DNA of 64,000 nucleotides from a virus (taxonomy: Duplodnaviria; Heunggongvirae; Uroviricota; Caudoviricetes). The translations under genes were made by a program, and so were the position numbers. This document shows positions 1 to 64,000 of the stretch, one piece after another; within the stretch, counting starts at the first letter, position 1; each line of letters opens with the position of its first letter. Location: positions 1 to 64,000 of IMG/VR virus record IMGVR_UViG_3300027749_005140; one strand, 5' to 3'. The notes under the pieces are model-generated. The model was not told the origin of the DNA. It saw nothing but the letters and a program-made list of their open reading frames with translations, and did not search any database.

Positions 1-135
1 AATTAGTTTTACTTTTTAAATTTACTATCATATTTTAATTGTTTTATTTATTTATATCACTAAATTTTTATTAGTTTAGTTTTGTTTTACTAAAAAATAG
101 TTGTATATTTGTATTTCAAAATATAAAGACGAAAT

Positions 136-783
136 ATGATTACATTAGGATTATCAGGTAGTAGATACTCAGGAAAAAAAACAACTATTGAAGTATTCAA
201 AAGAATAGGTATACCTGTTTTCGATGCAGACCTTATTTTAAAGTTTATCTTAAATCATAATCATGAACTATTAGGTGATGTAAGAAAAGAGATAGGTTCT
301 GACTTCTTTATAAATCATCAATTAGATTTTCGTAGTTTAAATAAATCTACATTTGATAAAGTTCTTGATATAACAGAAGACGATTTATTCAATGCTTATA
401 ATAAATTTTGTAATAGATATGAAAGAAAATCTTCAATCTATACAATTTTTCATTCATCGCTTTTATTTGAAAGAGACTGGGATAAAAAACTTGATTTAAG
501 TATCAATGTATTCTCTCCAGAGGGAGATAGATTAAAAAGAGCTCGTTATCAAACTAATGAAGGTTTACTAAACATTAGAGATAGAATGAAAACTGAAATG
601 AATCCACTTCAGAAAAATCAAATGGCAGACTATATTATAAATAACTATAATAATGGTGATGTCGTAGGAAATATTGGCCTACAACCTACAAAGCTACCAA
701 ACTTAGTAAAACAAGTAAATCAAATTGATCAAAAGGTTATTGATGAATACTTATATAAAGAAAGTTTAATACTTTGTGTGTAA
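136..783 (+). CDS. P-loop kinase, dephospho-CoA kinase-like
   Basis: N-terminal GLSGSRYSGKKT P-loop followed by VFDADLI, resembling the CoaE GLTGGIGSGKS...VIDAD pattern. Confidence 0.4.
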   Translation: MITLGLSGSRYSGKKTTIEVFKRIGIPVFDADLILKFILNHNHELLGDVRKEIGSDFFINHQLDFRSLNKSTFDKVLDITEDDLFNAYNKFCNRYERKSSIYTIFHSSLLFERDWDKKLDLSINVFSPEGDRLKRARYQTNEGLLNIRDRMKTEMNPLQKNQMADYIINNYNNGDVVGNIGLQPTKLPNLVKQVNQIDQKVIDEYLYKESLILCV

Positions 784-1236
784 ATGAAAAATGTAATAAG
801 AATAAAACTTATCAACCAATGTGCTGGTAAATTACAATTTGTAAAAAATATAAAAGAACTTTTAGGTTTAGGTTTAAAAGAAGCTAAAGACATTGTTGAT
901 AATATCTGTACTCAACCATTTAAGTATGTTGAGTTTGAAATTCCAAATAATACCAGTATCTATGATGTCAAAAAACTTTTAGATGATTTATCTTGGACTA
1001 GTATATCTCGTGATGATGAAATGGCTTTTTACAACTATGAGATCAATGGTGGCGTACAATGGCAGAGAGAAGCTAATATGTTAAAACTAGGAATAGGTTC
1101 ACGAGAAGATTATTTAGATTTTATTAAACAATCTATTCAAACAAATTTTGGTAACTCAGAAGAATTGATTACATTTGTACTCAATAAATTATCAGACGAA
1201 CAATTAAAACAAACATTAGAAAAAATAGAATATTAA
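784..1236 (+). CDS. ribosomal protein bL12 (L7/L12) C-terminal-domain-like protein
   Basis: [25 protein letters not shown] matches the L7/L12 CTD core ([21 protein letters not shown]). Extra ~80 aa C-terminal extension. Confidence 0.5.
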   Translation: [150 protein letters not shown]

Positions 1237-1653
1237 ATGGCAAATGCACATATACATTCAGTATCTTCAGCACGTAAATTTGGTGGACAACCAGAGGATT
1301 ACTTAACAATACATATAAAGATGGATTGCTCTAAAGCCTATTTATCAGATAATAGACATAGAGCTTTAACACACCACGGGTTTTGGATACACGAGGTGAT
1401 GATACCTATATTCGGATACACAATCACAAACTCAGATGATAAAATTGTATCTGTAAAAGATATATGTGAACAACATATATTAGAAGACTTTGGAATGAGG
1501 TTCATTCCAACTGCACAAGACTACCTTGAAAATTTAGATTTTAAAGAATGGATGCAAAATGGATTAAAAGATAATCCTTCATCTGCAATAAAAATTACAC
1601 AAAAAAATAAATCTGGACAAATACCTAGTCCAACTAACACAATTTTAGACTAA
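1237..1653 (+). CDS. hypothetical protein
   Basis: ORF in co-directional gene run; no recognisable motif. Confidence 0.3.
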   Translation: MANAHIHSVSSARKFGGQPEDYLTIHIKMDCSKAYLSDNRHRALTHHGFWIHEVMIPIFGYTITNSDDKIVSVKDICEQHILEDFGMRFIPTAQDYLENLDFKEWMQNGLKDNPSSAIKITQKNKSGQIPSPTNTILD

Positions 1654-2381
1654 TGATAGTAATATGTAAAAAAGGTAGTACCCGATTAGTAAAAGGACTT
1701 AGATACGAAGTAATCGCTATGAATAATAGTCCAACTTCCTCATATAATAGTGTACGTATTAAAGACTTTGGTGCTTACTCTGTAAAAAACTTTACAACTA
1801 TTGAGGGTAATGAATTACCAAAAATTGATATAGCATTACCACAATACTTCTATAATAGAAATACTTTATTAAAAGTTGATGAAATTAAGAAAGGTGATAT
1901 AATTGTTTGTACCCGAGATACATATAAAACTTTGGTACAAGATGGTATGTATCGTATTGAAGAAATTACTGTTAAATCAACACCGAGAACTTCTTATAAT
2001 GGTACTATACTTTCACCAAATATAGAACATTTCATTAAACTTGAAGGTGTTAAAAGAAAACTAAAGTTCAATGGTTGGACTTTTAGAAAATTGACAATCG
2101 CAGAAGCACGTGAAATGGCATTAGGTCAATTACTATTTGATGAAGAAACAGGAGTTATTACTACAAATGATGTAAGAAAAATTGACTTGGTTAAGAATAA
2201 GAACTTAGAACTAGTTAGATTGGTATCAAAATCTATATTAGACCCTAATAGACACGGGTTAAAGATTTTAGACTGGGGTATTCAACAAGTGTCTAAGAAA
2301 GTAGACGTAAAAGCAGATGATTATGAAGAACTTTTAAATATGTCTTTAAAAGATATATTAGAACTAATCGAAACTAATTAA
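1653..2381 (+). CDS. hypothetical protein
   Basis: ORF, start overlaps upstream stop (ATGA); no motif recognised. Confidence 0.3.
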   Translation: MIVICKKGSTRLVKGLRYEVIAMNNSPTSSYNSVRIKDFGAYSVKNFTTIEGNELPKIDIALPQYFYNRNTLLKVDEIKKGDIIVCTRDTYKTLVQDGMYRIEEITVKSTPRTSYNGTILSPNIEHFIKLEGVKRKLKFNGWTFRKLTIAEAREMALGQLLFDEETGVITTNDVRKIDLVKNKNLELVRLVSKSILDPNRHGLKILDWGIQQVSKKVDVKADDYEELLNMSLKDILELIETN

Positions 2382-2422
2382 GAATAAGTAATACAATTAA
2401 AACAATTAAAAACAATTAAATT

Positions 2423-4321
2423 ATGGTAGAACAGATTTTGGGCTATTGGCCCGTACTTTTAACGCTCGTATGTATCGTTATGTACAAATTCATTTTTCGT
2501 GTATTTTTTGGACTAGTCATTGTTCCTGAGGACAAGGTTGGTTTAGTAACGAAAAAATTCGTTCTTTTTGGAGACAATAAAGAACTTAGTGGTGATAGAA
2601 TCATCGCAGTAAACGGTGAAGCAGGTTTACAAGCTAAAATGCTTTCTCCTGGTTTACATTGGTGGATGTGGCCTTGGCAGTACTCTGTTGATATGCAGGC
2701 ATTCATCGTTATCCCAGAAGGACATATTGGATTAGTTTCTTCTAAAGATGGTAGAGTTCCTAAAACTGGACGTATCTTAGGACGTAGAGTTGAATGTGAT
2801 AATTTCCAAGATGCGGTAGCTTTCCTTAATAACGAAGGACAAAAAGGACGTCAGTCTGCTTATATCACGAATGGTACTTATAAAATCAACACTCACTTAT
2901 TTGAAGTGTCTGCAGTTAAACAAGTAAGTGTACAAGAGAATATGGTTGGTATTGTAACTACACTTGATGGTGAACCACTTAACACTGGTCAAATCGCAGG
3001 AGAACCTGTAACAGGACACAATAACTTCCAAGACTTTGATACATTCTTATCTGAGGGTGGTAATAGAGGTTTACAACAACAAGTAATTCTTGCGGGTTCT
3101 TATAACTTAAACCCTTGGGCAGTACAAGTTGAAGAGGTTCAAATGACTGAAATTCCTATTGGTAATGTTGGTGTTGTTATTTCTTATGTTGGTGCTGATG
3201 GTGTTGACTTAACTGGTGCTAACTTCAAACACGGTAACTTAGTATCTAAAGGACAAAAAGGTGTTTGGGCTGAACCACTTGGACCTGGTAAGTATGCAAT
3301 CAACAGATATACAAATCGTATTGAAGTTGTACCTACTACTAACTTAGTTCTTAACTGGGCAAATGCTAGAACAGAGTCTCACAACTTAGACAAGGGATTG
3401 AGTACGATTACAGTACGTTCTAAAGATGGTTTCCCATTCAACTTAGACGTTTCTCAAATCATTCACATTCCAATGACAGAAGCACCAAAAGTAATCGCTC
3501 GTTTCGGTTCTATGTTAAACCTTGTATCACAAGTATTAGAACCAACAATTGGTAACTACTTCCGTAACTCTGCACAAGATTCAGACGTTATTGCTTTCTT
3601 ATCTACTCGTCAGATTAGACAAGATGCAGCTAAAGCTTCTATCTCTGCAGTACTTGAAGAGTATAATGTTCACGCAGTAGATACCCTAATTGGAGACATT
3701 ACTCCACCAGAGTCTTTGATGAAAACTCTTACTGACCGTAAGATTGCAGAAGAGCAACAAGTGACTTACGAGACACAGAAAAAAGCTCAAGTTCAAAGAC
3801 AAACTCTTGAAAAAGAAACTGCTATTGCAGATATGCAAGGTGAGTTAGTAAAAGCTGACCAAGGTGTTCAAATCTCTGAGAGATTGGCAGACTCTGCAGT
3901 AAAAGACGCAACTGGTAAAGCTCGTTCAGTAAAAATTGCAGCAGAAGCTAACGCCGAATCTACAACATTGAATGCTAAAGCAGAAGCTACCAGAAAAACT
4001 CTTATTGGAGATGCTGAAGCTAACGCTATCTTAGCAGTAGGTAAATCGACTGCAGAATCTTACAGATTAGCTGTTGATGCAATGGGTCAAGATAACTTCA
4101 CGACTTATAAAGTAACAGAAGAAATCGGTAAAGGTAATGTGAAAATTATGCCAGACTTACTTATCAACGGTGGTGGTCAAGGTGGAAATGGTTCATTAGA
4201 TGGACTACTTGGAGTTCAAATCATGAATATGATGGGTAAAGGTTTTAAAAATCTTGAGACAACAGAAATTCCTGCTGAAGTGGTAGTAACAACTACCGAA
4301 GATAAAAAAGGAAAAAAATAA
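2423..4321 (+). CDS. SPFH/band-7 flotillin-like membrane protein
   Basis: N-terminal TM helix, SPFH-like core, long Ala/Glu/Lys-rich coiled-coil C-terminus typical of flotillin/YqiK; terminator follows. Confidence 0.6.
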   Translation: MVEQILGYWPVLLTLVCIVMYKFIFRVFFGLVIVPEDKVGLVTKKFVLFGDNKELSGDRIIAVNGEAGLQAKMLSPGLHWWMWPWQYSVDMQAFIVIPEGHIGLVSSKDGRVPKTGRILGRRVECDNFQDAVAFLNNEGQKGRQSAYITNGTYKINTHLFEVSAVKQVSVQENMVGIVTTLDGEPLNTGQIAGEPVTGHNNFQDFDTFLSEGGNRGLQQQVILAGSYNLNPWAVQVEEVQMTEIPIGNVGVVISYVGADGVDLTGANFKHGNLVSKGQKGVWAEPLGPGKYAINRYTNRIEVVPTTNLVLNWANARTESHNLDKGLSTITVRSKDGFPFNLDVSQIIHIPMTEAPKVIARFGSMLNLVSQVLEPTIGNYFRNSAQDSDVIAFLSTRQIRQDAAKASISAVLEEYNVHAVDTLIGDITPPESLMKTLTDRKIAEEQQVTYETQKKAQVQRQTLEKETAIADMQGELVKADQGVQISERLADSAVKDATGKARSVKIAAEANAESTTLNAKAEATRKTLIGDAEANAILAVGKSTAESYRLAVDAMGQDNFTTYKVTEEIGKGNVKIMPDLLINGGGQGGNGSLDGLLGVQIMNMMGKGFKNLETTEIPAEVVVTTTEDKKGKK

Positions 4322-4340
4322 TAAAATCCTTTTTAAGAAA

Positions 4341-4385
4341 AAACACCCCTATTTTTTAATAGGGGTGTTTTTATTTATAATTTTT
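4341..4385 (+). terminator. rho-independent terminator
   Basis: aacacccctatttttt / aataggggtgtttttattt hairpin plus T-run. Confidence 0.7.
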
Positions 4386-4398
4386 AATATATACAATT

Positions 4399-5145
4399 AT
4401 GTACAATAAAATATATGACTTCTGTAAAGTAAGAAATGAAGGAACTATCTATGATAATAATTCACAGACACCTCCTCCAAGAGTTCAATTTTTAATGGAA
4501 CTTTTAGATTCGGAAGGTATTAAATATGAATTAGATAAGTTTTATACTTCTGAAGTTACCGGATATAATCTTATTCTACAGGGAACATCAAATAGGATGG
4601 TTGTTGCACATCATGATGTAAGTAATCCTAACATAGATAATGCAAATGATAATAGTGCGTCAGTAATCAATGCAATAATGATTAAGAAGCTTTTACCAAC
4701 AATGAATGTAATTCTATTAGATGGTGAAGAAGTTGGGGGTGTAGGCTCTAATAGAGCTTCAGAACTAATCAATAATGGTAAGTTTGGTGATATAGAATGG
4801 GTACTTAATTTAGAGTTAAGTGGTAAAGGTGGTAAACACTTTTTCATCGGAGATTATCCAGGACCTTTAACAGATCACATTAAAAATATTTTTGATTGTC
4901 CAATAGTTCGAACACCTTTTAATGACTCAGTTACATTTAGAAGAAATGGAATTGATTCAGTAGTTATAAATCCATTACCTCCTGTTTTAGAAGGTAAAAC
5001 AAATGTTAAATGGAATGAAGATACATATTTAGATTACTCTATGTTATTTAATTGTCATTCATCAAAAGACACGATTGCAACAATTGATCCAACAGATATG
5101 AAAGAATTTGTTGAAGATGTTGTTTTAAAAATATTAACATATTAA
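4399..5145 (+). CDS. M28-family zinc peptidase-like protein
   Basis: VVAHHDV (H-x-D), DNSASV (Asp), LDGEEVGGVGS (EE-x-G-x-GS) resemble the M28 aminopeptidase metal-ligand motifs. Confidence 0.45.
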   Translation: MYNKIYDFCKVRNEGTIYDNNSQTPPPRVQFLMELLDSEGIKYELDKFYTSEVTGYNLILQGTSNRMVVAHHDVSNPNIDNANDNSASVINAIMIKKLLPTMNVILLDGEEVGGVGSNRASELINNGKFGDIEWVLNLELSGKGGKHFFIGDYPGPLTDHIKNIFDCPIVRTPFNDSVTFRRNGIDSVVINPLPPVLEGKTNVKWNEDTYLDYSMLFNCHSSKDTIATIDPTDMKEFVEDVVLKILTY

Positions 5146-6333
5146 ATGAGAAGTTTAACCAAGTATGATGAATTTATTGTAGAGAAACTTATATTAGAAC
5201 AGCTTCTATTAGAGTCTAATGTAATTTATTCTAGTAAGTTTAAAAAAGCACTTACAAAATTACCGGATAATGAAATAGCTCAAAAGTTATTAGAAATAGA
5301 AAATAAAGACTTAGAAGTAGTTTCTAACTTCTTTGATATAAAAATAGACAATGATAATATATTGACATTTACTCCTGACAGAGTTGCACAACAAATACTT
5401 GAAGATACTAGAGAATATGTAAATTATGTTGGCCGTAGAGGTGGTTGGTTGACTAATAATGTTAGAACTAACGGAGCTATCTTTGCAAGACTTGGATTTA
5501 CTCCTACAACAGAAGAGGTATTTCATCCAAACAATAATCTTATTGGTGAAGTAATTAGTGAAGTGACCTCTGAAAAAACTCATAAAACTTGGTGTTATGT
5601 TAAGTTTCCAACTGGTGAAGGTGTTTATAATAGAGAAAAGTTAAGAACTATTGTTGATGATAAACAAAAGATAGTATTTACTAAAAGTAGACAAGAAATA
5701 AGAATTGGTAGAGCAGTTAGGATTCTATTGACTGCATATAACTTCAATCCAACCGCTGCAGCGATAGAAACATTTGTAAATGAGTTTAGAGCAGTCTTGT
5801 CAATTATGAATGATGTATTCTCACGATTTGAGATAGTCGAAGGTGATGATTTAGGATTCTGGTATCATAGAAGAAACTATGAGTTTCCACACCAAGGTAC
5901 ATTAGGAGGATCTTGTCAAGCAGTTGGAAATCTTGATTGGTTAGAAATTTATATTAAAAATCCACAAACCGTTAAACTACTTATGTTAAAGTCAGAAAAC
6001 TTTGATAATAAAATTATTGGTAGAGCACTTCTTTGGACATTAGATGATGGTAGACAAGTAATGGATAGTATTTATACAAGTAAAGATTCTGATAGAAATG
6101 TATTTATTGAATATGGTAATGCAAAAGGATATCTACAAATGAATTATAGTGATACATTTGTTGCTCATATAAATCCTGGTGAATTTGATCAATATCCATC
6201 AGTTGATAATATGAATAATTGGGATCCAATAACTGGTAAAATTAGTAATAGAAGTTTTCCAGGTTCAAGAGGTATAATATGGAGTGAGAATGATGGTGAT
6301 GAAGAATGGGATGAAGACGATGATAACTGGTAA
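5146..6333 (+). CDS. hypothetical protein, paralog family A (acidic C-terminus)
   Basis: Shares SKF..L..IEN..FTPDR, IY(I/V)KNPQ, GRA(L/I)LW, IYTS(K/N)DSD and an acidic tail with the ORF at 50467..51696. Confidence 0.4.
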   Translation: MRSLTKYDEFIVEKLILEQLLLESNVIYSSKFKKALTKLPDNEIAQKLLEIENKDLEVVSNFFDIKIDNDNILTFTPDRVAQQILEDTREYVNYVGRRGGWLTNNVRTNGAIFARLGFTPTTEEVFHPNNNLIGEVISEVTSEKTHKTWCYVKFPTGEGVYNREKLRTIVDDKQKIVFTKSRQEIRIGRAVRILLTAYNFNPTAAAIETFVNEFRAVLSIMNDVFSRFEIVEGDDLGFWYHRRNYEFPHQGTLGGSCQAVGNLDWLEIYIKNPQTVKLLMLKSENFDNKIIGRALLWTLDDGRQVMDSIYTSKDSDRNVFIEYGNAKGYLQMNYSDTFVAHINPGEFDQYPSVDNMNNWDPITGKISNRSFPGSRGIIWSENDGDEEWDEDDDNW

Positions 6334-6525
6334 AAAAAATAATATATACTAAGTGAAATACTTAAAGCTTTTTGAAGCATTTGTTGCAGATATACCACAA
6401 GTAGAATTATCAGACAAAACAATTGATGATGTTCTTAATCCGAATTTCTTTGAAGAAGTGATTGAGGATGATGGTTCTACAATAGATTCAAATGGAGTTA
6501 TACATATAAAAAATTGGAATATATA

Positions 6526-7707
6526 CTAAAGAATACCGTCTTTTAGTTGATTTATTAAATGATTAGTAATTTTCTGAATGATTCTACTACTAATTATTTC
6601 TGCTTGTTCTTCGTTAAAATCTGAGAACTTTTTACGTTGTTCATTCAATTCTGATTCTTTGATATCATTTAATTTTTCTTTTAAAGCTTGAATGGTTGGT
6701 GCGAACTTTCTATTTTCTAACCAAGTTATAAATTCACCTTTTATTTCGTCTATGATTGATTCCGCAGCAGGTATATAAAGTTTTCGATTCTCGAGTGTTT
6801 CGTCAGTAATTTGTGATAAGTGATCCAAATGTATTAGTGTGACACCATTTATTTCGTTTACATTTTCATTTACATTTTTCGGAATTGATAAATCTAAAAT
6901 CAATAATGGTTTTTTAATATTAAGTATTTCTTTATCAACTGTTGGTTTTTTCGATCCAGTCGCAACAATAACAACATCTACATTTTGGAGTTCTGATTTC
7001 AAATTTTCATAATCTTTTACAATAACATTTACTTTTTGAGCTAACTTTTCTGCCTTGTACTTTGTTCTATTGATTAAAGTTATGTTATCGTGTTTAGTAT
7101 GTTTTACTAAGTTTTGACAAGTATTTATTCCAATTTTTCCTGTTCCTAAAAGAAGAATATTTTTGTTTGCAATATCTTCGACATTTTTAATGATATATTG
7201 AACAGATGCAAATGCAACTGAAGTAGCCCCACTAGAAAGTTTGGTTTCTGTTTTTATTTTTTTACTGGCTTGTATAACAGAATTCACTAATCTTTCCATA
7301 AAAGAATTTACTAATCCTGATGATTTACTTTGTATAAAAGAAGATTTTAACTGACCGATAATTTCAAAATCACCTAAAATTTGACTATCTAGTCCGGCTC
7401 CTACTCGAAACATATGACTTACTGCGTCATGATCCTTGTATACATAAATAACCTCTTGTAATTCTTCAACAGTACCCTCGCTGTTATTACAAAGTAATTT
7501 GATCAACTCATATGGATGATTTGAAAAACCATATATTTCAGTTCTATTACAGGTTGAAGTAACGATTAGAGATTCAATTCCAGCTGTTTTTGCTTGTAAT
7601 AATAATCTTGATTTAGTATTAGTATCTAAAATAAACTTACCTCTCAGTTCAGCATCAGCATTCTTGTAACTTAATCCGATGGCATAGAAAGAAGTGTGCT
7701 TCGTCAT
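6526..7707 (-). CDS. hemA: glutamyl-tRNA reductase
   Basis: Hallmark STCNRTEIY motif near the N-terminus, LLGTGKIG NADPH-binding glycine-rich motif, length ~390 aa. Confidence 0.8.
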   Translation of the reverse strand: MTKHTSFYAIGLSYKNADAELRGKFILDTNTKSRLLLQAKTAGIESLIVTSTCNRTEIYGFSNHPYELIKLLCNNSEGTVEELQEVIYVYKDHDAVSHMFRVGAGLDSQILGDFEIIGQLKSSFIQSKSSGLVNSFMERLVNSVIQASKKIKTETKLSSGATSVAFASVQYIIKNVEDIANKNILLLGTGKIGINTCQNLVKHTKHDNITLINRTKYKAEKLAQKVNVIVKDYENLKSELQNVDVVIVATGSKKPTVDKEILNIKKPLLILDLSIPKNVNENVNEINGVTLIHLDHLSQITDETLENRKLYIPAAESIIDEIKGEFITWLENRKFAPTIQALKEKLNDIKESELNEQRKKFSDFNEEQAEIISSRIIQKITNHLINQLKDGIL

Positions 7708-7721
7708 AGTTTTTAATATTT

Positions 7722-8132
7722 TTATACTTCTACAACCCAGGTATCAGTTTTAAAATCATCCTTTGTCATTACAGTGATTACCGTTAGTGTAAATTCATTC
7801 GCACCAGGTGTTAGTACACAAACTATATTTAATTTAGTTTTCTTATCTCTAATAACAAATCTATTTGGTTTACCATTTTCATCCATAATATCAAATTGAT
7901 CTTGCATTAAAGCAATTGTTATTTCTTCAATCGCAGATTCTACTAAACCTCTAATATCATCATCATCAATTTTACCACTTTCTTTATTAAAACCGTGTCT
8001 ATATTGTTGAATTGCAGCATGTTCTACCTTTTCAAGATCAATTCTAATTTCAACTCTTTTTTGAATTGGACCTAAATCTGTTACTCGTGGTCTAAAACCA
8101 CCTTTAAAGCTTTCAAATTTCTTAATTATCAT
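7722..8132 (-). CDS. hypothetical protein
   Basis: ORF immediately downstream of hemA on the same strand. Confidence 0.3.
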   Translation of the reverse strand: MIIKKFESFKGGFRPRVTDLGPIQKRVEIRIDLEKVEHAAIQQYRHGFNKESGKIDDDDIRGLVESAIEEITIALMQDQFDIMDENGKPNRFVIRDKKTKLNIVCVLTPGANEFTLTVITVMTKDDFKTDTWVVEV

Positions 8133-8165
8133 ATTAGTAAATTATTTTTTAATAAACTATATATT

Positions 8166-8200
8166 AAATAAAAAAACCCTAGATTTCTCCAGGGTTCAAT
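8166..8200 (-). terminator. rho-independent terminator (minus strand)
   Basis: Minus-strand hairpin aaccctgg..agggtt followed by ttttttt, downstream of the S1-like gene. Confidence 0.5.
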
Positions 8201-8235
8201 TTTATTTTATCATTTTAAAAATGGGTCGTTTTTAA

Positions 8236-9324
8236 TTATCCAATCGTTAAGAAGATCTTACGTGATTGTCTATCAACTGATAAAACTTTTACTTTGATGT
8301 CTTGTCCAGACACAAACTTTTTGCCTAATTTCTCCATTTCTGAAGTGTGGATTAGTCCAACTGTTTCATCATCTAAGATTACTAAAGTTCCAAATTGTTT
8401 CACATCTTTCACACGACCATCAATAACTTGACCGTTTTTGATGTTATCCCAAAGTGTTTCTCTTAGAACTTGAGTAAGAATAATCTTCTCTTTAATGATT
8501 TCTTTTACATAGAATTCAATCTCTTGTCCTGGTTTAATTTCGGAGATTCTGTTTTGCCAATCTTCTGTAACATTCGCTTTGTGAATCATACCAGTTAAAC
8601 ACTCGTTAAACTCAACAAAGATACCAAACGGTGTTGTTCCAGTTACTCTACCACCATATAAGTTATTAAACTCAAGATTACCAATTTCTTCTGGAATCAA
8701 TGATTGTAGATACTTTCTACGACTTACGATATAAGTTCCTTCATGTTCTGAGAAAGACTCAATCATTACTTGGAATGTATCACCAACAATTGAAGTTGGG
8801 TCGTAAAGTTTGTTGATACCTGCTAAGGTATTTGGCATAAATCCTGGAAGAGTTACTCCTCCATTTGTGATTTCAACATCGTAACCTGCTGGATTAAGTC
8901 CTCTTACATAAGCGGTTACTGATTCTCCTTCCTCTAAAGATTTAAGGTTTTCGTGAGCTCTTGACTCATATAGTGAAGCAATGCTTCCTTTGATGAAATA
9001 TTGACCGTGATTTATCTCGGTAATTAAAACATCAACCTCATCTCCAGTGTTGCAATTTTTAAGGTACTTTGCCTCATTTGGTTTGTCTTCAACTCTAACA
9101 TCATCTTTGAATCCGTCAACGCTAAATACAAACTGATTAGCCATAATACCTCGGTAGTTAGATCTAACCACATTACCTATTTGTGGTATTTCTAATTTAA
9201 TAGAGCTATAAAGAGCATCTAAGTCTTTATCACTCATATTCTTACCCTTTCTGTAGCTTTTTTCTTCAAATAAAAGCTCAAAGTCTGGGTTTCCTACTTC
9301 TGGGTTTAAAATTTCGTTTGTCAT
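8236..9324 (-). CDS. multi-S1-domain RNA-binding protein (ribosomal protein bS1-like)
   Basis: Repeated S1 OB-fold signatures, e.g. GQVIDGRVKDVKQFGTLVILDDETVGLIHTSEM and GGRVTGTTPFGIFVEF..GMIH. Confidence 0.6.
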   Translation of the reverse strand: MTNEILNPEVGNPDFELLFEEKSYRKGKNMSDKDLDALYSSIKLEIPQIGNVVRSNYRGIMANQFVFSVDGFKDDVRVEDKPNEAKYLKNCNTGDEVDVLITEINHGQYFIKGSIASLYESRAHENLKSLEEGESVTAYVRGLNPAGYDVEITNGGVTLPGFMPNTLAGINKLYDPTSIVGDTFQVMIESFSEHEGTYIVSRRKYLQSLIPEEIGNLEFNNLYGGRVTGTTPFGIFVEFNECLTGMIHKANVTEDWQNRISEIKPGQEIEFYVKEIIKEKIILTQVLRETLWDNIKNGQVIDGRVKDVKQFGTLVILDDETVGLIHTSEMEKLGKKFVSGQDIKVKVLSVDRQSRKIFLTIG

Positions 9325-9375
9325 ATAATTTTTTTAGTGTTTAAGTTTTAGTGTGAATTATTAAAAAGTTTTAAA

Positions 9376-9741
9376 TTATTTAATTCTTTTTATAGATTTT
9401 TTTAACATATAATCTCTAAGCTTTGCTGCTTCTTCAAACCTTTCATTTTTGATAAGTTCATCCATTTTATCATTTACTTCTTTGGTAACTTCTTCTAAAG
9501 TCTTATTACCTATCTTTATAGGATCTAAAATAGAATTATAAAAATCATCCATTTCCGAAATACTAGTTAGATAAACATCCTGATTTTTAGGATTATTTAA
9601 CTTAGCACTTTTCATTATTTTGTTTAGGAATGGTTTATTTAGAGCAGAATTTTCAATTAAGTACTTTGCTAGATGATAAGGTCTATTCTTAAACATCTTT
9701 AAAAAGTTTGCTAAAATTTCATTTAATTCTTCGTTATTCAT
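9376..9741 (-). CDS. small protein with UVR-like motif
   Basis: C-terminal FEEAAKLRDYMLKK resembles the UvrB/UvrC UVR motif. Confidence 0.3.
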   Translation of the reverse strand: MNNEELNEILANFLKMFKNRPYHLAKYLIENSALNKPFLNKIMKSAKLNNPKNQDVYLTSISEMDDFYNSILDPIKIGNKTLEEVTKEVNDKMDELIKNERFEEAAKLRDYMLKKSIKRIK

Positions 9742-9773
9742 ACTACATATTATAAGTAATTAAATGATAAGGT

Positions 9774-10472
9774 TTATATTTTTTCAAATAAAATGTTAAA
9801 GTAATAATCAAATTTATAAGTAGAGCTTGGTTTTTCTTGATTAAACATTATTTTAATTGACGATTGATCAAACTCTGTTTCAGTTTGAATCTTAATTAGT
9901 TTATAAGTAGGATCTATTATATTAGTCGACCATGTATTATTATATCTAAGTAAATTTTGATTTCTTAAATCTTGGTATCTTACATAAAGCTCTACACCTT
10001 TGTATTTATATCTATCTAAAACATTTGAACGTATATAACTAGTTACAGCAACATTTACATCATTAAACATGGTCATGTCATTCTTAACTCCCTCAAAAGT
10101 TCTATATTTTTTAAGTGTCGCAAATAAATAGTTAGTAATTATTGTTTTTAAATCAATGGTTAATATCCATCTGGTATTATTATCTAATTGATATTTTGGT
10201 TGTGTGTTATCAATAACCAATGTATGATTTTTGAACTTATCACCATTATTACTACCTGGTGAATAAATATAAGAATCTAGTGATGTTTCAATAGAAACAT
10301 CTAATTGTTCTCCATTAGGTCTTTGATAATATATAATATCTTGATTATCTATACTTATGGTATCTTCTACTTCAAGCATTTTCGCACCGAAGAAGGTACT
10401 TTCCTCTACCATGTTTAATGTTCCATAAACTGCTCTATTCTGATATTCTGGTGATATATAACTTCTTCTCAT
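9774..10472 (-). CDS. hypothetical structural protein
   Basis: ORF contiguous with giant structural genes; no motif recognised. Confidence 0.3.
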   Translation of the reverse strand: MRRSYISPEYQNRAVYGTLNMVEESTFFGAKMLEVEDTISIDNQDIIYYQRPNGEQLDVSIETSLDSYIYSPGSNNGDKFKNHTLVIDNTQPKYQLDNNTRWILTIDLKTIITNYLFATLKKYRTFEGVKNDMTMFNDVNVAVTSYIRSNVLDRYKYKGVELYVRYQDLRNQNLLRYNNTWSTNIIDPTYKLIKIQTETEFDQSSIKIMFNQEKPSSTYKFDYYFNILFEKI

Positions 10473-13400
10473 TTAACTATCTTGTGTTTTTCCTATATAA
10501 GATGGTATTACAATTGGTGTTGTAATATCAAATGTATTTATTACATTTTCATCAATAGTATATTTTTGTAAATAATCTTTATTTGTACTACTATAAACAG
10601 TTTCCAAATAATACTTTAAATCCCAAGTTGATGAGAATATAAAAAAGTCATAAATAGAATATCCAAACTCATCTAACATAGGATATATTGACTTTTCGTC
10701 ATTTATGTTACCTAATCTTAATATATTTCCCTTTCTATTGATTTTTCTAATTTTTCTTTCTTTCATTAAACCAAAATCATTTAATATGGTATCAAACTTA
10801 TAATTACCACCAGATGGTATTCCATTAGAATCTCTTTCAAACAATTGAACATCATAAAATACTGGACTATAATAACCACTATATCGGTGTATTTCATGTG
10901 AAATTATATTTTTATTACCATGATAATTCTCAAATACTTTAGGTGGATATTTATTTTCAATAATATTTGCCGCAACTGGAATATTATTATAATAATTTAA
11001 TTGTGTTATATCTATTATTCTACCACCATCCAACTTTTTAATTGGATTTAATGTATTCGGAAGTTCAACTGCTCTTTTAAATAAAGAGTTCACTTTAACA
11101 TCTAATTTATCTGGTTCTTCACACTTTAATAAATATGGTAAATCTTTTATATTACCACCATCTACATCTGAATAACTATATTTTTTAATATTATTATTTT
11201 CATCAATAACAACATATGATACATAATTACTAAACCCATATTTATTAGTAATATCATTGATAGCATTGGTAAAATTCGATGCAGTTAGTTTCTGATTTAC
11301 ATCATTGTATAAAATATCTCTATTTGAATTAGATATATTTGGTGTTGTACCATCACTTATATTTATATTTACTAATATATTTTTCCATTTTTTATTGATA
11401 TAAATAATAATACCATTATTAAGACCTGAAGAAGTGGATTGTCCACCACCAACTAAAATATTATATCTATTATTTAATTTAATTATTGAACTTGTACCAA
11501 CAACTGAATTAAATGACTTATCTTTTCTTTCTATCCAGTAGTTTGATTGTAATGGATTAGTACCCGGTAATACTGAAATACTACTAGTTCCATTCCAATA
11601 TAATTTATAGATACTATTATTATAAACAATATTACCAGAAAATGTTCCATCATAAGTGTATTGTTTAGTTGAATTCCAAGATTCTATTATTTCCCACTTT
11701 GATTGAGTGTACGAAGACATAGTCCAAGTATTCATAGTTGGCTTAAAGTAATTATCACCAATCAATGATGTATAATAATTATTCTTATAGATAACAATTG
11801 ATGCGGTTGTATAACCAGTTGTAATAGATTTTCCTGGGTTCCAAAAATCAATAATATTAGATTCTGATGCACAGTAATAATATTCTCCTGAATTATATAC
11901 AACTGATGGACCAGTAGCACTTATAAATGAGCTATATGCAGTTACTAATGGTGACCAAAAAACACTATTTTTATCATTATAAAATCCCCATTTTTGTGTA
12001 TATGGAGCAGATGGTATTGTAATACCATATGTTGCAAATATTGGATTATTAGTAGTATTTGAAGAATATCTATAATATAGAATATCATCATGTAAAACCT
12101 TTGAAGCATTTGCCCAAGCAGTTCCACCATATACATATTGTTTATCCATCTTCCATTCATCAATAACACTCCAAACAAGATTACTATCTGAACTAGTGAG
12201 TCCAATTATTTTACTTTTATCAATATTATCAAATATTGGAGAAGAGTTATTATCAGATAATAAAATAGAAAATTTATAATCATCAAATGAATTAGATGAT
12301 TTTATATTGATTTTATCAATTTGATTATTTGTATTGATTGTAATACTACTAACATCATAAATATCAAATTTTATACCTCTAAATAAAGTATGATTTGGTA
12401 CAGATTCATCACCAACATTAAAATATGAATACTTATTAGTATTCTTTTTAATTTTACCATTAAATAATTTAGTGGACTTACCAAACAAATATGAAAAATA
12501 GTCATATGGGTATGGTGATGTTGATTGAGTTGATGTAATAGAATATGTAAAGTTTAAATACTTATTTAACTCAAAATTAAACATATTATCTATAGTATTA
12601 TTACTATTTAGATTCTGTATATGTAAACTATGATAAACATATGATGATGATGCGGAGTTTATTGTATAAAAATAATCTAAATTTCTTTCAGATCTTATAG
12701 GATATGGTTCGTAAATATTAACAGTTCTATTAAAATCTTCAAAAATTAAAGAATTATTCAATGAATATGGTAGATCGTTTGCGGAAAGTGATTTGTGAAA
12801 TCCCCATTTACAATAAACCGGATTTTTTCTCCATATTTCAGAAAGATCATTTCCATCTATCTTAAATGTTTCATAATTTGCAGTATATTCAGAAGATGTT
12901 GGTATATTAACTATATTATTTTTATAATTAAAATCATCCAAATTTATAGGATCTGTTAAACCACGTATATCTTCTAAATACATTTTTGTTTCATCAGTGG
13001 AAGTAATATTAGTAGATTCCTCATATTCATATTTAGAATAATCGGTATCAACAATTCTTGTATCAAAATCTTTTATATCACAAAAATTAAGTTTATAAAT
13101 TGAAAACTTTTTAGGTGAATTATTAAAATCAACTACTGTACTAACCTTTGTTGATTCTCCACGAACTTTATATGTAAAGTCATTTTGATTAAAAATAAAA
13201 GAGTAGTCTGTACTAACCATTATGTTACCATCTATCTTAACTAAATTATGGTATATTCCATCTATCTCAATTACCCAAACATCAGCATCATCAAACTCTG
13301 TCATCTGGAAGCTTTTTACACCACTACTATCATTAGTGATAAGTTTATTAGCAATATCTATCTCAGCATAATTTTGATTAAAACTAGATGCCGTTAGTCC

Positions 13401-14651
13401 AGTTAAATTTAAGTCAGTTATTATTTTATATTTTGTGACAATAACATCACCAAAATCCTCTACTGCAGATTTTGTATTTGTTGTAACTGATTTTTTAATA
13501 ATACTGGCATTTTTATTATACTTTGATGAACCAAATCCAAGATCTTTTGACATTCTACTTTCTGTATTATTCAATGGATTAGAAATTTTAACTAATTGAT
13601 TTGTAATAGTTTCAGTAAACTTTTCGACCTTATAATAGTTTCCATTATATTCTACATAGAATGGTCTTTTACTCGACCACTCTTGAAGGAATGGATTCTC
13701 ACTACTTGGTGAGTATAGTATATTTGATACTCCTGTGCCACTATTCTGAGTAATAGTAATATCACTTCTTAAAGGTATCGATAAATATGGTGAAATAGTC
13801 TTAACTAATTCTAAATCATTTAGATAAAATCCATAGTATCTATTTATAGACCATTTTCTTTTAATATCTGGAGTTGATGGAGTATCATCAAATAAAAATG
13901 AGAAATTTATTATATTGGGAAAAACAACTTTATTATTTTTATAAGAATCAAATACAAATTTTTCAAGTTCAAATATCTCTTTTTCCTCATCTAATATATC
14001 ATCAATAAATAAAGACTTATAAGTATAACCACCATTTTGATAATCAATTCCGTTCCATCTACAAAATTCTAAATTTCTAAAATCAATGTCTAATGGAGAA
14101 TCTGGAAAATATTTATTATCTGTAAAGTTTTTTCCTAACCATTCTCCCAATATACTTTTCTTACTTAAATCAAATAATTTAACAGTTTTTAATTTTTTAA
14201 TTATTCCGCTATTAAAACTATTTGCATCGGTTGTACCAATACCAGACCCATCAACTCTAAAAATAATGAAGTTTTTTGGCAATCCATTTTTTGTAATGTA
14301 TAAAGGTGCAAAATACTCATACTCTTCAGTATAGTTTTTATTATCAACTATATTACGTGCACCATAGCTATACAACTCATCATATTGATTTTTAAAATCA
14401 TTTGACATTGTATCAACATCATTTTCATATTTAATTGAGAATGCAGTTTCTGCAGGTAAATTATTATAGAAATATGGAATCAACTCATCATAGTAGTTAT
14501 CTTTAGTAAAAGGAACCTTTTTAAATTTATCAAAAGATAGGTTAGGATCAGATTCAATACTATCTAAACTAAATTTATAGTTAGTATCAATCATAACCTT
14601 AATATTTGTTGTCAATCCAACATTTGTTCTTAATAAACCAAAACTTTTCAA
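10473..14651 (-). CDS. giant tail fibre / baseplate-like structural protein (1392 aa)
   Basis: Very long Asn/Tyr/Ser/Thr-rich ORF typical of phage fibre and baseplate proteins. Confidence 0.4.
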   Translation of the reverse strand: MKSFGLLRTNVGLTTNIKVMIDTNYKFSLDSIESDPNLSFDKFKKVPFTKDNYYDELIPYFYNNLPAETAFSIKYENDVDTMSNDFKNQYDELYSYGARNIVDNKNYTEEYEYFAPLYITKNGLPKNFIIFRVDGSGIGTTDANSFNSGIIKKLKTVKLFDLSKKSILGEWLGKNFTDNKYFPDSPLDIDFRNLEFCRWNGIDYQNGGYTYKSLFIDDILDEEKEIFELEKFVFDSYKNNKVVFPNIINFSFLFDDTPSTPDIKRKWSINRYYGFYLNDLELVKTISPYLSIPLRSDITITQNSGTGVSNILYSPSSENPFLQEWSSKRPFYVEYNGNYYKVEKFTETITNQLVKISNPLNNTESRMSKDLGFGSSKYNKNASIIKKSVTTNTKSAVEDFGDVIVTKYKIITDLNLTGLTASSFNQNYAEIDIANKLITNDSSGVKSFQMTEFDDADVWVIEIDGIYHNLVKIDGNIMVSTDYSFIFNQNDFTYKVRGESTKVSTVVDFNNSPKKFSIYKLNFCDIKDFDTRIVDTDYSKYEYEESTNITSTDETKMYLEDIRGLTDPINLDDFNYKNNIVNIPTSSEYTANYETFKIDGNDLSEIWRKNPVYCKWGFHKSLSANDLPYSLNNSLIFEDFNRTVNIYEPYPIRSERNLDYFYTINSASSSYVYHSLHIQNLNSNNTIDNMFNFELNKYLNFTYSITSTQSTSPYPYDYFSYLFGKSTKLFNGKIKKNTNKYSYFNVGDESVPNHTLFRGIKFDIYDVSSITINTNNQIDKINIKSSNSFDDYKFSILLSDNNSSPIFDNIDKSKIIGLTSSDSNLVWSVIDEWKMDKQYVYGGTAWANASKVLHDDILYYRYSSNTTNNPIFATYGITIPSAPYTQKWGFYNDKNSVFWSPLVTAYSSFISATGPSVVYNSGEYYYCASESNIIDFWNPGKSITTGYTTASIVIYKNNYYTSLIGDNYFKPTMNTWTMSSYTQSKWEIIESWNSTKQYTYDGTFSGNIVYNNSIYKLYWNGTSSISVLPGTNPLQSNYWIERKDKSFNSVVGTSSIIKLNNRYNILVGGGQSTSSGLNNGIIIYINKKWKNILVNINISDGTTPNISNSNRDILYNDVNQKLTASNFTNAINDITNKYGFSNYVSYVVIDENNNIKKYSYSDVDGGNIKDLPYLLKCEEPDKLDVKVNSLFKRAVELPNTLNPIKKLDGGRIIDITQLNYYNNIPVAANIIENKYPPKVFENYHGNKNIISHEIHRYSGYYSPVFYDVQLFERDSNGIPSGGNYKFDTILNDFGLMKERKIRKINRKGNILRLGNINDEKSIYPMLDEFGYSIYDFFIFSSTWDLKYYLETVYSSTNKDYLQKYTIDENVINTFDITTPIVIPSYIGKTQDS

Positions 14652-14660
14652 TTTAAACTA

Positions 14661-17600
14661 TTATTTTTTACTTGATGTTGACCAATCATCTATATATGCT
14701 GGACTACCACCAGTTGAGTTGAATTTTCTTACAATAACTTTATTTCTATTTAAGTTAAATTTAAGTGTAAATATAAATGGTCTATTTTCTGCCTCATTTT
14801 CCAAGAAGAATTTAATTTTCTTAACATGTTTAACAGTTTTTGTTGAATTATTAAGATCAACATACTGATAGTTTACTCCTGATTGACTATTATCTAGTGA
14901 GTTAAGTTTAAAATAAATGTTTAATGGAACTATAATAGAATTCTTATCACCAACATTTAATGTTTTAACCTTATCACTATTATTTTCTTGTATATTTTCT
15001 AAATTTTTAACTACTGGATGAATAGTTGTTAAGAATTTAGTTGTTGATGCAATTGAAACAGTCACATCATTCCATTTTGAAGGATCTAATAACGATTTAT
15101 TATTACCAATAAATTTTAATATACCAGACTCATTATAACCAACATTATAATCACTTGTCGCAAGTACATTTGTTATAGAGTTTGAGTTTACACTAGAATT
15201 ATCAAATCCATTACCTATATTCTCTGATAATTTAGCAACTGTATTTTGTGTAATAGAATCATAGTTCATTTGCCAAACAAATTGATTGTCTAAGTGAGTT
15301 CTTGTTTGACCAGTTTCAATAACATCATTTGTCAATAACTCATCTTGATTATTTACCCAGAAACTTTGAGGTGCCTGTGTATTATAAATTGAACTACTTT
15401 GTAAGTAAGTTCTGTTAGATAACAAACCTAATAAAGACTCTTTAGCATTATTTTTAATTTTCATAACAAAGTCTTTAATAACATAAATATTATTTTCATA
15501 AACTCTACCAGTTGCAGCTCCTTGTCCATTAAATATAGTGCAATAATCTTCACACTCAACATTAAATGTTGTTTCAGAACCATTATTTACTATAAATTCT
15601 TGATTATTTCTAAGAATAATAATTTGAAGTTCACCTTTAGCTCTTGTAATTTTCTCTTCTAGTGATGAAATTCTATCAGATAACTTTTGTATATAAGCAT
15701 ATAAATCTAATGATACACCATTCTCATCTTGAAAACCGGATAAAATCTTTTTAGCTTCGTGATGAAATGTAACATTATTTACAGTTACCGTATCTGCCAA
15801 GTGATTATCTAATCCTTTTGCAGATAATTCAGAATTCATACTTATTTTTAAATCCTCTTTAGTTGCAGTCGCTAATATAAAATCATTCTCATTAGCAATT
15901 GTGTTTAAATCATCTGGGAAATCAATTGTAATAATTTCAGACCAATCAGATTCTACTGCAGATTCTGGCCAACCAACCTCTGATATAGATTTTATTCTAA
16001 TATCAACTCTCTCATTAGATTGAATTGGAATATCTATTTGATTAATATTTGGAGTATCTGCATTAGTAACATCTTCAATTGCCCAAGTGTACTCACCCGT
16101 TGAAGTATTATACTGTCTTTTTCTTGCATCAGTTTTAAATTCTGTCCAGTTAGAGAACGAAGCTTTACTTTGAGAATCTGTAATTGTAAATGTATCTACT
16201 GGTGCTTCTCTACCATCTTTACTAGTATATCTATATTGTATTCTAAATTGTACAATCTCTTGTGGTTTAGTACCCGTAGTAACTACAGAACTTGGAATAG
16301 TCCAAAAGCCTCTTACACTAAATTTAGGAGCAACTTTATTTTTTGGATCTTTAGATAAGTCAATAACTTCTTGAGTAACTGATGCAAGTAATTTACTTTT
16401 ACTATCTTTTTTATTAGTTAATTCTTCAACTTCTAAATCGGCTTGTTTTTTCGCAGAGTCTGATTTAAACTTAGTAAATTTTGATGCCTTATTTCTTGAT
16501 AAAATTGCTTCTTGTAATTGTTGTATCTCTGATTTCAAAGATAACTGATAATTATGTTTTTGTTTAACTAAATTAGAATCAGGTGTATCAGTAAGATGTT
16601 TATTGATTTGAACTACTTTAAAGTTATCTAATGCCAATGTTGGTGAACCTGGTGTACCTGCTAATGAATTTGGAGTTTTCTTTGCAACTAAATCTTGTAA
16701 AACGACACCATAATCATAAACATAGTCAATATAAAACTGTTCCATTGATAATCCATTTGCCGTGGATGCAGAACTAAGTCTCAAGTCATTTGTATAATAT
16801 CCAGTACCCAAACTCCATTTTTTTGCAACTAAATTATTATCAGCATTTACTGGTTTAATAAAAAGAACATTTCGTTCATTATAACCAACACTTACTCTAA
16901 CTTTTTTGGTATATATAAGTGATGAGTAAATCTTTAAAGTACCAATACCAACAGGAATTGGTTCAATCCCCTCAAGTCTTTCTACTCTAATTCTAGGATT
17001 AGACTCTGCAGTCGAAACTTCTAATATTTTATATCTTGTTGATGTCTTGTCAGAATTTATAATAACTTCATCACCGTTAGATAATTTTTTTGTCATATTT
17101 GCATCAACTATCAAATAATCCAGAGTATCCAAAACGTACCAAAGTTTTCTATTTAATCTATCTTCCTGTATTCTTAAAACACTAAACTGACCATCATATA
17201 ATAGGTGGTTAGGCTCTAAGTCAAAAATTTGCTCATCATACTTAGGATTCGTTGGATTTAATAAACCCGTTGTAGTAGTATACCAATTTTCAAATTCTGA
17301 TATAACCACGTTGGCATTTCCTCTAAATAACTGATTATAACTATTAAGTGCCGACTGACCTAATGTAGTAAATGAACCATCTGCATTTTTTGCAAAATCA
17401 ATAATATATCTTCTAATTAAACATTTTCTAACATTATCTTCAATTTTACCAGATAAATCAAGTTCTACAGAAACCATAGGATCCATAAGTGAATCAAAAA
17501 ACCAATTAGGTGATGACTTAAAAGTACTTAAAGTTCCTAAACTTCCAATTGGAGTAGGATCTCTATTCAAATCAACTGTAATAATCTTTTTGTATTTATT

Positions 17601-17867
17601 TTGTGATGTTGTTTGAATTAAAGCACCCGCTGAATCAATACTATAAAGTGAATTAATATTATTATTTAATCTATCAATATCTGCTTTTAAAGATGTAAAA
17701 GAAGGTAATGTAAATTTTCTTAATATACCATTTTCATCATATACTTGAAGAGTAACAGAAGAATCTGTTGTTGTTGTTAAAGAATTGATTTTAGATAAAA
17801 TCTCAACAATATTTTTATTATACGTTATTATTTGATCCGCTACTTTTGGAAATGAACTTTGAACCAT
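14661..17867 (-). CDS. large structural protein (1068 aa) with central coiled-coil
   Basis: Long ORF with coiled-coil segment (QLQEAILSRNKASKF..) and beta-rich Asn/Ser-rich C-terminus. Confidence 0.4.
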   Translation of the reverse strand: MVQSSFPKVADQIITYNKNIVEILSKINSLTTTTDSSVTLQVYDENGILRKFTLPSFTSLKADIDRLNNNINSLYSIDSAGALIQTTSQNKYKKIITVDLNRDPTPIGSLGTLSTFKSSPNWFFDSLMDPMVSVELDLSGKIEDNVRKCLIRRYIIDFAKNADGSFTTLGQSALNSYNQLFRGNANVVISEFENWYTTTTGLLNPTNPKYDEQIFDLEPNHLLYDGQFSVLRIQEDRLNRKLWYVLDTLDYLIVDANMTKKLSNGDEVIINSDKTSTRYKILEVSTAESNPRIRVERLEGIEPIPVGIGTLKIYSSLIYTKKVRVSVGYNERNVLFIKPVNADNNLVAKKWSLGTGYYTNDLRLSSASTANGLSMEQFYIDYVYDYGVVLQDLVAKKTPNSLAGTPGSPTLALDNFKVVQINKHLTDTPDSNLVKQKHNYQLSLKSEIQQLQEAILSRNKASKFTKFKSDSAKKQADLEVEELTNKKDSKSKLLASVTQEVIDLSKDPKNKVAPKFSVRGFWTIPSSVVTTGTKPQEIVQFRIQYRYTSKDGREAPVDTFTITDSQSKASFSNWTEFKTDARKRQYNTSTGEYTWAIEDVTNADTPNINQIDIPIQSNERVDIRIKSISEVGWPESAVESDWSEIITIDFPDDLNTIANENDFILATATKEDLKISMNSELSAKGLDNHLADTVTVNNVTFHHEAKKILSGFQDENGVSLDLYAYIQKLSDRISSLEEKITRAKGELQIIILRNNQEFIVNNGSETTFNVECEDYCTIFNGQGAATGRVYENNIYVIKDFVMKIKNNAKESLLGLLSNRTYLQSSSIYNTQAPQSFWVNNQDELLTNDVIETGQTRTHLDNQFVWQMNYDSITQNTVAKLSENIGNGFDNSSVNSNSITNVLATSDYNVGYNESGILKFIGNNKSLLDPSKWNDVTVSIASTTKFLTTIHPVVKNLENIQENNSDKVKTLNVGDKNSIIVPLNIYFKLNSLDNSQSGVNYQYVDLNNSTKTVKHVKKIKFFLENEAENRPFIFTLKFNLNRNKVIVRKFNSTGGSPAYIDDWSTSSKK

Positions 17868-17947
17868 TTTATGATTTTTGATTTTTTAGTATATATTAAA
17901 TTGTCAGTTTTCTTTAATGGTTTATTTGTTATTTAAAATAAATTTTG

Positions 17948-17955
17948 TATATTTG
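17948..17955 (+). promoter_or_regulatory. Bacteroidetes-type -7 promoter box TAnnTTTG
   Basis: tatatttg 17 nt upstream of the ligase start codon. Confidence 0.45.
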
Positions 17956-17971
17956 TAGAAATAAATTATTT

Positions 17972-19807
17972 ATGATAGATAAAATAGTAGCAAAATTAGA
18001 AGAAGCAAATGAAGCTTACAGAACTGGTAATGCAATCATCTCCGATAAAGATTATGATGAGATGGTCGATTTACTGTTTTCATATGACCCAGAGAATGAA
18101 TTTTTCTCAAAAGTAGGTATTGAAATTCTTGATGAAACAAGAAAGTCAAAATTACCTATTGATATGGCATCTATGAATAAAATTAAAACCATTGAAGACA
18201 TACATACATGGTTAAGATTAAAAGGTATCAATCCGAATACCGAAATTGTATGTACTCCAAAATATGACGGACTTTCTTTATGTCATGACGAAATCAATAC
18301 AAACACCTGGACTAGAGGTGATGGTGAATTCGGCCAGAAATCCGATGAACACTACAAACTAATACAAAATCACTTATCTTTAAAAGGTGATGTATTTACA
18401 TATACTTATGGTGAAGTTATCATGCCTAAACAAGTTTTCTTAGACAAATACTCATTAGAGTTCGCAAATCCAAGAAATTTAGTTGCCGGTTTACTTAACT
18501 CAAAAGAAGTAACAGAACCATTAAAAGACTTACAATTCATTAAATACGGTGCAATACCAAATGAAGGATTTAACTTTAAAAACAAGTCAGACATTTTAGA
18601 TATGTTAAACTCTGGCCAAGAAGTTAAAGTAAATTATCATTTATTTATTGCGAAAGATATTACAGAAGACTTATTAGTAGAGCTATTCAAAAGATGGTCT
18701 ACCGACTATGAAATCGATGGTATTATTCTAGAAGTAAATGATCTTAAACTACAAGCAAGTTTAGGTCGTGAGACTTCATCTAACAATCCTTGTTATGCAA
18801 GAGCATTTAAACACGATAGTTTTGAACAAAAAGCAGAAGCGACAGTATTAGGTATTTCTTGGAATATCTCTAAACACGGTCTCTTAAAACCTGTTTTACA
18901 TATTACTCCAATTAAATTAGATGGAGTTACTGTTTCTAACGTAACTGGTAACAATGCTAAATTCGTAAGAGATATGGGTTTAGGAATTGGTGCGAAAGTT
19001 GTAGTTAAAAGAAGTGGTATGGTTATTCCTCTAATTGTAGAAGTATTACAAACGGTTGACTTTGTTATGCCAGTTGTTGAAGGTACTGAAATTGATTGGA
19101 ATGAGGCAGGTATTGAGCTGATTACTTTAACTGAAACTGACGATCAAAAGATAAGACAAAATATTGCTTTCTTTGAAATCTTAGAAGCAGACAATGTGTC
19201 AGAAGGTATCATCACTCAATTATGGGATGCTGGTTATAAAACTATCGAAGACATTTTAAATGTTACTACTACACAATTAGAGAGTATTGACAGATTTGGT
19301 AAAAGAAAGGCTCAGATTGTTTATAACTCAATTCAAAAATCAGTCACTGATGTTCAGTTATCTAAACTACAACACGCTACAGGTTTGTTCAGAGGATTAG
19401 GTAGTAAGAAGTTAGCTTTATTAGAACACTTTACAACTAAACCTACAATCGATCAAGTTATGGAGATTGAAGGATTTGCTGAGATTTCTGCAAAAGTTTT
19501 TGTGGATAACTACGATAATTTCTTTACCTTTGTAGGAAATCTTCCTATAACGATTGCTAAAAAAATAGAATCAGTTAAAGTTGGTACAGATTTAGATGGT
19601 AAATCATTTGTATTCACTGGAGTTCGTAGAAAAGATTTAGAAGAAGTAATTGAATCACGTGGTGGTAAAGTTGCAGGTTCTGTATCTAAAACTACAACTT
19701 ACTTGGTAATGAAAGCAAAAGGTTCAGGTTCAAGTAAAGAAACAAAAGCGGTTTCACTTGGAGTAGTAATATTGACAGTAGAAGAATTAGAAAACTTATT
19801 ATCATAA
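17972..19807 (+). CDS. ligA: NAD+-dependent DNA ligase
   Basis: N-terminal Ia domain (YRTGNAIISDKDYDEM), adenylation KYDG lysine motif, C-terminal BRCT. Start moved to the Met after the promoter box. Confidence 0.85.
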   Translation: MIDKIVAKLEEANEAYRTGNAIISDKDYDEMVDLLFSYDPENEFFSKVGIEILDETRKSKLPIDMASMNKIKTIEDIHTWLRLKGINPNTEIVCTPKYDGLSLCHDEINTNTWTRGDGEFGQKSDEHYKLIQNHLSLKGDVFTYTYGEVIMPKQVFLDKYSLEFANPRNLVAGLLNSKEVTEPLKDLQFIKYGAIPNEGFNFKNKSDILDMLNSGQEVKVNYHLFIAKDITEDLLVELFKRWSTDYEIDGIILEVNDLKLQASLGRETSSNNPCYARAFKHDSFEQKAEATVLGISWNISKHGLLKPVLHITPIKLDGVTVSNVTGNNAKFVRDMGLGIGAKVVVKRSGMVIPLIVEVLQTVDFVMPVVEGTEIDWNEAGIELITLTETDDQKIRQNIAFFEILEADNVSEGIITQLWDAGYKTIEDILNVTTTQLESIDRFGKRKAQIVYNSIQKSVTDVQLSKLQHATGLFRGLGSKKLALLEHFTTKPTIDQVMEIEGFAEISAKVFVDNYDNFFTFVGNLPITIAKKIESVKVGTDLDGKSFVFTGVRRKDLEEVIESRGGKVAGSVSKTTTYLVMKAKGSGSSKETKAVSLGVVILTVEELENLLS

Positions 19808-20115
19808 TGAAAGGAGATATAACAGAAGCTATCATAGAAAGATTAGAGAAACTCCAAAAAGATGTATTAGATTTACAAGACTTTGTAATTAGAGCCAAGA
19901 ACTTTGGATCTAACATTGAAGCAGCAGCTTTCAAAAATATTGAAGAGGGTATAGTAAAAAATCTTCATAAAGCTAATAAAGAACAATTACATAAAATCTT
20001 AAATGGCTGGAAGTTTAGATACTATACAGAATTTAATAAAGACAAAAGTTTGATTGTTAAAGAATTAAGAGATAATAGATTAAAAGATATATTAAATGGC
20101 GAAGACAAGAAATAA
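19807..20115 (+). CDS. hypothetical protein
   Basis: ORF, ATGA overlap with ligA stop. Confidence 0.3.
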   Translation: MKGDITEAIIERLEKLQKDVLDLQDFVIRAKNFGSNIEAAAFKNIEEGIVKNLHKANKEQLHKILNGWKFRYYTEFNKDKSLIVKELRDNRLKDILNGEDKK

Positions 20116-20689
20116 AATATTTGTATTAGGTGACTCTGTTTATAGATCAGAAGCAACCTTCTTAAAAAATATAAAAAGTATGGTTTCAAGACAAAACTTT
20201 GAAACTAGCTGGGCTGCAAAAATGACTTATCAAATTTTTGAAGTTAGTGAGTCTGGTACACTTGTTGATTATAAAGCAAGAGTAGATCAAACTAAAGTTA
20301 GTAATGAGAGAGATCTCCAATTGAAATCATTATTGGATCAACTAGATCCAATGGATAATGCAGTATTGACAATTATCAATATGTATCCCAATTTAGAGAA
20401 AGATGATAAAAAAAGAGCTAATGTTCTACGTGGACTAAATAATGTAAAGTTTGAGATTGATAATTTCAAAGGTTATATTATTGGTCATAAAGCTTATTTT
20501 TTAAATATATCTACAGATATTGAGTGGATGAAATCAATTTTAACTATTCACAATTTTAGAGATTGTAATTCTCAAAGATACTATGATTACACCCAAAGAA
20601 AGTATGTAACTACACAACCTAGTGAAGAATTACTTGCAACATTTAAACAAGCAAAGTTAGAATTAAGAAAAAAACGTAAAGTAAAATAA
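20096..20689 (+). CDS. hypothetical protein
   Basis: ORF. Confidence 0.3.
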   Translation: MAKTRNKIFVLGDSVYRSEATFLKNIKSMVSRQNFETSWAAKMTYQIFEVSESGTLVDYKARVDQTKVSNERDLQLKSLLDQLDPMDNAVLTIINMYPNLEKDDKKRANVLRGLNNVKFEIDNFKGYIIGHKAYFLNISTDIEWMKSILTIHNFRDCNSQRYYDYTQRKYVTTQPSEELLATFKQAKLELRKKRKVK

Positions 20690-20690
20690 T

Positions 20691-21059
20691 ATGATTTGGT
20701 TAGGTATACTGATAGGACTCATACTAGGTGTGGGTTCTACTTGTCTTTACTTCATAAGTAAAGATAAAAATAAGAAAATACAATTTATTAAAAGAGGCAT
20801 TTGGTCAAACCATTATACATGTGATGGTAAGTCATTCGATGTTCAGTTTGAATTAGGTGAGTTAGAAAAAACTTCGTTAAGATCAAAAGTAAAAGTTATA
20901 ACAATGGTTGCAAATCAATCTAAGTTTAATGATGATGATGTTAGAAAAAAAATTTCTGATATGGTTGATAATACTTGGATGTTATCGAGTAATATTGAAT
21001 GGATTGAAGACGACTTAGCAACTAAAAGAAATGATAAAATTGAACAAATACTTAAATAA
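20691..21059 (+). CDS. hypothetical membrane protein
   Basis: N-terminal hydrophobic helix. Confidence 0.3.
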   Translation: MIWLGILIGLILGVGSTCLYFISKDKNKKIQFIKRGIWSNHYTCDGKSFDVQFELGELEKTSLRSKVKVITMVANQSKFNDDDVRKKISDMVDNTWMLSSNIEWIEDDLATKRNDKIEQILK

Positions 21060-21086
21060 ATATGACATATTTCTTCAAGGAAGTTG

Positions 21087-21122
21087 ACAACTTTTAATAT
21101 ATATATCATATAATAATATTAC
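21087..21122 (+). promoter_or_regulatory. sigma-70-like TTGACA-N17/19-TATAAT consensus promoter
   Basis: ttgaca ... tataat with 17-19 nt spacing upstream of the sigma factor gene. Confidence 0.35.
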
Positions 21123-21203
21123 ATCAATTAGAATAAATAACAAGCCAAAATCACAATTAAAAGCAATTGACTGCAAGTCAAAAAGAAAAATCAAAAGCAA
21201 TCT

Positions 21204-21806
21204 ATGGAATTAAGCAAGACCCCCTTCTCTGAACAAGAGAAAATTTTTAAAGAAAGAACCGGTAAAGACTTCGCAACACTTTATCAAAAGTATTACCCAA
21301 AACTAATCTACTTTACATCAAGAATTTGTAATGATGTACAAAAAGCAGAAGACATTTCGACAGACTCATTTATGATAGCTCTGGAAAAAATAGAAATGTA
21401 TCAAAAAGAAAAATCACAATTCTCAACGTGGTTATTTACAATTGCAAAAAACTTATCTTTACAAGATAAAAAGTTAGAAAACCGAAACATATCACTAGAC
21501 ATTGAGTTTGATGATGAAGGTACTACTTTAAAAGATTTCTTACAAGAAACTGAAAGTAATGAAGCAATCTATGATGTTTTCACACAGAAAGCTGATGTAA
21601 TGAAGAAACATATCGACGAGTTAAAAGAACCGTATAAAACAGTTATTATAATGAGAGAGATAGAAAGAATGCAATACAAAGACATTGCAGATAAATTAAA
21701 TAAAAACTTATCTACAATAAAATCTCAAATCAGAAATGGTCGTCAAATACTTATGGAACAGTCTAAAAAAGAGTTTGAACAAATAGATGAAATGTTTTTG
21801 GATTAA
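21204..21806 (+). CDS. sigma-70 family (ECF-like) RNA polymerase sigma factor
   Basis: Region 2 FSTWLFTIAKN and region 4 HTH YKDIADKLNKNLSTIKSQIRNGRQIL. Confidence 0.6.
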   Translation: MELSKTPFSEQEKIFKERTGKDFATLYQKYYPKLIYFTSRICNDVQKAEDISTDSFMIALEKIEMYQKEKSQFSTWLFTIAKNLSLQDKKLENRNISLDIEFDDEGTTLKDFLQETESNEAIYDVFTQKADVMKKHIDELKEPYKTVIIMREIERMQYKDIADKLNKNLSTIKSQIRNGRQILMEQSKKEFEQIDEMFLD

Positions 21807-21949
21807 ATGAAAGATAAACAAATAAAAACAACAGAAGAATCGGAAGAAGTTAAAGATGAAAATCAGACTTCTTCTGATAATACTGTCAGAAGATCATTAA
21901 ATGATCACATATCAGAAGTTTTAAAATTAAACACTAAAAAAGAAAAGTA

Positions 21950-23203
21950 ATGAACGTAGAACAGTTAGCAAAGAATGCTATTCAAAAAATAAAATCGAAT
22001 TGGGGTTTGCCTAAAAGAGGTTTCATCGCAGGTGGTTCTGTTGCAAATCTTATATGGGAAGAAGTTTCTGGAACAAAAGCAATCATCAATGACATTGATG
22101 TTTTTTTGTTTGATGGTCTTTTAGATAACTATAACGAGAATAAAAAAGAATACTTTTTTTCATTTAAAGAAGATGAACAGAATATTTGGTATGATGATTA
22201 CGCTGGTCTAAGATTTATTGATAGAGCAAAAAATTATTACTCTATAGTTGAATCTACTACCGAAGGTATATTCAACTACGTTAGTTACAAGTCAAATACC
22301 CACAATCCAGAGATTATTATCAAATCATTTGATATAAACTGTACCGCAATTGGTTACTCAATTGAAGAAGATAAGTTTTATTGGACACCAGAATTTGAGA
22401 AGTTCTTAAAAACCGGAGAGTTAAAAATATCTAATTTGAAAACTCCTTGCCATACGGCAATCAGAATTGTTAAAAAAGCGGAAGAGCTTGATGTTAAATT
22501 AGATTTATTTGAATTGGAGATTGTTCAATGTGTTCTATCACGTCTTACAATTCCAAAACTACAAGATGTTTATAAAGTTAGATTTCAAGATAGATATTTT
22601 AATATGTTTAACAATCATAAGATACTCAATAACTATTTCACAATAGAAAAAGATCTTGACTGTATGACACACGTCAAAACGACATATGACAAAGATGTAG
22701 ATCTATGGACTTTAAAAACTAAAAAAGAGTTATTACTAGATAATAATCTACTTGCTATTCATAAAGGTGATGATTTCTTATTTTATTTAAGAAATATTTA
22801 TACCAAACCAGAATTAGTAGATATATGGAATCAGTTGAGACCTTTATTTGTAAATGAAGATTATGTAGATGGTGGTGTTGATGTAGAAGATATGAAATTA
22901 TTATCAAGTACAATTCAGTTTCTACCAAAAACAATACTTAATTTAAGAGGATATAAACTAACTGAACAGATTTCAATACTAAAACTATTATTAGAACGAT
23001 ATAAAGAAGATCCCGAAATTGCTTTTTCGGTATTAGAAAAACATACTATCGAACCAGGACAAGAGATTGATGATACAACAGCTTTACTTTATGAACTTTC
23101 AGTAAGAAAAGAAATTGTTGATGATGCACATAATTCTAGAGTTCAGAGTATCTTATCTAAAATAGAATCTAAAGTAGAAGATAGTGATCACTGGCCAATT
23201 TAA
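21950..23203 (+). CDS. hypothetical protein
   Basis: 417-aa ORF, no motif recognised. Confidence 0.3.
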   Translation: MNVEQLAKNAIQKIKSNWGLPKRGFIAGGSVANLIWEEVSGTKAIINDIDVFLFDGLLDNYNENKKEYFFSFKEDEQNIWYDDYAGLRFIDRAKNYYSIVESTTEGIFNYVSYKSNTHNPEIIIKSFDINCTAIGYSIEEDKFYWTPEFEKFLKTGELKISNLKTPCHTAIRIVKKAEELDVKLDLFELEIVQCVLSRLTIPKLQDVYKVRFQDRYFNMFNNHKILNNYFTIEKDLDCMTHVKTTYDKDVDLWTLKTKKELLLDNNLLAIHKGDDFLFYLRNIYTKPELVDIWNQLRPLFVNEDYVDGGVDVEDMKLLSSTIQFLPKTILNLRGYKLTEQISILKLLLERYKEDPEIAFSVLEKHTIEPGQEIDDTTALLYELSVRKEIVDDAHNSRVQSILSKIESKVEDSDHWPI

Positions 23204-23249
23204 AACTTTTCAACAAAATATAATATAAATATAAACTAAATATAAAATT

Positions 23250-23570
23250 ATGGGATTTATTACAGAATTAGATGAAACTAACTATGATGGATTTGTAGAA
23301 AGTGGAGTAGCATTAGTAGATATATGGGCAACGTGGTGTGGACCATGCCGTCAAATTGCACCAATTGTAGATCAATTTTCAATTGATTTCCAAGGAAGAG
23401 TAGCAGTTGGTAAATTAGATGCAACCCCAAATGGTGACAAAGTTTCCGAGTTAGGTATCAGAAACATTCCTACAATCTTAATCTATAAAGATGGAGAAAT
23501 TGTAGATAGAAGTGTTGGTATGACAACTAAAGAGAAATTGTCTGAACTTGTTGAGCAATACCTAAACTAA
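23250..23570 (+). CDS. trxA: thioredoxin
   Basis: WCGPC active site, 106 aa. Confidence 0.85.
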   Translation: MGFITELDETNYDGFVESGVALVDIWATWCGPCRQIAPIVDQFSIDFQGRVAVGKLDATPNGDKVSELGIRNIPTILIYKDGEIVDRSVGMTTKEKLSELVEQYLN

Positions 23571-24145
23571 TGGAAGAAATAGATTATTTATATGATCTAA
23601 TTAGTAAAACAGAGACAACCTTAATTGGTTATCGATTTTCAGATGAAAGAATTAAAGATGAAATTATTTCTAATCTTGGAGGAACCAAGATAATAGATTT
23701 AAGTTCATCTTTTTCTATGAAGTCAATCCTTAGAGATATGAAAATTGATCAAGTTTTAAATGAAGAAGAAAAACTTGAGTATCTATTATTAGATATAAAT
23801 GATATAAGAAATTCTTATATTAAACAAAGAAATTTTACTAATGAAGATATAAACCGGGCAGGTATAATAAAAAATACTATTTACGATATAAGAGATTGTT
23901 TAAGAGATAGTAGAAATGGTAAAGATATAAATGATATTAAATTGATAATTACTTGTCCACTACAATCTAATGGTTTAAATAAAGATAATAATATGATTGA
24001 TTCTTTTATAGGTGGTTCAACACCTTTATATTTGGCAGATTTAGCAATGGTTATAACTCAACAAAGTAATGATAAAGTAATACAAGTCATTAAGAATAGG
24101 GAATCAGATTTCCACAAAATTATAAAATATGATAGCATTAAATAG
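23570..24145 (+). CDS. hypothetical protein
   Basis: ORF. Confidence 0.3.
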   Translation: MEEIDYLYDLISKTETTLIGYRFSDERIKDEIISNLGGTKIIDLSSSFSMKSILRDMKIDQVLNEEEKLEYLLLDINDIRNSYIKQRNFTNEDINRAGIIKNTIYDIRDCLRDSRNGKDINDIKLIITCPLQSNGLNKDNNMIDSFIGGSTPLYLADLAMVITQQSNDKVIQVIKNRESDFHKIIKYDSIK

Positions 24146-24560
24146 AAGAGCACGTTATGAATATACGTTCATAGAAGAATTTGACTGCGGAATAATATTG
24201 GTCGGTAGTGAGGTAAAATCAGTTAGAATGGGTAATGTTACTTTAATCGATGCGTTTATTTTTATAAAAGATAATGAAGTTTGGATAAAGAATCTAAAAA
24301 TTGCTGCTTATAAATCAGCACATACTTTAGACATACACGAAGAAAATCGAGATAAAAAACTTCTTTTAAATAAAAAAGAGATTGTACGAATCAAAAGAAA
24401 ACTGGAAGATAAAGGTATAACCGCAATTCCACTTGGTATGTTTGTTAAGAATAACAAAATTAAAATTAAAATAGCTGTGGCTAAGGGTAAGAAAACTTGG
24501 GATAAAAGAGCTTCAATAAAGGAAAGAGATCTTACCAGAGAGATGCAACGAAATATATAA
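24129..24560 (+). CDS. smpB: SsrA-binding protein SmpB
   Basis: Full-length match to SmpB: IALNRRARYEY, GSEVKS, KLLLNKKE, AIPL..F, KIKIAVAKGKK.WDKR..IKERD. Confidence 0.85.
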   Translation: MIALNRRARYEYTFIEEFDCGIILVGSEVKSVRMGNVTLIDAFIFIKDNEVWIKNLKIAAYKSAHTLDIHEENRDKKLLLNKKEIVRIKRKLEDKGITAIPLGMFVKNNKIKIKIAVAKGKKTWDKRASIKERDLTREMQRNI

Positions 24561-24563
24561 TAT

Positions 24564-24917
24564 ATGAAATTGACGTTATTAGAATATCTTGATAAATTAC
24601 ACCTATCAAATACTGAAGATGAAGTTATTGATACACTTAAAAGACTTATGAAGAACTTTAGTTCCAATAATTACAAAGGTGTTATTATGTCAAATCCGTA
24701 TTTTAAATCATTAGCACTTGATTTAAAAGAAGAGGTCGGTAAAGAAATGAATTTAATGAAAGATTTAATAACTGTTGAAATCGATAATCTCAATTCACAA
24801 TTAAATAAAACTAAAAATACAGCGGACTTTTTAAAATTAAAGGATCTAAGAAGAGAATGTGTACACCTTTTAACTGAGTTAGAAACTAGACAACATGATT
24901 TATATCTACTATCTTAA
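24564..24917 (+). CDS. hypothetical protein
   Basis: ORF. Confidence 0.3.
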   Translation: MKLTLLEYLDKLHLSNTEDEVIDTLKRLMKNFSSNNYKGVIMSNPYFKSLALDLKEEVGKEMNLMKDLITVEIDNLNSQLNKTKNTADFLKLKDLRRECVHLLTELETRQHDLYLLS

Positions 24918-26582
24918 AAAGTCTTTAACTATTCGTTCAAGATTATCTAATTTTTTAATATCCTTTTTGTAGTCTTCATCACTATATCTTAATCTACTCA
25001 TCTTCAGTTTTAATGACGAAGAATCTGCATCTAAACTTGTAAGAATATCTTTAACAGGTCTTGAAAGGAAAAAAATATCATCTTGTGCTAACTCATATAA
25101 TGATGATAATCTAACTTGCACCGATTTAAGATCTTCAATAGTTTCTATATCTTTAGTTTTAACTGAAATTGATAAGTTTAAACCAATTTTAACCACTTTA
25201 TCAATTATATCAGACATTCTTTCTGCATTTTGATTATGTGTATCTTTAACAATTTTAATACCTTTAGAGTAAGCAGTCGTTTGTTTCAAGCGTCTTTTCT
25301 TAATAGTTTTGAATAATTCATACGTTTTCTCAAAGTTATAAGAATTATCATTTTCTGACATAAGTCTATATAAATAAGAAATAAAGTCTGTTAATCTATC
25401 AATATAAGCACTACTATTATAAAGAGCGATTATAAAGTAATCTCCGATAATTGATGATGAGACAACTGAGTTAAGATTTTTAAATTCTTGTTTATCTTTT
25501 TCAATTCCCAATTTTGTAAATAAAGTAGTTAGATACCTTTCAACATTTTCTTTTCTAATATCTTCTGGTTTTTTTAAAGCTAATGCGTTATTTTTGAATG
25601 ATTTTCTCCTACTTATAATATCAGATGTGGTATCATCAACATTTTTAATTATTATATCATCGAGAAAAAGAACAATTGCAAAATTTGCTTCTTTACTTAC
25701 TTTATTAAAAATTGAAGTTTTTCTCTGATTCCATTCTTCCAAATTAGTTCCATCCAATGGTAAATTGAAATCCCAAACAGATTCTTCTGTCTTATTCATC
25801 TTCTCTAAATCATCATCTTTAAATCTTAATGGTTTTTCATCAAGTATTACTTTATGTAACATAAGATGATCATCTGATTCATTTTCTGGACTTCCTAATG
25901 ACCAAGCATATTGATAAGCAGCGTTACCTTCATAAAGGTTATATCTATCTGGTATTTGTATTTCATTTCTGGTTACAGAAGGATCTGAACCTTCATGATC
26001 ATTTTGATAAAAGTAATACTGAGGATCATCATCATCTCTTCTATTATCCGCGTATATTTCACCAAAAGTTAAATAAGTAGGATCTCCATTGAAATCTTCA
26101 CCACAAACCATTACTACTTTATCACCAGTTACTAAATCTCCTAATCTAGCTGGAGTAATAATACCACCTATTTTATATTCTCTAGCTAGGTAAGCTAAGT
26201 GAGATTGATCTAAACCTTCACCATTACTCATCATAGCACCATTATAAGAATTATACTTATTATAATCCATTGTTTTATTTCCAGTTCCAGTACTACATAA
26301 ATATCCGTTTTCTAATGAAAACCAATACTTAATACAATAAGTTCCAGATGGATTCATTGCTTCTTCACCTCTACCAACAGAAAGTGCTTTATTTACTGGT
26401 AGATATTGTATTTCTTTATCACTTAATGTACTTAAAGGAAAATCAAATTTATCTGAAAGTTTTTTTAATACTTTCAAAAACTCTCTTGTAGGATTATCAC
26501 TCTTTATCTTGTTATTTAAAAATGAAAGTATTGCACTAATCCTATTAGATTCAAAACCTTCGTATAATTTTAAGTACTTCAT
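24909..26582 (-). CDS. hypothetical protein (557 aa)
   Basis: Long minus-strand ORF. Confidence 0.35.
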   Translation of the reverse strand: MKYLKLYEGFESNRISAILSFLNNKIKSDNPTREFLKVLKKLSDKFDFPLSTLSDKEIQYLPVNKALSVGRGEEAMNPSGTYCIKYWFSLENGYLCSTGTGNKTMDYNKYNSYNGAMMSNGEGLDQSHLAYLAREYKIGGIITPARLGDLVTGDKVVMVCGEDFNGDPTYLTFGEIYADNRRDDDDPQYYFYQNDHEGSDPSVTRNEIQIPDRYNLYEGNAAYQYAWSLGSPENESDDHLMLHKVILDEKPLRFKDDDLEKMNKTEESVWDFNLPLDGTNLEEWNQRKTSIFNKVSKEANFAIVLFLDDIIIKNVDDTTSDIISRRKSFKNNALALKKPEDIRKENVERYLTTLFTKLGIEKDKQEFKNLNSVVSSSIIGDYFIIALYNSSAYIDRLTDFISYLYRLMSENDNSYNFEKTYELFKTIKKRRLKQTTAYSKGIKIVKDTHNQNAERMSDIIDKVVKIGLNLSISVKTKDIETIEDLKSVQVRLSSLYELAQDDIFFLSRPVKDILTSLDADSSSLKLKMSRLRYSDEDYKKDIKKLDNLERIVKDFLR

Positions 26583-26625
26583 AAACTATATATTAAAATA
26601 TATTTTTTAAATTAAAACTTTGTTG

Positions 26626-26633
26626 TATATTTG
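26626..26633 (+). promoter_or_regulatory. -7 promoter box TAnnTTTG
   Basis: tatatttg about 200 nt upstream of the YqeY-tyrS operon. Confidence 0.4.
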
Positions 26634-26644
26634 CACAATAAATA

Positions 26645-26662
26645 ATGAGCTACTACAACTGA
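26645..26662 (+). CDS. candidate mini leader peptide MSYYN
   Basis: atg agc tac tac aac tga just downstream of the promoter box; two Tyr codons upstream of tyrS. Confidence 0.2.
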   Translation: MSYYN

Positions 26663-26837
26663 CCTGTTAGAGAATAAGTTTTGGTCACATAGTTATAGTT
26701 AGTGTTTATGGTAGTAATTAGCTGGGAAATACGTTTTCTTATACACTTTTAATAAAAACAGTGAACTACCTCGATATTAAATATAAAATATGAAAATAAA
26801 AGTGTATTTTTTTAGAAATTATTAAAAAATAAATATT

Positions 26838-27242
26838 ATGAATTTAAAAGAACAAATTAGCAAAGACTACATGATAGCTTTCAAAGAAAGAAATATCGTA
26901 GCAAAAAACTTACTTTCTGTAGTGAAAGGAGAGATCCAAACTATTGAGAAGAATACTAGTGTTGATTGTCTTTCTGATGTAGAAGTAGTTAAAATTCTTA
27001 ATAAAACTGCAAAGTCTTTAAATGAGGTTATTTCATTAAATGGTGATGAAGAGTCTAAATTACAATTAAAAATTGTAGAAGCTTTTCTTCCAACACCTTT
27101 AACTAAAGAAGATATTGTTATTAAAGTAAATGAACTAGTTGCATCTGGAATTACAAATGTTGGTGGTATTATGAAAGAGTTTGCTACTTTACATGTAGAT
27201 AGAAAAGTTGTATCAGAAGTTATTAAAGAAGTATTAGCATAA
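26838..27242 (+). CDS. GatB/YqeY-domain protein
   Basis: Colinear with YqeY (MNLKEQI..DYM.AFKERN..LLSVVKGEI.....EAFLP..LT.EDI). Confidence 0.6.
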   Translation: MNLKEQISKDYMIAFKERNIVAKNLLSVVKGEIQTIEKNTSVDCLSDVEVVKILNKTAKSLNEVISLNGDEESKLQLKIVEAFLPTPLTKEDIVIKVNELVASGITNVGGIMKEFATLHVDRKVVSEVIKEVLA

Positions 27243-28498
27243 TGAAAAATATAGTAGAAGAATTACAATGGCGTGGGTTAGTACACGATATAATACCCGG
27301 AACGGAGGCTCAACTTTTAAAAGAAGCCACCACCTCTTATATTGGTTTTGATCCAACGTCAGATTCTCTACACATTGGGAGTTTAGTTCCCATCATTCTT
27401 CTAAAACATATGAAGAATTTTGGACACAATCCTATCGCACTTGTTGGTGGGGCTACTGGTATGATCGGTGACCCCTCTGGTAAGTCAAATGAAAGAAATC
27501 TATTAGACGAACAAGAACTTAATAAAAATGTTGAAGGTATCAAAAATACTTTGACCAGATTTTTAGGTGATACTCCTGTAGTAAATAACTACGATTGGAT
27601 GTCAAAGTTTAGTTTCATAGATTTTGTAAGAGACATCGGTAAAAGAATTACTATAAATTACATGTTATCAAAACAATCTGTAAAGAACCGTATCGAAGGT
27701 GAAGGAATGTCTTTCACTGAGTTTACTTACCAGTTGATTCAAGGATACGATTTCTACCATCTAAATAAAGAGTATAACTGTTTATTACAAATGGGTGGTT
27801 CAGATCAATGGGGTAACATTACAACAGGAACTGAACTAATTCATAAAATGAATCCTGGTAGGGAAGCTTTTGCTATGACATGTCCTTTACTAACTAAATC
27901 GGATGGTTCTAAGTTCGGAAAATCTGAAGGAGGTACAAACATATGGTTAGATAAAGATAAGACCTCTGTGTACAAGTTTTACCAATTTTGGATAAGTACT
28001 GATGATAATGATGCAGAGAGATATATTAAAATCTTTACATTTTTAGATAAAGAAACTATTGATAATTTAATAGAAGAGCATAATAAAGCAAAACACTTAT
28101 TTTTGTTACAAAAAACATTAGCAAGAGAAATAACTATTATGGTTCACGGTCAACAAGAGTTTGAAAAAGCAGTAGAAGCTTCTAACATTTTATTCAATGG
28201 TGGAGATTTAAACTTACTTGATGAAGAATTATTCTTAGATATATTTGGTGGAATACCACAAGCGAAAGTTCCTATGGAAGATATTCTTGCTGGTATTACA
28301 ATGACAGACATTCTATTTAAAACAGGTTTCTTAAAATCAAATAATGAAGCTAGAAGAGCTTTAAAAGAAAACTCTGTTGCAGTAAATAAAATAAAGAGAG
28401 AGGAAGACTACATAGTAACAGATGTTGATTTGATAAATGATAAGTTTATCATACTACAAAGAGGTAAGAAAAGTTACTTCTTAGTTGAAGCATCATAG
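27242..28498 (+). CDS. tyrS: tyrosyl-tRNA synthetase
   Basis: YIGFDPTSDSLHIGSLVPI (HIGH region, here HIGS), VGGATGMIGDPSGKS, KFGKS, C-terminal S4-like domain. Confidence 0.85.
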   Translation: MKNIVEELQWRGLVHDIIPGTEAQLLKEATTSYIGFDPTSDSLHIGSLVPIILLKHMKNFGHNPIALVGGATGMIGDPSGKSNERNLLDEQELNKNVEGIKNTLTRFLGDTPVVNNYDWMSKFSFIDFVRDIGKRITINYMLSKQSVKNRIEGEGMSFTEFTYQLIQGYDFYHLNKEYNCLLQMGGSDQWGNITTGTELIHKMNPGREAFAMTCPLLTKSDGSKFGKSEGGTNIWLDKDKTSVYKFYQFWISTDDNDAERYIKIFTFLDKETIDNLIEEHNKAKHLFLLQKTLAREITIMVHGQQEFEKAVEASNILFNGGDLNLLDEELFLDIFGGIPQAKVPMEDILAGITMTDILFKTGFLKSNNEARRALKENSVAVNKIKREEDYIVTDVDLINDKFIILQRGKKSYFLVEAS

Positions 28499-28677
28499 TT
28501 TTCACTTACATAAGTTTGAAAACTTTTAACTTTGTTTGGTAACCCACTGGCTTTAACACCTTGGGACCAATCTTTGTTAAATACCCATTTCATATGTTTA
28601 GGTGCACTTTTTTTATTTTTATATTTATGACGCATAGCCCAAATATACTTTAATTGCTGTTTGGATTTTGCTGGCAT
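28474..28677 (-). CDS. small basic hypothetical protein
   Basis: 67-aa Lys-rich ORF on the minus strand. Confidence 0.3.
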   Translation of the reverse strand: MPAKSKQQLKYIWAMRHKYKNKKSAPKHMKWVFNKDWSQGVKASGLPNKVKSFQTYVSENYDASTKK

Positions 28678-28723
28678 TTTAACATATTTTTTCTTTTATA
28701 TATAAAAAACACAAAATACAATT

Positions 28724-28990
28724 ATGGAAATGACCAAAATTAGTAAAGAGGAAAAAATAATTCTCGATATACATCGTCAATTGTTTAAAGAATCTATGCC
28801 AAGTGCAAATTATGATGAACTTATTAAAAAAGAAAAAACTAACTTTAAAAGTTACATTTTATCGGGTTTATCATACCACCTTATTTTAGAAGAAGCATTA
28901 AAAAATAAAAAACTAACTCCGCTAAAAAAAGCAGTTATTCGTAATATGGTTAACTCAAGTGAAACTTTACCTGACATTAAAAGACTTTAA
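28724..28990 (+). CDS. hypothetical protein
   Basis: ORF. Confidence 0.3.
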   Translation: MEMTKISKEEKIILDIHRQLFKESMPSANYDELIKKEKTNFKSYILSGLSYHLILEEALKNKKLTPLKKAVIRNMVNSSETLPDIKRL

Positions 28991-28992
28991 AC

Positions 28993-29250
28993 ATGGTTTT
29001 AAAAATATTCTGTATAACAGAACCAGACATTTCCTATACAAGAAACAAAGAATTAGTTGTAAATGAAACTTATTATGGTGTATATGAAGAAGTCACACTT
29101 CTAGGTGATTATGGTATTTGTCCTATATATGATGTATTTGACGAAAGAAAAAATAAACTTGGTCAATACTATGCTAGAGATTTTATAACTTTAGAAGAGT
29201 ATAGAGATAGAAAACTTGAAGAAATTTTAGGTTTAAGTTTGGTAGATTAA
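28993..29250 (+). CDS. hypothetical protein
   Basis: ORF. Confidence 0.3.
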   Translation: MVLKIFCITEPDISYTRNKELVVNETYYGVYEEVTLLGDYGICPIYDVFDERKNKLGQYYARDFITLEEYRDRKLEEILGLSLVD

Positions 29251-29260
29251 AATAAAGCTG

Positions 29261-29268
29261 TATATTTG
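29261..29268 (+). promoter_or_regulatory. -7 promoter box TAnnTTTG
   Basis: tatatttg 22 nt upstream of a small ORF. Confidence 0.4.
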
Positions 29269-29290
29269 CAGTGTTAAAAAAATAACAAAA

Positions 29291-29410
29291 TATGAAAATT
29301 AAAAATTACGGATTGGTAGTATTATTTCTAATCATTATTGGTGTAACAGAAAGTTGTGCTTCAAGATGTGGACAACAAAGAAGATACTGGAGTAAACATA
29401 GATGTGTGTA
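29291..29410 (+). CDS. small Cys-rich peptide with N-terminal hydrophobic segment (39 aa)
   Basis: MKIKNYGLVVLFLIIIGVTESCASRCGQQRRYWSKHRCV, not in the ORF track. Confidence 0.2.
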
Positions 29411-29467
29411 ATTATCAGAAAAATTAAAATAAAAACATAAAAATTAGGTAGATAAGTAAACTTTTAT

Positions 29468-29475
29468 TACTTTTG
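29468..29475 (+). promoter_or_regulatory. -7 promoter box TAnnTTTG of leader/tRNA module 1
   Basis: tacttttg followed by conserved AAAAAGAGAGAATAAACTTTTAATATATA 5' UTR element. Confidence 0.5.
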
Positions 29476-29533
29476 TACTATAAAAATAACAAAAAAACAA
29501 AAAGAGAGAATAAACTTTTAATATATAATAACA

Positions 29534-29644
29534 ATGAGAACAAATTCAATACATACAAGCTTTAGTAAGTCGTTCAAGTGGTTTAGCCACAAGTTCGGAT
29601 GTATGAGTATGTCGTTCTCAAAAGAAGATGTTATTGTAGGATAA
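29534..29644 (+). CDS. leader peptide 1 (36 aa) of tRNA array 1
   Basis: MRTNSIHTSFSKSFKWFSHKFGCMSMSFSKEDVIVG; Lys/Phe/Trp/His codons mirror the downstream tRNAs. Confidence 0.45.
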   Translation: MRTNSIHTSFSKSFKWFSHKFGCMSMSFSKEDVIVG

Positions 29645-29674
29645 TGTCATAAAAGAGAATAAAACATAAACGTA

Positions 29675-29707
29675 AACCCGAACTTAAAATTAAGTTCGGG
29701 TTTTTTT
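29675..29707 (+). terminator. rho-independent terminator/attenuator 1
   Basis: aaacccgaactt aaaatt aagttcggg + ttttttt. Confidence 0.7.
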
Positions 29708-29716
29708 ATTTTATAA

Positions 29717-29789
29717 TCCCTCTAAACATTGTTGGTGGATGTACCAGACTTTTAATCTGGGAAGGTGGTTTCGATTACCACAGGGGGAA
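29717..29789 (+). tRNA. tRNA-Lys (anticodon TTT)
   Basis: Hand fold: acceptor tccctct/aggggga, anticodon loop cttttaa, T-arm gtggt ttcgatt accac. Confidence 0.55.
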
Positions 29790-29795
29790 CAAAAT

Positions 29796-29868
29796 ACAGG
29801 TCAGCATAATGGTATGCACCAGGTCTCCAAAACCTCGGATGGAAAGGGTTCGACTCCCTTGGCTTGTG
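29796..29868 (+). tRNA. tRNA-Trp (anticodon CCA)
   Basis: Acceptor acaggtc/ggcttgt, loop ctccaaa, T-arm aaggg ttcgact ccctt; D-arm slightly atypical. Confidence 0.45.
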
Positions 29869-29875
29869 CAAAAAA

Positions 29876-29948
29876 GTGGAGGTAGCTCAGTTGGTAGAGC
29901 ACTACCCTGAAGAGGTAGGTGTCGCGGGTTCGAGCCCCGCTCTCCACA
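29876..29948 (+). tRNA. tRNA-Phe (anticodon GAA)
   Basis: Acceptor gtggagg/tctccac, D-arm tagctcagttggtagagc, loop ctgaaga, T-arm gcggg ttcgagc cccgc. Confidence 0.65.
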
Positions 29949-29955
29949 CAAATAT

Positions 29956-30044
29956 GGTGTTTGTAACCGGTAAAGGCAGCCGACCAGATTGTGAATCTGG
30001 AATGAATTAATTTTCTAATGCGGGTTCGAATCCCGTCTCACACC
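29956..30044 (+). tRNA. tRNA-His-like (anticodon GTG) with G-1 and expanded variable region
   Basis: Extra 5' G, anticodon loop ttgtgaa, T-arm gcggg ttcgaat cccgt; 19-nt variable region and two acceptor mismatches. Possibly degenerate. Confidence 0.35.
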
Positions 30045-30062
30045 CTAAATTCTCCCTCTAAA

Positions 30063-30135
30063 CATTGTTGGTGGATGTACCAGACTTTTAATCTGGGAAG
30101 GTGGTTTCGATTACCACAGAGGGAACTAAGTCTTT
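30063..30135 (+). tRNA. tRNA-Lys (anticodon TTT), second copy
   Basis: Near-identical (1 nt difference) to the copy at 29717..29789. Confidence 0.55.
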
Positions 30136-30195
30136 GTAACTTATTATAAAGGAGCCACTAACTTATTAATATATAAATAAAAATTATTATTATAT

Positions 30196-31233
30196 ATGAT
30201 AAGTTGTAAATTTTGTAAAAAAGTATATATAGGACGTAATAAAAATAAAGATGTTTTAATACATGAGTCCCATTGTATTCTAAATACAGATAGAGTACCA
30301 TATATATGTAATATATGTGATATGGAGTTTGATAAAAGACATTCTTTAATAGGACATAAAAGTCATTGCGGTAATTTAAAAGTTAGGAAAAAACGGATTA
30401 CAAAAGAGAAAGTAATTAAAATACACAAATGTAAATACTGTGATTCAATATTCGAAAATGGTTATAAATTGGGCGGACATGTATCACATTGTGATAGAGA
30501 TCCAGAATATGAAACTAAGAGGAGAAAAATGTGTGATAATATCTCTTTTCTTAATAAAGGAAAGAAATTATCAGATGAAACTAGAAAAAAAATATCAAAT
30601 AGTAGAAGAGAATATTTAAAAAATAATCCAGATAAAGTTCCCTATCTATTAAACCATAGTAGAAATGAATCATATCCTGAGAAATACTTTACTGATGTTT
30701 TTTTAGATAGAAATATTAGTGTAATAAAATCTTACAGAATTGGATTATATGAATTAGATTTTTGTATTTTAGATAAAAAAATAGATATAGAAATCGATGG
30801 TGGTCAACACTATTTAGATAATAAAATTATTGAAAGTGATAAAAGAAGAAATAAATATCTAGAAGATTTAGGTTGGGATATAATTAGAATAAAATGGAGT
30901 GATTATCAATTGTTGGATAAAGATTCTAAAAGAGAATTTATTGATAATATAATCTATTACATAAATGGTCTGGTAAAAACTAAACCAACATTTGAAATAT
31001 TAGATAATAAAAATTATTGTAAATGTGGTATAGAAATATACAAATGTTCTAAAATGTGTTCTAAATGTGATTCATTTAGACAAAGAAAAGTTGAAAGACC
31101 TTCATTAGAGCAAATTTTAAAAGATATAAAAGAAACAAACTATGTCTTGACCGGTAAAAAATATGGTGTTAGTGATAACACTATAAGAAAGTGGATAAGA
31201 CAATATAATGCGGATTTAGCTGAGACGGTTTAG
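30196..31233 (+). CDS. homing-endonuclease-like protein: 3x C2H2 zinc fingers + DUF559/Vsr-like PD-(D/E)xK nuclease + C-terminal HTH
   Basis: CxxC..HxxxH x3; YELDF..IDIEIDGGQHY..D.RR..L..GWDIIRIKW core; stop codon lies inside the D-loop of the following tRNA. Confidence 0.55.
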   Translation: MISCKFCKKVYIGRNKNKDVLIHESHCILNTDRVPYICNICDMEFDKRHSLIGHKSHCGNLKVRKKRITKEKVIKIHKCKYCDSIFENGYKLGGHVSHCDRDPEYETKRRKMCDNISFLNKGKKLSDETRKKISNSRREYLKNNPDKVPYLLNHSRNESYPEKYFTDVFLDRNISVIKSYRIGLYELDFCILDKKIDIEIDGGQHYLDNKIIESDKRRNKYLEDLGWDIIRIKWSDYQLLDKDSKREFIDNIIYYINGLVKTKPTFEILDNKNYCKCGIEIYKCSKMCSKCDSFRQRKVERPSLEQILKDIKETNYVLTGKKYGVSDNTIRKWIRQYNADLAETV

Positions 31234-31281
31234 CGTATGGTTGAAAGCCATAAGAGGTCAATTCGATTTTGACAATCCGCA
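31210..31281 (+). tRNA. tRNA-Phe (anticodon GAA), second gene
   Basis: Acceptor gcggatt/aatccgc, loop ttgaaag, T-arm gtcaa ttcgatt ttgac; 5' 24 nt overlap the endonuclease ORF. Confidence 0.5.
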
Positions 31282-31285
31282 CAAA

Positions 31286-31422
31286 TAGAAAGTAGCTCAA
31301 TTGGTAGAGCACGTAATCATACTTAGTCAGTCTTTCTCTAAGAAACTCTCTTAGTAGCAATGAAATAAGTTACTTCGCTCTGTTAAAGCCGTGGTTGTGG
31401 GTTCGAGTCCCACCTTTCTATC
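31286..31422 (+). tRNA. tRNA-like gene with ~65-nt internal insertion
   Basis: Perfect acceptor tagaaag/ctttcta, canonical D-arm tagctcaattggtagagc and T-arm gtggg ttcgagt cccac, but 87 nt between D- and T-arms. Confidence 0.3.
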
Positions 31423-31464
31423 AGATAAATAAAAACAAAGAATAAAATTTTAATATATAGTAAT

Positions 31465-31542
31465 ATGAAAACAATTATCACAACATCGTCAAGTTCGTCT
31501 AGTCGCTCAAGTAATTTGAGGGAGGTTCTGTTGTGCTCATAA
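31465..31542 (+). CDS. leader peptide 5 (25 aa), Ser/Arg-rich
   Basis: MKTIITTSSSSSSRSSNLREVLLCS; upstream of tRNA-Arg and three tRNA-Ser. Confidence 0.45.
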   Translation: MKTIITTSSSSSSRSSNLREVLLCS

Positions 31543-31564
31543 TTGATATAAAAAATTAGTATGA

Positions 31565-31609
31565 AACCCACAGACTTCAAAGTTTGTGGGTCTTTTGTTT
31601 TTAATTGGT
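31565..31609 (+). terminator. rho-independent terminator/attenuator 5
   Basis: aaacccacagact tcaa agtttgtgggtc + ttttgttttt. Confidence 0.65.
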
Positions 31610-31678
31610 TCCATCGTTTAACGGATAGGATAGGTCGCTACGAACGATCAGGTGGGGGTTCGATTCCCTCTGGAATCA
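31607..31678 (+). tRNA. tRNA-Arg (anticodon ACG)
   Basis: Acceptor ggttcca/tggaatc, anticodon stem ggtcg/cgatc, loop ctacgaa. Confidence 0.5.
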
Positions 31679-31687
31679 CAAATATAT

Positions 31688-31770
31688 GGAGGGTACCGCT
31701 AAGGTAGCAAACTGGGCTTGAACCCCAGGGGTACGGGCAACTGTACGGGTTTCGATTACTCTACCCTCTT
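31688..31770 (+). tRNA. tRNA-Ser (anticodon TGA), class II
   Basis: Acceptor ggagggt/accctct, stem ctggg/cccag, loop cttgaac, long variable arm. Confidence 0.5.
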
Positions 31771-31776
31771 CAGAAT

Positions 31777-31862
31777 AGTGAGTAAGCCTTGATGGTGATA
31801 GGGTCTGCCTGGAAAGCAGTACGTACGTTTAGATGTATAGGGTTCGATTCCCTTGCTCACTA
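31777..31862 (+). tRNA. tRNA-Ser (anticodon GGA), class II
   Basis: Acceptor agtgagt/gctcact, loop ctggaaa, long variable arm, T-loop ttcgatt. Confidence 0.45.
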
Positions 31863-31870
31863 CAAAATAT

Positions 31871-31956
31871 GGAGGATGAATTCACTGGGTAGTGGACGCA
31901 GTTTGCTAAACTGTTGGTGCGTTAAATCGCATTGGGATCGAGACCTACTTCCTCCG
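31871..31956 (+). tRNA. tRNA-Ser (anticodon GCT), class II
   Basis: Acceptor ggaggat/ttcctcc, stem gcagt/actgt, loop ttgctaa, variable hairpin tgcg ttaaat cgca. Confidence 0.4.
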
Positions 31957-31960
31957 CATA

Positions 31961-31999
31961 AAAGAAAAGACTTTGATTTATCAAAGTCTTTTTTATTTT
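31961..31999. terminator. bidirectional terminator
   Basis: aaaagactttgat ttatc aaagtctttttt between the tRNA array (+) and the tail fibre gene (-). Confidence 0.65.
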
Positions 32000-34900
32000 T
32001 ATAATAACTCTATCCAAGTTGTATCTGGACAGAAATATAATAGACTTGTATCAACACAATAACCAATTACTCTAACAACTTCACCAGTTCCTGTAGGTTG
32101 AACTTCTTCAAACTCACCATCTGTTACTGATAAGAATTGTACTGTACCAAGAGTACCCATCGCCATATATATAGGTGTTGTATCAAATCTAGAGAATCCT
32201 CTTAATAACATACCATCAGAAGAGCTAGTTCCCAATGCAATTGCTAATAATCCTGATGAAGTTGCTTCTACTGAAGCACTTGCTAATGTCCAATCACCAC
32301 CATCATAATAGTATATTGAACCTGGAGTTAAACCAGTAGTAACATTACCAAAATAAACAACATCTCCTGAAGTCATATTATTATCAGGTAAAGTAAATGT
32401 TTGATTACCTTTTACTTCTAAATCACAATTTGGCGAAACTGAGGTTCCCGTAAATCCTATTGCAACATTTCCTTTAAGAATAGTTTTTTCTATATTATCA
32501 TTACCTAAAGTAACTGTATTAGAACCATTACCAAGTGCGGTTGCACCAATAACAATTTCATTACTTACATTAAAATTTACTGAATTTGCATTATATCCAA
32601 TATATACAGAGTCATTTGTATCAGCTAAATATCCATAACTACCAGCAAGACTTCCAATTCCTATATTACGTGCACCACCAAAAACATTATTTAATGCCTG
32701 ATAACCAAGTGCAGTGTTATCATCACCGGCTGGTTTTATACTTGCTATGTTTATTGAAAATCCTGATCCAGAACCTGGTATTTGATAATACTGAATACCG
32801 GTTTGTATACCAAATACAACTGTTTCATCAGGTACTACACTTCCTTCTGAAGTTAAAGTAACAGAACTTACAGTTCCACCAGCACCAACAACTATAGTAA
32901 CTTGAGGATAATCTCCAACATTATTACCAGGGTAGTAAGATGAACCACCTATACCAAATAAAACAATGTGTGGCCATGTACCTGGAGTATAACCGCCACC
33001 CGCAGAAAATGTTGCCGCTAAAGCTGTTACTCTGGTTGTAGAATTTCTCAATGTTTCTACACCAACCGCAGTATTAAAGTTACCTGTATTATTTTTATAT
33101 AGTGAAGAGTATCCAATTGCCACACTATTAGTTGCGGTTGTATTATTATATGATGAATTTTCACCAATCGCAGTATTTTGAAACCCAATTGTATTATTCC
33201 TTAATGAGTTTGCACCAAGTGCACTATTAGAATTACCTGTTGTATTAACATATAGTGAGTAGTTACCGATTGCGATATTATTTATACCTGTTGTATTTGA
33301 ATATAATGATTCAAGACCTAATCCTATATTATAACTACTTTTAGTATTAAGTAATGATCTATAACCAATTGCAATATTATAATTAGAAGAAGTTGCCGTA
33401 TATAGTGAATCAAAACCAATTGCGATATTATAAGAACCTGTTTTATTAAAATATAGTGAATCTGAACCCAATCCTACATTATAAGAACCAGTTGTATTAT
33501 TATACAATGAACCATATCCAAATGCAGTATTCGTATAACCAGATGTATTATTATACAATGAATTTACACCAACTGCAGTATTATAACTAGATGTATTATT
33601 ATACAATGAATTTGCACCAAGTGCACTATTAGAATTACCTATCAAATTATGATATAATGTAGCATATCCAATAGCGGTATTATTATAACCAGTTGTATTT
33701 AAACTTGATGAGCTTGCACCAATCGCAATATTATTATAACCAGTTGTATTTGATAGTAACGAATTGTGTCCAAATGCCGCATTATCATTACCGATATTTG
33801 ATTTTAATGAATTATAACCAAATGATGTATTACGAACAACTGCAAGATTAATGGTTATATAAAAACCAGAACCAGAATCAAAATTAGCAGTAAGTTGTGT
33901 TGATGAACTAGTAAATCCAGTACCATTAGTTACGATTACAACTTCTTGTACATAACCATCCTCAACATATATGTTTACTATTGGGTAAGTTAGTGGTGCT
34001 GGACCAGAATATAATTCCATCTCTATACCAGAATACCAACCATCATCATAACTTGAACCACCTATAATACTAGCCACACTAATACTCCCTGATGGAGAAT
34101 CCTTTTGTGAACCATAACCAAATGCGGTATTATAAGTAGATTTTGATCCACCTTGATTATAAACATTACCAGACTCATCAACTATTAAGGAAACAATTCC
34201 ATCATATGATGAAACTATAAATCTATCATTTGTATCAAAATCACCAGTTCCAACTTTTAAAACACCAGTTCTTACATTAGAATAATCTGTTATAGTAACA
34301 TTACCTGATACCGTATCACCATCTGGTGTAGAAATGAATTTAAACTCATCCATTGATTCATCCCAAATAAAAGCTTGAGTCGCACCAATACCACGATCTA
34401 CAAATAAACCTGAGTCTAATGTTGGTGTTCCTGACTGACTTGCAGCCAATACGATAATAGGATCTTTAACTATTAAATTCTCACTACTTATTGTCGTTGT
34501 TGAACCTTTAACCACTAAATTACCATCAATAGTAATAGTATTACCACTTTGGAAAGACATACTATATTCACTTCCTAATAAAGTTGACTGTCTATCATAG
34601 AAATAATTATTCAATATTAAATTATCTTGTAATGAATTTATATCAGTATTCATATTGAATTGAGCAGATGAATTATTCATTGTTATATTAGTTTGTAAAA
34701 TACCTCTAAAATTTAGATTCTCATTATAAGAGTTTACTATATTTTGACTCGCAATACCAACTCCAGTCGATGTACTATATACATTACCCCATTGAAATAC
34801 TTTTATTGGATCATATAATCCAACATCATCTACCCAATAACTAATATTATCTGCATTTGTACTTACTGTATTTATACCTCTTTCACTTCTATAAATGATT

Positions 34901-36390
34901 TTATCAGTAGCTCTGTCATACTTAATTTTATCATAACTAATTCTATAATATAATCCATTTGTATAAGGAATAACAGTCCACTCTGTTGGATTTAAGAAAA
35001 AGATAGTCAATGGGGATGAAGTATTAGTTCCACTATTATTAGACCATGCTCTACCACCCCAATAAACAACGGAAGCTGTTGCATAAGATGATGAAGTACC
35101 ACTCCAAATTCTATATCCTTCAACTGTTTGATCATATTTAGGATTATAGAATTTACCCTCACCAACATCATTTAATATTCCTTGTGAGTTTGTTGTTAAG
35201 TATATTTCTGTACCACCATATAAATCTGTATCAACACCAGTTATTCTATAGGTGCTAGATGATGAGAATGATGAAAGTCCAGCAAATGTTGCTGCGGTTA
35301 CAGTAATAACTGGTGTTCCAACTCCGGATGACCAACTAAGATTACCAGCACCATCTGTTTTTATAACTTGTCCGGATGTTCCATCTGATAGCGGCAATTT
35401 ATATTGATTATTAATATCTACTACACCACCTAGATAAACGGTATCAGAACTATCTACAGTTAAAAACTGTCCTCCAACAACAACGGTATTATTTATACTT
35501 GGATCAAATGTTGTATTTGATGTTGATATAAAAGTATTGACTGTTGTTGTTGATGTTTCAGTATCTCCAGATGGACCAGTAACACTATCTGTAATTATAA
35601 TACCATTGTTATTAAGCATTGTTGAACTACCTGCTTCCAATATACCAATAACTTTTGTACCTGATGACATATAAACCTCGTTATTACTATTAAATTTTAA
35701 TTGTCCATCTCCGATAGTTCCTTTTACATAACCACCATCTTTTATTATTAGATTAGGTGTATAGACAGAGTTTGATTGTGTTCCAGTAATACCAGAACCA
35801 CCAATAATAACACTATTAGTAACCGTATTTGAAAATCTTGATCCGTTTGATGATATAAATACAGGAACTCTATTACCACTTGCTCTAGAAGCAGTTGATG
35901 TTGTAAATTCTAAAACTCTTGTAGTTCCTAGCTGTAAGTAGGAATTATTATTTTGTAATAAAAATTGATTCACCCCAAAGTTTAAACGAATGTCTGTTGT
36001 ACTCATTTGTATAGATGAACTTAATCCTCTTAATTGAATAGTAGTATCATTCATAGTTAAAGTAGAACCGGTTGTTAAATTAGAGGATGATAATTCTACA
36101 TAATTACCAGGACTACCATTATCTAATCTTAAACTAGCAGAACCACCAGATGACTTAATACCAGAATTTACATCTAAATATATTGAATTAGTACCAGTTG
36201 TATTACCAATAGATAATGTTTGTGATAAAGAACCTATTCCTCCACCGGAACCAATTGGTGTGATAACACCTTGGTCATCTTTTTGTTTTAAAACTCCATC
36301 TAATGTATCATATGCAACTAGAAACCCACCAATTGAAGGTGTGGCCGCAGTTATCATATTTACTCTACTTTCAAAAAGAACTAATGCCAT
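31999..36390 (-). CDS. giant tail fibre protein (1463 aa) with tandem ~15-aa N-x-(A/S)-(I/V/L)-G repeats
   Basis: About 25 consecutive NTxGYNNIAIG / SLYNNTxG repeats (beta-helix/fibre-like); Gly/Ser/Thr/Asn-rich throughout. Confidence 0.5.
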   Translation of the reverse strand: MALVLFESRVNMITAATPSIGGFLVAYDTLDGVLKQKDDQGVITPIGSGGGIGSLSQTLSIGNTTGTNSIYLDVNSGIKSSGGSASLRLDNGSPGNYVELSSSNLTTGSTLTMNDTTIQLRGLSSSIQMSTTDIRLNFGVNQFLLQNNNSYLQLGTTRVLEFTTSTASRASGNRVPVFISSNGSRFSNTVTNSVIIGGSGITGTQSNSVYTPNLIIKDGGYVKGTIGDGQLKFNSNNEVYMSSGTKVIGILEAGSSTMLNNNGIIITDSVTGPSGDTETSTTTVNTFISTSNTTFDPSINNTVVVGGQFLTVDSSDTVYLGGVVDINNQYKLPLSDGTSGQVIKTDGAGNLSWSSGVGTPVITVTAATFAGLSSFSSSSTYRITGVDTDLYGGTEIYLTTNSQGILNDVGEGKFYNPKYDQTVEGYRIWSGTSSSYATASVVYWGGRAWSNNSGTNTSSPLTIFFLNPTEWTVIPYTNGLYYRISYDKIKYDRATDKIIYRSERGINTVSTNADNISYWVDDVGLYDPIKVFQWGNVYSTSTGVGIASQNIVNSYNENLNFRGILQTNITMNNSSAQFNMNTDINSLQDNLILNNYFYDRQSTLLGSEYSMSFQSGNTITIDGNLVVKGSTTTISSENLIVKDPIIVLAASQSGTPTLDSGLFVDRGIGATQAFIWDESMDEFKFISTPDGDTVSGNVTITDYSNVRTGVLKVGTGDFDTNDRFIVSSYDGIVSLIVDESGNVYNQGGSKSTYNTAFGYGSQKDSPSGSISVASIIGGSSYDDGWYSGIEMELYSGPAPLTYPIVNIYVEDGYVQEVVIVTNGTGFTSSSTQLTANFDSGSGFYITINLAVVRNTSFGYNSLKSNIGNDNAAFGHNSLLSNTTGYNNIAIGASSSSLNTTGYNNTAIGYATLYHNLIGNSNSALGANSLYNNTSSYNTAVGVNSLYNNTSGYTNTAFGYGSLYNNTTGSYNVGLGSDSLYFNKTGSYNIAIGFDSLYTATSSNYNIAIGYRSLLNTKSSYNIGLGLESLYSNTTGINNIAIGNYSLYVNTTGNSNSALGANSLRNNTIGFQNTAIGENSSYNNTTATNSVAIGYSSLYKNNTGNFNTAVGVETLRNSTTRVTALAATFSAGGGYTPGTWPHIVLFGIGGSSYYPGNNVGDYPQVTIVVGAGGTVSSVTLTSEGSVVPDETVVFGIQTGIQYYQIPGSGSGFSINIASIKPAGDDNTALGYQALNNVFGGARNIGIGSLAGSYGYLADTNDSVYIGYNANSVNFNVSNEIVIGATALGNGSNTVTLGNDNIEKTILKGNVAIGFTGTSVSPNCDLEVKGNQTFTLPDNNMTSGDVVYFGNVTTGLTPGSIYYYDGGDWTLASASVEATSSGLLAIALGTSSSDGMLLRGFSRFDTTPIYMAMGTLGTVQFLSVTDGEFEEVQPTGTGEVVRVIGYCVDTSLLYFCPDTTWIELL
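33040..33850 (-). repeat. tandem ~45-nt coding repeats inside the tail fibre gene
   Basis: Periodic recurrence of ttatacaatgaatttgcaccaa.. units at nucleotide level. Confidence 0.55.
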
Positions 36391-36430
36391 AATTTTATAT
36401 AAAATATTTTGTATCTTATATATTATTTTT

Positions 36431-36438
36431 TATATTTG
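36431..36438 (+). promoter_or_regulatory. -7 promoter box TAnnTTTG
   Basis: tatatttg 20 nt upstream of the ATG at 36458. Confidence 0.4.
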
Positions 36439-36457
36439 TAAATTAAAGCAAAGCTAC

Positions 36458-36961
36458 ATGATTATAACAAAAGGTGAGATAAGTGAGAAGAAAAATAAAT
36501 CTAAAGTATTTAGATTTGAAAATGATGAGGATGAAAAAGAACATTATCAAAAATTTGACTTACATCAAACTAAAATTAAAACAGGTAAATTCTTTTTATA
36601 TGAGTCTGTTATTGGAAGAGGTCAATCAGTTTTAACTTATCCAAAGTTAGGACTTTTTGTAGATACTTATCTGGTAGATCAAGCTTTAGAAGTTGAATGG
36701 ATTGATACTAGAAGAACTTGGGAATATAACTGTGAGTATGAGTATGATTATAATGGTAAAACATACACTAATATTGTTGCAGAAGATAAATCTGAGTTAA
36801 AAAGTTTAATTCTATGGGATGATGTAATGTATGTTTATGGAATTTGGGATATAAAGCCAGATTGGAAACAATTACGACAAGCATACGAAAGAACTTTATG
36901 GTTCAAAAAAACAAAATCTGAACTGAGAAATTCTCAAATAAATAGAATACTTAGTATCTAG
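36458..36961 (+). CDS. hypothetical protein (start revised)
   Basis: ORF-track start 36260 would overlap the fibre gene by 130 nt; an internal Met follows a promoter box. Confidence 0.35.
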   Translation: MIITKGEISEKKNKSKVFRFENDEDEKEHYQKFDLHQTKIKTGKFFLYESVIGRGQSVLTYPKLGLFVDTYLVDQALEVEWIDTRRTWEYNCEYEYDYNGKTYTNIVAEDKSELKSLILWDDVMYVYGIWDIKPDWKQLRQAYERTLWFKKTKSELRNSQINRILSI

Positions 36962-37316
36962 GTAATTGCATATCAGTTGTAATCTCAATCTTAAAACCAA
37001 ATCCAGAATCATCATCAGATGTATATCTAACTTCTGAATCATATCCTCTACCACCATCAAATGTTTTTGGCTTTGGTCCATTCATCTGTTGTTGTCTTCT
37101 CATTTGATTATTTCTTTCCTCTGCTTCTTGTTGAGCAATCATTTGATCAAATGTTAAACCCGGTTGTTGAACTGGTACTTCTTCTTGACGAGTTGTAAAT
37201 TGTTCTGGTTGATGTCCATATTTACGAAGTAGTTGTTCTGCTTCCCAACTTGGAATATTAGCTGGTTTAGTTTCTTCTGATTGAGGTTCAACCATTCTTA
37301 CTTGAGGTCTTTCCAT
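36951..37316 (-). CDS. hypothetical Gln/Glu-rich protein
   Basis: ORF. Confidence 0.3.
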   Translation of the reverse strand: MERPQVRMVEPQSEETKPANIPSWEAEQLLRKYGHQPEQFTTRQEEVPVQQPGLTFDQMIAQQEAEERNNQMRRQQQMNGPKPKTFDGGRGYDSEVRYTSDDDSGFGFKIEITTDMQLPRY

Positions 37317-37413
37317 AAATTTTTATTTATTTTATTAGTTATATATAAAATAAATTAAACTTTCTTATTTACGAGATTATAATTATGAGATTTTATTTGA
37401 AGTCTGATTAAAA

Positions 37414-38118
37414 ATGAAAATGAAAATGAATTTAGAAAAATTTAACTGGGGGTGGATGTATACAGAAGATGAGTCACATAAAAATCACATCATTTACGAA
37501 ATATTTGAAAGTAAAATATATGAAAAAATATTTGAGGTAGAATCTGGAGATATAGTGTTAGATGTAGGTGCCAGTATTGGTCCATTCACATATTCAATTT
37601 TAGATAAGAAACCTAAACACATATATTGTTTAGAACCAAGTGAATTACAGTTTCCAACTTTAATATCAAATACAGTAGGTCATCCAGTAACACCTATTTT
37701 AAAGGGTATTTCAAATATAAATTCATACGTTGATACCGAATTTCTTCATAAATTGAATTTACTTTTAGGTAATGATGAATCAAAAATGGAAGGCATTACA
37801 TTCAAAAAATTAAGACAAGTTTATAACTTAGAAAAAATTGACTTTTTAAAAACCGATTGTGAAGGTGGTGAATATGATATTTTTAATGAAGAAAATTTTG
37901 AATTTATTAAAAATAATGTTAAGAAAATATCAGGTGAGTGGCATTTAGGAAATACTGAGCTTAAAGAAAAATTCAGATACTTTAGAGACAATTACCTAGT
38001 TCAATTTGATAAAATAGAAGTATTCTCTGTAGATAATATTGATATTAAGTGGGACTTATGGAACGATCACTTTATTGATTATTACACCGAAATATTAATT
38101 CATATAGATAATCGTTAA
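37414..38118 (+). CDS. FkbM-family SAM-dependent methyltransferase
   Basis: VLDVGASIGPFT motif I and DFLKTDCEGGEYDIF typical of FkbM-family MTases. Confidence 0.55.
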   Translation: MKMKMNLEKFNWGWMYTEDESHKNHIIYEIFESKIYEKIFEVESGDIVLDVGASIGPFTYSILDKKPKHIYCLEPSELQFPTLISNTVGHPVTPILKGISNINSYVDTEFLHKLNLLLGNDESKMEGITFKKLRQVYNLEKIDFLKTDCEGGEYDIFNEENFEFIKNNVKKISGEWHLGNTELKEKFRYFRDNYLVQFDKIEVFSVDNIDIKWDLWNDHFIDYYTEILIHIDNR

Positions 38119-38181
38119 AAATATTTCAAAAATATCAAAAGGGAGAAAAACTTTTTAATATATAGAACTATAAACATATAT

Positions 38182-38251
38182 CGCGTTAAAGTGTAAAGGT
38201 TGCATGAGACTTTCATAAGGTCTACGGGGTGGTTCGAATCCACGCTACGCT
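38182..38251 (+). tRNA. tRNA-like, anticodon CAT (poorly folding, possibly degenerate)
   Basis: Anticodon arm agact ttcataa ggtct and T-loop ggttcgaatcc; acceptor and D stems weak. Confidence 0.3.
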
Positions 38252-38298
38252 ACAAAAGAGATAGGTAACGATTTAGATACAAGTCTCAAAAAATATAT

Positions 38299-38371
38299 CG
38301 CGGGATAGAGCAGTAGGCAGCTCGTGTGGCTCATAACCATAAGGTCGGAGGTTCGAGTCCTTCTCCCGCTA
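38299..38371 (+). tRNA. tRNA-Met/Ile2-like (anticodon CAT) with C1:U72 mismatch
   Basis: Acceptor cgcggga/tcccgct, D-arm gagcagtaggcagctc, stem tgtgg/ccata, loop ctcataa, T-arm ggagg ttcgagt ccttc. Confidence 0.55.
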
Positions 38372-38420
38372 CTAAAAGAATAAAAAATTAAAAAAGATTT
38401 GGTGGTTTAAAAACTTATCG

Positions 38421-38428
38421 TATCTTTG
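38421..38428 (+). promoter_or_regulatory. -7 promoter box TAnnTTTG of leader/tRNA module 3
   Basis: tatctttg upstream of leader ORF 3. Confidence 0.45.
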
Positions 38429-38496
38429 TACTCACAAGATGAGAGTCACATAAGTGACTAGAAGAATTAAAAACAACAATTTAAAAAATAGAAAAA

Positions 38497-38598
38497 ATGA
38501 CAACAATTACTAACATAACAATAGCTATCGAAGCCATAGGCGGGTATGAAGCGGGGTATATTATACCATCGGTCAGAAGCGTTATGTCTATAAAGTAA
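38497..38598 (+). CDS. leader peptide 3 (33 aa), Ile/Thr/Gly/Glu/Tyr/Ala-rich
   Basis: MTTITNITIAIEAIGGYEAGYIIPSVRSVMSIK; resembles thr-operon leader; codons ATA, GAA, GGC/GGG, TAT, GCN match the downstream tRNAs. Confidence 0.45.
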   Translation: MTTITNITIAIEAIGGYEAGYIIPSVRSVMSIK

Positions 38599-38627
38599 TG
38601 AGTTGAAAAAAACATTATTATATAACA

Positions 38628-38667
38628 AACCCAATCTGACTTAAAAATCAGATTGGGTTTTTTTATT
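38628..38667 (+). terminator. rho-independent terminator/attenuator 3
   Basis: aacccaatctga cttaaaaa tcagattgggtt + tttttt. Confidence 0.7.
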
Positions 38668-38682
38668 GAATTAAAAGTACAA

Positions 38683-38767
38683 GGGAGTACGCCGGAGTTG
38701 GAGAGCCGGAGCGGTCTGTAACACCGTTGGCATTACGCCTGAGTAGGTTCGAGTCCTACTACTCTCA
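38683..38767 (+). tRNA. tRNA-Tyr (anticodon GTA), class II
   Basis: Acceptor gggagta/tactctc, stem gcggt/accgt, loop ctgtaac, variable arm, T-arm gtagg ttcgagt cctac. Confidence 0.6.
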
Positions 38768-38773
38768 CAAAAT

Positions 38774-38841
38774 AAAAGTGACTATGTGCGGGTCGAAAGA
38801 CTTGAAAAGCCAACCGAAATAGTCTAACGTGGTCACTTTTT
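38774..38841 (+). other. extended imperfect hairpin flanked by A-run and T-run
   Basis: aaaagtgactat ... atagtc taacgt ggtcactttttt; not a tRNA (no T-loop). Confidence 0.3.
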
Positions 38842-38848
38842 AGAATAT

Positions 38849-38921
38849 GGTGTATTCGTCTAGTGGTAAGGATTACGCTTTTTCAAAGCGGAGGACGTCG
38901 GTTCGAATCCGACATACACTA
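38849..38921 (+). tRNA. tRNA-Glu (anticodon TTC)
   Basis: Acceptor ggtgtat/atacact, D-arm tcgtctagtggtaaggat (Glu-like), loop ttttcaa, T-arm gtcgg ttcgaat ccgac. Confidence 0.5.
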
Positions 38922-38925
38922 CAAA

Positions 38926-38987
38926 TGTAAGTAGAGCTCCGGTGACTTCTACCTAACCGGGCATTGTGCTTGAGTAGAAGACTTACA
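38926..38987 (+). other. nested hairpin element between tRNA genes
   Basis: tgtaagt..cttctac..gtagaag..acttaca nested inverted repeats. Confidence 0.25.
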
Positions 38988-38991
38988 AAAT

Positions 38992-39066
38992 GCTGCTATC
39001 GTCTAACGGTAGGACAACATCTTCTCAAGGTGTGAGATACGGGTTCGATCCCCGTTAGCAGCACCA
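38992..39066 (+). tRNA. tRNA-Glu (anticodon CTC) with encoded CCA
   Basis: Perfect acceptor gctgcta/tagcagc, loop ttctcaa, T-arm acggg ttcgatc cccgt, followed by a cca. Confidence 0.55.
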
Positions 39067-39182
39067 AACAGATACTTGAGTGCAAGCAAGTTATAGTATC
39101 AGTCGTTAGGTCCTTGCAGACAGTGAACGGTGGTCCGAATGTCATTATTCGGTGGTGGATACCAGGCAACTCCATCATATAT

Positions 39183-39254
39183 GATCCGGTCTTCTAATGG
39201 TCAGGAAGCAAGGTTTTCATCCTTGTAATCAGGGTTCGATTCCCTGTCGGATTA
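39183..39254 (+). tRNA. tRNA-like, anticodon TTC (Glu-like; G1:U72 and G7:U66 wobbles)
   Basis: Acceptor gatccgg/tcggatt, stem caagg/ccttg, loop ttttcat, T-arm caggg ttcgatt ccctg. Confidence 0.4.
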
Positions 39255-39264
39255 CAAAAAAAAT

Positions 39265-39338
39265 TGGTAAGTAGCTTAGACGGTAGAAGCATCTGTCTTA
39301 TACACAGAAGATAGTGGGTTCGATACCCACCTTACCAA
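39265..39338 (+). tRNA. tRNA-Ile (anticodon TAT)
   Basis: Acceptor tggtaag/cttacca, stem tctgt/acaga, loop cttatac, T-arm gtggg ttcgata cccac. Confidence 0.55.
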
Positions 39339-39345
39339 CAAAATC

Positions 39346-39419
39346 GCGGGAGTCGTATAATGGCTCGATTATGCTGGCTTTCCACGTCAGAGACGAGGGT
39401 TCGATTCCCTTCTCCCGCA
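39346..39419 (+). tRNA. tRNA-Gly (anticodon TCC)
   Basis: Acceptor gcgggag/ctcccgc, stem ctggc/gtcag, loop tttccac, T-arm gaggg ttcgatt ccctt. Confidence 0.55.
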
Positions 39420-39428
39420 CCGCATAAT

Positions 39429-39502
39429 GCAAATGTATATCAATTGGTAGATAGTCTCGTTGCCAACGAGAAGGCTTGCGGGTTCGAGCCCCGTCATTTG
39501 CT
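39429..39502 (+). tRNA. tRNA-Gly (anticodon GCC)
   Basis: Acceptor gcaaatg/catttgc, stem tctcg/cgaga, loop ttgccaa. Confidence 0.6.
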
Positions 39503-39600
39503 CAGTAGAAGTGGTTTAAGTTATAGAAATCTCTATATCTAAGACGTTAGATGTAAATTTTTATACACCACTTTAATTATAAAGATAGTAGTAATATAAA

Positions 39601-39700
39601 GCGTTACTTCGTATTCAAACGACTATTATAGGTTCGAATCCTATTGTCCGCACAAATAATTAAATTGCGGATATAGTGTAATGGTAGCACAGTAAAATAC
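39601..39700 (+). other. two orphan tRNA halves: a 3' half (T-arm + acceptor 3') lying upstream of a 5' half (acceptor 5' + D-arm); their acceptor strands are mutually complementary
   Basis: ...ataggttcgaatcctat tgtccgc a (39628-39652) and gcggata ta gtgtaatggtagcac (39667-39690); tgtccgc pairs perfectly with gcggata. Confidence 0.25.
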
Positions 39701-39728
39701 GCTTAATAAACTTTCTCTATCTTATTTT

Positions 39729-39800
39729 GGGGCTATCGTATAATGGCTATTACACAGGGTTTGCAACTCTGATATTCCGGATCGTCCCCGGATAGCTCCA
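39729..39800 (+). tRNA. tRNA-Ala-like (anticodon TGC) with non-canonical T-loop
   Basis: Acceptor ggggcta/tagctcc (G3:U70 present), stem caggg/ctctg, loop tttgcaa, T-arm tccgg atcgtcc ccgga. Confidence 0.45.
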
Positions 39801-39977
39801 CAAAAAATAAAAAATAGATATGAAAACTAAAGAACAGTCGCTGGACGCATTTTAGTCACAGAAGAATATAAATCTTACTGTGACGGTAATAAAACAGAAA
39901 GAATTAAAAGATCATTAGTAAAAAATGGTTCACGTAATGATAGAAAATTACAAAAATATTCTGATAAATTTAACAAA

Positions 39978-40358
39978 ATGTTTGAGTTTTATTTCAAAAT
40001 TTACAGAAGTGGTTTAGTTAAATTCTGTGGTGATATTGTTAAGGTAGACTTTGATGTAAATGGTTCAGAAGGAAAATTTGCATTTAGAGAATATGATAAT
40101 GGTCGTTTTAAATTAATAACACCTATATCAAGACATCCTAATATACTTCAATCAGTAATTATTGGTAAAAAAGGTTGGGGATTATGGGTAAGTCAATGGA
40201 CTGATGGAATTGTTGACTGGTCATTCACAAAAGAAGAAATACTAAAAGAATTTGAATTAAGAGATATAGAAATACCAGAATCACTAATGATTGAATGGGA
40301 TAAATTGATCTTAAAAAGAAAAATTATACGAAATGAGAATTATATAAAATCTAAATAA
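39978..40358 (+). CDS. hypothetical protein
   Basis: ORF followed by a terminator. Confidence 0.3.
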   Translation: MFEFYFKIYRSGLVKFCGDIVKVDFDVNGSEGKFAFREYDNGRFKLITPISRHPNILQSVIIGKKGWGLWVSQWTDGIVDWSFTKEEILKEFELRDIEIPESLMIEWDKLILKRKIIRNENYIKSK

Positions 40359-40384
40359 TCCGAGAATATTCTCGGATTTTTTTA
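40357..40384 (+). terminator. rho-independent terminator
   Basis: aatccgagaatattctcggatt + tttttt. Confidence 0.7.
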
Positions 40385-40403
40385 TTATATTAAATTTTTT
40401 ACT

Positions 40404-40411
40404 TACTTTTG
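40404..40411 (+). promoter_or_regulatory. -7 promoter box TAnnTTTG
   Basis: tacttttg 15 nt upstream of the ATG at 40426. Confidence 0.4.
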
Positions 40412-40425
40412 TAAAAATTAAAATT

Positions 40426-40695
40426 ATGGAAGTAAAAGATTTTCTTATAAAAGCAGGTTTAAAATCTTCTGAGGTTTCATTCTTCTATAAGAATAGAACT
40501 GATGAAAGACCAGTAGAAGTAAAAGTAATTCAATCTAGTAAGAAAGGTGAATGGGAGGTAATTAGAGAAAGTCAAATTCAAGGTAGAACTGAGTATGCTG
40601 GTTTCTTCACTACTTTCTCTACTCTCTGGGTTAAAACATCATCAAGATTTTTACAAATAGGTAAATTGTTACAAGAATTAAATGCTGTTGAATAA
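40426..40695 (+). CDS. hypothetical protein
   Basis: ORF. Confidence 0.3.
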   Translation: MEVKDFLIKAGLKSSEVSFFYKNRTDERPVEVKVIQSSKKGEWEVIRESQIQGRTEYAGFFTTFSTLWVKTSSRFLQIGKLLQELNAVE

Positions 40696-41164
40696 AGATA
40701 CACCGAGAAGAATTAAACAACGTCAAGATTGTCGTACTGTTGAACAAATAAAAGATTTTGTTAAGCAGTATTTCGACATATACGAAAGGTATGAAAATCG
40801 ACAGTTTGGACATCAAAGTAACTTCACTTTAGTTTACAAAGACAAACCAAAAGGAAATAATCATACTGACATCAACATAAAACTTGTTTGGTATAATGAT
40901 GAAGAATTAGTTACTGAGGTTAGTTTAGAATGGTATAAAGGATGGAGGTCAGATGAATGTAAATACAAAAAATTGGAGTGGACATTTAAGAATGATGATT
41001 TCAATTACGAATGTTGGTTTCTATGGAACGAACAAGGTCGTAAAGATATAGTAGAAAACTGTGACATATTGACAGAGATTACAAATTTTATCATTGAATA
41101 CGAACCAAGATTATCAACCGCTCTATTAAGAGAGAAGAATTTAAAACAATTACTCGGGATATAG
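40682..41164 (+). CDS. hypothetical protein
   Basis: ORF. Confidence 0.3.
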   Translation: MLLNKDTPRRIKQRQDCRTVEQIKDFVKQYFDIYERYENRQFGHQSNFTLVYKDKPKGNNHTDINIKLVWYNDEELVTEVSLEWYKGWRSDECKYKKLEWTFKNDDFNYECWFLWNEQGRKDIVENCDILTEITNFIIEYEPRLSTALLREKNLKQLLGI

Positions 41165-41195
41165 TATAAGTTTATATTATATATCATGATGTTAC

Positions 41196-41840
41196 ATGTT
41201 TTTAGAAACACTAATAAAAAAAATTAAAAAGAAAATGAATAAAATTGAATACGATCCATTTGTAACCAGACAATTCTCACAGAATTTCTCTGGAACTAAA
41301 GTTGATCCCGAAGTTAAAGATGAACTATTAGAAGTAATAAACGATGCTTATGAGTATATGTCAACAGAATCTATGTTAGACTCTGAATGGGATTTCTGTA
41401 AGTACTTGGTTTTACCAAATGAGTTTGGTGTAAAATGTGCTGTTAGAGAAATTACATTAGACATTTATCCTTATATTAGAACAGACTATTCTCAAAGAAC
41501 ACCAGAGGAATTGGCTGTTCTAACTAGATATGTTCAATTACCACCTGGATTCAAATCAGCAGAAGCAAACTATATTGTTTTAGTTCTTTACTCAAAAGAA
41601 CAACTTCAAAAGGAATTTAAACCAAAAGAAGAAGGACAAGAATTCTACTTTGATGATTCTGTTGATTGGGGTGTGGTAAGCATAATGGGTACGATGGAGC
41701 CGAAGCCAGATCCACTTGTACCAATTACTATTATGAGAAATGCTTTAGGCGTTGAAGAAGGTGGCAACGGAGAAACATTAAATAGAAAAGTTTATAATGA
41801 ATCAGTGGAATTCTGGTCTAAATATATTTTAGTTAAGTAA
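41196..41840 (+). CDS. hypothetical protein
   Basis: ORF. Confidence 0.3.
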   Translation: MFLETLIKKIKKKMNKIEYDPFVTRQFSQNFSGTKVDPEVKDELLEVINDAYEYMSTESMLDSEWDFCKYLVLPNEFGVKCAVREITLDIYPYIRTDYSQRTPEELAVLTRYVQLPPGFKSAEANYIVLVLYSKEQLQKEFKPKEEGQEFYFDDSVDWGVVSIMGTMEPKPDPLVPITIMRNALGVEEGGNGETLNRKVYNESVEFWSKYILVK

Positions 41841-42076
41841 TGAAAAAATTTATAATCACATTTATCGTATCATTTATTATATTCTATTTAATTGAGTATT
41901 CATTACACTATTTCTTCGATATAGACCTCGATACACTTGAATTAGGATGGTTAGGATGGCTTGGCTTCATAATTGTATATGGATTTAAGTTTCACATTTT
42001 TTGTTGCCTTATACCTCTTATTATTACTTCGTATAAATGTAAACATAAAAAATGTGAACACGATCACTGTAAATAA
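41840..42076 (+). CDS. small membrane protein with Cys/His-rich tail
   Basis: Two predicted TM helices, C-terminal CKHKKCEHDHCK. Confidence 0.3.
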   Translation: MKKFIITFIVSFIIFYLIEYSLHYFFDIDLDTLELGWLGWLGFIIVYGFKFHIFCCLIPLIITSYKCKHKKCEHDHCK

Positions 42077-42140
42077 ACCACCTTTTACTAGGTAATTACA
42101 AATATATGTTGTATATTTGCCCAATAAAATAAAAAAAAAT

Positions 42141-42896
42141 ATGGAACTTAAAGACATAAACGTAGATACAATTACATCAGACGAACTTTCAAAGATTGAC
42201 TTTTCAGATTTTGCTAGTTTACTAACAGACTTAAAAAACGACCACTTAACAACTGATGAAGAAAGAAAAACTTTCTTAACTGTTTTAAAAAGAATGTATG
42301 GTGGAGACTCATTCCCACATGTTGACATCTATCTTAAAAATACTCAATCTGGAGAACTTATTGAGAAGAAATTCGTTGATATGGTAAACGGAATTACTCG
42401 TGTAACAAGTGAAAACTATGACTTCTTATATGATGATAAGAAAGGTGAAATCAAATCTATTAGAGTAATGTCTAGTAAAGATAAAGATAAGTATCCTGTA
42501 CAAAGAGCAATGTCTATCTTTGAAAAACAAACCTGTCTTTCTAACACAAGTTTTCAGCAAATTAAACCAAGTGAGTTCGACTCAATGGTTGGTGTGTTAG
42601 TCTATAAAGACGGTATAAGTATATACAATGTTCCAAATACAGTATTCCACCCAACAGTGATTAAGAAAACTGATAAAACTAAGAAAGCTTTCATCAAAGA
42701 ATTAAATGATGCGGGTAAAATTGTTTTATCTGGACAACACAAGTCTAACTTAACAGAAGGACAAATTGGATTTAACGAATTGAAAAAATATCTTAAATTC
42801 TCACTTTATGTAAAAGATGGTAATTACTACTACGTAGAGAATGGTAAGAAAACTGACAAACTATACACTAACTTAGACTTTAGTGACTTGCTATAA
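42141..42896 (+). CDS. hypothetical protein (start revised)
   Basis: Promoter box tatatttg at 42112-42119; first Met after it at 42141. Confidence 0.3.
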   Translation: MELKDINVDTITSDELSKIDFSDFASLLTDLKNDHLTTDEERKTFLTVLKRMYGGDSFPHVDIYLKNTQSGELIEKKFVDMVNGITRVTSENYDFLYDDKKGEIKSIRVMSSKDKDKYPVQRAMSIFEKQTCLSNTSFQQIKPSEFDSMVGVLVYKDGISIYNVPNTVFHPTVIKKTDKTKKAFIKELNDAGKIVLSGQHKSNLTEGQIGFNELKKYLKFSLYVKDGNYYYVENGKKTDKLYTNLDFSDLL

Positions 42897-42898
42897 TA

Positions 42899-42930
42899 AA
42901 AAAGGAGACTAATGTCTCCTTTTTTTATTT
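42899..42930. terminator. bidirectional terminator between convergent genes
   Basis: aaaaggagactaatgtctcctttttt. Confidence 0.65.
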
Positions 42931-44352
42931 CTTATATTTAAACTCTTCCATAAATTCTACCGGTACTCCAAAGTAAAACTTACTATAAGTTTTCTTAATA
43001 TTCTTATACCAATCAGATTTGTAGATAAATATCATATACTCATAAATCATATCAATTGGCATTTCAGTATTTTCATACCAATACTTTTTAAATTCATCCG
43101 TAAGATTATCTTCTATACCAGCAAGAGGAATAGTTCTTATACTTCCTGGACTAGAGTTTCTATTTGCATCATAATCTGTGTATCCATAATAATCTGTTGA
43201 TATTGATGTTGGATTACTTGTGAAGTAAAAAGACTCACCAGGATTACTGTTTATAAGATAAACAAATGAAACCTTTTTAATACTCTCGTGTCTAAAATAG
43301 AATCTCCATTCATTTCTATGTTTTATTCTTTTGTAGTTATCAATATTCTGAAATATCGATAGATCATAAGAATCTTTAATCTCATTTACATAACTTAGAA
43401 TTATAGCTAACTTCTTATCATCAATTTTACTCAGGTGATGTGAATTATTATAAGATAGTTTATCCTTTAAATTAGTAAGATTAGTTTCTTCAAAAAACAT
43501 ACTACATACTCTTTCCATAAAATGTTCTTTAGATTCATCTTTACAAGAAAGTAAAAATGATTCAGCAGGAACACTACCTAAATAAGTTTTCTTAAAAATC
43601 TTGTTATAAGGTATGATATTCTGATTAGCACCTAAGAAATCATCTAATAAAATTTCCTCGTCATTATACAACATAGTTTTACTATTAGTAATATTAGTAG
43701 TAAAATGAACAAGTATTAAATTCTGACTTACATTCTCAAAGTTACTTTTATCAATGTCTTTTATAGAAACAATATTCAAATGGTTATTTAAGAAAGTATA
43801 AAATGACTTAAATGCTTTAGTTGGGTTTTGAAAGATTGTTTTTGGTAGAATATAGAAAACATCTGCTTCTTTATTCACATTTTTAATAACATCAAGTGTT
43901 TTTACTATAAAGAATATACATTCTTCTTTTACACCATCAATACTATATAATCTTTTCAATCTATCAATCTCTGGCTTTCTATCTTTCAAAGATAATGCTG
44001 GAGTTCTATAAGGTGGATTACCAACTAATAAAATTCTATCACAATCTTCGATGAAGTCTTTATCTAAATCAAAATCATAAATATTCTGATTTATCAATTG
44101 ACAATTATCTATTGGTGTAAACTCTGAGAAAACTTCATCATCTATCTCAACTGCAACAATCTTATTTTTATAAACTTTTCTAAATGATTTGACAAAATTA
44201 CCAGAACCAAAAGATGGTTCTATAAAAACTGTTTTATCAGTAATCTCAACAGGTAGTTCTGAAATAATTTTATCAGTACCTTCTATCTTAGTATTATACT
44301 GACCGAGTATTTCTACTTTTGTATAATTATCTTTATTTGTTGCTTTTCTCAT
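42925..44352 (-). CDS. N6-adenine DNA methyltransferase (gamma-class, motif I then NPPY)
   Basis: EPSFGSGNF (motif I) followed by LLVGNPPYRT (motif IV). Confidence 0.6.
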   Translation of the reverse strand: MRKATNKDNYTKVEILGQYNTKIEGTDKIISELPVEITDKTVFIEPSFGSGNFVKSFRKVYKNKIVAVEIDDEVFSEFTPIDNCQLINQNIYDFDLDKDFIEDCDRILLVGNPPYRTPALSLKDRKPEIDRLKRLYSIDGVKEECIFFIVKTLDVIKNVNKEADVFYILPKTIFQNPTKAFKSFYTFLNNHLNIVSIKDIDKSNFENVSQNLILVHFTTNITNSKTMLYNDEEILLDDFLGANQNIIPYNKIFKKTYLGSVPAESFLLSCKDESKEHFMERVCSMFFEETNLTNLKDKLSYNNSHHLSKIDDKKLAIILSYVNEIKDSYDLSIFQNIDNYKRIKHRNEWRFYFRHESIKKVSFVYLINSNPGESFYFTSNPTSISTDYYGYTDYDANRNSSPGSIRTIPLAGIEDNLTDEFKKYWYENTEMPIDMIYEYMIFIYKSDWYKNIKKTYSKFYFGVPVEFMEEFKYKK

Positions 44353-44429
44353 TATAAAAATTGTTTATTATTATATGAGTATATAGAATTAAAGTTTCAA
44401 CTTTACTTTGTATTATCAATATAATTCAT

Positions 44430-44437
44430 TATCTTTG
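44430..44437 (+). promoter_or_regulatory. -7 promoter box TAnnTTTG
   Basis: tatctttg 21 nt upstream of the ATG at 44458. Confidence 0.4.
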
Positions 44438-44457
44438 TTATCTAAATATAAAATAAT

Positions 44458-44895
44458 ATGGAAGATAATGTTAGTGTAGTTTATGATATTTTTTCAGAAT
44501 CATCTTGGGAAAATATCTATCAATTTGAAAAGGATATTAGAAGAATAACTGATAAGAAATTCTTACTTGGTTTATTAATGGAGTTTGTTAGAGCAGATCT
44601 TAATTATGATGTAGATAAAGAATACATTAGTGAACTAATGCTTTCTATTGATGATAACATTGATAATCATTTTGATGCAAGTGATTATTATATTGATAGT
44701 ATACGTAAGGATGTTAGATCAATAATGAATGATTTTTTATATCAAGGAGAAGGTGATTTAAGTGAGAATGAAGAAATGATAACTTGGATTAAAAGTCTTT
44801 CAAAAGAAGAAATTGAAATACTTGAGAGCTACTATGTTAGTAGTGAAATGTATGAGACAATAGGATTTATAATGGACATACATAAAAAAAAATAA
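44458..44895 (+). CDS. hypothetical acidic protein
   Basis: ORF. Confidence 0.3.
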   Translation: MEDNVSVVYDIFSESSWENIYQFEKDIRRITDKKFLLGLLMEFVRADLNYDVDKEYISELMLSIDDNIDNHFDASDYYIDSIRKDVRSIMNDFLYQGEGDLSENEEMITWIKSLSKEEIEILESYYVSSEMYETIGFIMDIHKKK

Positions 44896-44899
44896 AAAT

Positions 44900-47065
44900 A
44901 TGAAAGATATATACCTAATATCAACAAAAACACTACAATATCCTTCAACAATTCATAGAAGTGAATCACAAAAAGAGGATATTGAGCGTGGTTGTATTAT
45001 AAAAGTTGGTGAGGCCATAGATGCAGAAGTTAGGGTTGAGACACTTGATGGAACATTTGTTTTTGAAAAACCAATAATATTGAAAGTTTGGAAAGACTCG
45101 CCTATGACCGATAAGGAAATACACATAGAACTTGAAAAAAGAGGATTTCCTAAATATAGAGAAGATAGAGATAGAGAGTTCTTTGAATGGCAAAGTCAAG
45201 AACAAGCCATCAGAGAAATAAATAATATAATCTATGGAACAAAAAAACTAAAAACATACTCTGCTAGACCAGAACAATCCGAAATGGTAGATGGTGTATG
45301 TAAACTATTTAATATACAATTAAATAGAAAAGATAAAAGAGATTTATCACGTAAATGTAAAGGTCGTGCACTTATTAACGCAAAAATGAGAGCAGGTAAA
45401 TGTCATATATCATATAGAATAATCAAAAAAATGAATTTTAAAAGAATTCTAGTTTTAACATATAAACCAAACGGTGTTGCAGAAAGCTGGGAAGATGATA
45501 TTGATCACGTTGATTTTAAAGACTTTATCTTTAAAAAAGCAATAGATTTATCAGATGTTAAATTTGAGGAAGGTGATAAAGTACAGATAATCTTCTCATC
45601 ATTCCAAGATGCACTTGGTGAAGTAAGAGATCAAGATGGTAATATTATTAAACAAAATAAAGATAAATGGAATAATATCTTTGGACAAAAAATCGACTTG
45701 ATTATCAAAGATGAGGATCATTATGGGTATGAAACTGAAAGATCAACTAACTTTTTATCTAAGTTAGATTATGATTTTGAATTGTCTCTATCAGGAACCC
45801 CATTTAAAGCAATTTTAGATGGTAAATATGAAAAAGATGAGGTTTTTACCTGGACATATTTACAAGAGCAAGTAAAAAGAAATGAAGAGAAAGAAAAAGG
45901 ATGGAACACACAGGTTTATAGAGCACTTCCAGAATTTGAGGTATTTTTATGTAAATATGATAATGATATTATTAAAAAATTTTTAAAATATTATACAGAG
46001 GAGGAAAAAGTAACTAACTTTAAATTATTCTCAAATGAGAGAATTGTGTATGATTTTTTAACTTGGATTAAAATGGACCCAAGTATGAATAATCTTATTA
46101 CAAACCATATGTTTTGGTACTTACCACAAGTTATAAACTGTGATACTATTGAAAGTATTATTAAAATACATCCATATTGGAAAGATTATAGTATAATAAA
46201 CGCATCTGGTAATAGTGTTAGAGATTTAGAAGATACTAAAAATAATATTTTTAATAAAAAAGCAAATTCTATAACACTCTCTTGTGGAAGATGGAATACA
46301 GGTTCAACAGTTCCACAATGGAATTCTGTTTGGATGTTAGATGATGGATACTCTGCAGAAAATTGGTTTCAGACAGGTATGAGATCAGGTAGTCCTTTTA
46401 TTAGTAGAGAAGGAGAGGTTTTAAAAGAGAAAGTACATATCGTCGATTTTAATTCTGATAGAATGTTGAAATGTTATATTGAATACTCAACAGTTATATC
46501 TAAATATACTGGTTATGAAGCATCGGAATTTAGCACCGAAATGCTAAAGTGTATGCCCATTTTCAGTGTTGATGGAGCAACTATCAATAAAATTGACAGT
46601 GATGATCTACTTGAGCACTTTAATAGATTTTTAACCGATTCATTTGGTTCACTATCTCTTTTAGATAGAGATAAATTTGACAGTGATATAAAAGATATAC
46701 TTGAGGATATAAATGGAAATTTATCAAAGGAAGAATTATTATCAATGAATAAATCATCAAAAGGTAGAGGTAAAGATAATCAAAGAACAAAAGTTAGTGA
46801 AGGTGTCAAAGGTGAAGTTGAAAAAATTGAAGATTATGTTATAAAAGCAAGGTTGATTACTAATAGATTTAAAAACTTCCTATTTGTGATTGATAAGATT
46901 TCAAACATAGATGATATTTTTAAATATAAAGAAGAGTTTAAAACTCAAACAGGAGTTGAAGCAGAAAAATTCAAAATACTTTTAGATAAAGGATTCATTT
47001 TGAAAGAGAAAATAAATGATAGTATTGATTTATTCAATATTAACAACGAATACTTATATAACTAA
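44900..47065 (+). CDS. SF2 (SNF2/ResIII-like) helicase-family protein
   Basis: Motif Ia KPNGVAESW, motif II DLIIKDEDH (DExH), motif III LSGTPF, motif VI-like FQTGMRSGSP; Walker A degenerate (RAGKCH). Confidence 0.45.
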   Translation: MKDIYLISTKTLQYPSTIHRSESQKEDIERGCIIKVGEAIDAEVRVETLDGTFVFEKPIILKVWKDSPMTDKEIHIELEKRGFPKYREDRDREFFEWQSQEQAIREINNIIYGTKKLKTYSARPEQSEMVDGVCKLFNIQLNRKDKRDLSRKCKGRALINAKMRAGKCHISYRIIKKMNFKRILVLTYKPNGVAESWEDDIDHVDFKDFIFKKAIDLSDVKFEEGDKVQIIFSSFQDALGEVRDQDGNIIKQNKDKWNNIFGQKIDLIIKDEDHYGYETERSTNFLSKLDYDFELSLSGTPFKAILDGKYEKDEVFTWTYLQEQVKRNEEKEKGWNTQVYRALPEFEVFLCKYDNDIIKKFLKYYTEEEKVTNFKLFSNERIVYDFLTWIKMDPSMNNLITNHMFWYLPQVINCDTIESIIKIHPYWKDYSIINASGNSVRDLEDTKNNIFNKKANSITLSCGRWNTGSTVPQWNSVWMLDDGYSAENWFQTGMRSGSPFISREGEVLKEKVHIVDFNSDRMLKCYIEYSTVISKYTGYEASEFSTEMLKCMPIFSVDGATINKIDSDDLLEHFNRFLTDSFGSLSLLDRDKFDSDIKDILEDINGNLSKEELLSMNKSSKGRGKDNQRTKVSEGVKGEVEKIEDYVIKARLITNRFKNFLFVIDKISNIDDIFKYKEEFKTQTGVEAEKFKILLDKGFILKEKINDSIDLFNINNEYLYN

Positions 47066-48421
47066 ATGATAACAAAGGAACAACAATTAAGAATTGATAT
47101 ACTTTTTAAACAGATTTCTAATTTAGAAAGCTCTGATTCTTCTACAATGACAGAATTATCTGTTTGTAGAGATTTAATATCTCAAAAATTTGATTTTAAT
47201 TTATCGTATATGGATATATGTTGTGGTAAAGGAACAATTTTACTTTGTCTATATCTTGAATATTGGAAAAAATTAGATATACCTGATATTGAGGAAAAGA
47301 ATAAATATATCATTGATAGAATATGTGGAGTGGATATCTCAAAATCTCAAGTAGATATTACAAAAAGTACACTTAAAAAGATACAAAAAATACTGAAAAT
47401 ACACAACATTTTAGTGCCTTTTGTATATAATTATAACATACTTGACTGTGATAAAAAAGAAATAAATGACTTGAAAAGAAAATTTGATGTCGTAATAACA
47501 AATCCTCCATATAATTCGGAAAGAGGTGATAACAATCAATCTGTGGATATTTATCCAGATTTTGTAGATAAAGCATTTGAGTTGGCTGATAGATATGTAA
47601 TAATGATTACAAAATCTAATTGGATGAATAAACCATCTATGAAAGATTTTAGAGAGAAAATGATTAACAAATACAATGTTGATAAAATTGTTCATTATCC
47701 TGAAAATCCTTTTAAGGGAACACTAATATCAGGTGGTGTTTCATATTTTGTTATTGATAACAAAAACACAAAAGAAACATTTGAATTAAATGGTGTTGTT
47801 TATGATAGGAAAGTTGCCTTAGATTTTTTACCTTATGAACTTAATAAAGATGAATTATCAGTTCTAAGTAAACTACTAAAAATAGATAAAATAAACATGG
47901 ATAATTTTAGAACTCAAGGATATTATACTATAAAAACAAATGACAACAGACTAATAAGTGATAACTCTGATGAAGTTGTTGAGTGTCATGTATCAGAACA
48001 AAAGGGTAAAATAAAATATTTCCCAAGAGTATTATTCAATACTAAGATTAGTAATGATTTACTAAATCCTAAAATATTTACAACATCTGCATATGGCTCA
48101 AACCCATTTTCATTAGGTAGAATACTAAAATCTGATGGAAACCAGATATGTAGTGAAAGTTTAGTATCATGGTCATTTAATACTGTTAATGATAGAGATA
48201 TTTTTCATGATTATATGAATACTAAACTTTTCAGAGTTGCTGTTTCCTTTATAAAAAACAAAAAACATGTTAGTAAAAATACATTTTCTCTAATTCCACA
48301 AATTGATTTCTCAAAATTAGAGAAAATAGATGATGAAAATATTTACAAATACTTAAACTTAACAGAAGAAGATATTCAAACTATTGAAGAAAGATGTGAT
48401 AGACTAAAATTACTTAGGTAA
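47066..48421 (+). CDS. N6-adenine DNA methyltransferase (gamma-class)
   Basis: CCGKGTILLCL (motif I) and VITNPPYNSE (motif IV); C-terminal ~300 aa putative target-recognition domain. Confidence 0.6.
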   Translation: MITKEQQLRIDILFKQISNLESSDSSTMTELSVCRDLISQKFDFNLSYMDICCGKGTILLCLYLEYWKKLDIPDIEEKNKYIIDRICGVDISKSQVDITKSTLKKIQKILKIHNILVPFVYNYNILDCDKKEINDLKRKFDVVITNPPYNSERGDNNQSVDIYPDFVDKAFELADRYVIMITKSNWMNKPSMKDFREKMINKYNVDKIVHYPENPFKGTLISGGVSYFVIDNKNTKETFELNGVVYDRKVALDFLPYELNKDELSVLSKLLKIDKINMDNFRTQGYYTIKTNDNRLISDNSDEVVECHVSEQKGKIKYFPRVLFNTKISNDLLNPKIFTTSAYGSNPFSLGRILKSDGNQICSESLVSWSFNTVNDRDIFHDYMNTKLFRVAVSFIKNKKHVSKNTFSLIPQIDFSKLEKIDDENIYKYLNLTEEDIQTIEERCDRLKLLR

Positions 48422-48442
48422 TTATAAAAATAATAAGAAAAT

Positions 48443-48847
48443 GTGTCAAAAATTAAAGGAATTGAGAAAATCAAAGATGAAATAAATAAACTTACTAAAT
48501 ATAGAAAAGAACATGCCGACACATTTGGTGAAGTATTTACAGAGTTCTATCTTATAGAAGAACACGTATCTAATATTGATAGTAAATTATTTGAAGATCC
48601 TAACTCAACATTTCTTGATCCATGTTCCGGATTTGGTTCATATTCTATTATTTTAATAGAAAGACTGATGGAAGGACTTAAAGATTGGGAACCAAATATT
48701 GAAAAAAGATATAAACATATACTTGAAAACCAAATATTTATGGTAGAGATACAAAAAGAATCTTGTGAGGTAATTGAAAGATTATTTAATCCAAAAGGTA
48801 AATATAAATTAAATTTATATAACCAATCATTTTTGAACTTTGAATAA
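48443..48847 (+). pseudogene. truncated N6A-methyltransferase N-terminal fragment (motif I only)
   Basis: GEVFTE...FLDPCSGFGSY matches the N-terminus/motif I of TaqI/Eco57I-like MTases, but no NPPY follows before the stop. Confidence 0.35.
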
Positions 48848-48861
48848 TTTAAAATTATTTG

Positions 48862-48869
48862 TACCTTTG
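48862..48869 (+). promoter_or_regulatory. -7 promoter box TAnnTTTG
   Basis: tacctttg 16 nt upstream of the ATG at 48885. Confidence 0.4.
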
Positions 48870-48884
48870 ATAAAAATTAAAATT

Positions 48885-49193
48885 ATGTTTAAGAATAGTG
48901 ATAACTTATTTGTTGGTAAGTATTTTGGAGAAAATGTAAATGGTTTCATAAAAGGTAATACTTATACCTTCCGTGCACTAATGTATAATAAAGGTGTATC
49001 TATAAATACATCACCTGGTAGATCACATAAAATAATGGAGTTTGATAGTATGAGAGACCTATTACTCACTTTCAAGATAACTGATATACCAAATTATGTC
49101 ACAGATGATGTTGCTCTAGAATATGATAGAGGACTCGATCTATTAAAATCGGATTATAGAGAATATCAAATAAATCGTATTCTAAATATTTAA
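48885..49193 (+). CDS. hypothetical protein (start revised)
   Basis: First Met after the promoter box. Confidence 0.3.
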   Translation: MFKNSDNLFVGKYFGENVNGFIKGNTYTFRALMYNKGVSINTSPGRSHKIMEFDSMRDLLLTFKITDIPNYVTDDVALEYDRGLDLLKSDYREYQINRILNI

Positions 49194-49214
49194 GGAAACA
49201 TAAATCAATATGTA

Positions 49215-49655
49215 ATGAATAAGAAAGAAAAATTAGACGAACTATATAAAAAACTATCAAACGGACAAAGATTTGGATTTAATTTTTTGTATGGTTCACC
49301 TAGTGATATAAGTGATGATAAGATAGATACCGCAATAAAAACTTGTGAAAGTTATATTAGTAAAAAACCTAACCTTATTCAAACACTACCTGGTATCAAT
49401 TTCACAACCTCAACCGCATCTACTACCCCAACAGTAACACATTGTTTATGTGGAAATATCCCATCAAAAGGTGATATATTCTACTATCAATCAAAATATA
49501 GTAAAGTTCCACTCGAAGGTATCGTTGATGTTATTTATCACGACTCAATTCGTTCTAAAAATGGTACTGCTTATAAATTTGATGAAATTACTATTAAACC
49601 AAAGTCTGAAATAAGAGACGAAATAATAAATGAAATACTGAAGTTTAATATATAA
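49215..49655 (+). CDS. hypothetical protein
   Basis: ORF. Confidence 0.3.
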   Translation: MNKKEKLDELYKKLSNGQRFGFNFLYGSPSDISDDKIDTAIKTCESYISKKPNLIQTLPGINFTTSTASTTPTVTHCLCGNIPSKGDIFYYQSKYSKVPLEGIVDVIYHDSIRSKNGTAYKFDEITIKPKSEIRDEIINEILKFNI

Positions 49656-49658
49656 ATA

Positions 49659-50387
49659 ATGAAGAAGATATATACATATGAAGAAATGCTAAAATCCATT
49701 AAAAATAGTAAAAGAATATTTGAACAAGCCATGACACCTGAAAAAATATCAAAACTTAAAAGATTAAAGGATGCGGGTGATGTTAAAGGTGTATTAAAAG
49801 AATTACAAATAGATATTGATGATATTTGTAAAAAAGTTAAAGAATTAGAATGGAATGATATTAATTATTCATATAAAAATGATATTATAACCATATTATA
49901 TATAAATAATATAATGACATCATTATCCATACTAAAAGGAAAGATTAAAGAATATTCAAGTGATGAAATTGATGAAAGAATATTTGGTGGTGATTGGAAA
50001 GAGTTATTTTTAGAAATTGAATTAGATAAAGATATGTTAAATAGAATAGATATTATGAATGGTCTTCCCCTTTTTATGAAAGGTTTAGGACTTGGTAAAA
50101 AAATCTACAAAAAATTAATATGTGATTTTGGGTATATATCATCATATAATGGTTATGAACCAAGTTTAGATAGTTCAATGGTTTGGGAATCACTTGTACA
50201 AGATACAGAATTATTTACCTTTTCAAATGATGAAAATCTAATAAGTTTTTGGAATGAATTGGAATATGAAACTATTATCGAAAAATTAAAATTGTTCTGT
50301 AAACATAAAGGGAATATCCAATTTGATGATGATTTCCTAAATAAATATAATTTAAGTGAAACAAGTTTAAAAACACTATTAGAATAA
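49659..50387 (+). CDS. hypothetical protein
   Basis: ORF followed by a terminator. Confidence 0.3.
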   Translation: MKKIYTYEEMLKSIKNSKRIFEQAMTPEKISKLKRLKDAGDVKGVLKELQIDIDDICKKVKELEWNDINYSYKNDIITILYINNIMTSLSILKGKIKEYSSDEIDERIFGGDWKELFLEIELDKDMLNRIDIMNGLPLFMKGLGLGKKIYKKLICDFGYISSYNGYEPSLDSSMVWESLVQDTELFTFSNDENLISFWNELEYETIIEKLKLFCKHKGNIQFDDDFLNKYNLSETSLKTLLE

Positions 50388-50416
50388 ACCTCAAATTAAA
50401 TTTTGAGGTTTTTCTT
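50388..50416 (+). terminator. rho-independent terminator
   Basis: aacctcaaa ttaaa ttttgaggtt + tttctttttt. Confidence 0.7.
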
Positions 50417-50436
50417 TTTTATTCAAATAATTTACT

Positions 50437-50444
50437 TATATTTG
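50437..50444 (+). promoter_or_regulatory. -7 promoter box TAnnTTTG
   Basis: tatatttg 22 nt upstream of the ATG at 50467. Confidence 0.45.
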
Positions 50445-50466
50445 TACTCTAATATAAAAACAACAT

Positions 50467-51696
50467 ATGCAATCTGAAATTAAATATTCCAGTAAGTTCA
50501 CAAACTTATTAAGACTTATCGACCACCGTGTCGCAAAAATACTTTTAGACATTGAAAATAAAAGTTTTATAGTTACTCAAAACTATATTGATATTACCGA
50601 CAAAAAAGATACCGTATCTTTTACTCCTGATAGAAAAGTTGCTGAAATAAAAGCAAGTATACCTCAATTGTGGAAAACTACTGAAGATACAAAACATCTT
50701 ACACACGGTTCTGCAAATGATAAAATCTACGAAGATTTAGGATATGAAAAACCTAATAGAGATCCTTGGTCACCAGAGTACGGTACTTTAGGAACTATTT
50801 TAGGCGAAGCCAAGTCACGTACTACTGATAAGGTATATGTTATCTTTCAAAAATATGAAGGAGAATATAAAGTTGTCGTAAACAAAGCTACTTTGATACC
50901 AACAACTAACTTCAATAAAATCTGGTCTTCTAATAGAAACTCTATTAGAATTGGTAGATTGACAAGATCTCTTTTATCTTCTGTTGGTGCAATATTTACT
51001 GAGAAAGATATTGAAGAATTTACTAATAAGTTTAAGGCAGCTTATGACTTTAATAAAGATACTACCAATAAATTTGATATAGTATCTGGTGAAGACATTG
51101 CAAAATGGTATCACTTTGAGAAATATACCAAAGGTGGTGGAACACTTAACAATTCTTGTATGGCTAATGTAAAATCAGATTTCTTTGAGATTTATGTTAA
51201 AAATCCACAAGTTAAATTAGTTATTCTTTATGATGATGCTGGTAAAATTGAAGATGGCAAATATACTTCTGATAAAATCAAAGGTAGAGCCATTCTATGG
51301 AATGATGCTAAATGTGTTGGTGTAGAAGGTAATATAAACTTTATGGATAGAATTTATACAAGTAATGACTCTGATACTGATTTGTTTAAAACTTTTGCAG
51401 AGTCTAAAAACTTTTGGTATAAAAAATCACAAAGTATGGATTTTGATTGCCATATCTGTAATGGAGTTATCGAACAAAAAGCGACTATCACAGTTAAGTT
51501 AGATGAAACTAACTTTGCTTTTTACCCTTATACCGATACAATGTCTTTTGCTAATTTAGATGATAATACATTGATGAACTTCAGTGATGAATTTGATAGA
51601 AGACTTAGAGGTACAAATGGTGGATATGAAGGTTCGGACGAACACTATTATGATCCACAAGATTATGATGAAGATGAATATAATGATGAAGATTAA
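50467..51696 (+). CDS. hypothetical protein, paralog family A (acidic C-terminus)
   Basis: Paralog of 5146..6333 (shared motifs listed there). Confidence 0.4.
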   Translation: MQSEIKYSSKFTNLLRLIDHRVAKILLDIENKSFIVTQNYIDITDKKDTVSFTPDRKVAEIKASIPQLWKTTEDTKHLTHGSANDKIYEDLGYEKPNRDPWSPEYGTLGTILGEAKSRTTDKVYVIFQKYEGEYKVVVNKATLIPTTNFNKIWSSNRNSIRIGRLTRSLLSSVGAIFTEKDIEEFTNKFKAAYDFNKDTTNKFDIVSGEDIAKWYHFEKYTKGGGTLNNSCMANVKSDFFEIYVKNPQVKLVILYDDAGKIEDGKYTSDKIKGRAILWNDAKCVGVEGNINFMDRIYTSNDSDTDLFKTFAESKNFWYKKSQSMDFDCHICNGVIEQKATITVKLDETNFAFYPYTDTMSFANLDDNTLMNFSDEFDRRLRGTNGGYEGSDEHYYDPQDYDEDEYNDED

Positions 51697-51701
51697 AAAT
51701 T

Positions 51702-52655
51702 ATGAAAGTAACACAACATATAGACGCAGCCAAGAAACCATTGTTTTCCTTTGAAATTTTACCACCTTTAAAAGGACAAAACATACAATCTATATTTGAT
51801 GGTATTGATCCACTAATGGAGTTCGATCCACCATTTATTGATGTAACTTATCATCGTGAAGAATATGAGTATAAAGAATTACCTAATGGGTTATTTCAAA
51901 AGAAAGTTGTAAAGAAACGTCCTGGCACAGTTGGTATTTGTTCTGCTATTCAAAACAAGTATAATATTGATGCTATTCCACATGTTCTTTGTGGTGGATT
52001 TACTAAAGAAGATACTGAGAATCTATTGATTGACTTAGATTTCTTAGGAATTGATAATGTAGTAGCACTTCGTGGTGATTCTTTAATTACAGAAACATAT
52101 TTTAGTGCGGAAAAGGATGGAAATAATTATGCATCCGAATTAGTTACCCAAATTAGTAATCTGAATAAAGGAATCTATTTAGATGAAAGTTTAAAAAATG
52201 TTGCCAAGACAAATTTTTGTATTGGTGTGGCAGGTTACCCAGAGAAACACATGGAAGCTCCTAGTTTAGATAGTGACATTCACTTTTTGAAAGAGAAAAT
52301 AAAAAATGGAGCAGAGTATATTATTACTCAGATGTTTTTTGATAATAAGAAGTTCTTTGAGTTTGTTGATAAATGTAGAGCGGCAGGAATCACAGTCCCA
52401 ATTATTCCAGGATTAAAACCAATTTCAACTAAGAGACAACTTAATCTAATCTCACATAGATTTAGTATTGATTTTCCAGATGATTTGATTATGGCAGTAG
52501 TTAAAGCTCCCGATAATAATGCAGTAAAACAAATTGGTATTGAATGGTGTACTGAACAAAGCAAGGAATTAGTTAAAGTAGGTATTCCACTTTTACATTA
52601 TTATTCGATGGGGAAAGCAGAAAATATTAAAGCTATTGCAAAAGAAATTTTCTAA
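51702..52655 (+). CDS. metF: 5,10-methylenetetrahydrofolate reductase
   Basis: Colinear with MetF: FSFEILPP, IDVTYH, IPHVLCGG, VVALRGD, VAGYPEKH, IITQMFFD, IPIIPGLKPIS, HYYSMGKAE. Confidence 0.8.
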   Translation: MKVTQHIDAAKKPLFSFEILPPLKGQNIQSIFDGIDPLMEFDPPFIDVTYHREEYEYKELPNGLFQKKVVKKRPGTVGICSAIQNKYNIDAIPHVLCGGFTKEDTENLLIDLDFLGIDNVVALRGDSLITETYFSAEKDGNNYASELVTQISNLNKGIYLDESLKNVAKTNFCIGVAGYPEKHMEAPSLDSDIHFLKEKIKNGAEYIITQMFFDNKKFFEFVDKCRAAGITVPIIPGLKPISTKRQLNLISHRFSIDFPDDLIMAVVKAPDNNAVKQIGIEWCTEQSKELVKVGIPLLHYYSMGKAENIKAIAKEIF

Positions 52656-52656
52656 A

Positions 52657-52682
52657 AAATCCTCCAATCGGAGGATTTTTCA
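52657..52682 (+). terminator. rho-independent terminator
   Basis: aatcctcc aatc ggaggatt + tttt. Confidence 0.65.
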
Positions 52683-52690
52683 TATCTTTG
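52683..52690 (+). promoter_or_regulatory. -7 promoter box TAnnTTTG (probable leaderless transcript)
   Basis: tatctttg only 4 nt upstream of the ATG at 52695. Confidence 0.4.
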
Positions 52691-52694
52691 TACT

Positions 52695-53078
52695 ATGAAA
52701 ATTAAACTACAAGACGTTAAAGAAGATATTGAAGATATAATCGATGGTGTTCTCGTAGAACTAATTGATGATGATTTTGAGATTAGAAAAGTCTTTGTAG
52801 ACTCTAAAAATTATCCATACAGTAATGGTAGACATCTTATAGATGTTTACATAAACAAAGAAAATAATAAAGGATTTAAGATAAGTGAAATACAATCAAA
52901 AGTTTTAACACTTAATGACTTTATGAGACGTAGATATGATGCAACTGTTAGTTACCAAACAATGGATAGTAAAAGTAAAAGACAACTTCATGGAACTTTT
53001 CCACTTTTCAAATATAATCAAATAAGAAAATTTAAAATAATTATAACCTTTTTAGAGGAAACTACTAACATTCGATAA
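52695..53078 (+). CDS. hypothetical protein
   Basis: ORF. Confidence 0.3.
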   Translation: MKIKLQDVKEDIEDIIDGVLVELIDDDFEIRKVFVDSKNYPYSNGRHLIDVYINKENNKGFKISEIQSKVLTLNDFMRRRYDATVSYQTMDSKSKRQLHGTFPLFKYNQIRKFKIIITFLEETTNIR

Positions 53079-53128
53079 AAATACGATATAATAATTGTAA
53101 CCTTGTACTATAAAATAAAACATATATT

Positions 53129-54124
53129 ATGATAATCAAATCAGAAATAAATCCGAAAGACTTTGAGGTCGGTACAATCATTGGCCGTTTCCAAGTAAAC
53201 AAACTACACGATGGTCACAGATCATTAATCAACTACGTATTAGATAACCATAAAAAAGTAATCATACTTTTAGGTGTATCAAGAGTTCAAAATACTCGCA
53301 AAAATCCACTAGACTTTGCTTCTCGTAAAGCAATGATTCAAGCAGAGTTTCCTTCTGTTATGATACTACCAATTCAAGATCAAAGATATAACGAAAAATG
53401 GTCTCAACAAGTTGATTCTATTATCCCAATTCCTTTCGGTGAGAAAAAAACAGTAATCTACGGAAGTAGAGACTCTTTCATTCCTTACTACTCTGGTAAA
53501 TTTCCAGTTATCGAATTAGAAGAAAGTGTTACTTATAATGGTACAAACATCCGTGAAGAAGTTGCAAAAGAAACATTAGACTCTGACGACTTTAGAGCAG
53601 GTGTTATTTACTCTTCTTTTAATCATAGACCTACAACCTTCCCAACAGTTGATATTATTGCACACGATAATGAAGGTAATATCCTTTTAGGTAGAAAACC
53701 TAATGAGAAATTATTTAGATTTGTTGGTGGTTTTGTTGATACTTCAGATAGTTCATTTGAAGCAGCAGCTTTAAGAGAACTTAATGAAGAAACTGGTGGG
53801 AACTTAGTAGTAAATAAAGAATTAAAATATATTACTTCTCAAAAAGTAAATGATTGGAGATATAAAGGTGAAGACTCTGGTATTATGACTACATTATATT
53901 TGGCAACAAGACACTTTGGATTTGCTAAAGCTTCTGACGACATAGCCGAAGTAAAATGGATACCTGCTAATAAATTTAGTAACTATGATGGTATCAGAAC
54001 TGGAATTGTTCCGGAACACAGAGAGTTGATGAAAACATTTATTGATAAAGTTTATGATCAAAATCTTATGCCAATTGCAGAAAGATTAGAAGAAAGAACT
54101 AATGTAACTTACACCATTGAGTAA
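53129..54124 (+). CDS. nadM: bifunctional NMN adenylyltransferase / Nudix hydrolase (NadM-Nudix)
   Basis: N-terminal GRFQVNKLHDGH (nucleotidyltransferase H-x-G-H) plus C-terminal Nudix box GGFVDTSDSSFEAAALRELNEETG. Confidence 0.8.
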   Translation: MIIKSEINPKDFEVGTIIGRFQVNKLHDGHRSLINYVLDNHKKVIILLGVSRVQNTRKNPLDFASRKAMIQAEFPSVMILPIQDQRYNEKWSQQVDSIIPIPFGEKKTVIYGSRDSFIPYYSGKFPVIELEESVTYNGTNIREEVAKETLDSDDFRAGVIYSSFNHRPTTFPTVDIIAHDNEGNILLGRKPNEKLFRFVGGFVDTSDSSFEAAALRELNEETGGNLVVNKELKYITSQKVNDWRYKGEDSGIMTTLYLATRHFGFAKASDDIAEVKWIPANKFSNYDGIRTGIVPEHRELMKTFIDKVYDQNLMPIAERLEERTNVTYTIE

Positions 54125-54459
54125 TGAACAATCCAGTTATAAAAATAGCAAATGGTTTAATGATGGTTCAATCTTATCCATTTAATTGGATAAAAGATCA
54201 AGCCGCGGGTACCTCAGGTATTTCAACACCATGTTATTACATATTTTTAGGTGATATGTCTGGTGGTCCTACATGTGTTTATAGAGAGGAAAAAAACGAA
54301 TTATCTATTTCAGACTTAAAGTTTAAAGTCGAAAGTATCGAAGAAGCAGGTGAAATAGTTCTTAAACTTACACAAGGTATGGGAAAAAGTTTAGAAGGAA
54401 CTGTACATGAATCTGCTGTAGACATTAGAGATAAAAAGATAGAAAAAATATTAAATTAA
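54124..54459 (+). CDS. hypothetical protein
   Basis: ORF. Confidence 0.3.
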   Translation: MNNPVIKIANGLMMVQSYPFNWIKDQAAGTSGISTPCYYIFLGDMSGGPTCVYREEKNELSISDLKFKVESIEEAGEIVLKLTQGMGKSLEGTVHESAVDIRDKKIEKILN

Positions 54460-54464
54460 ATATT

Positions 54465-56057
54465 ATGAGTTTACAAAGACAAATTACTCGAAAATTAGAA
54501 AGAGTCATTGCTGATAAAGATTGGACTTCTTTAGAAGGTATTCAAAAATACCTAACAAAAATTATTACAAAACCAGACAATTTAATTCTTTGTTCTGATG
54601 CTTACAAATACTCACACCATAAATTCTATGGTGATGAAATGACTAAGATGATTTCTTATATGGAATCTCGTGGTGGTAAATTCTCAGAAACTTTATTCTA
54701 TGGTTTACAAATCATTATCAAACAATACTTAGAAGGTATCGCTATTACCAAAGAAGAAGTAGATGAAGCAAATGATTACTTAGCTTCTAAACTAGGTGTG
54801 TTCGGTAGAGAAGATGTATTTGATCGTTCTAAGTTTGATTATATCGTTGATAAATATGATGGTAAACTTCCTATCAGTATTAAAGCTGTACCAGAAGGAA
54901 CCGTTGTAAATACAAAAAATGTACTTTTCATTATTGAAAGTTTAGATGAAAAATGTGCTTGGTTGACAAACTTCTTAGAAAGTATCTTACTTCAAGTTTG
55001 GTATCCAATTACTGTTGCAACCCTTTCAAGAGAAGTTAGAAAAATTGTAACTAATTCATTTTTAGATTGTACTTCTTATGATGATAAAACAATCAATTTC
55101 TTAGTTGATTTTGTTTTAAATGATTTTGGTTTCAGAGGTGTATCATCTGTACAATCAGCTAAAATTGGTGGGTCCGCACATCTTGTCAACTTCTTAGGTT
55201 CAGACACTGTAATCGCTTCTAAATTGATTAGAGACGTATATAATACTGAACGAATCTATGGGTTATCAATTCCTGCAACCGAACACTCTATTATGACGCT
55301 TAAAGGTAAAGAAGGAGAGTTAGAACTAATGACGAGAGTGTTAAAAACATTCCCTACTGGATTAGTAGCGTGTGTATCTGATTCATATAACATCTTTAGA
55401 GCTTGTTCTCAATACTGGGGAACTGAGTTGAGAGATTTAGTTCTTTCAAGACCTGCAACACCTGGAAATCAATTAGTTATTAGACCTGACTCTGGCCACG
55501 TTTTAAGAACATTGAAAGAGATTTTTGATATATTATTTGACAAGTTTGGATATACGGTAAATGAAAAAGGTTACAAAGTACTTCCACCACAAGTTAGAGT
55601 AATTCAAGGTGACGGTGTCAACCTAGAATCAATTGGTGAAATCTATACAATGTTAAAATCAGAAGGTATTTCTCCAGAGAACTTAGCATTGGGTATGGGT
55701 GGTAAATTATTACAAGCGGATATAAACCGTGATACAAATAACTTTGCAACTAAAGCTTGTTTCGCAGTGGTTGATGGTCAAGAAAGAAATGTAGTTAAAT
55801 CTCCTACAGAAATGGATGCAGATGGTAACATTATGAAATCTTTCAAAAAATCTAAACAAGGTCGTTTGAAACTTGTTAAGAATGATGATGGTACTTACAG
55901 AACTGTTACTTCAATGGATGCAGACTTTGATACTGTTAAAGACGAGTTAGTTGAAGTATTTAGAATGGGAGAAATTACTAAAGAGTGGAACTTTGATGAG
56001 ATTAGACAAAGAGCTGCAGTTTTAGTAGAACAAGAAACAGAAGAATTGATAGCATAA
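54465..56057 (+). CDS. nadV: nicotinamide phosphoribosyltransferase
   Basis: LCSDAYKYSHHKFYG and GMGGKLLQ..NRDT motifs, ~530 aa. Confidence 0.85.
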   Translation: MSLQRQITRKLERVIADKDWTSLEGIQKYLTKIITKPDNLILCSDAYKYSHHKFYGDEMTKMISYMESRGGKFSETLFYGLQIIIKQYLEGIAITKEEVDEANDYLASKLGVFGREDVFDRSKFDYIVDKYDGKLPISIKAVPEGTVVNTKNVLFIIESLDEKCAWLTNFLESILLQVWYPITVATLSREVRKIVTNSFLDCTSYDDKTINFLVDFVLNDFGFRGVSSVQSAKIGGSAHLVNFLGSDTVIASKLIRDVYNTERIYGLSIPATEHSIMTLKGKEGELELMTRVLKTFPTGLVACVSDSYNIFRACSQYWGTELRDLVLSRPATPGNQLVIRPDSGHVLRTLKEIFDILFDKFGYTVNEKGYKVLPPQVRVIQGDGVNLESIGEIYTMLKSEGISPENLALGMGGKLLQADINRDTNNFATKACFAVVDGQERNVVKSPTEMDADGNIMKSFKKSKQGRLKLVKNDDGTYRTVTSMDADFDTVKDELVEVFRMGEITKEWNFDEIRQRAAVLVEQETEELIA

Positions 56058-56686
56058 TGGAAGAAAGAAAAACACTTGGGTTATCACCACTTATTATAGT
56101 TGAACCAGATCCTACTCTTATAGAATATTATAAGATAGCAAAGATTTTTGAAGTAAGTGAAATGCTTGTAAGTAAAACAGAAGATGGTGAGTGGTTATAC
56201 ATTCAAAGTAATTTAGATCAAAACATCTTTTTGTTGAAGAAACTAGAAGATATGGGATTGCTTCCAGATTCGGGAAAGATATGTGATTGTGGTATTGGAT
56301 TAGGAACTGCGATTTTTGATATTTATCTTCAATCTAAAAAACTTGAAAAGAACTATTCTTTTGTAGGGATAGAGAAACAATCTAAATATGTAAACTATCT
56401 CAATGAAAATCTTTTAGATTATTGGAATAATGATTTGCAAATAGTAGAAGGCGATTTAATGGAACAAAAGTATGATGATTATAATATCATATATTGTTAT
56501 ACACCTTTTAGAGATATAGAAAAACTCAAAACTTTCTATTTAAAAGTAATAGAAGAAATGCAACCAGGTTCTATTCTTATTGAGAATAAGAATTATGGAT
56601 TGGGAGAAAGAGAAATTCTTACTTCTTTGTCTGATAAAATATCTGCAATAGAGTTAGATGGAATAACAGTATTTAAGAAATTTTAA
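56057..56686 (+). CDS. class I SAM-dependent methyltransferase-like protein
   Basis: ICDCGIGLGTAIFDIY glycine-rich motif I. Confidence 0.35.
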   Translation: MEERKTLGLSPLIIVEPDPTLIEYYKIAKIFEVSEMLVSKTEDGEWLYIQSNLDQNIFLLKKLEDMGLLPDSGKICDCGIGLGTAIFDIYLQSKKLEKNYSFVGIEKQSKYVNYLNENLLDYWNNDLQIVEGDLMEQKYDDYNIIYCYTPFRDIEKLKTFYLKVIEEMQPGSILIENKNYGLGEREILTSLSDKISAIELDGITVFKKF

Positions 56687-56716
56687 AATAAAAAGAGTCT
56701 TTTTAAAAGACTCTTT
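56687..56716. terminator. bidirectional terminator
   Basis: aaaagagtcttt ttaa aaagactctttt between convergent genes. Confidence 0.65.
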
Positions 56717-57232
56717 TTATTTACCTTGTTCTATAACCTTCTTAACAGATTTAAAAACATTTTCCTTATCAATATCTGATAAATCTTTTTTAAAAATTAA
56801 ATACATTATATAATCATCATTACCTCTATTGGATAAGTTAAGATTTTTTTCCTTACAAAATTTAGTACAAAAAGAACTATAAAGTCTTTTCCTAGTATCA
56901 TTAGAATCTATTGCAGAAAATAATATAGAATTTGGATTCTTTTGTTCATATAGGTAATAGATATTAGTTTGTATTGTAGAAAGTACTCTAAATATAGATT
57001 TATTACTGTTATTTAACTCAAAACTCCAGTTATTACCATCCAAAAATGAAAATGAATAAGACCAGTTATTACCAAATTGTTTAAAACATTCTATTTTATA
57101 AGTAATATCATCTATTTCAAAATAACCAACTAAATAATTATCATCATCTATTCTCCAACTAACAACCACTGGAGAATCCAGTGATTCCTCTACAATATCT
57201 ACATAATCATTAAACTTTTTTATTAAATCCAT
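56717..57232 (-). CDS. hypothetical protein
   Basis: ORF. Confidence 0.3.
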   Translation of the reverse strand: MDLIKKFNDYVDIVEESLDSPVVVSWRIDDDNYLVGYFEIDDITYKIECFKQFGNNWSYSFSFLDGNNWSFELNNSNKSIFRVLSTIQTNIYYLYEQKNPNSILFSAIDSNDTRKRLYSSFCTKFCKEKNLNLSNRGNDDYIMYLIFKKDLSDIDKENVFKSVKKVIEQGK

Positions 57233-57261
57233 ATACTATATATATTAAAAAAGTAATACCT

Positions 57262-57594
57262 ATGAGTAAATGTAAAGTAGTACACTTTAGAAAAGAACCT
57301 TATGATATAATGATAGATAGGACAACCAAATGGGGTTGTCCTTTTTCTCATATAAAAGATAGAAAAACAAAAGCTAAGTATCATGTAAATTCAAGAAAAG
57401 AAGCTATTGATTCTTATAAAGAATGGATTACAAAAGGTGAAGGTCAACACTTATTGAATGATCTTCACGAGTTAAAAGGTAAAACATTGGGTTGTTGGTG
57501 TAAAGATGAAAATGGTAAAGGAAAATCTTGCCACGGTGACGTTCTAGTAGAACTGGTGAATGATGTGTTTAGAACAGATGGGTTTACTATTTAG
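57262..57594 (+). CDS. DUF4326-like small protein (conserved W-G-x-P-F ... CWC ... CHGD)
   Basis: YDIMIDRTTKWGCPF ... GKTLGCWC ... SCHGDVL. Confidence 0.35.
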   Translation: MSKCKVVHFRKEPYDIMIDRTTKWGCPFSHIKDRKTKAKYHVNSRKEAIDSYKEWITKGEGQHLLNDLHELKGKTLGCWCKDENGKGKSCHGDVLVELVNDVFRTDGFTI

Positions 57595-58087
57595 GTAAAC
57601 CAACAACAAAACTAATGGATCTCAATTTTTTACCTTCAAGAGAGGAAGAATTATCAAGTAATTCTTTACTTTGAAATTTTATATTATGTCCAGTAGCAAA
57701 TTCTAAATTAAAACGTGATTTCTGTATTGAAGTAACAGTAGATCTAGGATCTATTTTTAAAAGGTTATAATTATCTATTAGATATTTTACAAATGGTATA
57801 AATCTATCTGATACTTCTTCCCATAAAAATATTTTAAATGGGAAGCCTGGTCCTGCACTATTAGGTTTACCCAATTTTACTCTAAAATAATTTGTTTGAT
57901 AACCTAATTCAGGATAATTTTTTTTACCAATACATGGCCAAGAATCACTGGCCTCGTGTACTTGAATACTTATTTCGAAACCTTCATCCGTAAGATAAGA
58001 TAAATACATTTCACAGAAGTCTTGTAACTCCTCTTTTTGTAATTTAAGTTCTTCTCGGCTTTCGTTAAATTTTTTTAAATGTTTCAT
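57587..58087 (-). CDS. hypothetical protein, tandem paralog family B (1 of 3)
   Basis: MKHLKKFNES..EEL.DFCE.YL.YL.DEGF shared with two adjacent ORFs. Confidence 0.4.
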   Translation of the reverse strand: MKHLKKFNESREELKLQKEELQDFCEMYLSYLTDEGFEISIQVHEASDSWPCIGKKNYPELGYQTNYFRVKLGKPNSAGPGFPFKIFLWEEVSDRFIPFVKYLIDNYNLLKIDPRSTVTSIQKSRFNLEFATGHNIKFQSKELLDNSSSLEGKKLRSISFVVGLPK

Positions 58088-58091
58088 GTTA

Positions 58092-58583
58092 TTATTTAGT
58101 TTTAACCATAAAGTAAACCTCCCTTAATTTTACTCTATCAAGTGCATTATGTCTTTCTTCAAGAAGTCCTTTAGTTTGATACATAATACCATGCCATCTA
58201 TAATCTACAAATTTTATATCCGTTTTTCTATGGTAAGGTACAGTTGAACTTGGATCTACTTTTTCTAAGTTATAATTATCTTTTAGAAATTTAAGAAATG
58301 GTAAAAAATGATTGATTATATCTTGCCATGAAAAAATAGATTTATCTTGTTTTACTAAAGAAACTTGAAAAGGATTTCGTTTGATTACATTACCATTACT
58401 AGTAATTTGACCACCTCCATAAATTTTTAATTCAAATCCTTCGTCTAAAAGATAAGCTAGGTAGGTCTCACAGAAATCACGTAATTCTTCTCTCTGTAAA
58501 TTAAGTTCTTCTGGACTTAAAGCTTTAACTCCTGGTAGGAAATTTAGGACTGAACTCTCATTAAATCTTTTTAAATGTTTCAT
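58092..58583 (-). CDS. hypothetical protein, tandem paralog family B (2 of 3)
   Basis: MKHLKRFNES..EELRDFCETYLAYLLDEGF. Confidence 0.4.
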   Translation of the reverse strand: MKHLKRFNESSVLNFLPGVKALSPEELNLQREELRDFCETYLAYLLDEGFELKIYGGGQITSNGNVIKRNPFQVSLVKQDKSIFSWQDIINHFLPFLKFLKDNYNLEKVDPSSTVPYHRKTDIKFVDYRWHGIMYQTKGLLEERHNALDRVKLREVYFMVKTK

Positions 58584-58975
58584 AAACTATATTCTTCTAT
58601 TTTAAATGTTATCCTAGAAAGATCCCAATATACATTTATATCATCTAATTTATAATATGGAAAGCTTATTAAATCCATCGAATTTGATGAAGTGAAATTT
58701 ATGTAATCACTAGAAAGTTTATAGGTATTTTTTATTCTTTGTATAAATGGTATATAATGATCTTTTATATCATCCCACTTAAAATAAGAAGTATGAACAC
58801 CGTGTTGATTTGTAGTTAAACTTTTTCTAAGTGTAATATTATAGTACGCACCATTATGTGAGTGTACATCAATAAAAAATCCTTCATCTATTAGATAAGC
58901 TAGATTCATTTCACAATAATCTTTTATCTCTAATCTATCTTCTAAATTTTCATTAAACTTTCTTAAAAACTTCAT
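58580..58975 (-). CDS. hypothetical protein, tandem paralog family B (3 of 3)
   Basis: MKFLRKFNEN..DYCEMNLAYLIDEGF. Confidence 0.4.
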   Translation of the reverse strand: MKFLRKFNENLEDRLEIKDYCEMNLAYLIDEGFFIDVHSHNGAYYNITLRKSLTTNQHGVHTSYFKWDDIKDHYIPFIQRIKNTYKLSSDYINFTSSNSMDLISFPYYKLDDINVYWDLSRITFKIEEYSL

Positions 58976-59031
58976 AATCTATATATAAAAACATTTGACT
59001 AATAAAATCATATAATAAGAAAAAACTTTTT

Positions 59032-59685
59032 ATGGAATTATTTCACTTCGATATAGAAACTGCCGGCCAATATAGAAACTTTACAGAATTTGAAAAAAAT
59101 GATGAACGTGGTTCAGACCTCTTTAGAGGTAAGTTCCGAAAAATGGGTTGGGATTCTAAATATGAAAATGTTGATGAAGCTTACGCAGATAATTGTGGTA
59201 TTGTACCAACTTATGGTAGAATCGTTTGTATTTCATTTGGCTATTTAGATAATGGTCAAGAAAGAATTTCAAGTTTTTATGGTGAAGATGAAAGAGACAT
59301 CGTAGAAAAATTTAACAATTTACTTAAAAAGATTGAGAAGAAAGACTTTAATCTATCTGGATTCAGAATAGCTTACTTTGACATTCCCTGGGTAGCTCAT
59401 AAGTTAGCTAAGTATGGTATTAAACCAGCTGATATAATTACGACTTATAATAAGAAACCTTGGGAGATGAGAATTACTGATATGTCTGATGATTGGAAGT
59501 CAAAATTCGCTTGGGCATTCTCATTTGATGAGATGTGTTATGAGTTGGGTATTGAATCTCCAAAGGATAATATGAATGGTGGAGACGTACATGATGCTTA
59601 CTGGGAAGGTAGAGTTGAAGAAGTAAAAACCTACTGTGAAAAGGATGTAAAAGCCTCTATTAGAGTATCTCAGGTTATTTATTAA
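59032..59685 (+). CDS. DEDDy-type 3'-5' exonuclease (DnaQ/RNase D-like)
   Basis: Exo I FDIETAG, Exo II GFRIAYFDIPWV, Exo III YCEKDVKAS. Confidence 0.5.
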   Translation: MELFHFDIETAGQYRNFTEFEKNDERGSDLFRGKFRKMGWDSKYENVDEAYADNCGIVPTYGRIVCISFGYLDNGQERISSFYGEDERDIVEKFNNLLKKIEKKDFNLSGFRIAYFDIPWVAHKLAKYGIKPADIITTYNKKPWEMRITDMSDDWKSKFAWAFSFDEMCYELGIESPKDNMNGGDVHDAYWEGRVEEVKTYCEKDVKASIRVSQVIY

Positions 59686-59720
59686 AAAACTTCAAAAAGA
59701 GCGTTTTTCGATATATTTTT

Positions 59721-60068
59721 ATGATATATAGTTTTATGGAAAACCTTACTATCACGTACATCAAGACACATGGACAAACTTTGGAAATGTGGTCTGCAAC
59801 CGATACAAAAATAAACCTTTCGGTGGGTCATATTTGTATGAATGTAGAGAAAGATAACAGGATAAAATTCCTAGATGCTTGGGTACACGATGATTATCGT
59901 AGAAGAGGAATATATCGAAAACTATGGGAAACTAGATGGGAATATGTAAATAAAGAGTATAAAGGATATACAATATATGCTTGGTGTAAAGAAACATCAT
60001 TACCATTACTTTTAGAGAAGGAATTCACTCCAGGTGAAGTAGTTACTTATGTTGAGAAAAAGATTTAA
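59721..60068 (+). CDS. GNAT-family N-acetyltransferase
   Basis: HDDYRRRGIYRKLWE resembles GNAT motif A. Confidence 0.4.
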   Translation: MIYSFMENLTITYIKTHGQTLEMWSATDTKINLSVGHICMNVEKDNRIKFLDAWVHDDYRRRGIYRKLWETRWEYVNKEYKGYTIYAWCKETSLPLLLEKEFTPGEVVTYVEKKI

Positions 60069-60097
60069 ACTTTTTTAAAAAGTATAATATAAGTTGC

Positions 60098-60283
60098 ATG
60101 ATGAGACCCTTAAAATCAGTAGCCAAGTACTACTCAAAAGGATTTTTTTTAGCATATGGTTTATTAGCAATAATAAATCTACCAGAGTTTAACTTCTCTA
60201 CATTACTTGAACAATCACTTATGTTTGGCATAGGTATGGCACTTCTAATACACGGATTTGAAGACTTCTATAAAACAAAATAA
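60098..60283 (+). CDS. small membrane protein
   Basis: 61 aa with a hydrophobic helix. Confidence 0.3.
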   Translation: MMRPLKSVAKYYSKGFFLAYGLLAIINLPEFNFSTLLEQSLMFGIGMALLIHGFEDFYKTK

Positions 60284-60286
60284 ATT

Positions 60287-60463
60287 ATGGCAAATAAAGA
60301 CAGAAACTTTATAATTAGAATATCAGAAAAATTATTGGAAGAGTTTCAAGAGTTTTGTGATGATAATTCAATGAATGCTTCTAAAAGAATTAGAAAGTAT
60401 ATTGAGAACGATGTTGATGCGTGGAAGAAAAGAAAATTACAACAACAAAATAATCAAAAATAA
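60287..60463 (+). CDS. ribbon-helix-helix (CopG/Arc-like) small DNA-binding protein (58 aa)
   Basis: NFIIRISEKLLEEFQEFCDDNSMNASKRIRKYIE fits the RHH beta-strand + two-helix pattern; stop overlaps the next ATG (TAATG); not in the ORF track. Confidence 0.35.
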   Translation: MANKDRNFIIRISEKLLEEFQEFCDDNSMNASKRIRKYIENDVDAWKKRKLQQQNNQK

Positions 60464-61194
60464 TGGGTAATATACTTAAATTTATACTTGAATACCAAGA
60501 CTATATAGAAAATATAGAAAACTCCGATAAAGATGATTATATTTTTAATGAGATATTAAAAAGAAGCTATAATAGCAGATTAAAAATATCGGAAGGTCTC
60601 ATTAAAACACATCCCGTAAAAAAATCTGAAGATATTCTAAAAAGAAGATTTCCTGAACTAAATATAGAAATAGACGAAGATGATGAAATTTATATCTACA
60701 ATCTTAATGATAAAATAAGTAAATATCTACCCATAATAACCAACCTTGGATATTTTATATCACAAGTTACAATAGATGGTGATAATTGGCAACATAATGG
60801 TATAAATGATAATTTGTATACAAAAGGTATTTGTATAGAAGCAAAATATGATTATGAAGTAGAAATACCAAGTACTCTTTATCATGCATCACCAATTAAA
60901 TTAAAAAATAAAATATTAAAAAATGGCCTATCACCAAGATCTGGAAATAAAATAGCTAAACATCCAGAAAGAATATATTTAACCGATAATATCAATATCG
61001 CAATACAATTTGGAAAATATCTTAAAAATGAAGAAAATAATGAATGGTATAAAAATGGATTTTGTATCTATTCAATAGACGGTAAAGGTATATCAAACCT
61101 GTATTCAGATGTTAATCTTAGACAAGGTGGTTTTTATACTATGAACTATATAAAACCAGAAAACATAAAACTTATCTGGGATAATAGAAATTAG
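60463..61194 (+). CDS. putative ADP-ribosyltransferase-fold / Tpt1(KptA)-like protein
   Basis: LYHASPIKLKNKILKNGLSPRSGNKIAKHPERIYL resembles the Tpt1/H-Y-E ART core (L-Y-H-G-T...I...GL.P..R.HVHL). Confidence 0.25.
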   Translation: MGNILKFILEYQDYIENIENSDKDDYIFNEILKRSYNSRLKISEGLIKTHPVKKSEDILKRRFPELNIEIDEDDEIYIYNLNDKISKYLPIITNLGYFISQVTIDGDNWQHNGINDNLYTKGICIEAKYDYEVEIPSTLYHASPIKLKNKILKNGLSPRSGNKIAKHPERIYLTDNINIAIQFGKYLKNEENNEWYKNGFCIYSIDGKGISNLYSDVNLRQGGFYTMNYIKPENIKLIWDNRN

Positions 61195-61245
61195 CGGAAA
61201 TAAGAAATAAAAACAAAAAAATTAGGTAAAGCAGAAAACTTTTAT

Positions 61246-61253
61246 TACTTTTG
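61246..61253 (+). promoter_or_regulatory. -7 promoter box TAnnTTTG of leader/tRNA module 2
   Basis: tacttttg + conserved AAACAAAAAGAGAGAATAA 5' UTR element. Confidence 0.5.
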
Positions 61254-61309
61254 TACTATAAAAATAACAAATAAACAAAAAGAGAGAATAACATCTTAAT
61301 ATATACAAT

Positions 61310-61390
61310 AATGAAAACAACTAATCTAAATATTAACTTAACGCTGAATGTCTTATGTCTAAGACGTGAACCGGGTTTTGCCTTATTTAG
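61310..61390 (+). CDS. leader peptide 2 (26 aa), Leu/Asn/Arg-rich
   Basis: MKTTNLNINLTLNVLCLRREPGFALI; codons CTA, TTA x3, CTG, CTT, AGA, CGT match the downstream Arg(TCT) and Leu tRNAs. Confidence 0.45.
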
Positions 61391-61439
61391 AGCAAATGAT
61401 AATGTTATTGGATAACATATTATAACTAAATATACAAAC

Positions 61440-61472
61440 AAAACCCGAAATCTAAAAGTTTCGGGTTTTTTT
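61440..61472 (+). terminator. rho-independent terminator/attenuator 2
   Basis: aaacccgaaa tctaaaa gtttcgggtt + ttttttg. Confidence 0.7.
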
Positions 61473-61492
61473 GTGGAAAAAAATAAATAATT

Positions 61493-61565
61493 GGCTCTAT
61501 GATGTAATGGATTAGCATATAAATCTTCTAAATTTATCGTATAGGTTCGAATCCTATTAGAGTCA
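61493..61565 (+). tRNA. tRNA-Arg (anticodon TCT)
   Basis: Acceptor ggctcta/tagagtc, D-stem atgt/gcat, stem taaat/attta, loop cttctaa, T-arm atagg ttcgaat cctat. Confidence 0.6.
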
Positions 61566-61571
61566 CAAAAA

Positions 61572-61645
61572 GTCTGGGTGGTGAAACTGGAAAACACAAC
61601 AAGTTTAAGCCTTGTAAGCTGCGGGTTCGACTCCCGTCCCAGATA
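61572..61645 (+). tRNA. tRNA-Leu-like (anticodon TAA) with class-I architecture (short variable loop)
   Basis: Acceptor gtctggg/cccagat, stem acaag/cttgt, loop tttaagc, T-arm gcggg ttcgact cccgt. Confidence 0.45.
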
Positions 61646-61651
61646 CAAATT

Positions 61652-61733
61652 GCAGAGGTGATGTAATGTAACCATGCTGGTCTAAGAAGCCAGTGTCCGA
61701 AAGGACGTGCGGGTTCGAGTCCCGCTCTCGGTA
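61652..61733 (+). tRNA. tRNA-Leu (anticodon AAG by hand fold), class II
   Basis: Acceptor gcagagg/tctcggt (one mismatch), stem ctggt/gccag, loop ctaagaa, variable arm gtcc gaaa ggac. Confidence 0.45.
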
Positions 61734-61735
61734 CA

Positions 61736-62002
61736 ATGAAAGAAATAGATTATATACAGTACACATCATATACATTATTATCAAGTGGTAATGTATTTAA
61801 GGTAAATTCAGTTATGCCTTTACAAAGTTTAGACAAACACTTGAATGAAAGTACAAACTTAATTATGTTTGTAGTTCATAATATAAAGTGTAATGATAAA
61901 GAAGTAATGGTTTATAATAGAGATCTATTTAGATTTACATATGGATCAAAAGAATGTCCTGAAATGATTATGAAAATGAAACATTCACATATATTAGAAT
62001 AA
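61736..62002 (+). CDS. hypothetical protein embedded in tRNA array 3
   Basis: 88-aa ORF between tRNA genes. Confidence 0.3.
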   Translation: MKEIDYIQYTSYTLLSSGNVFKVNSVMPLQSLDKHLNESTNLIMFVVHNIKCNDKEVMVYNRDLFRFTYGSKECPEMIMKMKHSHILE

Positions 62003-62004
62003 TG

Positions 62005-62086
62005 TCGGAGTGATGAAATGGTAGACGTGCTAGCCTCAAAAGTTAGTGTCCAAGTGACGTGTGGGTTCGACTCCCACCTTCGATAC
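62005..62086 (+). tRNA. tRNA-Leu (anticodon CAA), class II
   Basis: Acceptor gtcggag/cttcgat, stem ctagc/gttag, loop ctcaaaa, variable arm gtcc aagt gac. Confidence 0.6.
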
Positions 62087-62095
62087 AAAAATATG

Positions 62096-62178
62096 CAGGT
62101 ATGGGGGAATGGTAGACCCGCTGGCCTTAGAAGTCAGTGCTGAAATATGCGTGTCGGTTCGAGTCCGACTACCTGTAC
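62096..62178 (+). tRNA. tRNA-Leu (anticodon TAG), class II
   Basis: Acceptor gcaggta/tacctgt, stem ctggc/gtcag, loop cttagaa. Confidence 0.6.
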
Positions 62179-62220
62179 AAAATAATACTAATAAAATTAG
62201 GTAGATTAAAAAACTAATAG

Positions 62221-62228
62221 TATATTTG
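62221..62228 (+). promoter_or_regulatory. -7 promoter box TAnnTTTG of leader/tRNA module 4
   Basis: tatatttg followed by perfect hairpin ctctgta ataa tacagag (62231-62248). Confidence 0.5.
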
Positions 62229-62314
62229 TACTCTGTAATAATACAGAGAGTGTTTTACACTACTATAAATAAAGATAAACAAAAAGGGACAATAAAAATT
62301 TAATATATAATATA

Positions 62315-62404
62315 ATGAAAACAAATACTGTAAATATTAATGTGATTACGATTACGAATTGTGTGAATAACACGACTTCGGGTAAGCGATTATGTATAGT
62401 ATAA
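62315..62404 (+). CDS. leader peptide 4 (29 aa), Asn/Thr/Val/Ile/Cys-rich
   Basis: MKTNTVNINVITITNCVNNTTSGKRLCIV; AAT/AAC, ACN, GTA/GTG, ATT, TGT codons match the downstream Asn, Thr, Val, Ile, Cys tRNAs. Confidence 0.45.
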   Translation: MKTNTVNINVITITNCVNNTTSGKRLCIV

Positions 62405-62430
62405 ACTCATATATTATATACAATTTATAA

Positions 62431-62466
62431 AGACCCGAACTCAAAAAGTTTGGGTCTTTTCTTTTA
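62431..62466 (+). terminator. rho-independent terminator/attenuator 4
   Basis: aagacccgaac tcaaaa agtttgggtctt + ttcttttat. Confidence 0.7.
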
Positions 62467-62471
62467 TATAT

Positions 62472-62542
62472 TCTTCTATAGTGAAATGGTATCACGTCTG
62501 ACTGTTAATCAGTTATTCCAGGTTCGAGCCCTGGTGGAAGAG
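62472..62542 (+). tRNA. tRNA-Asn (anticodon GTT)
   Basis: Acceptor tcttcta/tggaaga, D-stem gtga/tcac, loop ctgttaa, T-arm ccagg ttcgagc cctgg. Confidence 0.6.
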
Positions 62543-62551
62543 CAAAAAAAT

Positions 62552-62639
62552 TACTGGGTTGCCATAGCCAGGTCGAATGGTTCGGACTGTTAATCCGATG
62601 AGCATCGCTCCACCGTGGGTTCGAATCCCACCCCAGTAG
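62552..62639 (+). tRNA. tRNA-like, anticodon GTT, with class-II-length variable hairpin (atypical)
   Basis: Perfect acceptor tactggg/cccagta, stem tcgga/tccga, loop ctgttaa, variable hairpin gagc atc gctc, T-arm gtggg ttcgaat cccac. Confidence 0.35.
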
Positions 62640-62647
62640 CAATACAT

Positions 62648-62728
62648 TGGCACATACCAGCCCAACCTGATAAGTTGGAGAACTGTAGCGGTACGTTGAA
62701 AACGTGGGTTCGAATCCCTCTGTGCCAA
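62648..62728 (+). tRNA. tRNA-Ile-like (anticodon GAT) with atypical architecture
   Basis: Acceptor tggcaca/tgtgcca, anticodon arm ccaac ctgataa gttgg (loop identical to bacterial tRNA-Ile); D region too short and 26 nt between anticodon and T arms. Confidence 0.35.
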
Positions 62729-62735
62729 CAAAAAT

Positions 62736-62810
62736 AGTCCTATAGCTCAGTTGGTTCAGAGCGATTGTTTAACACACAATAGGTCGTCGGTTCGAATCCG
62801 TCTAGGACTA
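62736..62810 (+). tRNA. tRNA-Val (anticodon AAC by hand fold)
   Basis: Perfect acceptor agtccta/taggact, D-arm tagctcagttggttcagagc, stem attgt/acaat, loop ttaacac. Confidence 0.5.
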
Positions 62811-62847
62811 CTGAAAGTTGTTTTGTGAAACAAAACACTACAAAATC

Positions 62848-62919
62848 AGTTCCTTAGCTCAGCGGGAGAGCGGTTGTTTTACATGCAACAGGTCGTGGGT
62901 TCGATCCCCACAGGAACTA
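62848..62919 (+). tRNA. tRNA-Val (anticodon TAC)
   Basis: Perfect acceptor agttcct/aggaact, stem gttgt/gcaac, loop tttacat, T-arm gtggg ttcgatc cccac. Confidence 0.6.
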
Positions 62920-62924
62920 CAAAA

Positions 62925-62998
62925 ATACCTTGGTCGGTATATCAATTGGTTTAGATTATCACGCTGATACCGTGAAGGTTGCGAGTTCGAGTCTCGCA
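62925..62998 (+). other. degenerate tRNA-like element (T-arm only)
   Basis: gcgag ttcgagt ctcgc T-arm and cggtat/ataccg pairing, but no anticodon arm or acceptor 3' strand. Confidence 0.25.
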
Positions 62999-63007
62999 CA
63001 AAAATAT

Positions 63008-63095
63008 GGCATAGTGTCTGAGTGGTCGAAAGATGCGGTCTGCAAAACCGTAATGATTAAGTTCATCATCGTAGGTTCAAATCCTACCTATGCTT
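63008..63095 (+). tRNA. tRNA-Cys (anticodon GCA) with expanded variable hairpin
   Basis: Acceptor ggcatag/ctatgct, stem gcggt/accgt, loop ctgcaaa, variable atga ttaagt tcat, T-arm gtagg ttcaaat cctac. Confidence 0.5.
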
Positions 63096-63102
63096 CAATA
63101 AT

Positions 63103-63176
63103 GGCGCGGTGGCCGAGTGGCACGTAGGCGGTGGATTGCAAACTCACACACACTGGTTCGATCCCAGTTCGCGCCT
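63103..63176 (+). tRNA. tRNA-like, anticodon GCA (second Cys-like, irregular D-arm)
   Basis: Acceptor ggcgcgg/tcgcgcc, loop ttgcaaa, T-arm actgg ttcgatc ccagt. Confidence 0.4.
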
Positions 63177-63183
63177 CAAAAAT

Positions 63184-63256
63184 GCCGATATAGCTCAATA
63201 GGTAGAGTGCCAACTTGGTAGGTTGGAGGTTAAGGGTTCGATTCCCTTTATCGGAT
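63184..63256 (+). tRNA. tRNA-Thr (anticodon GGT)
   Basis: Acceptor gccgata/tatcgga (1:72 mismatch), stem ccaac/gttgg, loop ttggtag, T-arm aaggg ttcgatt ccctt. Confidence 0.55.
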
Positions 63257-63265
63257 CAATAAAAT

Positions 63266-63346
63266 GCTAGTGTGGCCCAGTGGCGACGGCACTTCCCTTG
63301 TAAGGAAGAAATAAAAACACCGCAGGTTCGAGTCCTGTCACTAGCT
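63266..63346 (+). tRNA. tRNA-Thr (anticodon TGT) with 13-nt A-rich variable region
   Basis: Perfect acceptor gctagtg/cactagc, stem cttcc/ggaag, loop cttgtaa, T-arm gcagg ttcgagt cctgt. Confidence 0.55.
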
Positions 63347-63351
63347 CAACA

Positions 63352-63386
63352 AAAAGACTTCTTTTAATTAAGAAGTCTTTTTTATT
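63352..63386 (+). terminator. rho-independent terminator
   Basis: aaaagacttctt ttaatt aagaagtctttt + tttatttt. Confidence 0.7.
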
Positions 63387-63400
63387 TTAAACTAAAACCG

Positions 63401-63408
63401 TATCTTTG
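63401..63408 (+). promoter_or_regulatory. -7 promoter box TAnnTTTG
   Basis: tatctttg 24 nt upstream of the ATG at 63433. Confidence 0.4.
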
Positions 63409-63432
63409 TATAGAATAATAAATACTACTATT

Positions 63433-63906
63433 ATGAAAGATATAAAACCTCGTTGCTTCGTGGATATGGATGGCGTCCTATGTGATTTTTTCGGAGCATT
63501 CAAAGATGTTCGTCAGAAAGATCCAAACTTTAAATATCCTCAATCCAGAATAGGGTTCTTCAAAAATCTTGAACCAATGCCAAACGCAATCGAATCTTTT
63601 AATAAATTAAAAGAACATTATGACGTTTGGATTTTAACACGTCCTTCATTTAAAAACATTAGTTGTTTTAACGAGAAAGCCGAGTGGGTTTTAGAACATT
63701 TAGGTTTTGACGTATTAGAAAAAACGATTATGTGTGGTGATAAATCTTTATTGAAAGGTGACTTCCTTATTGACGACAATGGTCAGAATGGACAACCTGA
63801 GTTTGAAGGTGAGTGGATACAATTCGGAACTAAACCTTTTGAAAATTGGCAAGATGTCATAAATTATCTATTAAAATCAGATTCCCATATAGATACAACA
63901 TTATAA
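63433..63906 (+). CDS. HAD-family 5'(3')-deoxyribonucleotidase-like protein
   Basis: CFVDMDGVLCDF (HAD motif I, D-x-D-G-V-L), typical of NT5C-like nucleotidases; start revised to the Met after the promoter box. Confidence 0.6.
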   Translation: MKDIKPRCFVDMDGVLCDFFGAFKDVRQKDPNFKYPQSRIGFFKNLEPMPNAIESFNKLKEHYDVWILTRPSFKNISCFNEKAEWVLEHLGFDVLEKTIMCGDKSLLKGDFLIDDNGQNGQPEFEGEWIQFGTKPFENWQDVINYLLKSDSHIDTTL

Positions 63907-64000
63907 CCTATTGATTTCAAATAGGACTCTTTTATCAAAGTTTTTTCATATAAATCTCCAAATTTTATGTTATTTACATAATTTATATCATTTGGATTAT

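Follow-up and report, generated by a model that had tools for sequence, protein, structure and literature searches.

Codon-matched leader ORFs and terminators ahead of megaphage tRNA arrays: probable ribosome-mediated transcription attenuators

The modules described here are probably ribosome-mediated (leader-peptide) transcription attenuators placed ahead of megaphage tRNA operons. In the window, i.e. the whole stretch of 64,000 nucleotides that was analysed, nearly every tRNA gene block is preceded by a leader ORF with codons matching the tRNAs downstream, and by a terminator. Five such units proceed from a promoter through an ORF of 25-36 codons and a strong intrinsic terminator into a tRNA array, and within the window these five terminators are the only ones with an ORF of this size before them. 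The leaders begin at 29534, 31465, 38497, 61311 and 62315, the last four being the recurrences announced by the original prediction, which had been built around the first module and had read it as a case of ribosome-mediated attenuation. That reading is supported by what it predicts at the level of sequence, namely an ORF, a codon match, the position of the match and an antiterminator.

Anatomy of the modules

Promoters, motifs, leaders, antiterminator strands, attenuators and arrays all lie on the + strand. In module 1 (29468-30126), the TAnnTTTG promoter expected ahead of the array can be read directly as the -7 box TACTTTTG at 29468-29475, at -66 from the ATG. It is followed by a conserved 27-nt 5'-UTR motif, AAAGAGAGAATAAACTTTTAATATATA (29501-29527), and by leader ORF 1 (MRTNSIHTSFSKSFKWFSHKFGCMSMSFSKEDVIVG; 29534-29644), which does have the 36 codons ascribed to it, including Lys AAG/AAA, Phe TTT/TTC, Trp TGG and His CAT/CAC; its regulatory codons span approximately 7-21, and K, W, F or H occupy 10/17 of residues 5-21 (binomial P=6e-5). 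The gap between its stop codon and the terminator is 29 nt (about 30 had been claimed), and the terminator itself (29674-29703; 29674-29710 as the putative attenuator 1) has a 13-bp stem, a 4-nt loop and a T7 run. Array 1 (29717-30126) was found by ARAGORN and Rfam to contain exactly the tRNAs listed beforehand, Lys(TTT), Trp(CCA), Phe(GAA), His(GTG, 89 nt) and Lys(TTT). The K-F-G segment of the leader had been proposed to pair with the terminator, and AAGTTCGG (29591-29598) is indeed the exact complement of CCGAACTT in the 5' arm; the candidate antiterminator 5' strand, CAAGTTCGGA (29590-29599), covers codons H19-G22 and has the terminator arm at 29677-29685 as its partner (duplex -11.9 kcal/mol vs -6.6 in shuffles, p=0.013). 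Homologues of leader 1, MTTNSTHKNFSKSHKWFS... and MTTNRTHKHFSKSSKWFS..., precede His/Phe/Trp/Lys arrays in megaphage LR745206 and in IMG/VR contigs.

Module 2 starts with the UTR motif (31433-31459); no -7 box of its own was found in the module's upstream sequence, and the module is probably co-transcribed from upstream. Its leader ORF (MKTIITTSSSSSSRSSNLREVLLCS; 25 codons, 31465-31542) contains the codons TCG TCA AGT TCG TCT AGT CGC TCA AGT, with Ser or Arg at 10/17 of residues 5-21 (binomial P=2e-6), and is followed by the putative attenuator 2 (11-bp stem and T-rich tail, 31566-31600). Array 2 (31607-31957), comprising Arg(ACG) 31607-31679, Ser(TGA) 31688-31771, Ser(GGA) 31777-31863 and Ser(GCT) 31871-31957, ends in an operon terminator at 31963-31994. 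Its three Ser tRNAs (UGA, GGA and GCU) were missed by default ARAGORN and gained on re-annotation; they fit, respectively, the leader codons TCG/TCA, TCT and AGT. The candidate antiterminator of this module is weak in the duplex test (p=0.54). Module 3 carries a -7 box, TATCTTTG (38421-38428), a leader of 33 codons (MTTITNITIAIEAIGGYEAGYIIPSVRSVMSIK; 38497-38598) with Y, E, I, G or A at 14/17 of residues 5-21 (binomial P=1e-5), and a putative attenuator with a 13-bp stem and T7 (38627-38667). Its array (38683-39801) holds Tyr(GTA), Glu(TTC), Glu(CTC), Glu(TTC), Ile(TAT), Gly(TCC), Gly(GCC) and Ala(TGC), plus spacers. Here the antiterminator is both weak and ambiguous (duplex test p=0.6; candidate pairing GGUCAGA:UCUGACU).

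Modules 4 and 5 lie close together, and no terminator was found between array 4 and module 5. Module 4 consists of a TAnnTTTG -7 box (61246-61253), the UTR motif (61279-61305), a leader of 34 codons (MKTTNLNINLTLNVLCLRREPGFALFRANDNVIG; 61311-61415), a candidate antiterminator strand, CCGGGTTTTG (61371-61380; duplex -11.5 vs -5.0 kcal/mol in shuffles, p=0.003), a putative attenuator with a 12-bp stem and a T run (61440-61476), and an array (61493-62178) of Arg(TCT), Leu(TAA), Leu(AAG), an 89-aa ORF, Leu(CAA) and Leu(TAG). In module 5, the -7 box TATATTTG (62221-62228) and the UTR motif (62283-62309) precede a leader of 29 codons (MKTNTVNINVITITNCVNNTTSGKRLCIV; 62315-62404), all of whose residues 5-21 are N, I, V, C or T (17/17, binomial P=1e-9). 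The candidate antiterminator strand is CTTCGGGTA (62376-62384; -11.2 vs -5.2 kcal/mol in shuffles, p=0.003) and the putative attenuator has a 13-bp stem with a T-rich tail (62429-62466). Array 5 (62472-63347 as a whole) contains two Asn(GTT), an Ile(GAT)-like tRNA (62648-62728), Val(AAC), Val(TAC), a second Ile(GAT)-like tRNA (62938-62997), two Cys(GCA), Thr(GGT) and Thr(TGT), the anticodons of the two Ile(GAT)-like tRNAs having been read by eye; an operon terminator follows at 63351-63382.

One further unit (38138-38372, + strand) combines the UTR motif (38138-38164) with a tRNA-Met-like gene (38182-38252) and tRNA-Met(CAT) (38299-38372), and has neither a leader ORF nor a terminator. The 27-nt motif is present in five copies in the window at no more than three mismatches, where none is expected, all of them at tRNA modules. 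It was considered as a phage-wide promoter or a ribosome-binding site, and both roles were rejected, because the motif is confined to tRNA modules, one of which lacks an ORF. TAnnTTTG is the -7 box consensus of the Bacteroidota sigma-A (PMC7366714, PMC9723704), and leader-peptide attenuation has been inferred in the amino-acid operons of Flavobacterium; the promoter type, the sole indication of the host of these uncultivated phages, would make a Bacteroidota host plausible.

Codon choice and preservation of the leaders

The leaders correspond to the anticodons of their own arrays. The original prediction that each leader fits its own tRNAs survived re-annotation with ARAGORN, Rfam and relaxed ARAGORN: in the window, the true assignment of leaders to arrays is the best among 120 permutations, with binomial P values for the individual leaders (residues 5-21) ranging from 2e-3 to 1e-9. 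A DNA-pattern scan of the window, megaphage LR745206 and ~30 IMG/VR contigs yielded 43 non-redundant modules, most of which were found via a pattern in which the first codons and a stretch of the UTR are fixed. Across these 43, the amino-acid match of leaders to their own arrays is 0.391 vs 0.187 when permuted (z=11.4, 0/100,000 permutations) and the cognate-codon fraction is 0.334 vs 0.146 (z=11.2), while 92.5% of array anticodons, vs 55% permuted (z=8.1), have a cognate codon in their own leader, with the caveat that P values overstate independence because the modules are evolutionarily related. Several pairings are absent from the window, such as MTTFTQQYQQQQ... (of the QQYQQQQ type) ahead of Gln Gln, ...NPQPQDQD... 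ahead of Gln/Pro/Asp, MKTINTHTHPRNPR... ahead of Pro Pro, ...YYYEAYEE... ahead of Glu/Tyr and ...SRSRSSRS... ahead of Ser/Arg. The residues that carry the match are concentrated at leader positions 6-18, directly 5' of the antiterminator strand, the match fraction peaking at 0.56-0.74 at positions 10-18 and dropping below 0.2 in the tail. Some leader residues are unserved by their own array, namely Ser/Thr in leader 1 and Asn/Thr/Val in leader 4.

What would such leaders sense? The same attenuator hardware might respond to amino-acid starvation or a general translational slowdown, a stringent-like cue, rather than to tRNA supply. In the trp and his attenuators, the leader is known to sense aminoacyl-tRNA, low tRNA and low charging are indistinguishable by the leader alone, and the phage leaders sample many amino acids at once. 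Against this, the regulated products are tRNAs, which bring no relief of amino-acid starvation, and each leader samples only the set of its own operon. Moreover, the codons track the downstream isoacceptor, as expected for sensing of a tRNA species but not of an amino acid: Arg is encoded by CGN in 12/15 cases ahead of Arg(ACG) and by AGR (AGA in the contrast with CGN) in 16/19 ahead of Arg(TCT) (Fisher 3e-4), and the use of ATA vs ATY for Ile follows Ile(TAT) vs Ile(GAT) (p=0.027). A starvation cue is consequently considered unlikely. This isoacceptor-specific choice of codons favours tRNA abundance over charging as the signal, with the reservation that sequence alone is not decisive on this point.

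The leaders also keep their reading frames. Their conservation as ORFs in related phages, the lack of which was to count against the original prediction, is borne out in diverged phages, where related leaders differ in length by whole codons. An ATG ORF of at least 19 codons before a terminator located no more than 70 nt 5' of a tRNA is found in ~100% of modules vs 12.5% in shuffles. Leader length ranges over 19-43 codons in the 43 modules (25-36 in the window), the gap from stop codon to terminator over 18-39 nt, and the terminators have GC-cored stems of 11-13 bp with T runs, ending 5-61 nt ahead of the first tRNA. Among related leaders, synonymous changes account for 23/62 codon differences in the core vs 7/47 in the tail. 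These properties bear on the idea that tRNA is sensed directly and without translation, as in T-box riboswitches, by leader triplets pairing with the anticodons of uncharged tRNAs and stabilising the antiterminator. It is true that triplets cognate to the downstream anticodons adjoin the antiterminator/terminator pair. However, they stand in one frame inside an ATG-to-stop ORF in virtually every module, far above the shuffled expectation, they can form runs of up to 17 successive cognate codons, and the N-termini of the leaders are conserved as MKT or MTT. Neither do the modules resemble T-boxes in sequence: the specifier-loop and T-box motif architecture is absent, no T-box match reached the Rfam gathering score in the module regions, and none appeared at permissive cut-offs either (E<=1 for 29400-32100, E<=0.1 for 38100-39900 and 61200-63420). 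Direct sensing of this kind thus appears very improbable.

Membership in a known Rfam leader family was likewise rejected, with matches being absent or sub-threshold. The only ones seen were weak, to His_leader (RF00514; 25.6 bits, leader 2, covering the 3' end of the ORF and the terminator) and Thr_leader (RF00506; 26.9 bits, leader 4, covering the post-stop spacer and the terminator), far under the gathering thresholds of 49 and 55 bits, respectively. They reflect a shared hairpin-plus-U-tract shape and not sequence homology.

Alternative pairing and a proposed switch

The terminator 5' arm forms a stronger duplex with the leader than with dinucleotide shuffles in 27/43 modules (mean z=-2.8, Fisher 3e-28); in the other 16/43, including modules 2 and 3 of the window, it is individually no better than shuffles. 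An RNAalifold analysis of a MAFFT alignment of 13 antiterminator regions gave no consensus pairs, module types having been misaligned, hence a leader-swap test was used instead. In this test, terminator arms pair better with their own leaders (-10.95 kcal/mol) than with swapped ones (-7.52 kcal/mol; z=-10.2, 0/100,000). The antiterminator strand covaries with its own terminator arm, as exemplified by CUCUGAGGG/CCCUCAGA, AUCUAGGGG/CCCCUAGA and UGAGUUUGGA/UCCAAACUC.

Could the short ORFs instead encode functional micropeptides, or couple translation to RNA stability or processing, with the terminators merely insulating the arrays? Such roles would agree with the conservation of the ORFs and their similar N-termini. 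They would leave the covariation of antiterminator and terminator unaccounted for, and the peptides are not conserved in the manner of a protein family, their composition shifting with the downstream tRNA set and their tails being poorly conserved; in addition, an unregulated insulating terminator standing directly 5' of genes that share its promoter would shut them off. The probability of this explanation is accordingly put very low, on a par with that of direct tRNA sensing. That AT-rich ORFs, terminators of upstream genes and tRNA arrays coincide by chance has nothing in its favour except that an AT-rich genome has low sequence complexity, and can be dismissed in view of the permutation and shuffle tests, the recurrence of modules in diverged contigs and the lack of any such module in 120 bacterial genome loci scanned with the same DNA pattern as a negative control.

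Under ribosome-mediated attenuation, the state of the ribosome should decide between the two structures. Equilibrium folding of the whole leader does not discriminate between states, since the terminator hairpin prevails under every ribosome mask (P=0.90-0.98), its stability exceeding that of the antiterminator by ~6 kcal/mol (-16.6 vs -10.7). Because the terminator always wins at equilibrium, the switch must be kinetic, and the equilibrium masks were replaced by folding before the 3' arm exists and by constrained energy differences. In masked folding, the mean stabilisation of the antiterminator amounts to -4.6 kcal/mol for a ribosome-free leader, -10.7 when a ribosome sits at codon 11 and -3.4 when it has reached the stop codon, a contrast partly built into the masking; module 2 varies with ribosome state in the same test (0 / -9.5 / -2.0 kcal/mol). 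In 40/43 modules, the antiterminator is at least 3 kcal/mol stronger in the stalled than in the stop state, again with the contrast partly built in: as the stop-codon mask weakens any hairpin with its 5' strand inside the ORF, this state dependence is a consistency check and not independent evidence.

The modules probably operate as follows. Host RNA polymerase would initiate at TAnnTTTG and transcribe the short ORF, codons 6-18 of which sample the codons of the downstream tRNAs. When the cognate aminoacyl-tRNAs are plentiful, the ribosome would reach the stop codon and melt a long imperfect antiterminator hairpin, the 5' strand of which is the 3' part of the leader ORF; the terminator of 11-13 bp could then form 18-39 nt beyond, and the transcript would end ahead of the tRNAs. 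Should any of the sampled tRNAs become scarce, the ribosome would stall on the regulatory codons, leaving the antiterminator strand in the ORF free to zip with the emerging terminator 5' arm, so that polymerase would continue past the terminator into the array. On a leader devoid of ribosomes, leader sequence further upstream would tie up the antiterminator strand in part, again favouring termination. The geometry of modules 1 and 4 adds a complication: 33-45 nt separate their antiterminator strand from the stop codon further 3', a distance at which a lone ribosome at the stop would miss it, and the model therefore needs nested-helix melting, trailing ribosomes, or both. The anatomy, the correspondence of codons and anticodons, and the existence and covariation of the alternative pairing are seen in the sequences themselves; leader translation, kinetic switching and tRNA supply as the limiting variable in vivo are what we infer from these sequence patterns. 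Each module would represent a negative-feedback loop on isoacceptor-specific decoding capacity, because the products of the operon would relieve the stall. Taken one step further, the modules may together constitute a multi-channel, isoacceptor-resolved tRNA homeostat, in which each operon is on only when its own codons are hard to decode; this broader view is put forward tentatively, with odds that fall short of even.

Relation to known systems

How are phage-encoded tRNAs used and controlled? They are usually seen as passively co-transcribed supplements to codon usage and, more lately, as replacements for tRNAs destroyed by host defence systems. If the proposed model is true, the phage would measure decoding capacity for each isoacceptor and feed the result back on tRNA synthesis. 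A homeostat would afford on-demand replacement of host tRNAs lost to shut-off, codon-usage mismatch or anticodon-nuclease defences, and would avoid the cost of constitutive tRNA overproduction. It becomes testable which tRNAs turn limiting in infection and whether tRNA-targeting defences induce expression of phage tRNAs, as does transcription-translation coupling in Bacteroidota. The modules would also be compact, natural and orthogonal sensors of single tRNA species, of use in synthetic biology and recoded genomes. Extensive tRNA clusters are known from large phages with AT-rich genomes, e.g. T4, mycobacteriophages, LR745206, LR756502 and Mar_Mega_1 (PMC9723777), and LR745206 carries modules homologous to those of the window. 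No description of codon-matched leader ORFs or attenuators before phage tRNA arrays was found in the full-text literature searched, within which the novelty asserted by the original prediction stands, and we could not find such control described for tRNA genes of any kind, whether of cells or of viruses. A Phe-rich leader of the E. coli tRNA-Phe genes, considered as a possible precedent, was discarded: the literature searched contained nothing on it, and the upstream sequence of pheV shows just a promoter directly before the tRNA.

Among known regulators, T-box riboswitches (RF00230) share with the model proposed for the modules the conversion of a specific tRNA's status into a choice between terminator and antiterminator, with codon-anticodon specificity. 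In contrast to the model, they are untranslated, bind tRNA directly, possess a specifier loop and a T-box sequence that are conserved, and act on genes for aminoacyl-tRNA synthetases or amino-acid metabolism. A parallel is also offered by pheST with its pheM leader and by other attenuated aminoacyl-tRNA synthetase genes, in which, as proposed for the modules, a component of translation is governed by stalling at the codons of its own amino acid; what they yield is an enzyme increasing charging, whereas the product of the phage modules would be the tRNA itself. In the window, the gene for the phage TyrRS has no such leader before it and abuts the preceding ORF.

The classical leader-peptide attenuators are those of the trp, his, leu, thr, ilvGMEDA and pheA operons of Enterobacteria. 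These attenuators of amino-acid biosynthetic operons served as the comparison (PMC1183508, PMC3082878). Like them, the modules have a short leader with regulatory codons, alternative antiterminator and terminator hairpins and an intrinsic terminator ahead of the regulated genes, and a counterpart is proposed above for each of the three classical states (no ribosome, ribosome stalled, ribosome at the stop). Instead of the compact 2:3 stem, the phage antiterminator would be a long hairpin with imperfect pairing, the stop codon being located near the apex, and instead of tandem codons, the phage leaders have interspersed ones that sample 2-8 amino acids with isoacceptor resolution. The phage modules would regulate not enzymes but tRNAs, a product acting directly on the step that is sensed, and, unlike their classical relatives, they are encoded by a phage, which employs them in parallel for almost its entire set of tRNAs.

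Architecture of the tRNA modules

Module 1, on which the original prediction was centred, contains every element that had been ascribed to it on the + strand: a -7 box (TACTTTTG, 29468-29475), a leader ORF of 36 codons (29534-29644), an intrinsic terminator with a 13-bp stem and a T7 run (29674-29710) beginning 29 nt past the leader stop and, 3' of the latter, five tRNAs (Lys, Trp, Phe, His, Lys; array 1). The four further units predicted share this layout, with leaders at 31465, 38497, 61311 and 62315, and among all terminators of the 64-kb window a 25-36-codon ORF lies 5' of the terminator only at these five modules. ARAGORN called 29 tRNA genes in the window, throughout on the + strand and grouped in three regions, to which Rfam and relaxed ARAGORN added at least six, including three Ser tRNAs (UGA, GGA and GCU; 31688-31957, +) and two Ile(GAU)-like genes (62648-62728 and 62938-62997, +).

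A conserved A-rich motif of 27 nt (AAAGRGAGAATAAANTTTTAATATATA), ending in TTTTAATATATA, occurs in five copies in the window (29501-29527, 31433-31459, 38138-38164, 61279-61305 and 62283-62309), where none is expected; it precedes four of the five leaders and one leaderless Met tRNA pair. Since it is confined, within the window, to tRNA modules, and since the copy directly 5' of the two Met tRNAs is accompanied by neither ORF nor terminator, the motif can be rejected both as a general promoter and as a pure translation-initiation signal. This Met(CAT)-type pair (38138-38372) is the only array with the motif but without leader and attenuator; in other contigs, Met tRNAs reside in arrays whose leaders carry internal Met codons (MNLNMNMN...).

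Several tRNAs that usually have a short variable region (His, Asn, Cys, Thr) reach 82-89 nt through inserts (the loci concerned, with that of the Met(CAT) gene below, are 29957-30045, 62552-62640, 63008-63096, 63266-63347 and 31286-31422); calling one Met(CAT) gene requires that a 56-nt insert be tolerated at position 37/38, where tRNA introns canonically sit. The interval from array 1 to tRNA-Phe (31210-31282) is occupied by a 345-aa ORF (30196-31233) with DUF559/MTES_1575 restriction-endonuclease-like and NUMOD3 matches and Cys/His-rich repeats, which overlaps this tRNA by 24 nt and looks like a homing-endonuclease insertion within the tRNA operon; an 89-codon ORF (61735-62003) is embedded among the Leu tRNAs of array 4. 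The phage tyrosyl-tRNA synthetase gene (27242-28498; Pfam tRNA-synt_1b, 3e-78) directly adjoins the ORF before it, with neither a dedicated leader nor an attenuator. Convergent with the end of array 2 is a 1463-aa ORF (31999-36390, - strand) with long runs of short Asn/Thr/Ser/Gly-rich repeats (e.g. NTTGYNN, SLYNNTTG), whose product is probably a structural protein resembling fibres or adhesins.

Correspondence between leaders and arrays

The core of leader 1 (FSKSFKWFSHKF) precedes Lys/Trp/Phe/His tRNAs, that of leader 2 (SSSSSSRSS) Arg(ACG) and three Ser, that of leader 3 (IAIEAIGGYEAGYII) Tyr/Glu/Ile/Gly/Ala, that of leader 4 (NLNINLTLNVLCLRR) Arg(UCU) and four Leu, and that of leader 5 (NTVNINVITITNCVNNTT) Asn/Ile/Val/Cys/Thr. 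The proposal that each leader matches its own tRNAs is well supported, as the actual assignment ranks best, alone, among the 120 permutations of the five leaders, with a binomial P per leader of 2e-3 to 1e-9 (residues 5-21, against the composition of the window's own proteome). It also survives tRNA re-annotation by ARAGORN, Rfam and relaxed ARAGORN; for instance, every one of the four array 2 anticodons, those of the three added Ser tRNAs included, has its counterpart among the leader 2 codons TCG/TCA, TCT, AGT and CGC.

Leader 4 (61311-61415) shares 13 of 31 residues with the amino-acid set of array 5 (62472-63347) versus 9 of 31 with its own Arg/Leu set. Module 5 follows array 4 with no terminator in between, and other, related contigs have one combined leader in front of one combined array. 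The latter arrangement, together with the sampling of the module 5 set (Asn/Thr/Val/Cys/Ile) by leader 4, suggests that modules split and merge over evolution, leader 4 and array 5 reflecting the split of an ancestral module.

The only relatives found by BLAST are uncultured megaphages. LR745206 (635 kb), from a group of >630-kb environmental megaphages (PMC9723777), carries homologous modules with leaders MTTNSTHKNFSKSHKWFS... 5' of His/Phe/Trp and MKTINNTSKSSSRSSS... 5' of Arg(ACG) and Ser tRNAs. Within a larger array of the same genome, a 9-codon mini-ORF with four Lys codons (MKTKLKYKR) and a 12-bp hairpin lacking a clear T run (6865-6925), located just 5' of four Lys tRNAs, may be a reduced internal attenuator. 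Scanning IMG/VR with a DNA pattern built from the UTR and first leader codons gave 100 loci, and a script that looked for ARAGORN tRNAs, a hairpin followed by a T run and an ORF stopping shortly 5' of this hairpin called ~50 modules (43 non-redundant) from ~30 contigs, several of them 260-600 kb long; 120 bacterial loci with the same pattern contained no module. Many pairings are absent from the window, such as QQYQQQQ before Gln Gln, NPQPQDQD before Gln/Pro/Asp, HTHPRNPR before Pro Pro, YYYEAYEE before Glu/Tyr, SRSRSSRS before Ser/Arg and IAIIGGGAGAG before Ile(UAU)/Gly.

Across the 43 modules, own arrays exceed permuted ones in the fraction of leader residues for which they supply a tRNA (0.391 versus 0.187, z 11.4), in the cognate-codon fraction with wobble allowed (0.334 versus 0.146, z 11.2) and in array anticodons with a cognate leader codon (92.5% versus 55%, z 8.1), the observed value being matched by 0 of 100,000 permutations each time. 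Codon choice is isoacceptor-specific: Arg codons are CGN in 12/15 cases before Arg(ACG) and AGR in 16/19 before Arg(UCU) (Fisher 3e-4), and ATA versus ATY tracks Ile(UAU) versus Ile(GAU) (p=0.027). Residues that match lie mostly at leader positions 6-18, with few in the tail; differences between related leaders preserve the amino acid in 23/62 cases in the core versus 7/47 in the tail. An ATG ORF of at least 19 codons ending 8-60 nt 5' of the terminator is found at virtually every junction versus 12.5% of shuffles, and the gap from leader stop to terminator is 18-39 nt.

A putative kinetic RNA switch

In folding, the hairpin of the complete terminator forms with P=0.90-0.98 whatever the ribosome mask, so any switch must be kinetic, as in classical attenuators. 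The predicted antiterminator pairing of a leader segment with the terminator 5' arm was recovered in all seven modules examined: before 3' arm synthesis, this arm is paired with a stretch of the ORF immediately following the regulatory codons, forming the basal helix of a long, imperfect hairpin whose apex is near the stop codon. The duplex is stronger than dinucleotide shuffles in 27/43 modules (mean z=-2.8, Fisher 3e-28), the antiterminators of window modules 2 and 3 being individually unconvincing, and averages -10.95 kcal/mol with the own arm versus -7.52 when swapped (z=-10.2). The antiterminator strand is hence matched to its own terminator arm, with compensatory differences evident between module types. 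In constrained folding, the antiterminator gains on average -4.6 kcal/mol when no ribosome is present, -10.7 when one sits at codon 11 and -3.4 when it has reached the stop, and in 40/43 modules the antiterminator is at least 3 kcal/mol stronger in the stalled state than at the stop, a contrast partly due to the masking scheme. In modules 1 and 4, the antiterminator strand lies beyond the reach of a single ribosome terminating at the stop.

Comparison with known attenuators

Judged from sequence, we propose that the modules represent classical ribosome-mediated attenuation with tRNAs as the regulated genes. A ribosome stalling on any sampled codon would permit read-through into the array, and the resulting tRNAs would end the stalling; the dependence of codon choice on the isoacceptor favours tRNA species over amino acids as the relevant variable. 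With promoters of the Bacteroidota sigma-A type, and with attenuation by leader peptides inferred in Flavobacterium, the switch could be run by host machinery.

The module regions match no T-box, and no Rfam leader family at gathering score. E. coli pheV, considered as a precedent, was discarded, its upstream region showing just a promoter directly before the tRNA. The original prediction knew of no described attenuator sensing tRNA supply, and full-text literature searches likewise found no description of such tRNA-array attenuators. The modules display the sequence features that define a leader-peptide attenuator (leader ORF, matching codons, terminator and alternative pairing), but differ from known ones in having tRNA genes as targets, in the sampling by each leader of several amino acids with isoacceptors resolved, in being phage-encoded and in serving almost the entire tRNA complement in parallel.

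Follow-up and report, generated by a model that had tools for sequence, protein, structure and literature searches.

Introduction

The described systems closest to the locus analysed here are the homing endonucleases I-Bth0305I and SegB. I-Bth0305I has its coding sequence in a group I intron in recA and comprises two N-terminal NUMOD2/HTH modules and a C-terminal nuclease; the EDxHD family includes a free-standing type, the "Hef" type of T-even phages (PMC3239194). According to the respective reports, SegB is located in the tRNA cluster of phage T4 and drives preferred inheritance (PMC2330249), and is associated with tRNA genes across phages, driving segmental amplification of these genes (PMC13096335).

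The window (the whole stretch of DNA that was analysed, 64,000 nucleotides from a virus of the Caudoviricetes) contains an array of tRNA genes with an open reading frame (ORF) among them. This ORF is very probably an intact, free-standing EDxHD homing endonuclease gene, forming a minimal cassette in the tRNA array of a huge phage; homing and a target are ascribed to it by analogy with characterised enzymes.

The tRNA array

The array and the gene within it are composed as follows.

29717-29790, + strand: tRNA-Lys(TTT) copy 1, type Lys1 (ARAGORN, Rfam)
29796-29869, + strand: tRNA-Trp(CCA) (ARAGORN)
29876-29949, + strand: tRNA-Phe(GAA) #1, type Phe1 (ARAGORN, Rfam)
29957-30045, + strand: tRNA-His(GTG), 89 nt, with a variable region of 19 nt (ARAGORN, Rfam)
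30053-30126, + strand: tRNA-Lys(TTT) copy 2, type Lys1 (ARAGORN, comparison with copy 1)
30166-30175, + strand: second TTAATATATA motif, 20 nt 5' of the endonuclease ATG, possibly its own promoter
30196-31233, + strand: predicted free-standing homing endonuclease gene, 345 aa, ATG start, EDxHD/Vsr-like
31210-31282, + strand: tRNA-Phe(GAA) #2, type Phe2, overlapping the ORF by 24 nt (ARAGORN, Rfam)
31286-31422, + strand: tRNA-Asn(GTT) split by a 63-nt insert (re-parsed cloverleaf)
31607-31679, + strand: tRNA-Arg(ACG)
31688-31771, + strand: tRNA-Ser(TGA)
31777-31863, + strand: tRNA-Ser(GGA)
31871-31957, + strand: tRNA-Ser(GCT)

The inter-tRNA spacers elsewhere in the array are 4-10 nt, and the endonuclease cassette occupies one such spacer. 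Both tRNA-Phe genes score well over the threshold of the Rfam tRNA model (68 and 57 bits). The first-pass annotation had described two tRNA-Lys copies bracketing the Trp, Phe and His genes, which the ARAGORN coordinates bear out, and had placed the second copy about 60 nt upstream of the ORF; it does lie upstream, but the spacer to the ATG is 69 nt. Missing from that annotation were the interrupted tRNA at 31286-31422, the three tRNA-Ser genes at 31688-31957 and the flanking leader/terminator modules. Among GenBank phages, blastn found only distant huge-phage relatives, of 67-73% identity and without annotation.

The endonuclease

By motif and fold, the ORF at 30196-31233 is a member of the EDxHD (Vsr-like, DUF559) homing endonuclease family, for which cleavage is predicted. 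The following three parts can be distinguished.

30196-30495, + strand: N-terminal DNA-binding part, three predicted C2H2 beta-beta-alpha zinc fingers, residues ~1-100 (AF2, Foldseek)
30664-30945, + strand: nuclease core, residues ~157-250, with E162, D188, D201, H205 and D215 (homologue alignment, 3r3p)
31009-31230, + strand: C-terminal Zn-ribbon (C275, C277, C288, C291) and HTH module (Pfam, alignment, AF2)

The 345-aa ORF scores over the curated Pfam cut-offs for MTES_1575 (41.3 bits against 38.2), DUF559 (34.8 against 20.6) and RAP (32.6 against 24.2), and has weak, sub-threshold matches to NUMOD3, C2H2, I-TevI_ZnF and HTH_28/HTH_23; in PHROGs it matches homing endonuclease and HNH endonuclease families. 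Of the five motif residues, four (E162, D188, D201 and H205) show no variation among 40 homologues, and D215 is kept in at least 90%. The profile of the 40 homologues, compared with the PDB, had as its top match I-Bth0305I (3r3p, the structure of the D196A/H213A mutant; E = 1.3e-3), to whose E/D/x/H/D positions the five residues align. A PDB search with the single sequence did not return I-Bth0305I, its top matches being C2H2 fingers, RAP proteins and 3hrl. The AF2 model (mean pLDDT 84.5; 86-95 in the core) contains the helices and the Zn-ribbon of the DNA-binding modules, on both sides of the nuclease. With this model, Foldseek returned 3r3p_B (E = 6e-4; TM-score 0.76, normalised to the target), together with Vsr (1vsr/1cw0) and 3hrl, and the N-terminus matched the tandem C2H2 fingers of CTCF and BCL11A. 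The top Foldseek and PDB matches also include RAP-domain mitoribosomal proteins, and the RAP match leaves room for RNA binding by the endonuclease. The homing-endonuclease-type ORF with a DUF559/Vsr-like nuclease motif, as proposed in the first-pass annotation, is thus confirmed by Pfam, the conserved residues, the 3r3p alignment and Foldseek.

The protein is built from a Vsr-type core with three C2H2 fingers and a NUMOD3-like helix on its N-terminal side and a Zn-ribbon and HTH on its C-terminal side, and these modules are interchangeable: among homologues, the N-terminal part varies between three fingers, one finger, and an HTH instead. The gene is free-standing: it has a start codon of its own and is placed between tRNA-Lys and tRNA-Phe, and Rfam detected no ribozyme or intron family around it. 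No paralogue was found within the window by tblastn, the next match (E = 0.44) being an ORF at 39924-40205 without a Pfam match. Against four orthologues, dN/dS of the endonuclease is 0.08-0.32, which indicates that the nuclease gene is intact and under purifying selection. A dN/dS of 1.4 for the C-terminal module against that of the relative L081 (77 codons) was discarded as unreliable, because frame and coordinates were unchecked.

Homologues and their neighbourhoods

Among the candidates scored there were 557 homologues at E <= 1e-5, many of them on contigs of 0.13-0.64 Mb. Context was counted for 82 non-redundant homologous ORFs from huge-phage contigs, with same-strand tRNA genes taken within 200 nt. 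Such a tRNA gene is present upstream in 50 of the 82, and in 36 of these 50 (72%) it is tRNA-Lys, an excess over the background of 88/540 (binomial p = 4e-18, in a test that ignores phylogenetic non-independence). The position after tRNA-Lys could stem from one old, vertically inherited insertion rather than from repeated site-specific homing. A same-strand tRNA gene is present downstream in 45 of the 82; the ORF stops inside that tRNA in 21 of the 45 (in 8 of the 21 at the TAG of the universal U8-A9-G10), and another 15 ORFs end 0-12 nt before it.

In the window, the stop codon (TAG, 31231-31233) coincides with positions 22-24 of tRNA-Phe#2, in the 3' strand of the D-stem; the first-pass annotation had correctly put it within this tRNA, but wrongly in the D-loop. 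The final seven codons (ADLAETV) and the stop of the endonuclease are tRNA-Phe sequence. Thus, the endonuclease has no stop codon of its own: a TAG in the D-stem of tRNA-Phe#2 terminates its translation. It may be speculated that an RNase P cut at the overlapping tRNA-Phe removes this stop codon and thereby limits expression.

Related genomes are referred to here by numbers with the prefix L. In L011, compared with L001 and L002, which lack the homing endonuclease gene, a homologous cassette sits exactly within a 4-5-nt inter-tRNA spacer, with TAATATATA 4 nt 5' of its ATG. Distant arrays are without a nuclease at the slot. In the comparison of related genomes, the same arrangement without the nuclease gene was not found, and no close relative (at least 85% nucleotide identity) has the same flanks and an empty site, so that homing of the window's copy is putative. 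The endonuclease may be fixed in its clade.

The slot differs in its occupants. L081, whose flanks are 94% identical, has an HNH nuclease in the window's slot with the C-terminal module in common, the breakpoint lying near window position 31001; fusion of the C-terminal Zn-ribbon and HTH module to an HNH nuclease is found in L081, L009 and L010. In L004 and L005, the slot is occupied by a shorter EDxHD gene of 266 aa. L081 and L012 each have one extra array ORF that is missing from the window; that of L012 (389 aa) has no Pfam match. The ORFs between Lys and Arg in L002 were rejected as endonucleases, one of them being a fragment of a class I Trp/Tyr-type tRNA synthetase. The flanks are 85-94% identical between genomes, yet the tRNA cassette types differ, with mosaic breakpoints at window positions ~29736 or ~29872, and ~30399 or ~31001; in the table of tRNA types, cassette mosaicism is confined to the left of the shared C-terminal module. 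Judged from these alignments, the slot is a hot spot at which mobile genes are turned over and cassettes exchanged.

These features can be accommodated in a model based on T4/T6 SegB and I-Bth0305I. The cassette consists of a short, AT-rich, promoter-like leader and the ORF, placed directly 3' of tRNA-Lys. During co-infection, the enzyme would cut the conserved tRNA-array DNA of a related phage without the gene, and recombinational repair would then copy the gene plus the adjacent tRNA cassettes. Over time, sister genomes could in this way have acquired mosaic arrays, exchanged nuclease domains and tRNA-Lys copies altered by conversion.

Leader peptides ahead of the tRNA genes

There are several classical ribosome-mediated attenuators, i.e., the trp, his, pheA and pheST leaders. 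In the window, every tRNA sub-array is preceded by a leader ORF, an antiterminator and a terminator. The elements on either side of the endonuclease gene are as follows.

29518-29527, + strand: promoter-like motif TTAATATATA, 6 nt 5' of the leader ATG, heading the Lys-Trp-Phe-His operon (putative promoter)
29534-29644, + strand: leader ORF MRTNSIHTSFSKSFKWFSHKFGCMSMSFSKEDVIVG, with many of the residues that the downstream tRNAs carry (Phe, Lys, Trp and His)
29590-29599, + strand: antiterminator CAAGTTCGGA, able to base-pair with the terminator's 5' arm
29674-29713, + strand: first attenuator, an intrinsic terminator with 13-bp hairpin and T-run, ending 4 nt before the first tRNA
31450-31600, + strand: second attenuator, with its motif at 31450-31459
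31465-31542, + strand: second leader ORF MKTIITTSSSSSSRSSNLREVLLCS
31566-31591, + strand: second terminator and T-run

The TTAATATATA motif occurs in 13 copies in the window (1.9 expected), mostly 4-7 nt 5' of an ATG and ahead of every tRNA sub-array, and we infer that it is a promoter. A scan for sigma-70 promoters gave 16, no better than the 15.2 expected from shuffles. The gap between terminator and tRNA-Lys leaves no space for a promoter.

Orthologous leaders are present at ~20 other phage loci. The cognate codons of tRNA-Arg(ACG) and the three tRNA-Ser are all present in the leader that precedes them. For 74 leader/array pairs, the proportion of matching residues is 0.215, compared with 0.120 in permuted pairs (z = 10.4; 6.7 after dereplication); the enrichment is specific to the reading frame (0.215 vs 0.097 and 0.112, p about 1e-9), and the match holds at the level of codons (z = 10.7). 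The terminators end 4-26 nt 5' of the first tRNA, and leader nucleotides ~55-75 show complementarity to the terminator's 5' arm (mean z = -2.8; below -2 in 19 of 28). Pairing in alignment A4 amounts to 95% for the terminator and hairpin 1:2, where 8 pairs have changed on both sides, and to 85% for the antiterminator, with 4 both-side changes (slid controls, 12-54%); all three alternative helices of the second attenuator covary. Thus, the tRNA arrays appear to be switched on by leader peptides that spell the amino acids of the downstream tRNAs, and sequence statistics and covariation lend good support to the attenuator part. No description of leader attenuation of tRNA genes was found in the literature searched.

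As the endonuclease gene is inside a tRNA operon apparently controlled by an attenuator that senses the decoding of Phe, Lys, Trp and His, it is probably co-transcribed on read-through, in addition to transcription from its own motif. A wider proposal, tentative and rather doubtful, is that the locus is a demand-regulated tRNA operon, governed by ribosomes stalling on the leaders (Phe/Lys/Trp/His before, Ser/Arg after), with the endonuclease as a co-transcribed passenger. One may speculate that a shortage of tRNA (e.g. through host anticodon nucleases) would then lead to more phage tRNA and also to more DNA breaks that duplicate and exchange cassettes, in the manner of SegB.

The interrupted tRNA-Asn

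The insert in tRNA-Asn(GTT) comprises 63 nt (31314-31376) between tRNA positions 28 and 29, and its removal in silico gives a perfect 74-nt cloverleaf in four genomes. ARAGORN itself read 31286-31422 as tRNA-Met(CAT) with an anticodon-loop intron of 56 nt; this was rejected, as it gives a mismatched anticodon stem and an 81-nt product. No bulge-helix-bulge was seen by eye at the insert junctions, and Rfam detected no family in the insert. The orthologue of the interrupted tRNA in L013 is a tRNA-Lys.

An interrupted gene beside an endonuclease calls to mind collaborative homing, with the precedents of F-CphI with the psbA intron and mobE with I-TevIII. The target would then be the uninterrupted adjacent tRNA (Asn/Lys type) at 28/29, and the insert would protect the resident genome. 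The endonuclease does neighbour the interrupted tRNA in the window, L012, L081 and L013, and the tRNA-Lys identity of the L013 orthologue agrees with an endonuclease family that is tied to tRNA-Lys. However, scans of IMG/VR with the exact junction pattern found no uninterrupted allele, and detected the interrupted allele solely in the L081 contig; among the fetched tRNAs, the uninterrupted ones that match best are ~78% identical, which is the general tRNA background. Furthermore, L004 and L005 have the endonuclease with a different odd tRNA at this place, and the insert has no recognisable self-splicing fold. We therefore regard collaborative homing as unlikely.

The tRNA-Lys copies and tRNA-Phe#2

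Lys copies 1 and 2 are identical at 73 of 74 positions, i.e., there is a single base difference over the 74-nt gene (the near-identity had been noticed earlier, as 74/75), and compensatory stem changes are kept in both, which implies that both are functional. The identity ends within 1-2 nt of the gene ends, and the flanks are unrelated. By genome, the Lys types are Lys1 and Lys3 in L004, Lys3 twice in L005, and Lys1 twice in the window and in L012, whereas the second slot of L081 is without Lys; the duplicate predates the split of the window and L012. Such a distribution is what gene conversion or cassette replacement would produce, with only the tRNA-Lys unit of ~75 nt duplicated. It is plausible, from the analogy with SegB, that the conversion was brought about by the endonuclease.

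The two tRNA-Phe genes share 38 invariant columns of 74 (~54% identity). Orthologues of Phe2, 79-89% identical, are present between His and Trp in the arrays of LR745206 and LR756502 (L001 and L002), which have no endonuclease gene, and in five sister genomes three different nuclease genes have Phe2 conserved on their right. Phe2 does not follow the orthologous endonuclease of L013.

The first-pass annotation had ascribed the array to a homing insertion that brought tRNA-Phe#2 with it and produced a segmental duplication bounded by the tRNA-Lys copies. The near-identical Lys copies around Trp, Phe and His, the low identity of Phe#2 to Phe#1 and its varying position relative to the gene would all agree with this. 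However, Phe2 is present where the endonuclease is absent and flanks three different nucleases, the repeat is the tRNA-Lys gene alone, and the combinations of Lys1 and Lys3 fit gene conversion rather than duplication of a block; neither a restriction of Phe2 to endonuclease-bearing relatives nor a repeat reaching beyond tRNA-Lys was seen. Import with block duplication is thus very unlikely. What is retained is the divergence of Phe#2 from Phe#1 and a hot spot of mobile genes, while tRNA-Phe#2 is, to judge from its orthologues, an old member of the array that was not imported.

Domestication, repair or defence

Purifying selection and long retention beside tRNA-Lys are equally expected of a domesticated gene. 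The protein would then be a nuclease or a RAP-like RNA-binding protein that functions in pre-tRNA processing or in removal of the 63-nt insert, which would suit its RAP matches in Pfam and among structures, and the location of the gene 53 nt 5' of the interrupted tRNA in the window, L012 and L013. However, L081 has an HNH DNA nuclease beside the same interrupted tRNA, nearly all of the 82 members adjoin tRNAs that are uninterrupted (as called with default ARAGORN settings only), and C2H2, NUMOD3, an I-TevI-like Zn finger and HTH are the modules with which phage homing endonucleases bind DNA. Together with the presence/absence and replacement polymorphism, this makes domestication highly improbable.

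DUF559 proteins are widespread in bacteria and of unknown function. That the window's gene is a DUF559/Vsr-type repair or (anti-)defence nuclease, present in the array by chance, is scarcely credible: some homologues are named "very-short-patch-repair endonuclease", but the family has a position-specific link to huge-phage tRNA arrays, its modular DNA-binding domains are typical of homing endonucleases, it has been swapped for an HNH gene with the same DNA-binding module, and its nearest relative with a solved structure is not Vsr but a proven homing endonuclease.

Significance

As a free-standing homing endonuclease, the gene is a parasite of a familiar type in a familiar setting; the apparent leader-peptide control of the tRNA arrays and the split tRNA-Asn are more novel. 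Nonetheless, the EDxHD family is extended to a large, uncharacterised, free-standing clade, which has the layout of a natural zinc-finger nuclease (tandem C2H2 fingers fused to a nuclease) and is specialised for the tRNA arrays of huge phages, mostly at the site after tRNA-Lys. The locus provides a clean natural case of a nuclease-domain swap (EDxHD vs HNH) on one DNA-binding module, together with ORFs for which the next tRNA supplies the stop codon, and helps to explain the mosaic nature of these arrays. If attenuation is true, tRNA genes would join the classes of genes under classical attenuation, and when and why phages express their own tRNAs would become testable, the tRNAs being made on demand at stalled codons.

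Comparison with known systems

Apart from RAP-domain ribosomal proteins, I-Bth0305I is the best fold match to the window's protein. The two are phage-borne and have in common the Vsr-like nuclease fold (the best profile match in the PDB), the E/D/x/H/D residues with the same D-to-H spacing of 17 residues, and NUMOD-type DNA-binding modules (PMC3239194). Identity in the core is below 20%, and unlike I-Bth0305I, the window's protein is encoded by a free-standing gene in a tRNA array and has a central nuclease, preceded by three C2H2 fingers and followed by an I-TevI-like Zn-ribbon and HTH. The I-TevI DNA-binding domain and NUMOD modules are similar in having a C-terminal Zn finger followed by an HTH, in a modular, swappable build (the matches being below the Pfam cut-offs), whereas the module at the window's locus is common to EDxHD and HNH nucleases.

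SegB of T4 and T6 (PMC2330249; PMC13096335) is likewise the product of a homing endonuclease gene that stands free within a phage tRNA cluster, and its co-conversion and amplification of tRNA genes are the behaviour that the mosaic arrays described here suggest. SegB is a GIY-YIG enzyme and the window's endonuclease an EDxHD enzyme. SegB has no isotype preference, whereas the window's family follows tRNA-Lys in 72%; no overlap of ORF and tRNA of the window's kind is described in the abstracts and sections consulted; and cleavage and amplification by SegB are experimental, whereas those of the window's gene are predicted.

The phage leaders resemble classical attenuators in three respects: the leader ORF is short and contains a run of regulatory codons, there are alternative helices 1:2, 2:3 and 3:4, and an intrinsic terminator stands directly before the regulated genes. 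They differ in that the phage transcripts look leaderless, in that the genes regulated are those of tRNAs rather than of biosynthetic enzymes or synthetases, and in that a single leader combines codons for as many as 4-5 different amino acids, in agreement with the tRNAs encoded downstream.

The endonuclease gene and its place in the tRNA array

A run of tRNA genes on one strand was confirmed in the window by ARAGORN and Rfam, and the 345-residue open reading frame (ORF) under study lies within it.

Features of the tRNA array (window positions; ARAGORN and Rfam unless stated)
29717-29790, +, tRNA-Lys(TTT), copy 1
between Lys copy 1 and the first tRNA-Phe, +, tRNA-Trp
29876-29949, +, tRNA-Phe(GAA), first copy
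29957-30045, +, tRNA-His, 89 nt
30053-30126, +, tRNA-Lys(TTT), copy 2
30196-31233, +, endonuclease ORF, 345 aa
31210-31282, +, tRNA-Phe(GAA), second copy (Phe2)
31286-31422, +, interrupted tRNA (ARAGORN with intron and low-score settings; absent from the default run)
31688-31771, 31777-31863, 31871-31957, +, tRNA-Ser (TGA, GGA, GCT; missed by default ARAGORN, recovered at a lower threshold; matching Rfam as tRNA or tRNA-Sec-like)

A single base out of 74 distinguishes the two Lys genes, whose identity stops at the gene borders. The near-identical Lys copy upstream of the ORF, pointed out in the first-pass annotation, is therefore real, with a spacer to the start codon of 69 nt rather than about 60 nt. 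The ORF does end within the second tRNA-Phe, which supplies its final seven codons and its TAG; this stop occupies tRNA positions 22-24, i.e., the 3′ strand of the D-stem and not the D-loop as first proposed. The two Phe genes are indeed divergent (about 54% identity).

Several further features of the arrays were observed. There are tRNAs of 84-89 nt in classes that normally have a short variable arm (His, Asn, Cys, Lys), at 29957-30045, 62552-62640 and 63008-63096 in the window, plus many tRNA-Lys genes in the related phage loci L001, L002 and L011; in the window tRNA-His and the one L011 tRNA-Lys inspected, the extra length is a variable region of 16-19 nt. A full-length tyrosyl-tRNA synthetase gene (27242-28498) lies shortly before the array; the relatives L012 and L081 have it too, but it is missing from L004 and L005, which are otherwise collinear, and a Trp/Tyr-type synthetase fragment lies within the L002 array. 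In tRNA array 3, an 88-aa ORF without assigned function (61736-62002) separates Leu(AAG) from Leu(CAA).

The endonuclease protein

The label of homing endonuclease given at first reading was right. Residues 170-250 match MTES_1575, DUF559 and RAP, each above the Pfam curated cut-off, with weak matches to NUMOD3, C2H2, I-TevI-Zn-finger and HTH; the PHROGs families are homing endonuclease and HNH endonuclease. Among the candidates scored in the protein database there were 557 homologues at E <= 1e-5, many on contigs of 0.13-0.64 Mb, and nearly all were unnamed or automatically named "very-short-patch-repair endonuclease". The best PDB match of a 40-homologue profile was 3r3p, the catalytic domain of I-Bth0305I, prototype enzyme of the EDxHD family of homing endonucleases (PMC3239194); E162, D188, D201, H205 and D215, among the invariant or near-invariant residues of that alignment, sit on the E/D/x/H/D positions of this family. 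In the AlphaFold model (mean pLDDT 84.5), three beta-beta-alpha fingers are followed by a helical linker and an alpha/beta nuclease core, after which come a Zn-ribbon and a C-terminal domain made of helices. Foldseek hits for the core were 3r3p (TM-score 0.76), Vsr and 3hrl; the N-terminus matched C2H2 fingers of the CTCF/BCL11A type. An identical protein is encoded on a Logan contig (SRR5754829), and a 97% identical one on the 639.6-kb ENA scaffold L012. The gene is under purifying selection, with dN/dS of 0.08-0.32 against four orthologues.

Family-wide placement next to tRNA genes

Family context was examined for 82 non-redundant homologous ORFs from 132 fetched loci. A tRNA on the same strand ends no more than 200 nt upstream of 50 of the 82, and 36 of these 50 upstream tRNAs are tRNA-Lys, usually located 30-90 nt ahead of the ORF start; in these loci as a whole, 88 of 540 tRNAs are tRNA-Lys (binomial p = 4e-18, assuming that the ORFs are unrelated). 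For 45 of the 82, a tRNA on the same strand is found up to 200 nt downstream: 21 of these ORFs have their stop codon within it, and another 15 end 0-12 nt before it. The overlap is exactly 10 nt in eight cases, and thus the stop is the near-universal U8-A9-G10, read as TAG; the remaining overlaps reach into the D-arm or, in a tRNA-Ile(GAT), as far as U33-G34-A35. The C-terminal tails beyond the conserved ...RKWIK vary among homologues. Judged from the sequences, the overlap is read-through into whichever tRNA comes next, with no functional peptide.

Exchange of array segments among relatives

The GenBank phage genomes matching the window are all unannotated and of 635-735 kb, and its tRNA array is recognisable in every one of them.

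Array order in the window and its relatives (tRNA types assigned at 85% identity; nuclease in parentheses)
Window and L012: Lys1-Trp1-Phe1-His1-Lys1-(345 aa)-Phe2
L081: Ile-Trp2-Lys2-Phe3-His2-(HNH)-Phe2
L004: Lys1-Trp1-Phe4-His3-Trp3-Lys3-(266 aa)-Phe2
L005: Lys3-Phe3-His3-Trp3-Lys3-(266 aa)-Phe2
L013: ...Lys5-(333 aa)-interrupted tRNA
L001 and L002, without the endonuclease gene: ...His-Phe2-Trp-Lys-Lys-Lys...

Insertion is seen most directly in L011, where a cassette made up of roughly 30 nt with TAATATATA and a 200-aa ORF is placed between two tRNA-Lys genes; close homologues of these flanking tRNAs (95% and 91% identical) are 4-5 nt apart in L002 and L001, and the cassette junctions coincide with exact tRNA ends. 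L081 is 94% identical to the window leftward up to 29736 and 93% identical rightward from 31001; in the intervening part its tRNA cassettes are different and the nuclease is of the HNH type, with the same C-terminal Zn-ribbon and HTH and the same overlap with Phe2 as the window's enzyme. HNH genes with this Zn-ribbon/HTH module also occur in L009 and L010. The EDxHD version in L004 and L005 is 266 aa long, has one finger and is homologous to the window from 30399. Phe2 is thus an old array member and the conserved right flank of three different nucleases; it was not brought in with the insertion, as had been proposed.

Segmental duplication, the origin first suggested for the Lys repeat, does not hold either: the repeat is a gene-sized conversion or replacement, in which the flanks are homologous while the tRNA body differs. 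This is seen at the second Lys position (slot 2), where the window and L004/L005 have homologous flanks around different tRNA-Lys bodies. From the array comparison, slot 1 of L005 is read as converted to Lys3, and slot 2 of the window lineage as converted to Lys1. The G/A difference between the window's two copies is common to L012, and therefore the Lys duplication is older than the split between them; a compensatory C-G to T-A change in copy 2 of L012 indicates that both copies were kept functional. It is reasonable to suppose that the conversion was caused by breaks from the adjacent endonuclease, since SegB acts in this way on tRNA genes in T4 and T6 (PMC2330249; PMC13096335).

Two relatives have extra array ORFs without counterpart in the window: 389 aa in L012 (11332-12501), between the interrupted tRNA and the Ser/Arg attenuator, without Pfam matches; and 258 aa in L081 (5123-5899), Cys/His-rich, after the Ser tRNAs, with a sub-threshold C2H2 finger as its sole Pfam match.

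The interrupted tRNA

Removal of 31314-31376 from 31286-31422 leaves a perfect 74-nt cloverleaf of tRNA-Asn(GTT). Removal of the insert likewise yields a perfect 74-nt tRNA-Asn(GTT) in L012 (11094-11258; 91-nt insert) and L081 (about 4305-4441; 58 nt). In L013 the orthologue (6822-6951) is of the tRNA-Lys(TTT) type and also gives a perfect cloverleaf; its insert is 56 nt long, and its anticodon stem shows a compensatory change. The insert (56-91 nt) separates positions 28 and 29 of the tRNA, on the 5′ side of the anticodon stem; its ends are conserved and pair with each other, and its interior is variable. Its length falls below that of group I or II introns; it matched no Rfam family and has no obvious bulge-helix-bulge; a search for an uninterrupted allele of this tRNA found none. 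L004 and L005 have, at the same place, a different, odd 93-nt tRNA-like gene with hairpin covariation.

Probable leader-peptide attenuators of the tRNA arrays

The window contains 13 copies of the motif TTAATATATA versus 1.9 expected (4384, 8158(-), 17890(-), 21094, 26587(-), 29518, 30166, 31450, 38155, 49645, 57239(-), 61296, 62300); most of them lie 4-7 nt before an ATG, and the motif is found upstream of every tRNA sub-array. This pattern suggests a phage promoter -10 element giving leaderless or near-leaderless mRNAs. Before a sub-array, the motif opens a module that continues with a short ORF for the leader peptide, an antiterminator and, as intrinsic terminator, a strong hairpin followed by a T-run; the first tRNA lies 4-26 nt further on. 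Five modules lie in the window (29518-29713, 31450-31600, 38497-38659, 61296-61472, 62300-62459) and about 70 more in loci L001-L131. The leader peptides mirror the tRNAs downstream.

Leader peptides and the genes that follow them
MRTNSIHTSFSKSFKWFSHKFG... (F, K, W, H residues): Lys, Trp, Phe, His, Lys, (endonuclease), Phe
MKTIITTSSSSSSRSSNLREVLLCS (S and R residues; codons TCG, TCA, TCT, AGT, CGC, covering all four downstream anticodons): Arg(ACG), Ser(TGA), Ser(GGA), Ser(GCT)
MTTITNITIAIEAIGGYEAGYII...: Tyr, Glu x3, Ile, Gly x2, then Ala past a 225-nt gap
MKTTNLNINLTLNVLCLRR...: Arg(TCT), Leu x4
MKTNTVNINVITITNCVNNTT...: Asn x2, Val x2, Cys x2, Thr x2
MKTMNQQQQQQSMQSQ (Q6; other phage contig): three tRNA-Gln
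MKNNINTLVLLLNNLLLQ (other phage contig): five tRNA-Leu
MTKMNINKNIKKNKKR (other phage contig): two tRNA-Lys
MMTIFGTYYYGKKSYKK (other phage contig): Tyr/Lys tRNAs

In 74 leader/array pairs, a fraction of 0.215 of the leader residues corresponded to the set of tRNAs downstream, versus 0.120 permuted (z = 10.4; 6.7 after dereplication; 10.7 at the codon/anticodon level). The match was frame-specific, as the two alternative frames gave 0.097 and 0.112 (p about 1e-9). The 5′ arm of the terminator is complementary to leader nt ~55-75, directly after the regulatory codons (mean z -2.8; 19 of 28 below -2), and this complementarity is maintained between modules despite sequence differences. In an alignment of nine Ser/Arg modules, pairing was 95% in the leader-internal hairpin and terminator, where eight pairs had changes in both partners, and 85% in the antiterminator, with four such pairs (slid partner, 12-54%); covariation is thus present in all three helices. 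This anatomy looks like classical ribosome-mediated attenuation, here apparently applied to tRNA genes: ribosomes stalling at codons with scarce tRNAs would open the array encoding those tRNAs, forming a negative feedback loop. A full-text literature search of incomplete coverage found no description of leader-peptide attenuation of tRNA genes, and prior work is possible. The attenuators that flank the endonuclease merit separate attention, at a higher priority.

Proposed action of the endonuclease and comparison with known systems

The sequence comparisons demonstrate EDxHD membership, the modular architecture, selection on the gene, its position, its overlap with the next tRNA and its polymorphism, whereas its mode of action is inferred. 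The enzyme would recognise conserved array DNA of a co-infecting relative without the gene, in a region which, from the position of the family, would run from tRNA-Lys to the next tRNA; repair of the double-strand break would copy the gene plus the adjoining tRNA cassettes. Expression probably has two sources, the gene's own TTAATATATA motif (30166) and read-through of the array transcript. Speculatively, RNase P cleavage at 31210 would take off the stop codon, and therefore tRNA maturation and endonuclease translation would be mutually exclusive for each transcript. The window at ~24141-24563 is similar to a gene with an SmpB domain (PF01668) called in L012 and L013, which suggests that the phage may encode part of a trans-translation system; this would matter should endonuclease mRNAs without a stop codon be produced.

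Two aspects are already known: the EDxHD family, and residence in tRNA clusters in the manner of SegB. What is new is the C2H2-finger architecture, the preference for tRNA-Lys sites, the borrowed stop codons, and the swap of EDxHD and HNH nucleases on a shared DNA-binding module.

What the first reader, a model, noticed from the sequence alone, without database searches (positions are those of the whole stretch)
31286..31422. tRNA-like gene with perfect acceptor, D and T arms but a ~65-nt insertion in place of a normal anticodon/variable region
The 5' 25 nt (tagaaag ta gctc aattggta gagc) and 3' 25 nt (gtggg ttcgagt cccac ctttcta) are textbook tRNA ends that pair perfectly, but 87 nt lie between them. 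The insert is too short for a group I intron. It could be a small non-canonical intron, a split or chimeric tRNA, or a tRNA-derived structured ncRNA. Several other tRNAs in this window also carry unusually long variable regions (His-like 29956, GTT-like 62552, Cys 63008, Thr 63266), so small insertions in tRNA genes may be a lineage feature, possibly to evade host anticodon nucleases or processing enzymes.
Basis: seen in the sequence. Interest (0 to 1): 0.6.

Follow-up and report, generated by a model that had tools for sequence, protein, structure and literature searches.

The report
tRNA-shaped phage Y-RNA chimera
The "tRNA with a 65-base insertion" is a complete asparagine-tRNA look-alike carrying, inside its anticodon stem, the conserved stem-loop of a large and so far uncatalogued family of phage Y-RNA-like small RNAs that sit next to Ro60 protein genes, so it is most likely a Ro60-binding tRNA mimic and not an intron-containing tRNA.

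Summary
The tRNA ends are real (31286-31421). The middle does not replace the anticodon arm. Deleting 63 nt (31314-31376) leaves a perfect 74-nt tRNA-Asn(GUU), so the insert lies between nucleotides 28 and 29 of the anticodon stem.

The insert is a conserved module: helix P1, an internal loop (UUUCU / UAGYAAY), helix P2, then GUUACUUC|G. I found about 100 copies in phage tRNA arrays. All 11 base pairs covary. In almost all copies the two halves of the module flank a "cargo": a permuted tRNA, a whole tRNA, a tRNA body or a short hairpin.

These units lie beside Ro60/TROVE genes on the same strand. Rfam's YrlA (Y RNA-like) model hits them below threshold with the same architecture. A model built only from other phages' units finds the target as the best hit in the window (39.7 bits, E 3e-5).

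Best reading: a circularly permuted, tRNA-topology member of a new phage Y-RNA subfamily. Ro60 binding is inferred from synteny, not shown, and the window itself encodes no Ro60. Splicing is not excluded, but I found no group I core, no bulge-helix-bulge motif and no ligase. Verdict: new variant of a known kind.

The parts
31286..31313 (+). 5' part of a tRNA-Asn-like body: acceptor 5' strand TAGAAAG (31286-31292), U8 A9, D arm GCTC-AATTGGTA-GAGC (31295-31310), A26, and anticodon-stem nucleotides 27-28, CG (31312-31313)
   Evidence: After removal of the insert, ARAGORN draws a standard cloverleaf.
31314..31320 (+). 5' spacer of the module (TAATCAT); A/U-rich, as in other family members
31321..31325 (+). 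P1 5' strand (ACTTA); pairs with 31366-31370
   Evidence: Covariation across the family (A1); CM alignment; MFE of the insert alone
31333..31337 (+). Conserved UUUCU, the 5' side of the internal loop; it may pair with AGYAA of the core across a pyrimidine-pyrimidine mismatch
   Evidence: Required by the scan pattern T[TC][TC]CT in every paired unit, so its apparent invariance in A1 is imposed by design; seen in the real, untrimmed sequences (nearly invariant). The pairing with the core is my inference.
31338..31354 (+). P2 hairpin: CTAAGA (31338-31343), loop AACTC (31344-31348), TCTTAG (31349-31354). In nearly all relatives this helix is open and forms the RNA termini.
   Evidence: 37 different P2 helices in the family. 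All 6 pairs have changes on both sides. The close relative L003 has CTAA-gaaa-TTAG here.
31355..31361 (+). Conserved core UAGCAAU (family consensus UAGYAAY; UAGCGAU/UAGUGAU in units next to Ro60 genes). Proposed counterpart of the GNCGAA Ro60-binding motif of YrlA.
   Evidence: The position matches the YrlA model alignment. Ro60 binding itself is inferred.
31366..31370 (+). P1 3' strand (TAAGT)
31371..31376 (+). Near-invariant UACUUC. Together with the preceding U it forms UUAC, which corresponds to the conserved YUAY of YrlA. It links the module to the tRNA body.
   Evidence: Chen et al. 2014 (PMC4201824)
31377..31421 (+). 3' part of the tRNA-Asn-like body: anticodon-stem nucleotides 29-31 GCT, anticodon loop CTGTTAA (anticodon GTT, 31382-31384), AGCCG (39-43), variable loop TGGTT, T arm GTGGG-TTCGAGT-CCCAC (31397-31413), acceptor 3' strand CTTTCTA (31414-31420), discriminator T (31421). 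No CCA is encoded.
39582..39722 (+). Second unit of the same family in the window, in the usual open form: P2 3' strand AGATAG, TAGTAAT, P1 3' strand AAGCGT, TACTT; then a permuted tRNA-like cargo (anticodon arm with a 6-nt loop, T arm, acceptor 3' strand TGTCCGC, 14-nt linker, acceptor 5' strand GCGGATA, D arm); then AAAAT, P1 5' strand ACGCTT, TTTCT, P2 5' strand CTATCT
   Evidence: The ortholog in LR745206.1 (L006 29032-29172) has compensatory changes in P1, the acceptor stem and the T stem.

Best explanation
The locus encodes a chimeric small RNA of about 136 nt. It is a full tRNA-Asn(GUU)-like cloverleaf with a 63-nt stem-loop protruding from the anticodon stem between nucleotides 28 and 29, forming a three-way junction.

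That stem-loop is the conserved stem module of a large family of phage Y-RNA-like RNAs related to bacterial YrlA. Its layout is P1, an internal loop (UUUCU / UAGYAAY), P2, then UUACUUC|G. In ordinary family members the two strands of the module are the 5' and 3' ends of the RNA, and the tRNA-like domain between them is circularly permuted or embedded. The target is the opposite permutation: its ends are at the acceptor stem, as in a real tRNA, and the module is capped by a loop.

Proposed working, step by step:
(1) It is co-transcribed with the tRNA array, three bases after tRNA-Phe (inferred).
(2) RNase P and 3' processing cut it out like a tRNA, and CCA may be added (inferred; precedent: M. 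smegmatis YrlA).
(3) The module folds as P1/P2 (supported by covariation and a covariance-model hit).
(4) The module binds the phage Ro60 (Rsr/TROVE) ring (inferred from synteny in relatives).
(5) The tRNA-like part then presents a tRNA shape and anticodon loop to tRNA-binding partners, acting as a tether, gate or decoy as proposed for YrlA (speculative).

On this reading the insert is not removed.
For: - Removing 31314-31376 gives a perfect tRNA-Asn, which matches uninterrupted phage tRNA-Asn genes in one piece.
- The module recurs. My scan found 96 paired instances, 70 of them unique, in phage tRNA arrays. There are 29 different P1 helices and 37 different P2 helices.
- Formal pair count on 48 units: 96% of cells paired, 11 of 11 pairs with changes on both sides, covariation score 0.838 against 0.219 in shuffles and at most 0.19 with slid partners.
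- A covariance model built only from 46 open-form units of other phages finds the target as the top hit of the 64-kb window. The match is 31317-31378, 39.7 bits, E 3e-5, with all pairs formed.
- 22 loci fetched by the RNA motif alone encode a Ro60/TROVE+vWA protein (Pfam). The nearest units are always on the same strand, mostly 80-640 nt away.
- In the reverse test, 23 of 34 loci fetched by Ro60 protein similarity carry the motif 300-450 nt upstream on the Ro60 strand, and none carry it on the other strand.
- LR745206.1, a relative of the window, has the best Ro60 match among GenBank phages, with two units directly upstream of that gene.
- Rfam YrlA hits four permuted units at 36-38.6 bits. 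The alignment has the same order: outer stem, inner stem, CUA/UUAC, T arm, acceptor-like stem-loop, D arm.
- L130:5626 and L088:3836, next to Ro60 genes, are open-form Asn(GUU) counterparts broken at the same 28/29 site.
- Other closed forms exist. The module sits in the D arm in L142, L179 and L106, and after nucleotide 7 in L009. L142's copy is about 1.3 kb from a Ro60 gene on the same strand.
- Published background: YrlA is a Ro60-bound tRNA mimic encoded within 4 kb of Ro60 on the same strand, and it occurs in phages too. M. smegmatis YrlA is cut by RNase P and receives CCA (PMC4201824). Phage Ro60 binds phage Y-like RNAs (PMC12135203).
Against: - No Ro60 gene lies in the 64-kb window, and the rest of this genome is not available.
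- Ro60 binding to this module is inferred from gene neighbourhood only.
- The canonical Ro60 motif GNCGAAN0-1G is absent. The target has UAGCAAU, although Ro60-adjacent relatives have UAGCGAU.
- Rfam YrlA does not reach its gathering score on any unit (at most 38.6 bits against 69). On the target it gives only a misplaced 19-bit match.
- The tRNA left after removal of the insert is flawless, which is what one would expect of a real interrupted gene.
- Only one near-identical ortholog of the closed Asn form was found (L003), so selection on this particular copy is barely tested.
- The units used for the pair counts were selected with a pairing filter. That inflates the percentage paired, though not the diversity of pair types.
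Confidence: 0.6

Rival explanations
1. It is a true interrupted tRNA-Asn gene. The 63-nt module is an intervening sequence that is cut out at CG|UAAUC... and ...UACUUC|GCU. The two halves are then ligated, or left as a nicked but functional tRNA. The module would serve as the recognition signal for a protein endonuclease or act as a small ribozyme. The permuted units would mature through circular intermediates, as permuted tRNAs do in the red alga Cyanidioschyzon.
For: Removal of exactly 63 nt gives a perfect cloverleaf. Permuted units also restore perfect 5-bp anticodon stems across the break. G follows UACUUC almost invariably. In complete-tRNA units this position coincides with tRNA nucleotide 1, which would fit a fixed cleavage site.
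Against: There is no group I, group II or small-ribozyme match even at E<=10. The junction has no bulge-helix-bulge geometry (inspection). The distance from UACUUC to the inferred exon start varies from -1 to +5 nt between units, which is hard to reconcile with one cleavage rule. The module also flanks 18-36-nt non-tRNA hairpins and acceptor-less bodies, where excision yields nothing useful. No RNA ligase or RtcB was found among the 30 window ORFs tested. The window already has a standard tRNA-Asn(GTT) at 62472-62543.
Confidence: 0.15
2. The module is a processing or stability handle recognised by something other than Ro60. One candidate is an RNase III-type processing stem like the leader-trailer helices of rRNA operons; another is a different phage protein. 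Its nearness to Ro60 genes would then be secondary.
For: P2 plus the UUUCU/AGYAA stretch plus P1 make an irregular helix of about 20 bp, with internal loops like phage RNase III sites (inspection). Open units sit 2-6 nt from the neighbouring tRNAs, so P2 would be a terminal helix after RNase P and RNase Z cuts. Many element-bearing loci show no Ro60 gene within the DNA fetched (47 of 69).
Against: Strict sequence conservation of the UAGYAAY and GUUACUUCG loops across very different phages argues for a dedicated partner. The only non-endonuclease protein family recurrently adjacent and co-oriented is Ro60. The flanks fetched were short, so the absence of Ro60 in them is weak evidence.
Confidence: 0.12
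3. It is a dead gene: a tRNA-Asn inactivated by recombination with, or insertion of, a Y-RNA module, possibly connected with the homing-endonuclease-like ORF just upstream. It would have no function of its own.
For: Closed forms are rare: 1 of 96 in the strict scan. A Zn-finger/NUMOD3-like/DUF559 endonuclease gene ends 50 nt upstream, and such genes crowd these arrays. The discriminator is U73, whereas bacterial tRNA-Asn normally has G73 (my recollection of E. coli identity rules).
Against: Every helix of both the tRNA and the module is intact. The relative L003 differs by a 5-nt deletion that converts P2 from 6 bp with a 5-nt loop to 4 bp with a GAAA loop, so the hairpin is kept. Independent closed forms at other tRNA positions exist in unrelated contigs, one of them near Ro60.
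Confidence: 0.08
4. ARAGORN's intron model is correct: tRNA-Met/Ile2(CAT) with a 56-nt intron at the canonical 37/38 position.
For: ARAGORN -i reports it, and the intron position is the canonical one.
Against: That model needs a mismatched anticodon stem with a G-U pair and an unstructured 13-nt variable loop. The Asn(GTT) solution has six perfect pairs. The family comparison also places the module boundaries elsewhere.
Confidence: 0.02

Closest known systems
YrlA, bacterial/phage Y RNA-like RNA (Rfam RF02553; Chen et al. 2014, PMC4201824)
   Same: It has a tRNA-like domain with canonical D and T arms joined to a long stem. A conserved YUAY (here UUAC) follows the stem. A conserved single-stranded motif lies on the 5' strand of the stem. 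Family members are encoded next to Ro60 on the same strand, are often multi-copy, and are embedded among tRNAs. The acceptor-like stem can be opened by RNase P. Rfam YrlA aligns to permuted family members with the same order of elements.
   Different: The stem motif is UAGYAAY, not GNCGAAN0-1G. A real 5-bp anticodon stem with a 7-nt loop and anticodon is kept as a side branch. The target has the reverse circular permutation: its termini are at the acceptor stem and the Ro-type stem is capped by a loop. Scores stay below the Rfam threshold. The family is essentially phage-borne.
Deinococcus radiodurans Yrn1 and Thermus phage phiLo Yrl1/Yrl2
   Same: These are Y RNAs with a stem-bulge-stem Ro60 site. 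Yrn1 has an 'anticodon arm' with a 5-bp stem and a 6-nt loop, like the window's second unit at 39.6 kb. The phiLo RNAs are phage-encoded and bind phage Ro60.
   Different: They carry the CGAA motif and have ordinary linear topology with termini in the stem. None is described as a full tRNA with the module inside it.
Archaeal/eukaryotic tRNA introns, split tRNAs and permuted tRNAs (bulge-helix-bulge system)
   Same: One conserved RNA motif occurs at several positions of tRNA genes and also joins permuted halves. Removing it restores a perfect tRNA.
   Different: There is no bulge-helix-bulge geometry and no EndA-type enzyme context. The motif is about 55-60 nt with conserved sequence. It also flanks intact tRNAs and non-tRNA hairpins, and it is associated with Ro60.
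Bacterial group I introns in tRNA anticodon loops
   Same: Both interrupt a bacterial-type tRNA gene.
   Different: At 63 nt the insert is far below group I size. It lies in the anticodon stem (28/29), not the loop. There is no Rfam intron hit.
Two-piece (circularly permuted) tmRNA genes
   Same: They are a precedent for circular permutation of a tRNA-like RNA gene, with the same fold made from different termini.
   Different: The target has no mRNA-like tag region and no G3:U70 (it has G3-C70). ARAGORN's tmRNA search gave no credible call.

Membership tests
Phage Y-RNA-like stem-module family defined here | P1 and P2 helices bracketing UUUCU and UAGYAAY, followed by UUACUUC|G | tested here: met
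   All blocks are present at 31321-31376. CM R1, trained without the window or its close relatives, gives 39.7 bits, E 3e-5, over the full model length with 11 of 11 pairs formed.
Phage Y-RNA-like stem-module family defined here | The module is attached to a tRNA-like domain inside a phage tRNA array | tested here: met
   tRNA-Asn-like body, lying between tRNA-Phe 31210-31282 and tRNA-Arg 31607-31679.
YrlA / Y RNA (Rfam RF02553) | Reaches the Rfam gathering score (69 bits) | tested here: not met
   The target region gives only a 19-bit, E 0.37, misplaced match at 31238-31336. The best family members reach 36-38.6 bits.
YrlA / Y RNA (Rfam RF02553) | Encoded within about 4 kb of a Ro60/TROVE gene on the same strand | tested here: not met
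   No Ro60-like ORF in the 64-kb window. The feature is met for the family: 22 motif-fetched loci, 23 of 34 Ro60-fetched loci, and LR745206.1, a relative of the window.
YrlA / Y RNA (Rfam RF02553) | [quoted passage not shown] | tested here: not met
   The target has UAGCAAU at the equivalent place. Ro60-adjacent relatives have UAGCGAU/UAGUGAU/UGGUGAU.
YrlA / Y RNA (Rfam RF02553) | tRNA-like domain with conserved D and T arms, and YUAY after the stem | tested here: met
   D arm GCTCAATTGGTAGAGC, T arm GTGGGTTCGAGTCCCAC, and UUAC at 31370-31373.
YrlA / Y RNA (Rfam RF02553) | 5' and 3' ends of the RNA pair to form the Ro60-binding stem | tested here: not met
   In the target the stem is internal and capped by the loop 31344-31348. 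The gene's ends are the tRNA acceptor strands.
YrlA / Y RNA (Rfam RF02553) | Physically bound by Ro60/Rsr | not testable with these tools
   Needs immunoprecipitation or a gel-shift assay.
Intron-containing tRNA (archaeal/eukaryotic type) | Bulge-helix-bulge motif at the exon-intron junctions | tested here: not met
   By inspection: the only 4-bp helix near the junctions (G28-UAA / UUAC) places the 5' junction inside the helix, not in a 3-nt bulge. No dedicated BHB program was available.
Intron-containing tRNA (bacterial type) | Group I catalytic core within the insert | tested here: not met
   No intron or ribozyme family at E<=10 in 31150-31950. At 63 nt the insert is too short.
Intron-containing tRNA (any type) | Deletion of the insert restores a canonical cloverleaf | tested here: met
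   74-nt tRNA-Asn(gtt), matching intronless phage tRNA-Asn genes in one piece.
Intron-containing tRNA (any type) | A spliced mature RNA exists | not testable with these tools
   Needs RNA-seq or a northern blot.
tmRNA | G3:U70 alanine identity pair, tag reading frame, degenerate D arm | tested here: not met
   G3-C70 and a perfect D arm. Rfam tmRNA matches only the T arm at 13 bits. ARAGORN -m gives only spurious permuted calls elsewhere.

The most novel reading that the evidence does not exclude
The module is a portable RNA handle that can be plugged into any break of a tRNA backbone: the acceptor end, the D arm, position 7/8, position 28/29 or the variable region. Closed forms like this one would then be real, chargeable tRNAs that the phage physically couples to Ro60. 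An alternative version is that the handle is a new excision signal, the bacterial-virus analogue of the archaeal bulge-helix-bulge system, giving spliced or circularised tRNAs. Either way, phage tRNA arrays would hold a hidden layer of Ro60-linked tRNA biology, perhaps directed against host anticodon nucleases. The cargo anticodon loops include Lys, Arg, Tyr, Asn, Gln and Glu types, which are typical nuclease targets.
Probability: 0.12. Interest if true: 0.9.

Novelty: new variant of a known kind. Interest (0 to 1): 0.62.

Why it matters
Y RNAs that mimic tRNA are known from bacteria and a few phages, but their role is still unclear. This finding points to three things.

- A much larger, phage-borne subfamily with its own conserved stem motif. 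Rfam does not capture it, and genome annotators either miss it or label it as odd tRNAs. Examples are the 'tRNA-Tyr' and 'tRNA-Lys' upstream of Ro60 in a crAss-like phage.
- Remarkable topological freedom. The same module is joined to tRNA-like bodies at five or more different positions and in both circular permutations.
- Members, like the target, that keep every feature of a decodable tRNA, including an anticodon loop and free acceptor ends.

This gives concrete, testable constructs for asking what Ro60-Y RNA particles do during infection. It also warns that 'intron-containing' or 'permuted' tRNA calls in phage genomes may be Y RNAs.

Tried and rejected
- ARAGORN's tRNA-Met(CAT) with a 56-nt intron. 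Rejected: poor anticodon stem and a 13-nt variable loop, against a perfect Asn solution.
- Mini-tmRNA. The insert contains UAGUA-GCA-AUG-AAA-UAA, reminiscent of a resume codon. Rejected: G3-C70, an intact D arm, and the family context.
- Known small ribozymes (hammerhead, hairpin, twister, pistol, hatchet, HDV-like). No Rfam hit, and manual comparison of the conserved loops with the hammerhead and hairpin cores failed on both strands.
- Bulge-helix-bulge motif. The geometry does not fit.
- IS200/IS605-type DNA element (TTAC target). Cannot explain permuted units with compensatory RNA pairs.
- The neighbouring ORF 30196-31233 as a splicing endonuclease. Its homologs recur in these arrays. However, they carry NUMOD3-like repeats and cluster with GIY-YIG and HNH proteins, so they look like homing endonucleases.
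- Promoter/terminator reading of the conserved leader and trailer. Rejected because P1 and P2 covary.
- Scan of bacterial genomes. It returned almost only chance matches, so it says little beyond the fact that the family is rare in cellular genomes.
- Xanthomonas phage XbC2 / Erwinia phage Kaldavass 122-nt 'tRNA-Lys', with a 49-nt insert at the same 28/29 site. It shares the TAGAAA spacer, a GCAGCAAC core-like stretch and TACTTC, but lacks P1 and UUUCU. These phages were not among the Ro60 hits listed, so its relation is unresolved.
- Four literature searches for short introns or permuted tRNAs in phages found nothing.
Full report
**1. The observation**

At 31286-31421 the + strand carries textbook tRNA ends. 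These are acceptor strands TAGAAAG and CTTTCTA, a D arm GCTC-AATTGGTA-GAGC and a T arm GTGGG-TTCGAGT-CCCAC. ARAGORN (29 tRNAs in the window) and Rfam at gathering threshold (28 tRNA matches) both skip the locus.

With introns allowed, ARAGORN proposes tRNA-Met(CAT) with a 56-nt intron. That model has a mismatched anticodon stem and a 13-nt variable loop.

A 122-nt 'tRNA-Lys' annotated in Xanthomonas phage XbC2 showed me the right reading. The anticodon arm is present but split. Deleting 31314-31376 (63 nt) joins ...GAGC-A-CG to GCT-CTGTTAA-AGCCG-TGGTT. ARAGORN then draws a flawless 74-nt tRNA-Asn(GTT). This sequence aligns in one piece to uninterrupted phage tRNA-Asn genes at 82-86% identity.

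So the insert lies between nucleotides 28 and 29, in the 5' strand of the anticodon stem. It does not stand 'in place of' the anticodon and variable region.

**2. The insert is a recurrent, structured module**

The window is related to the 635-642-kb uncultured phages LR745206.1 and LR756502.1. One near-identical relative was found (L003). It carries the same insert with a 5-nt deletion that turns the distal hairpin from CTAAGA-aactc-TCTTAG into CTAA-gaaa-TTAG.

A second copy of the insert's motifs lies at 39582-39722. There the two halves are swapped around a tRNA-like sequence whose 3' half precedes its 5' half. Its ortholog in LR745206.1 keeps every helix through compensatory changes:
- P1: AAGCGT/ACGCTT against GAGAAGTGT/ACACTTCTC.
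- Acceptor stem: GCGGATA/TGTCCGC against GTCGGTG/CACCGGC.
- T stem: also changed on both sides.

Two pattern scans of IMG/VR plus my own pairing filter gave 96 paired instances, 70 of them unique, almost all inside phage tRNA arrays.

The consensus layout is: A-rich spacer, P1 5' strand, UUUCU, P2 5' strand, [loop or RNA ends], P2 3' strand, UAGYAAY, P1 3' strand, UUACUUC|G.

There are 29 distinct P1 helices and 37 distinct P2 helices. On a block alignment of 48 units:
- 96% of cells are paired.
- All 11 pairs show changes on both sides.
- The covariation score is 0.838, against 0.219 ± 0.020 in shuffles and at most 0.19 with slid partners.

Caveat: the units were chosen with a pairing filter, and the blocks omit the variable joining regions. 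UUUCU, the GAAA loop and UACUUCG were written into that block alignment as fixed placeholders, so only the helix columns and the core are informative there.

No Rfam family matches the module.

**3. What the module normally flanks**

In 95 of the 96 paired instances the module is 'open'. Its 3' half lies upstream and its 5' half downstream of a cargo. The cargos are:
- 18-36-nt hairpin-like sequences.
- 57-65-nt tRNA bodies without acceptor strands.
- Complete, normally ordered tRNAs whose first nucleotide is the G (or the preceding C) of UACUUC|G.
- tRNA-like domains that use CUUCG as an acceptor strand.
- Circularly permuted tRNAs broken at 28/29, at 29/30 or in the variable region.

Open units sit 2-6 nt from the flanking tRNAs. 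After RNase P and 3' processing, P2 would therefore be the terminal helix.

Closed forms like the target are rare but not unique. The module sits in the D arm in L142, L179 and L106, and after nucleotide 7 in L009.

**4. The link to Ro60 and Y RNAs**

I clustered the ORFs within 4 kb of units. This gave homing-endonuclease-like families and one family of 513-548-aa proteins present in 18 loci. Pfam identifies that family as TROVE plus Ro60-type vWA, that is, Ro60/Rsr orthologs.

Across all motif-fetched loci, 22 encode such a protein. The nearest units are always on the same strand, mostly 80-640 nt away, and often on both sides of the gene.

Rfam's YrlA model (Y RNA-like) hits four permuted units at 36-38.6 bits, below its 69-bit threshold. 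The alignment matches element by element: outer stem to P2, inner stem to P1, CUA to UUAC, then T arm, acceptor-like stem-loop and D arm.

Published work describes YrlA as follows (Chen et al. 2014, PMC4201824):
- It is a Ro60-bound RNA with a tRNA-like domain.
- It is encoded within 4 kb of Ro60 on the same strand, in 254 bacteria and 22 phages.
- It has a conserved motif on the 5' strand of the stem and a conserved YUAY after it.
- M. smegmatis YrlA is cut by RNase P in its acceptor-like stem-loop and receives CCA.
- Companion 'YrlB' RNAs are long hairpins, which matches the short-cargo units here.
- Yrn1 has a 6-nt 'anticodon loop', as does the window's 39.6-kb unit.

A 2025 study shows that a phage Ro60 binds phage Y-like RNAs (PMC12135203).

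Independent tests of the link:
- The best GenBank phage match to a unit-adjacent Ro60 is LR745206.1, the window's relative (32% identity, 91% coverage, E 4e-57). Two module units lie 60-450 nt upstream of that gene on the same strand.
- Of 34 loci fetched purely by Ro60 protein similarity, 23 carry the motif 300-450 nt upstream on the Ro60 strand, and none carry it on the opposite strand. Their core reads UAGCGAU or UAGUGAU, which contains the CGA of the canonical GNCGAA.
- In the crAss-like phage csAssE-Sib, three units (core UGGUGAU/G, then GUUACUUCG) directly precede the 'Ro sixty-related protein' gene. Two of them are annotated tRNA-Tyr and tRNA-Lys.

A scan of bacterial genomes returned almost only chance matches, with one real unit among 120 rows. 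The family is therefore essentially phage-borne.

**5. Membership of the target**

I built a covariance model from 46 open-form units of other phages, re-joined as hairpins. The window, L003 and L017 were left out. I then searched the whole window with filters off.

The target is the best hit: 31317-31378, 39.7 bits, E 3e-5, full model length, all 11 pairs formed. The second hit is the 3' half of the 39.6-kb unit.

L130:5626 and L088:3836, next to Ro60 genes, are open-form Asn(GUU) units broken at the same 28/29 site and with similar D and T arms. The target is thus the same design with the other circular permutation.

The insert alone folds into P1 and P2 (-8.8 kcal/mol). The full chimera with tRNA arms enforced keeps them (-28.3 kcal/mol, against an unconstrained MFE of -30.6).

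**6. How it most likely works**

Shown:
- The tRNA-Asn-like body.
- The module and its helices.
- Family membership.
- Association of the family with Ro60.

Inferred:
- Co-transcription with the array and tRNA-like end processing.
- Possible CCA addition.
- Ro60 binding through the UAGYAAY stem.
- A tether, gate or decoy role for the tRNA part.

I put 0.6 on this package. Membership in the module family alone I would put near 0.9.

Points against:
- No Ro60 gene in the window.
- The non-canonical stem motif.
- Sub-threshold Rfam scores.
- Only one close ortholog of this particular copy.

**7. Rivals**

*True splicing (0.15).* This is attractive because the excised product is perfect. It lacks any recognisable catalytic or recognition system. 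It also does not explain units with whole tRNAs or hairpins, or the variable offset between UACUUC and the inferred exon start.

*A non-Ro60 processing handle (0.12).* The irregular 20-bp helix resembles an RNase III site, but the strictly conserved loops argue for a dedicated partner.

*A dead gene (0.08).* Closed forms are rare and a homing-endonuclease-like gene lies just upstream, but all helices are intact.

*ARAGORN's Met model (0.02).* It is the weaker fit.

The upstream ORF 30196-31233 (Zn fingers, NUMOD3-like repeat, DUF559/RAP-like PD-(D/E)XK domain, HTH) recurs in these arrays. It groups with GIY-YIG and HNH homing endonucleases, so I read it as a mobile endonuclease and not a splicing enzyme.

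**8. Novelty**

tRNA-mimicking Y RNAs next to Ro60 are known. Three things are new:
- A large phage subfamily with its own stem motif, not captured by Rfam.
- Retention of a genuine anticodon arm as a side branch.
- Free choice of attachment point and permutation, including tRNA-topology members such as the target.

Four literature searches found no description of such tRNA interruptions in phages. Verdict: new variant of a known kind; interest 0.62.

Noticed in passing
window 31463-31600 and 38498-38668: Two mini-ORFs, each followed by an intrinsic terminator, lie directly upstream of tRNA sub-clusters. Their codons match the tRNAs downstream. MKTIITTSSSSSSRSSNLREVLLCS* (9 Ser and 2 Arg codons) precedes tRNA-Arg(ACG), Ser(TGA) and Ser(GGA). 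MTTITNITIAIEAIGGYEAGYIIPSVRSVMSIK* (8 Ile, mostly ATA, plus Gly, Glu, Tyr and Ala codons) precedes tRNA-Tyr, three tRNA-Glu, Ile(TAT), two tRNA-Gly and Ala. This looks like ribosome-mediated attenuation of tRNA operons. The first ORF is conserved in LR756502.1 and LR745206.1. It gives a weak Rfam His_leader hit (25.6 bits), and the terminator at 31566-31591 is confirmed.
   Followed up: partly
window 39582-39722: A second, open-form unit of the same Y-RNA-like family. Its cargo is a circularly permuted tRNA-like sequence with a 6-nt 'anticodon loop' (ATTCAA). Orthologs in L006, L017, L159, L171, L141, L096 and L168 carry 7-nt loops with GCA, TGG, CAT and other anticodons.
   Followed up: yes
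window 30196-31233: ORF with C2H2-like zinc fingers, a NUMOD3-like motif, a DUF559/REase_MTES_1575/RAP-like PD-(D/E)XK domain and a C-terminal HTH. It ends inside tRNA-Phe, just upstream of the target. Homologs recur in other arrays that carry the module (L025, L033, L044, L048, L064). It is probably a free-standing homing endonuclease.
   Followed up: partly
window 62938-62997: tRNA-Ile(GAT)-like sequence with D, anticodon and T arms but no 3' acceptor strand (Rfam tRNA partial match, model positions 8-63, 37 bits). It has no module motifs in its flanks.
   Followed up: no
window 29957-30045, 62552-62640, 63008-63096, 63266-63347: tRNAs with His, Asn, Cys and Thr anticodons that carry class-II-like long variable arms or loops and long D loops (82-89 nt). 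They do not contain the Y-RNA module, so they are a separate oddity of this tRNA set.
   Followed up: partly
window 31689-31768, 31778-31861, 62648-62728: tRNA-like genes seen only by Rfam or by relaxed ARAGORN settings (Ser(TGA)-like and Ser(GGA)-like, among others). They are missed by default ARAGORN.
   Followed up: no
L004 1500-1621 (Xanthomonas phage XbC2 OP292654.1 307294-307415); also Erwinia phage Kaldavass PQ464595.1 76217-76335: Annotated 122-nt tRNA-Lys(TTT) with a 49-nt insert at the same 28/29 position. It shares the TAGAAA spacer, a GCAGCAAC core-like stretch and TACTTC, but lacks P1 and UUUCU. These phages were not among the Ro60 hits listed. It may be a reduced relative of the module.
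   Followed up: partly
L338 1990-2480 (phage csAssE-Sib OR575929.1 about 72580-73070): The annotated tRNA-Tyr and tRNA-Lys just upstream of the 'Ro sixty-related protein' gene are embedded in module leader/trailer pairs, and a third, permuted unit precedes them. Some GenBank 'tRNAs' are therefore probably Y-RNA-like units.
   Followed up: partly
L047 591-1077: A GOLLD RNA (Rfam, 160 bits) lies about 600 nt upstream of a short-cargo module unit (L047 about 1700-1790).
   Followed up: no
window 38770-38850, 38925-38990, 39068-39180: GC-richer spacers between tRNA genes with obvious self-complementarity. They may be further structured RNAs in the array.
   Followed up: no
window 6526-7707, 8236-9324, 26838-28498: Genes related to translation and tRNA metabolism in a phage: glutamyl-tRNA reductase, an S1-domain protein, a YqeY-like protein and a tyrosyl-tRNA synthetase.
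   Followed up: no
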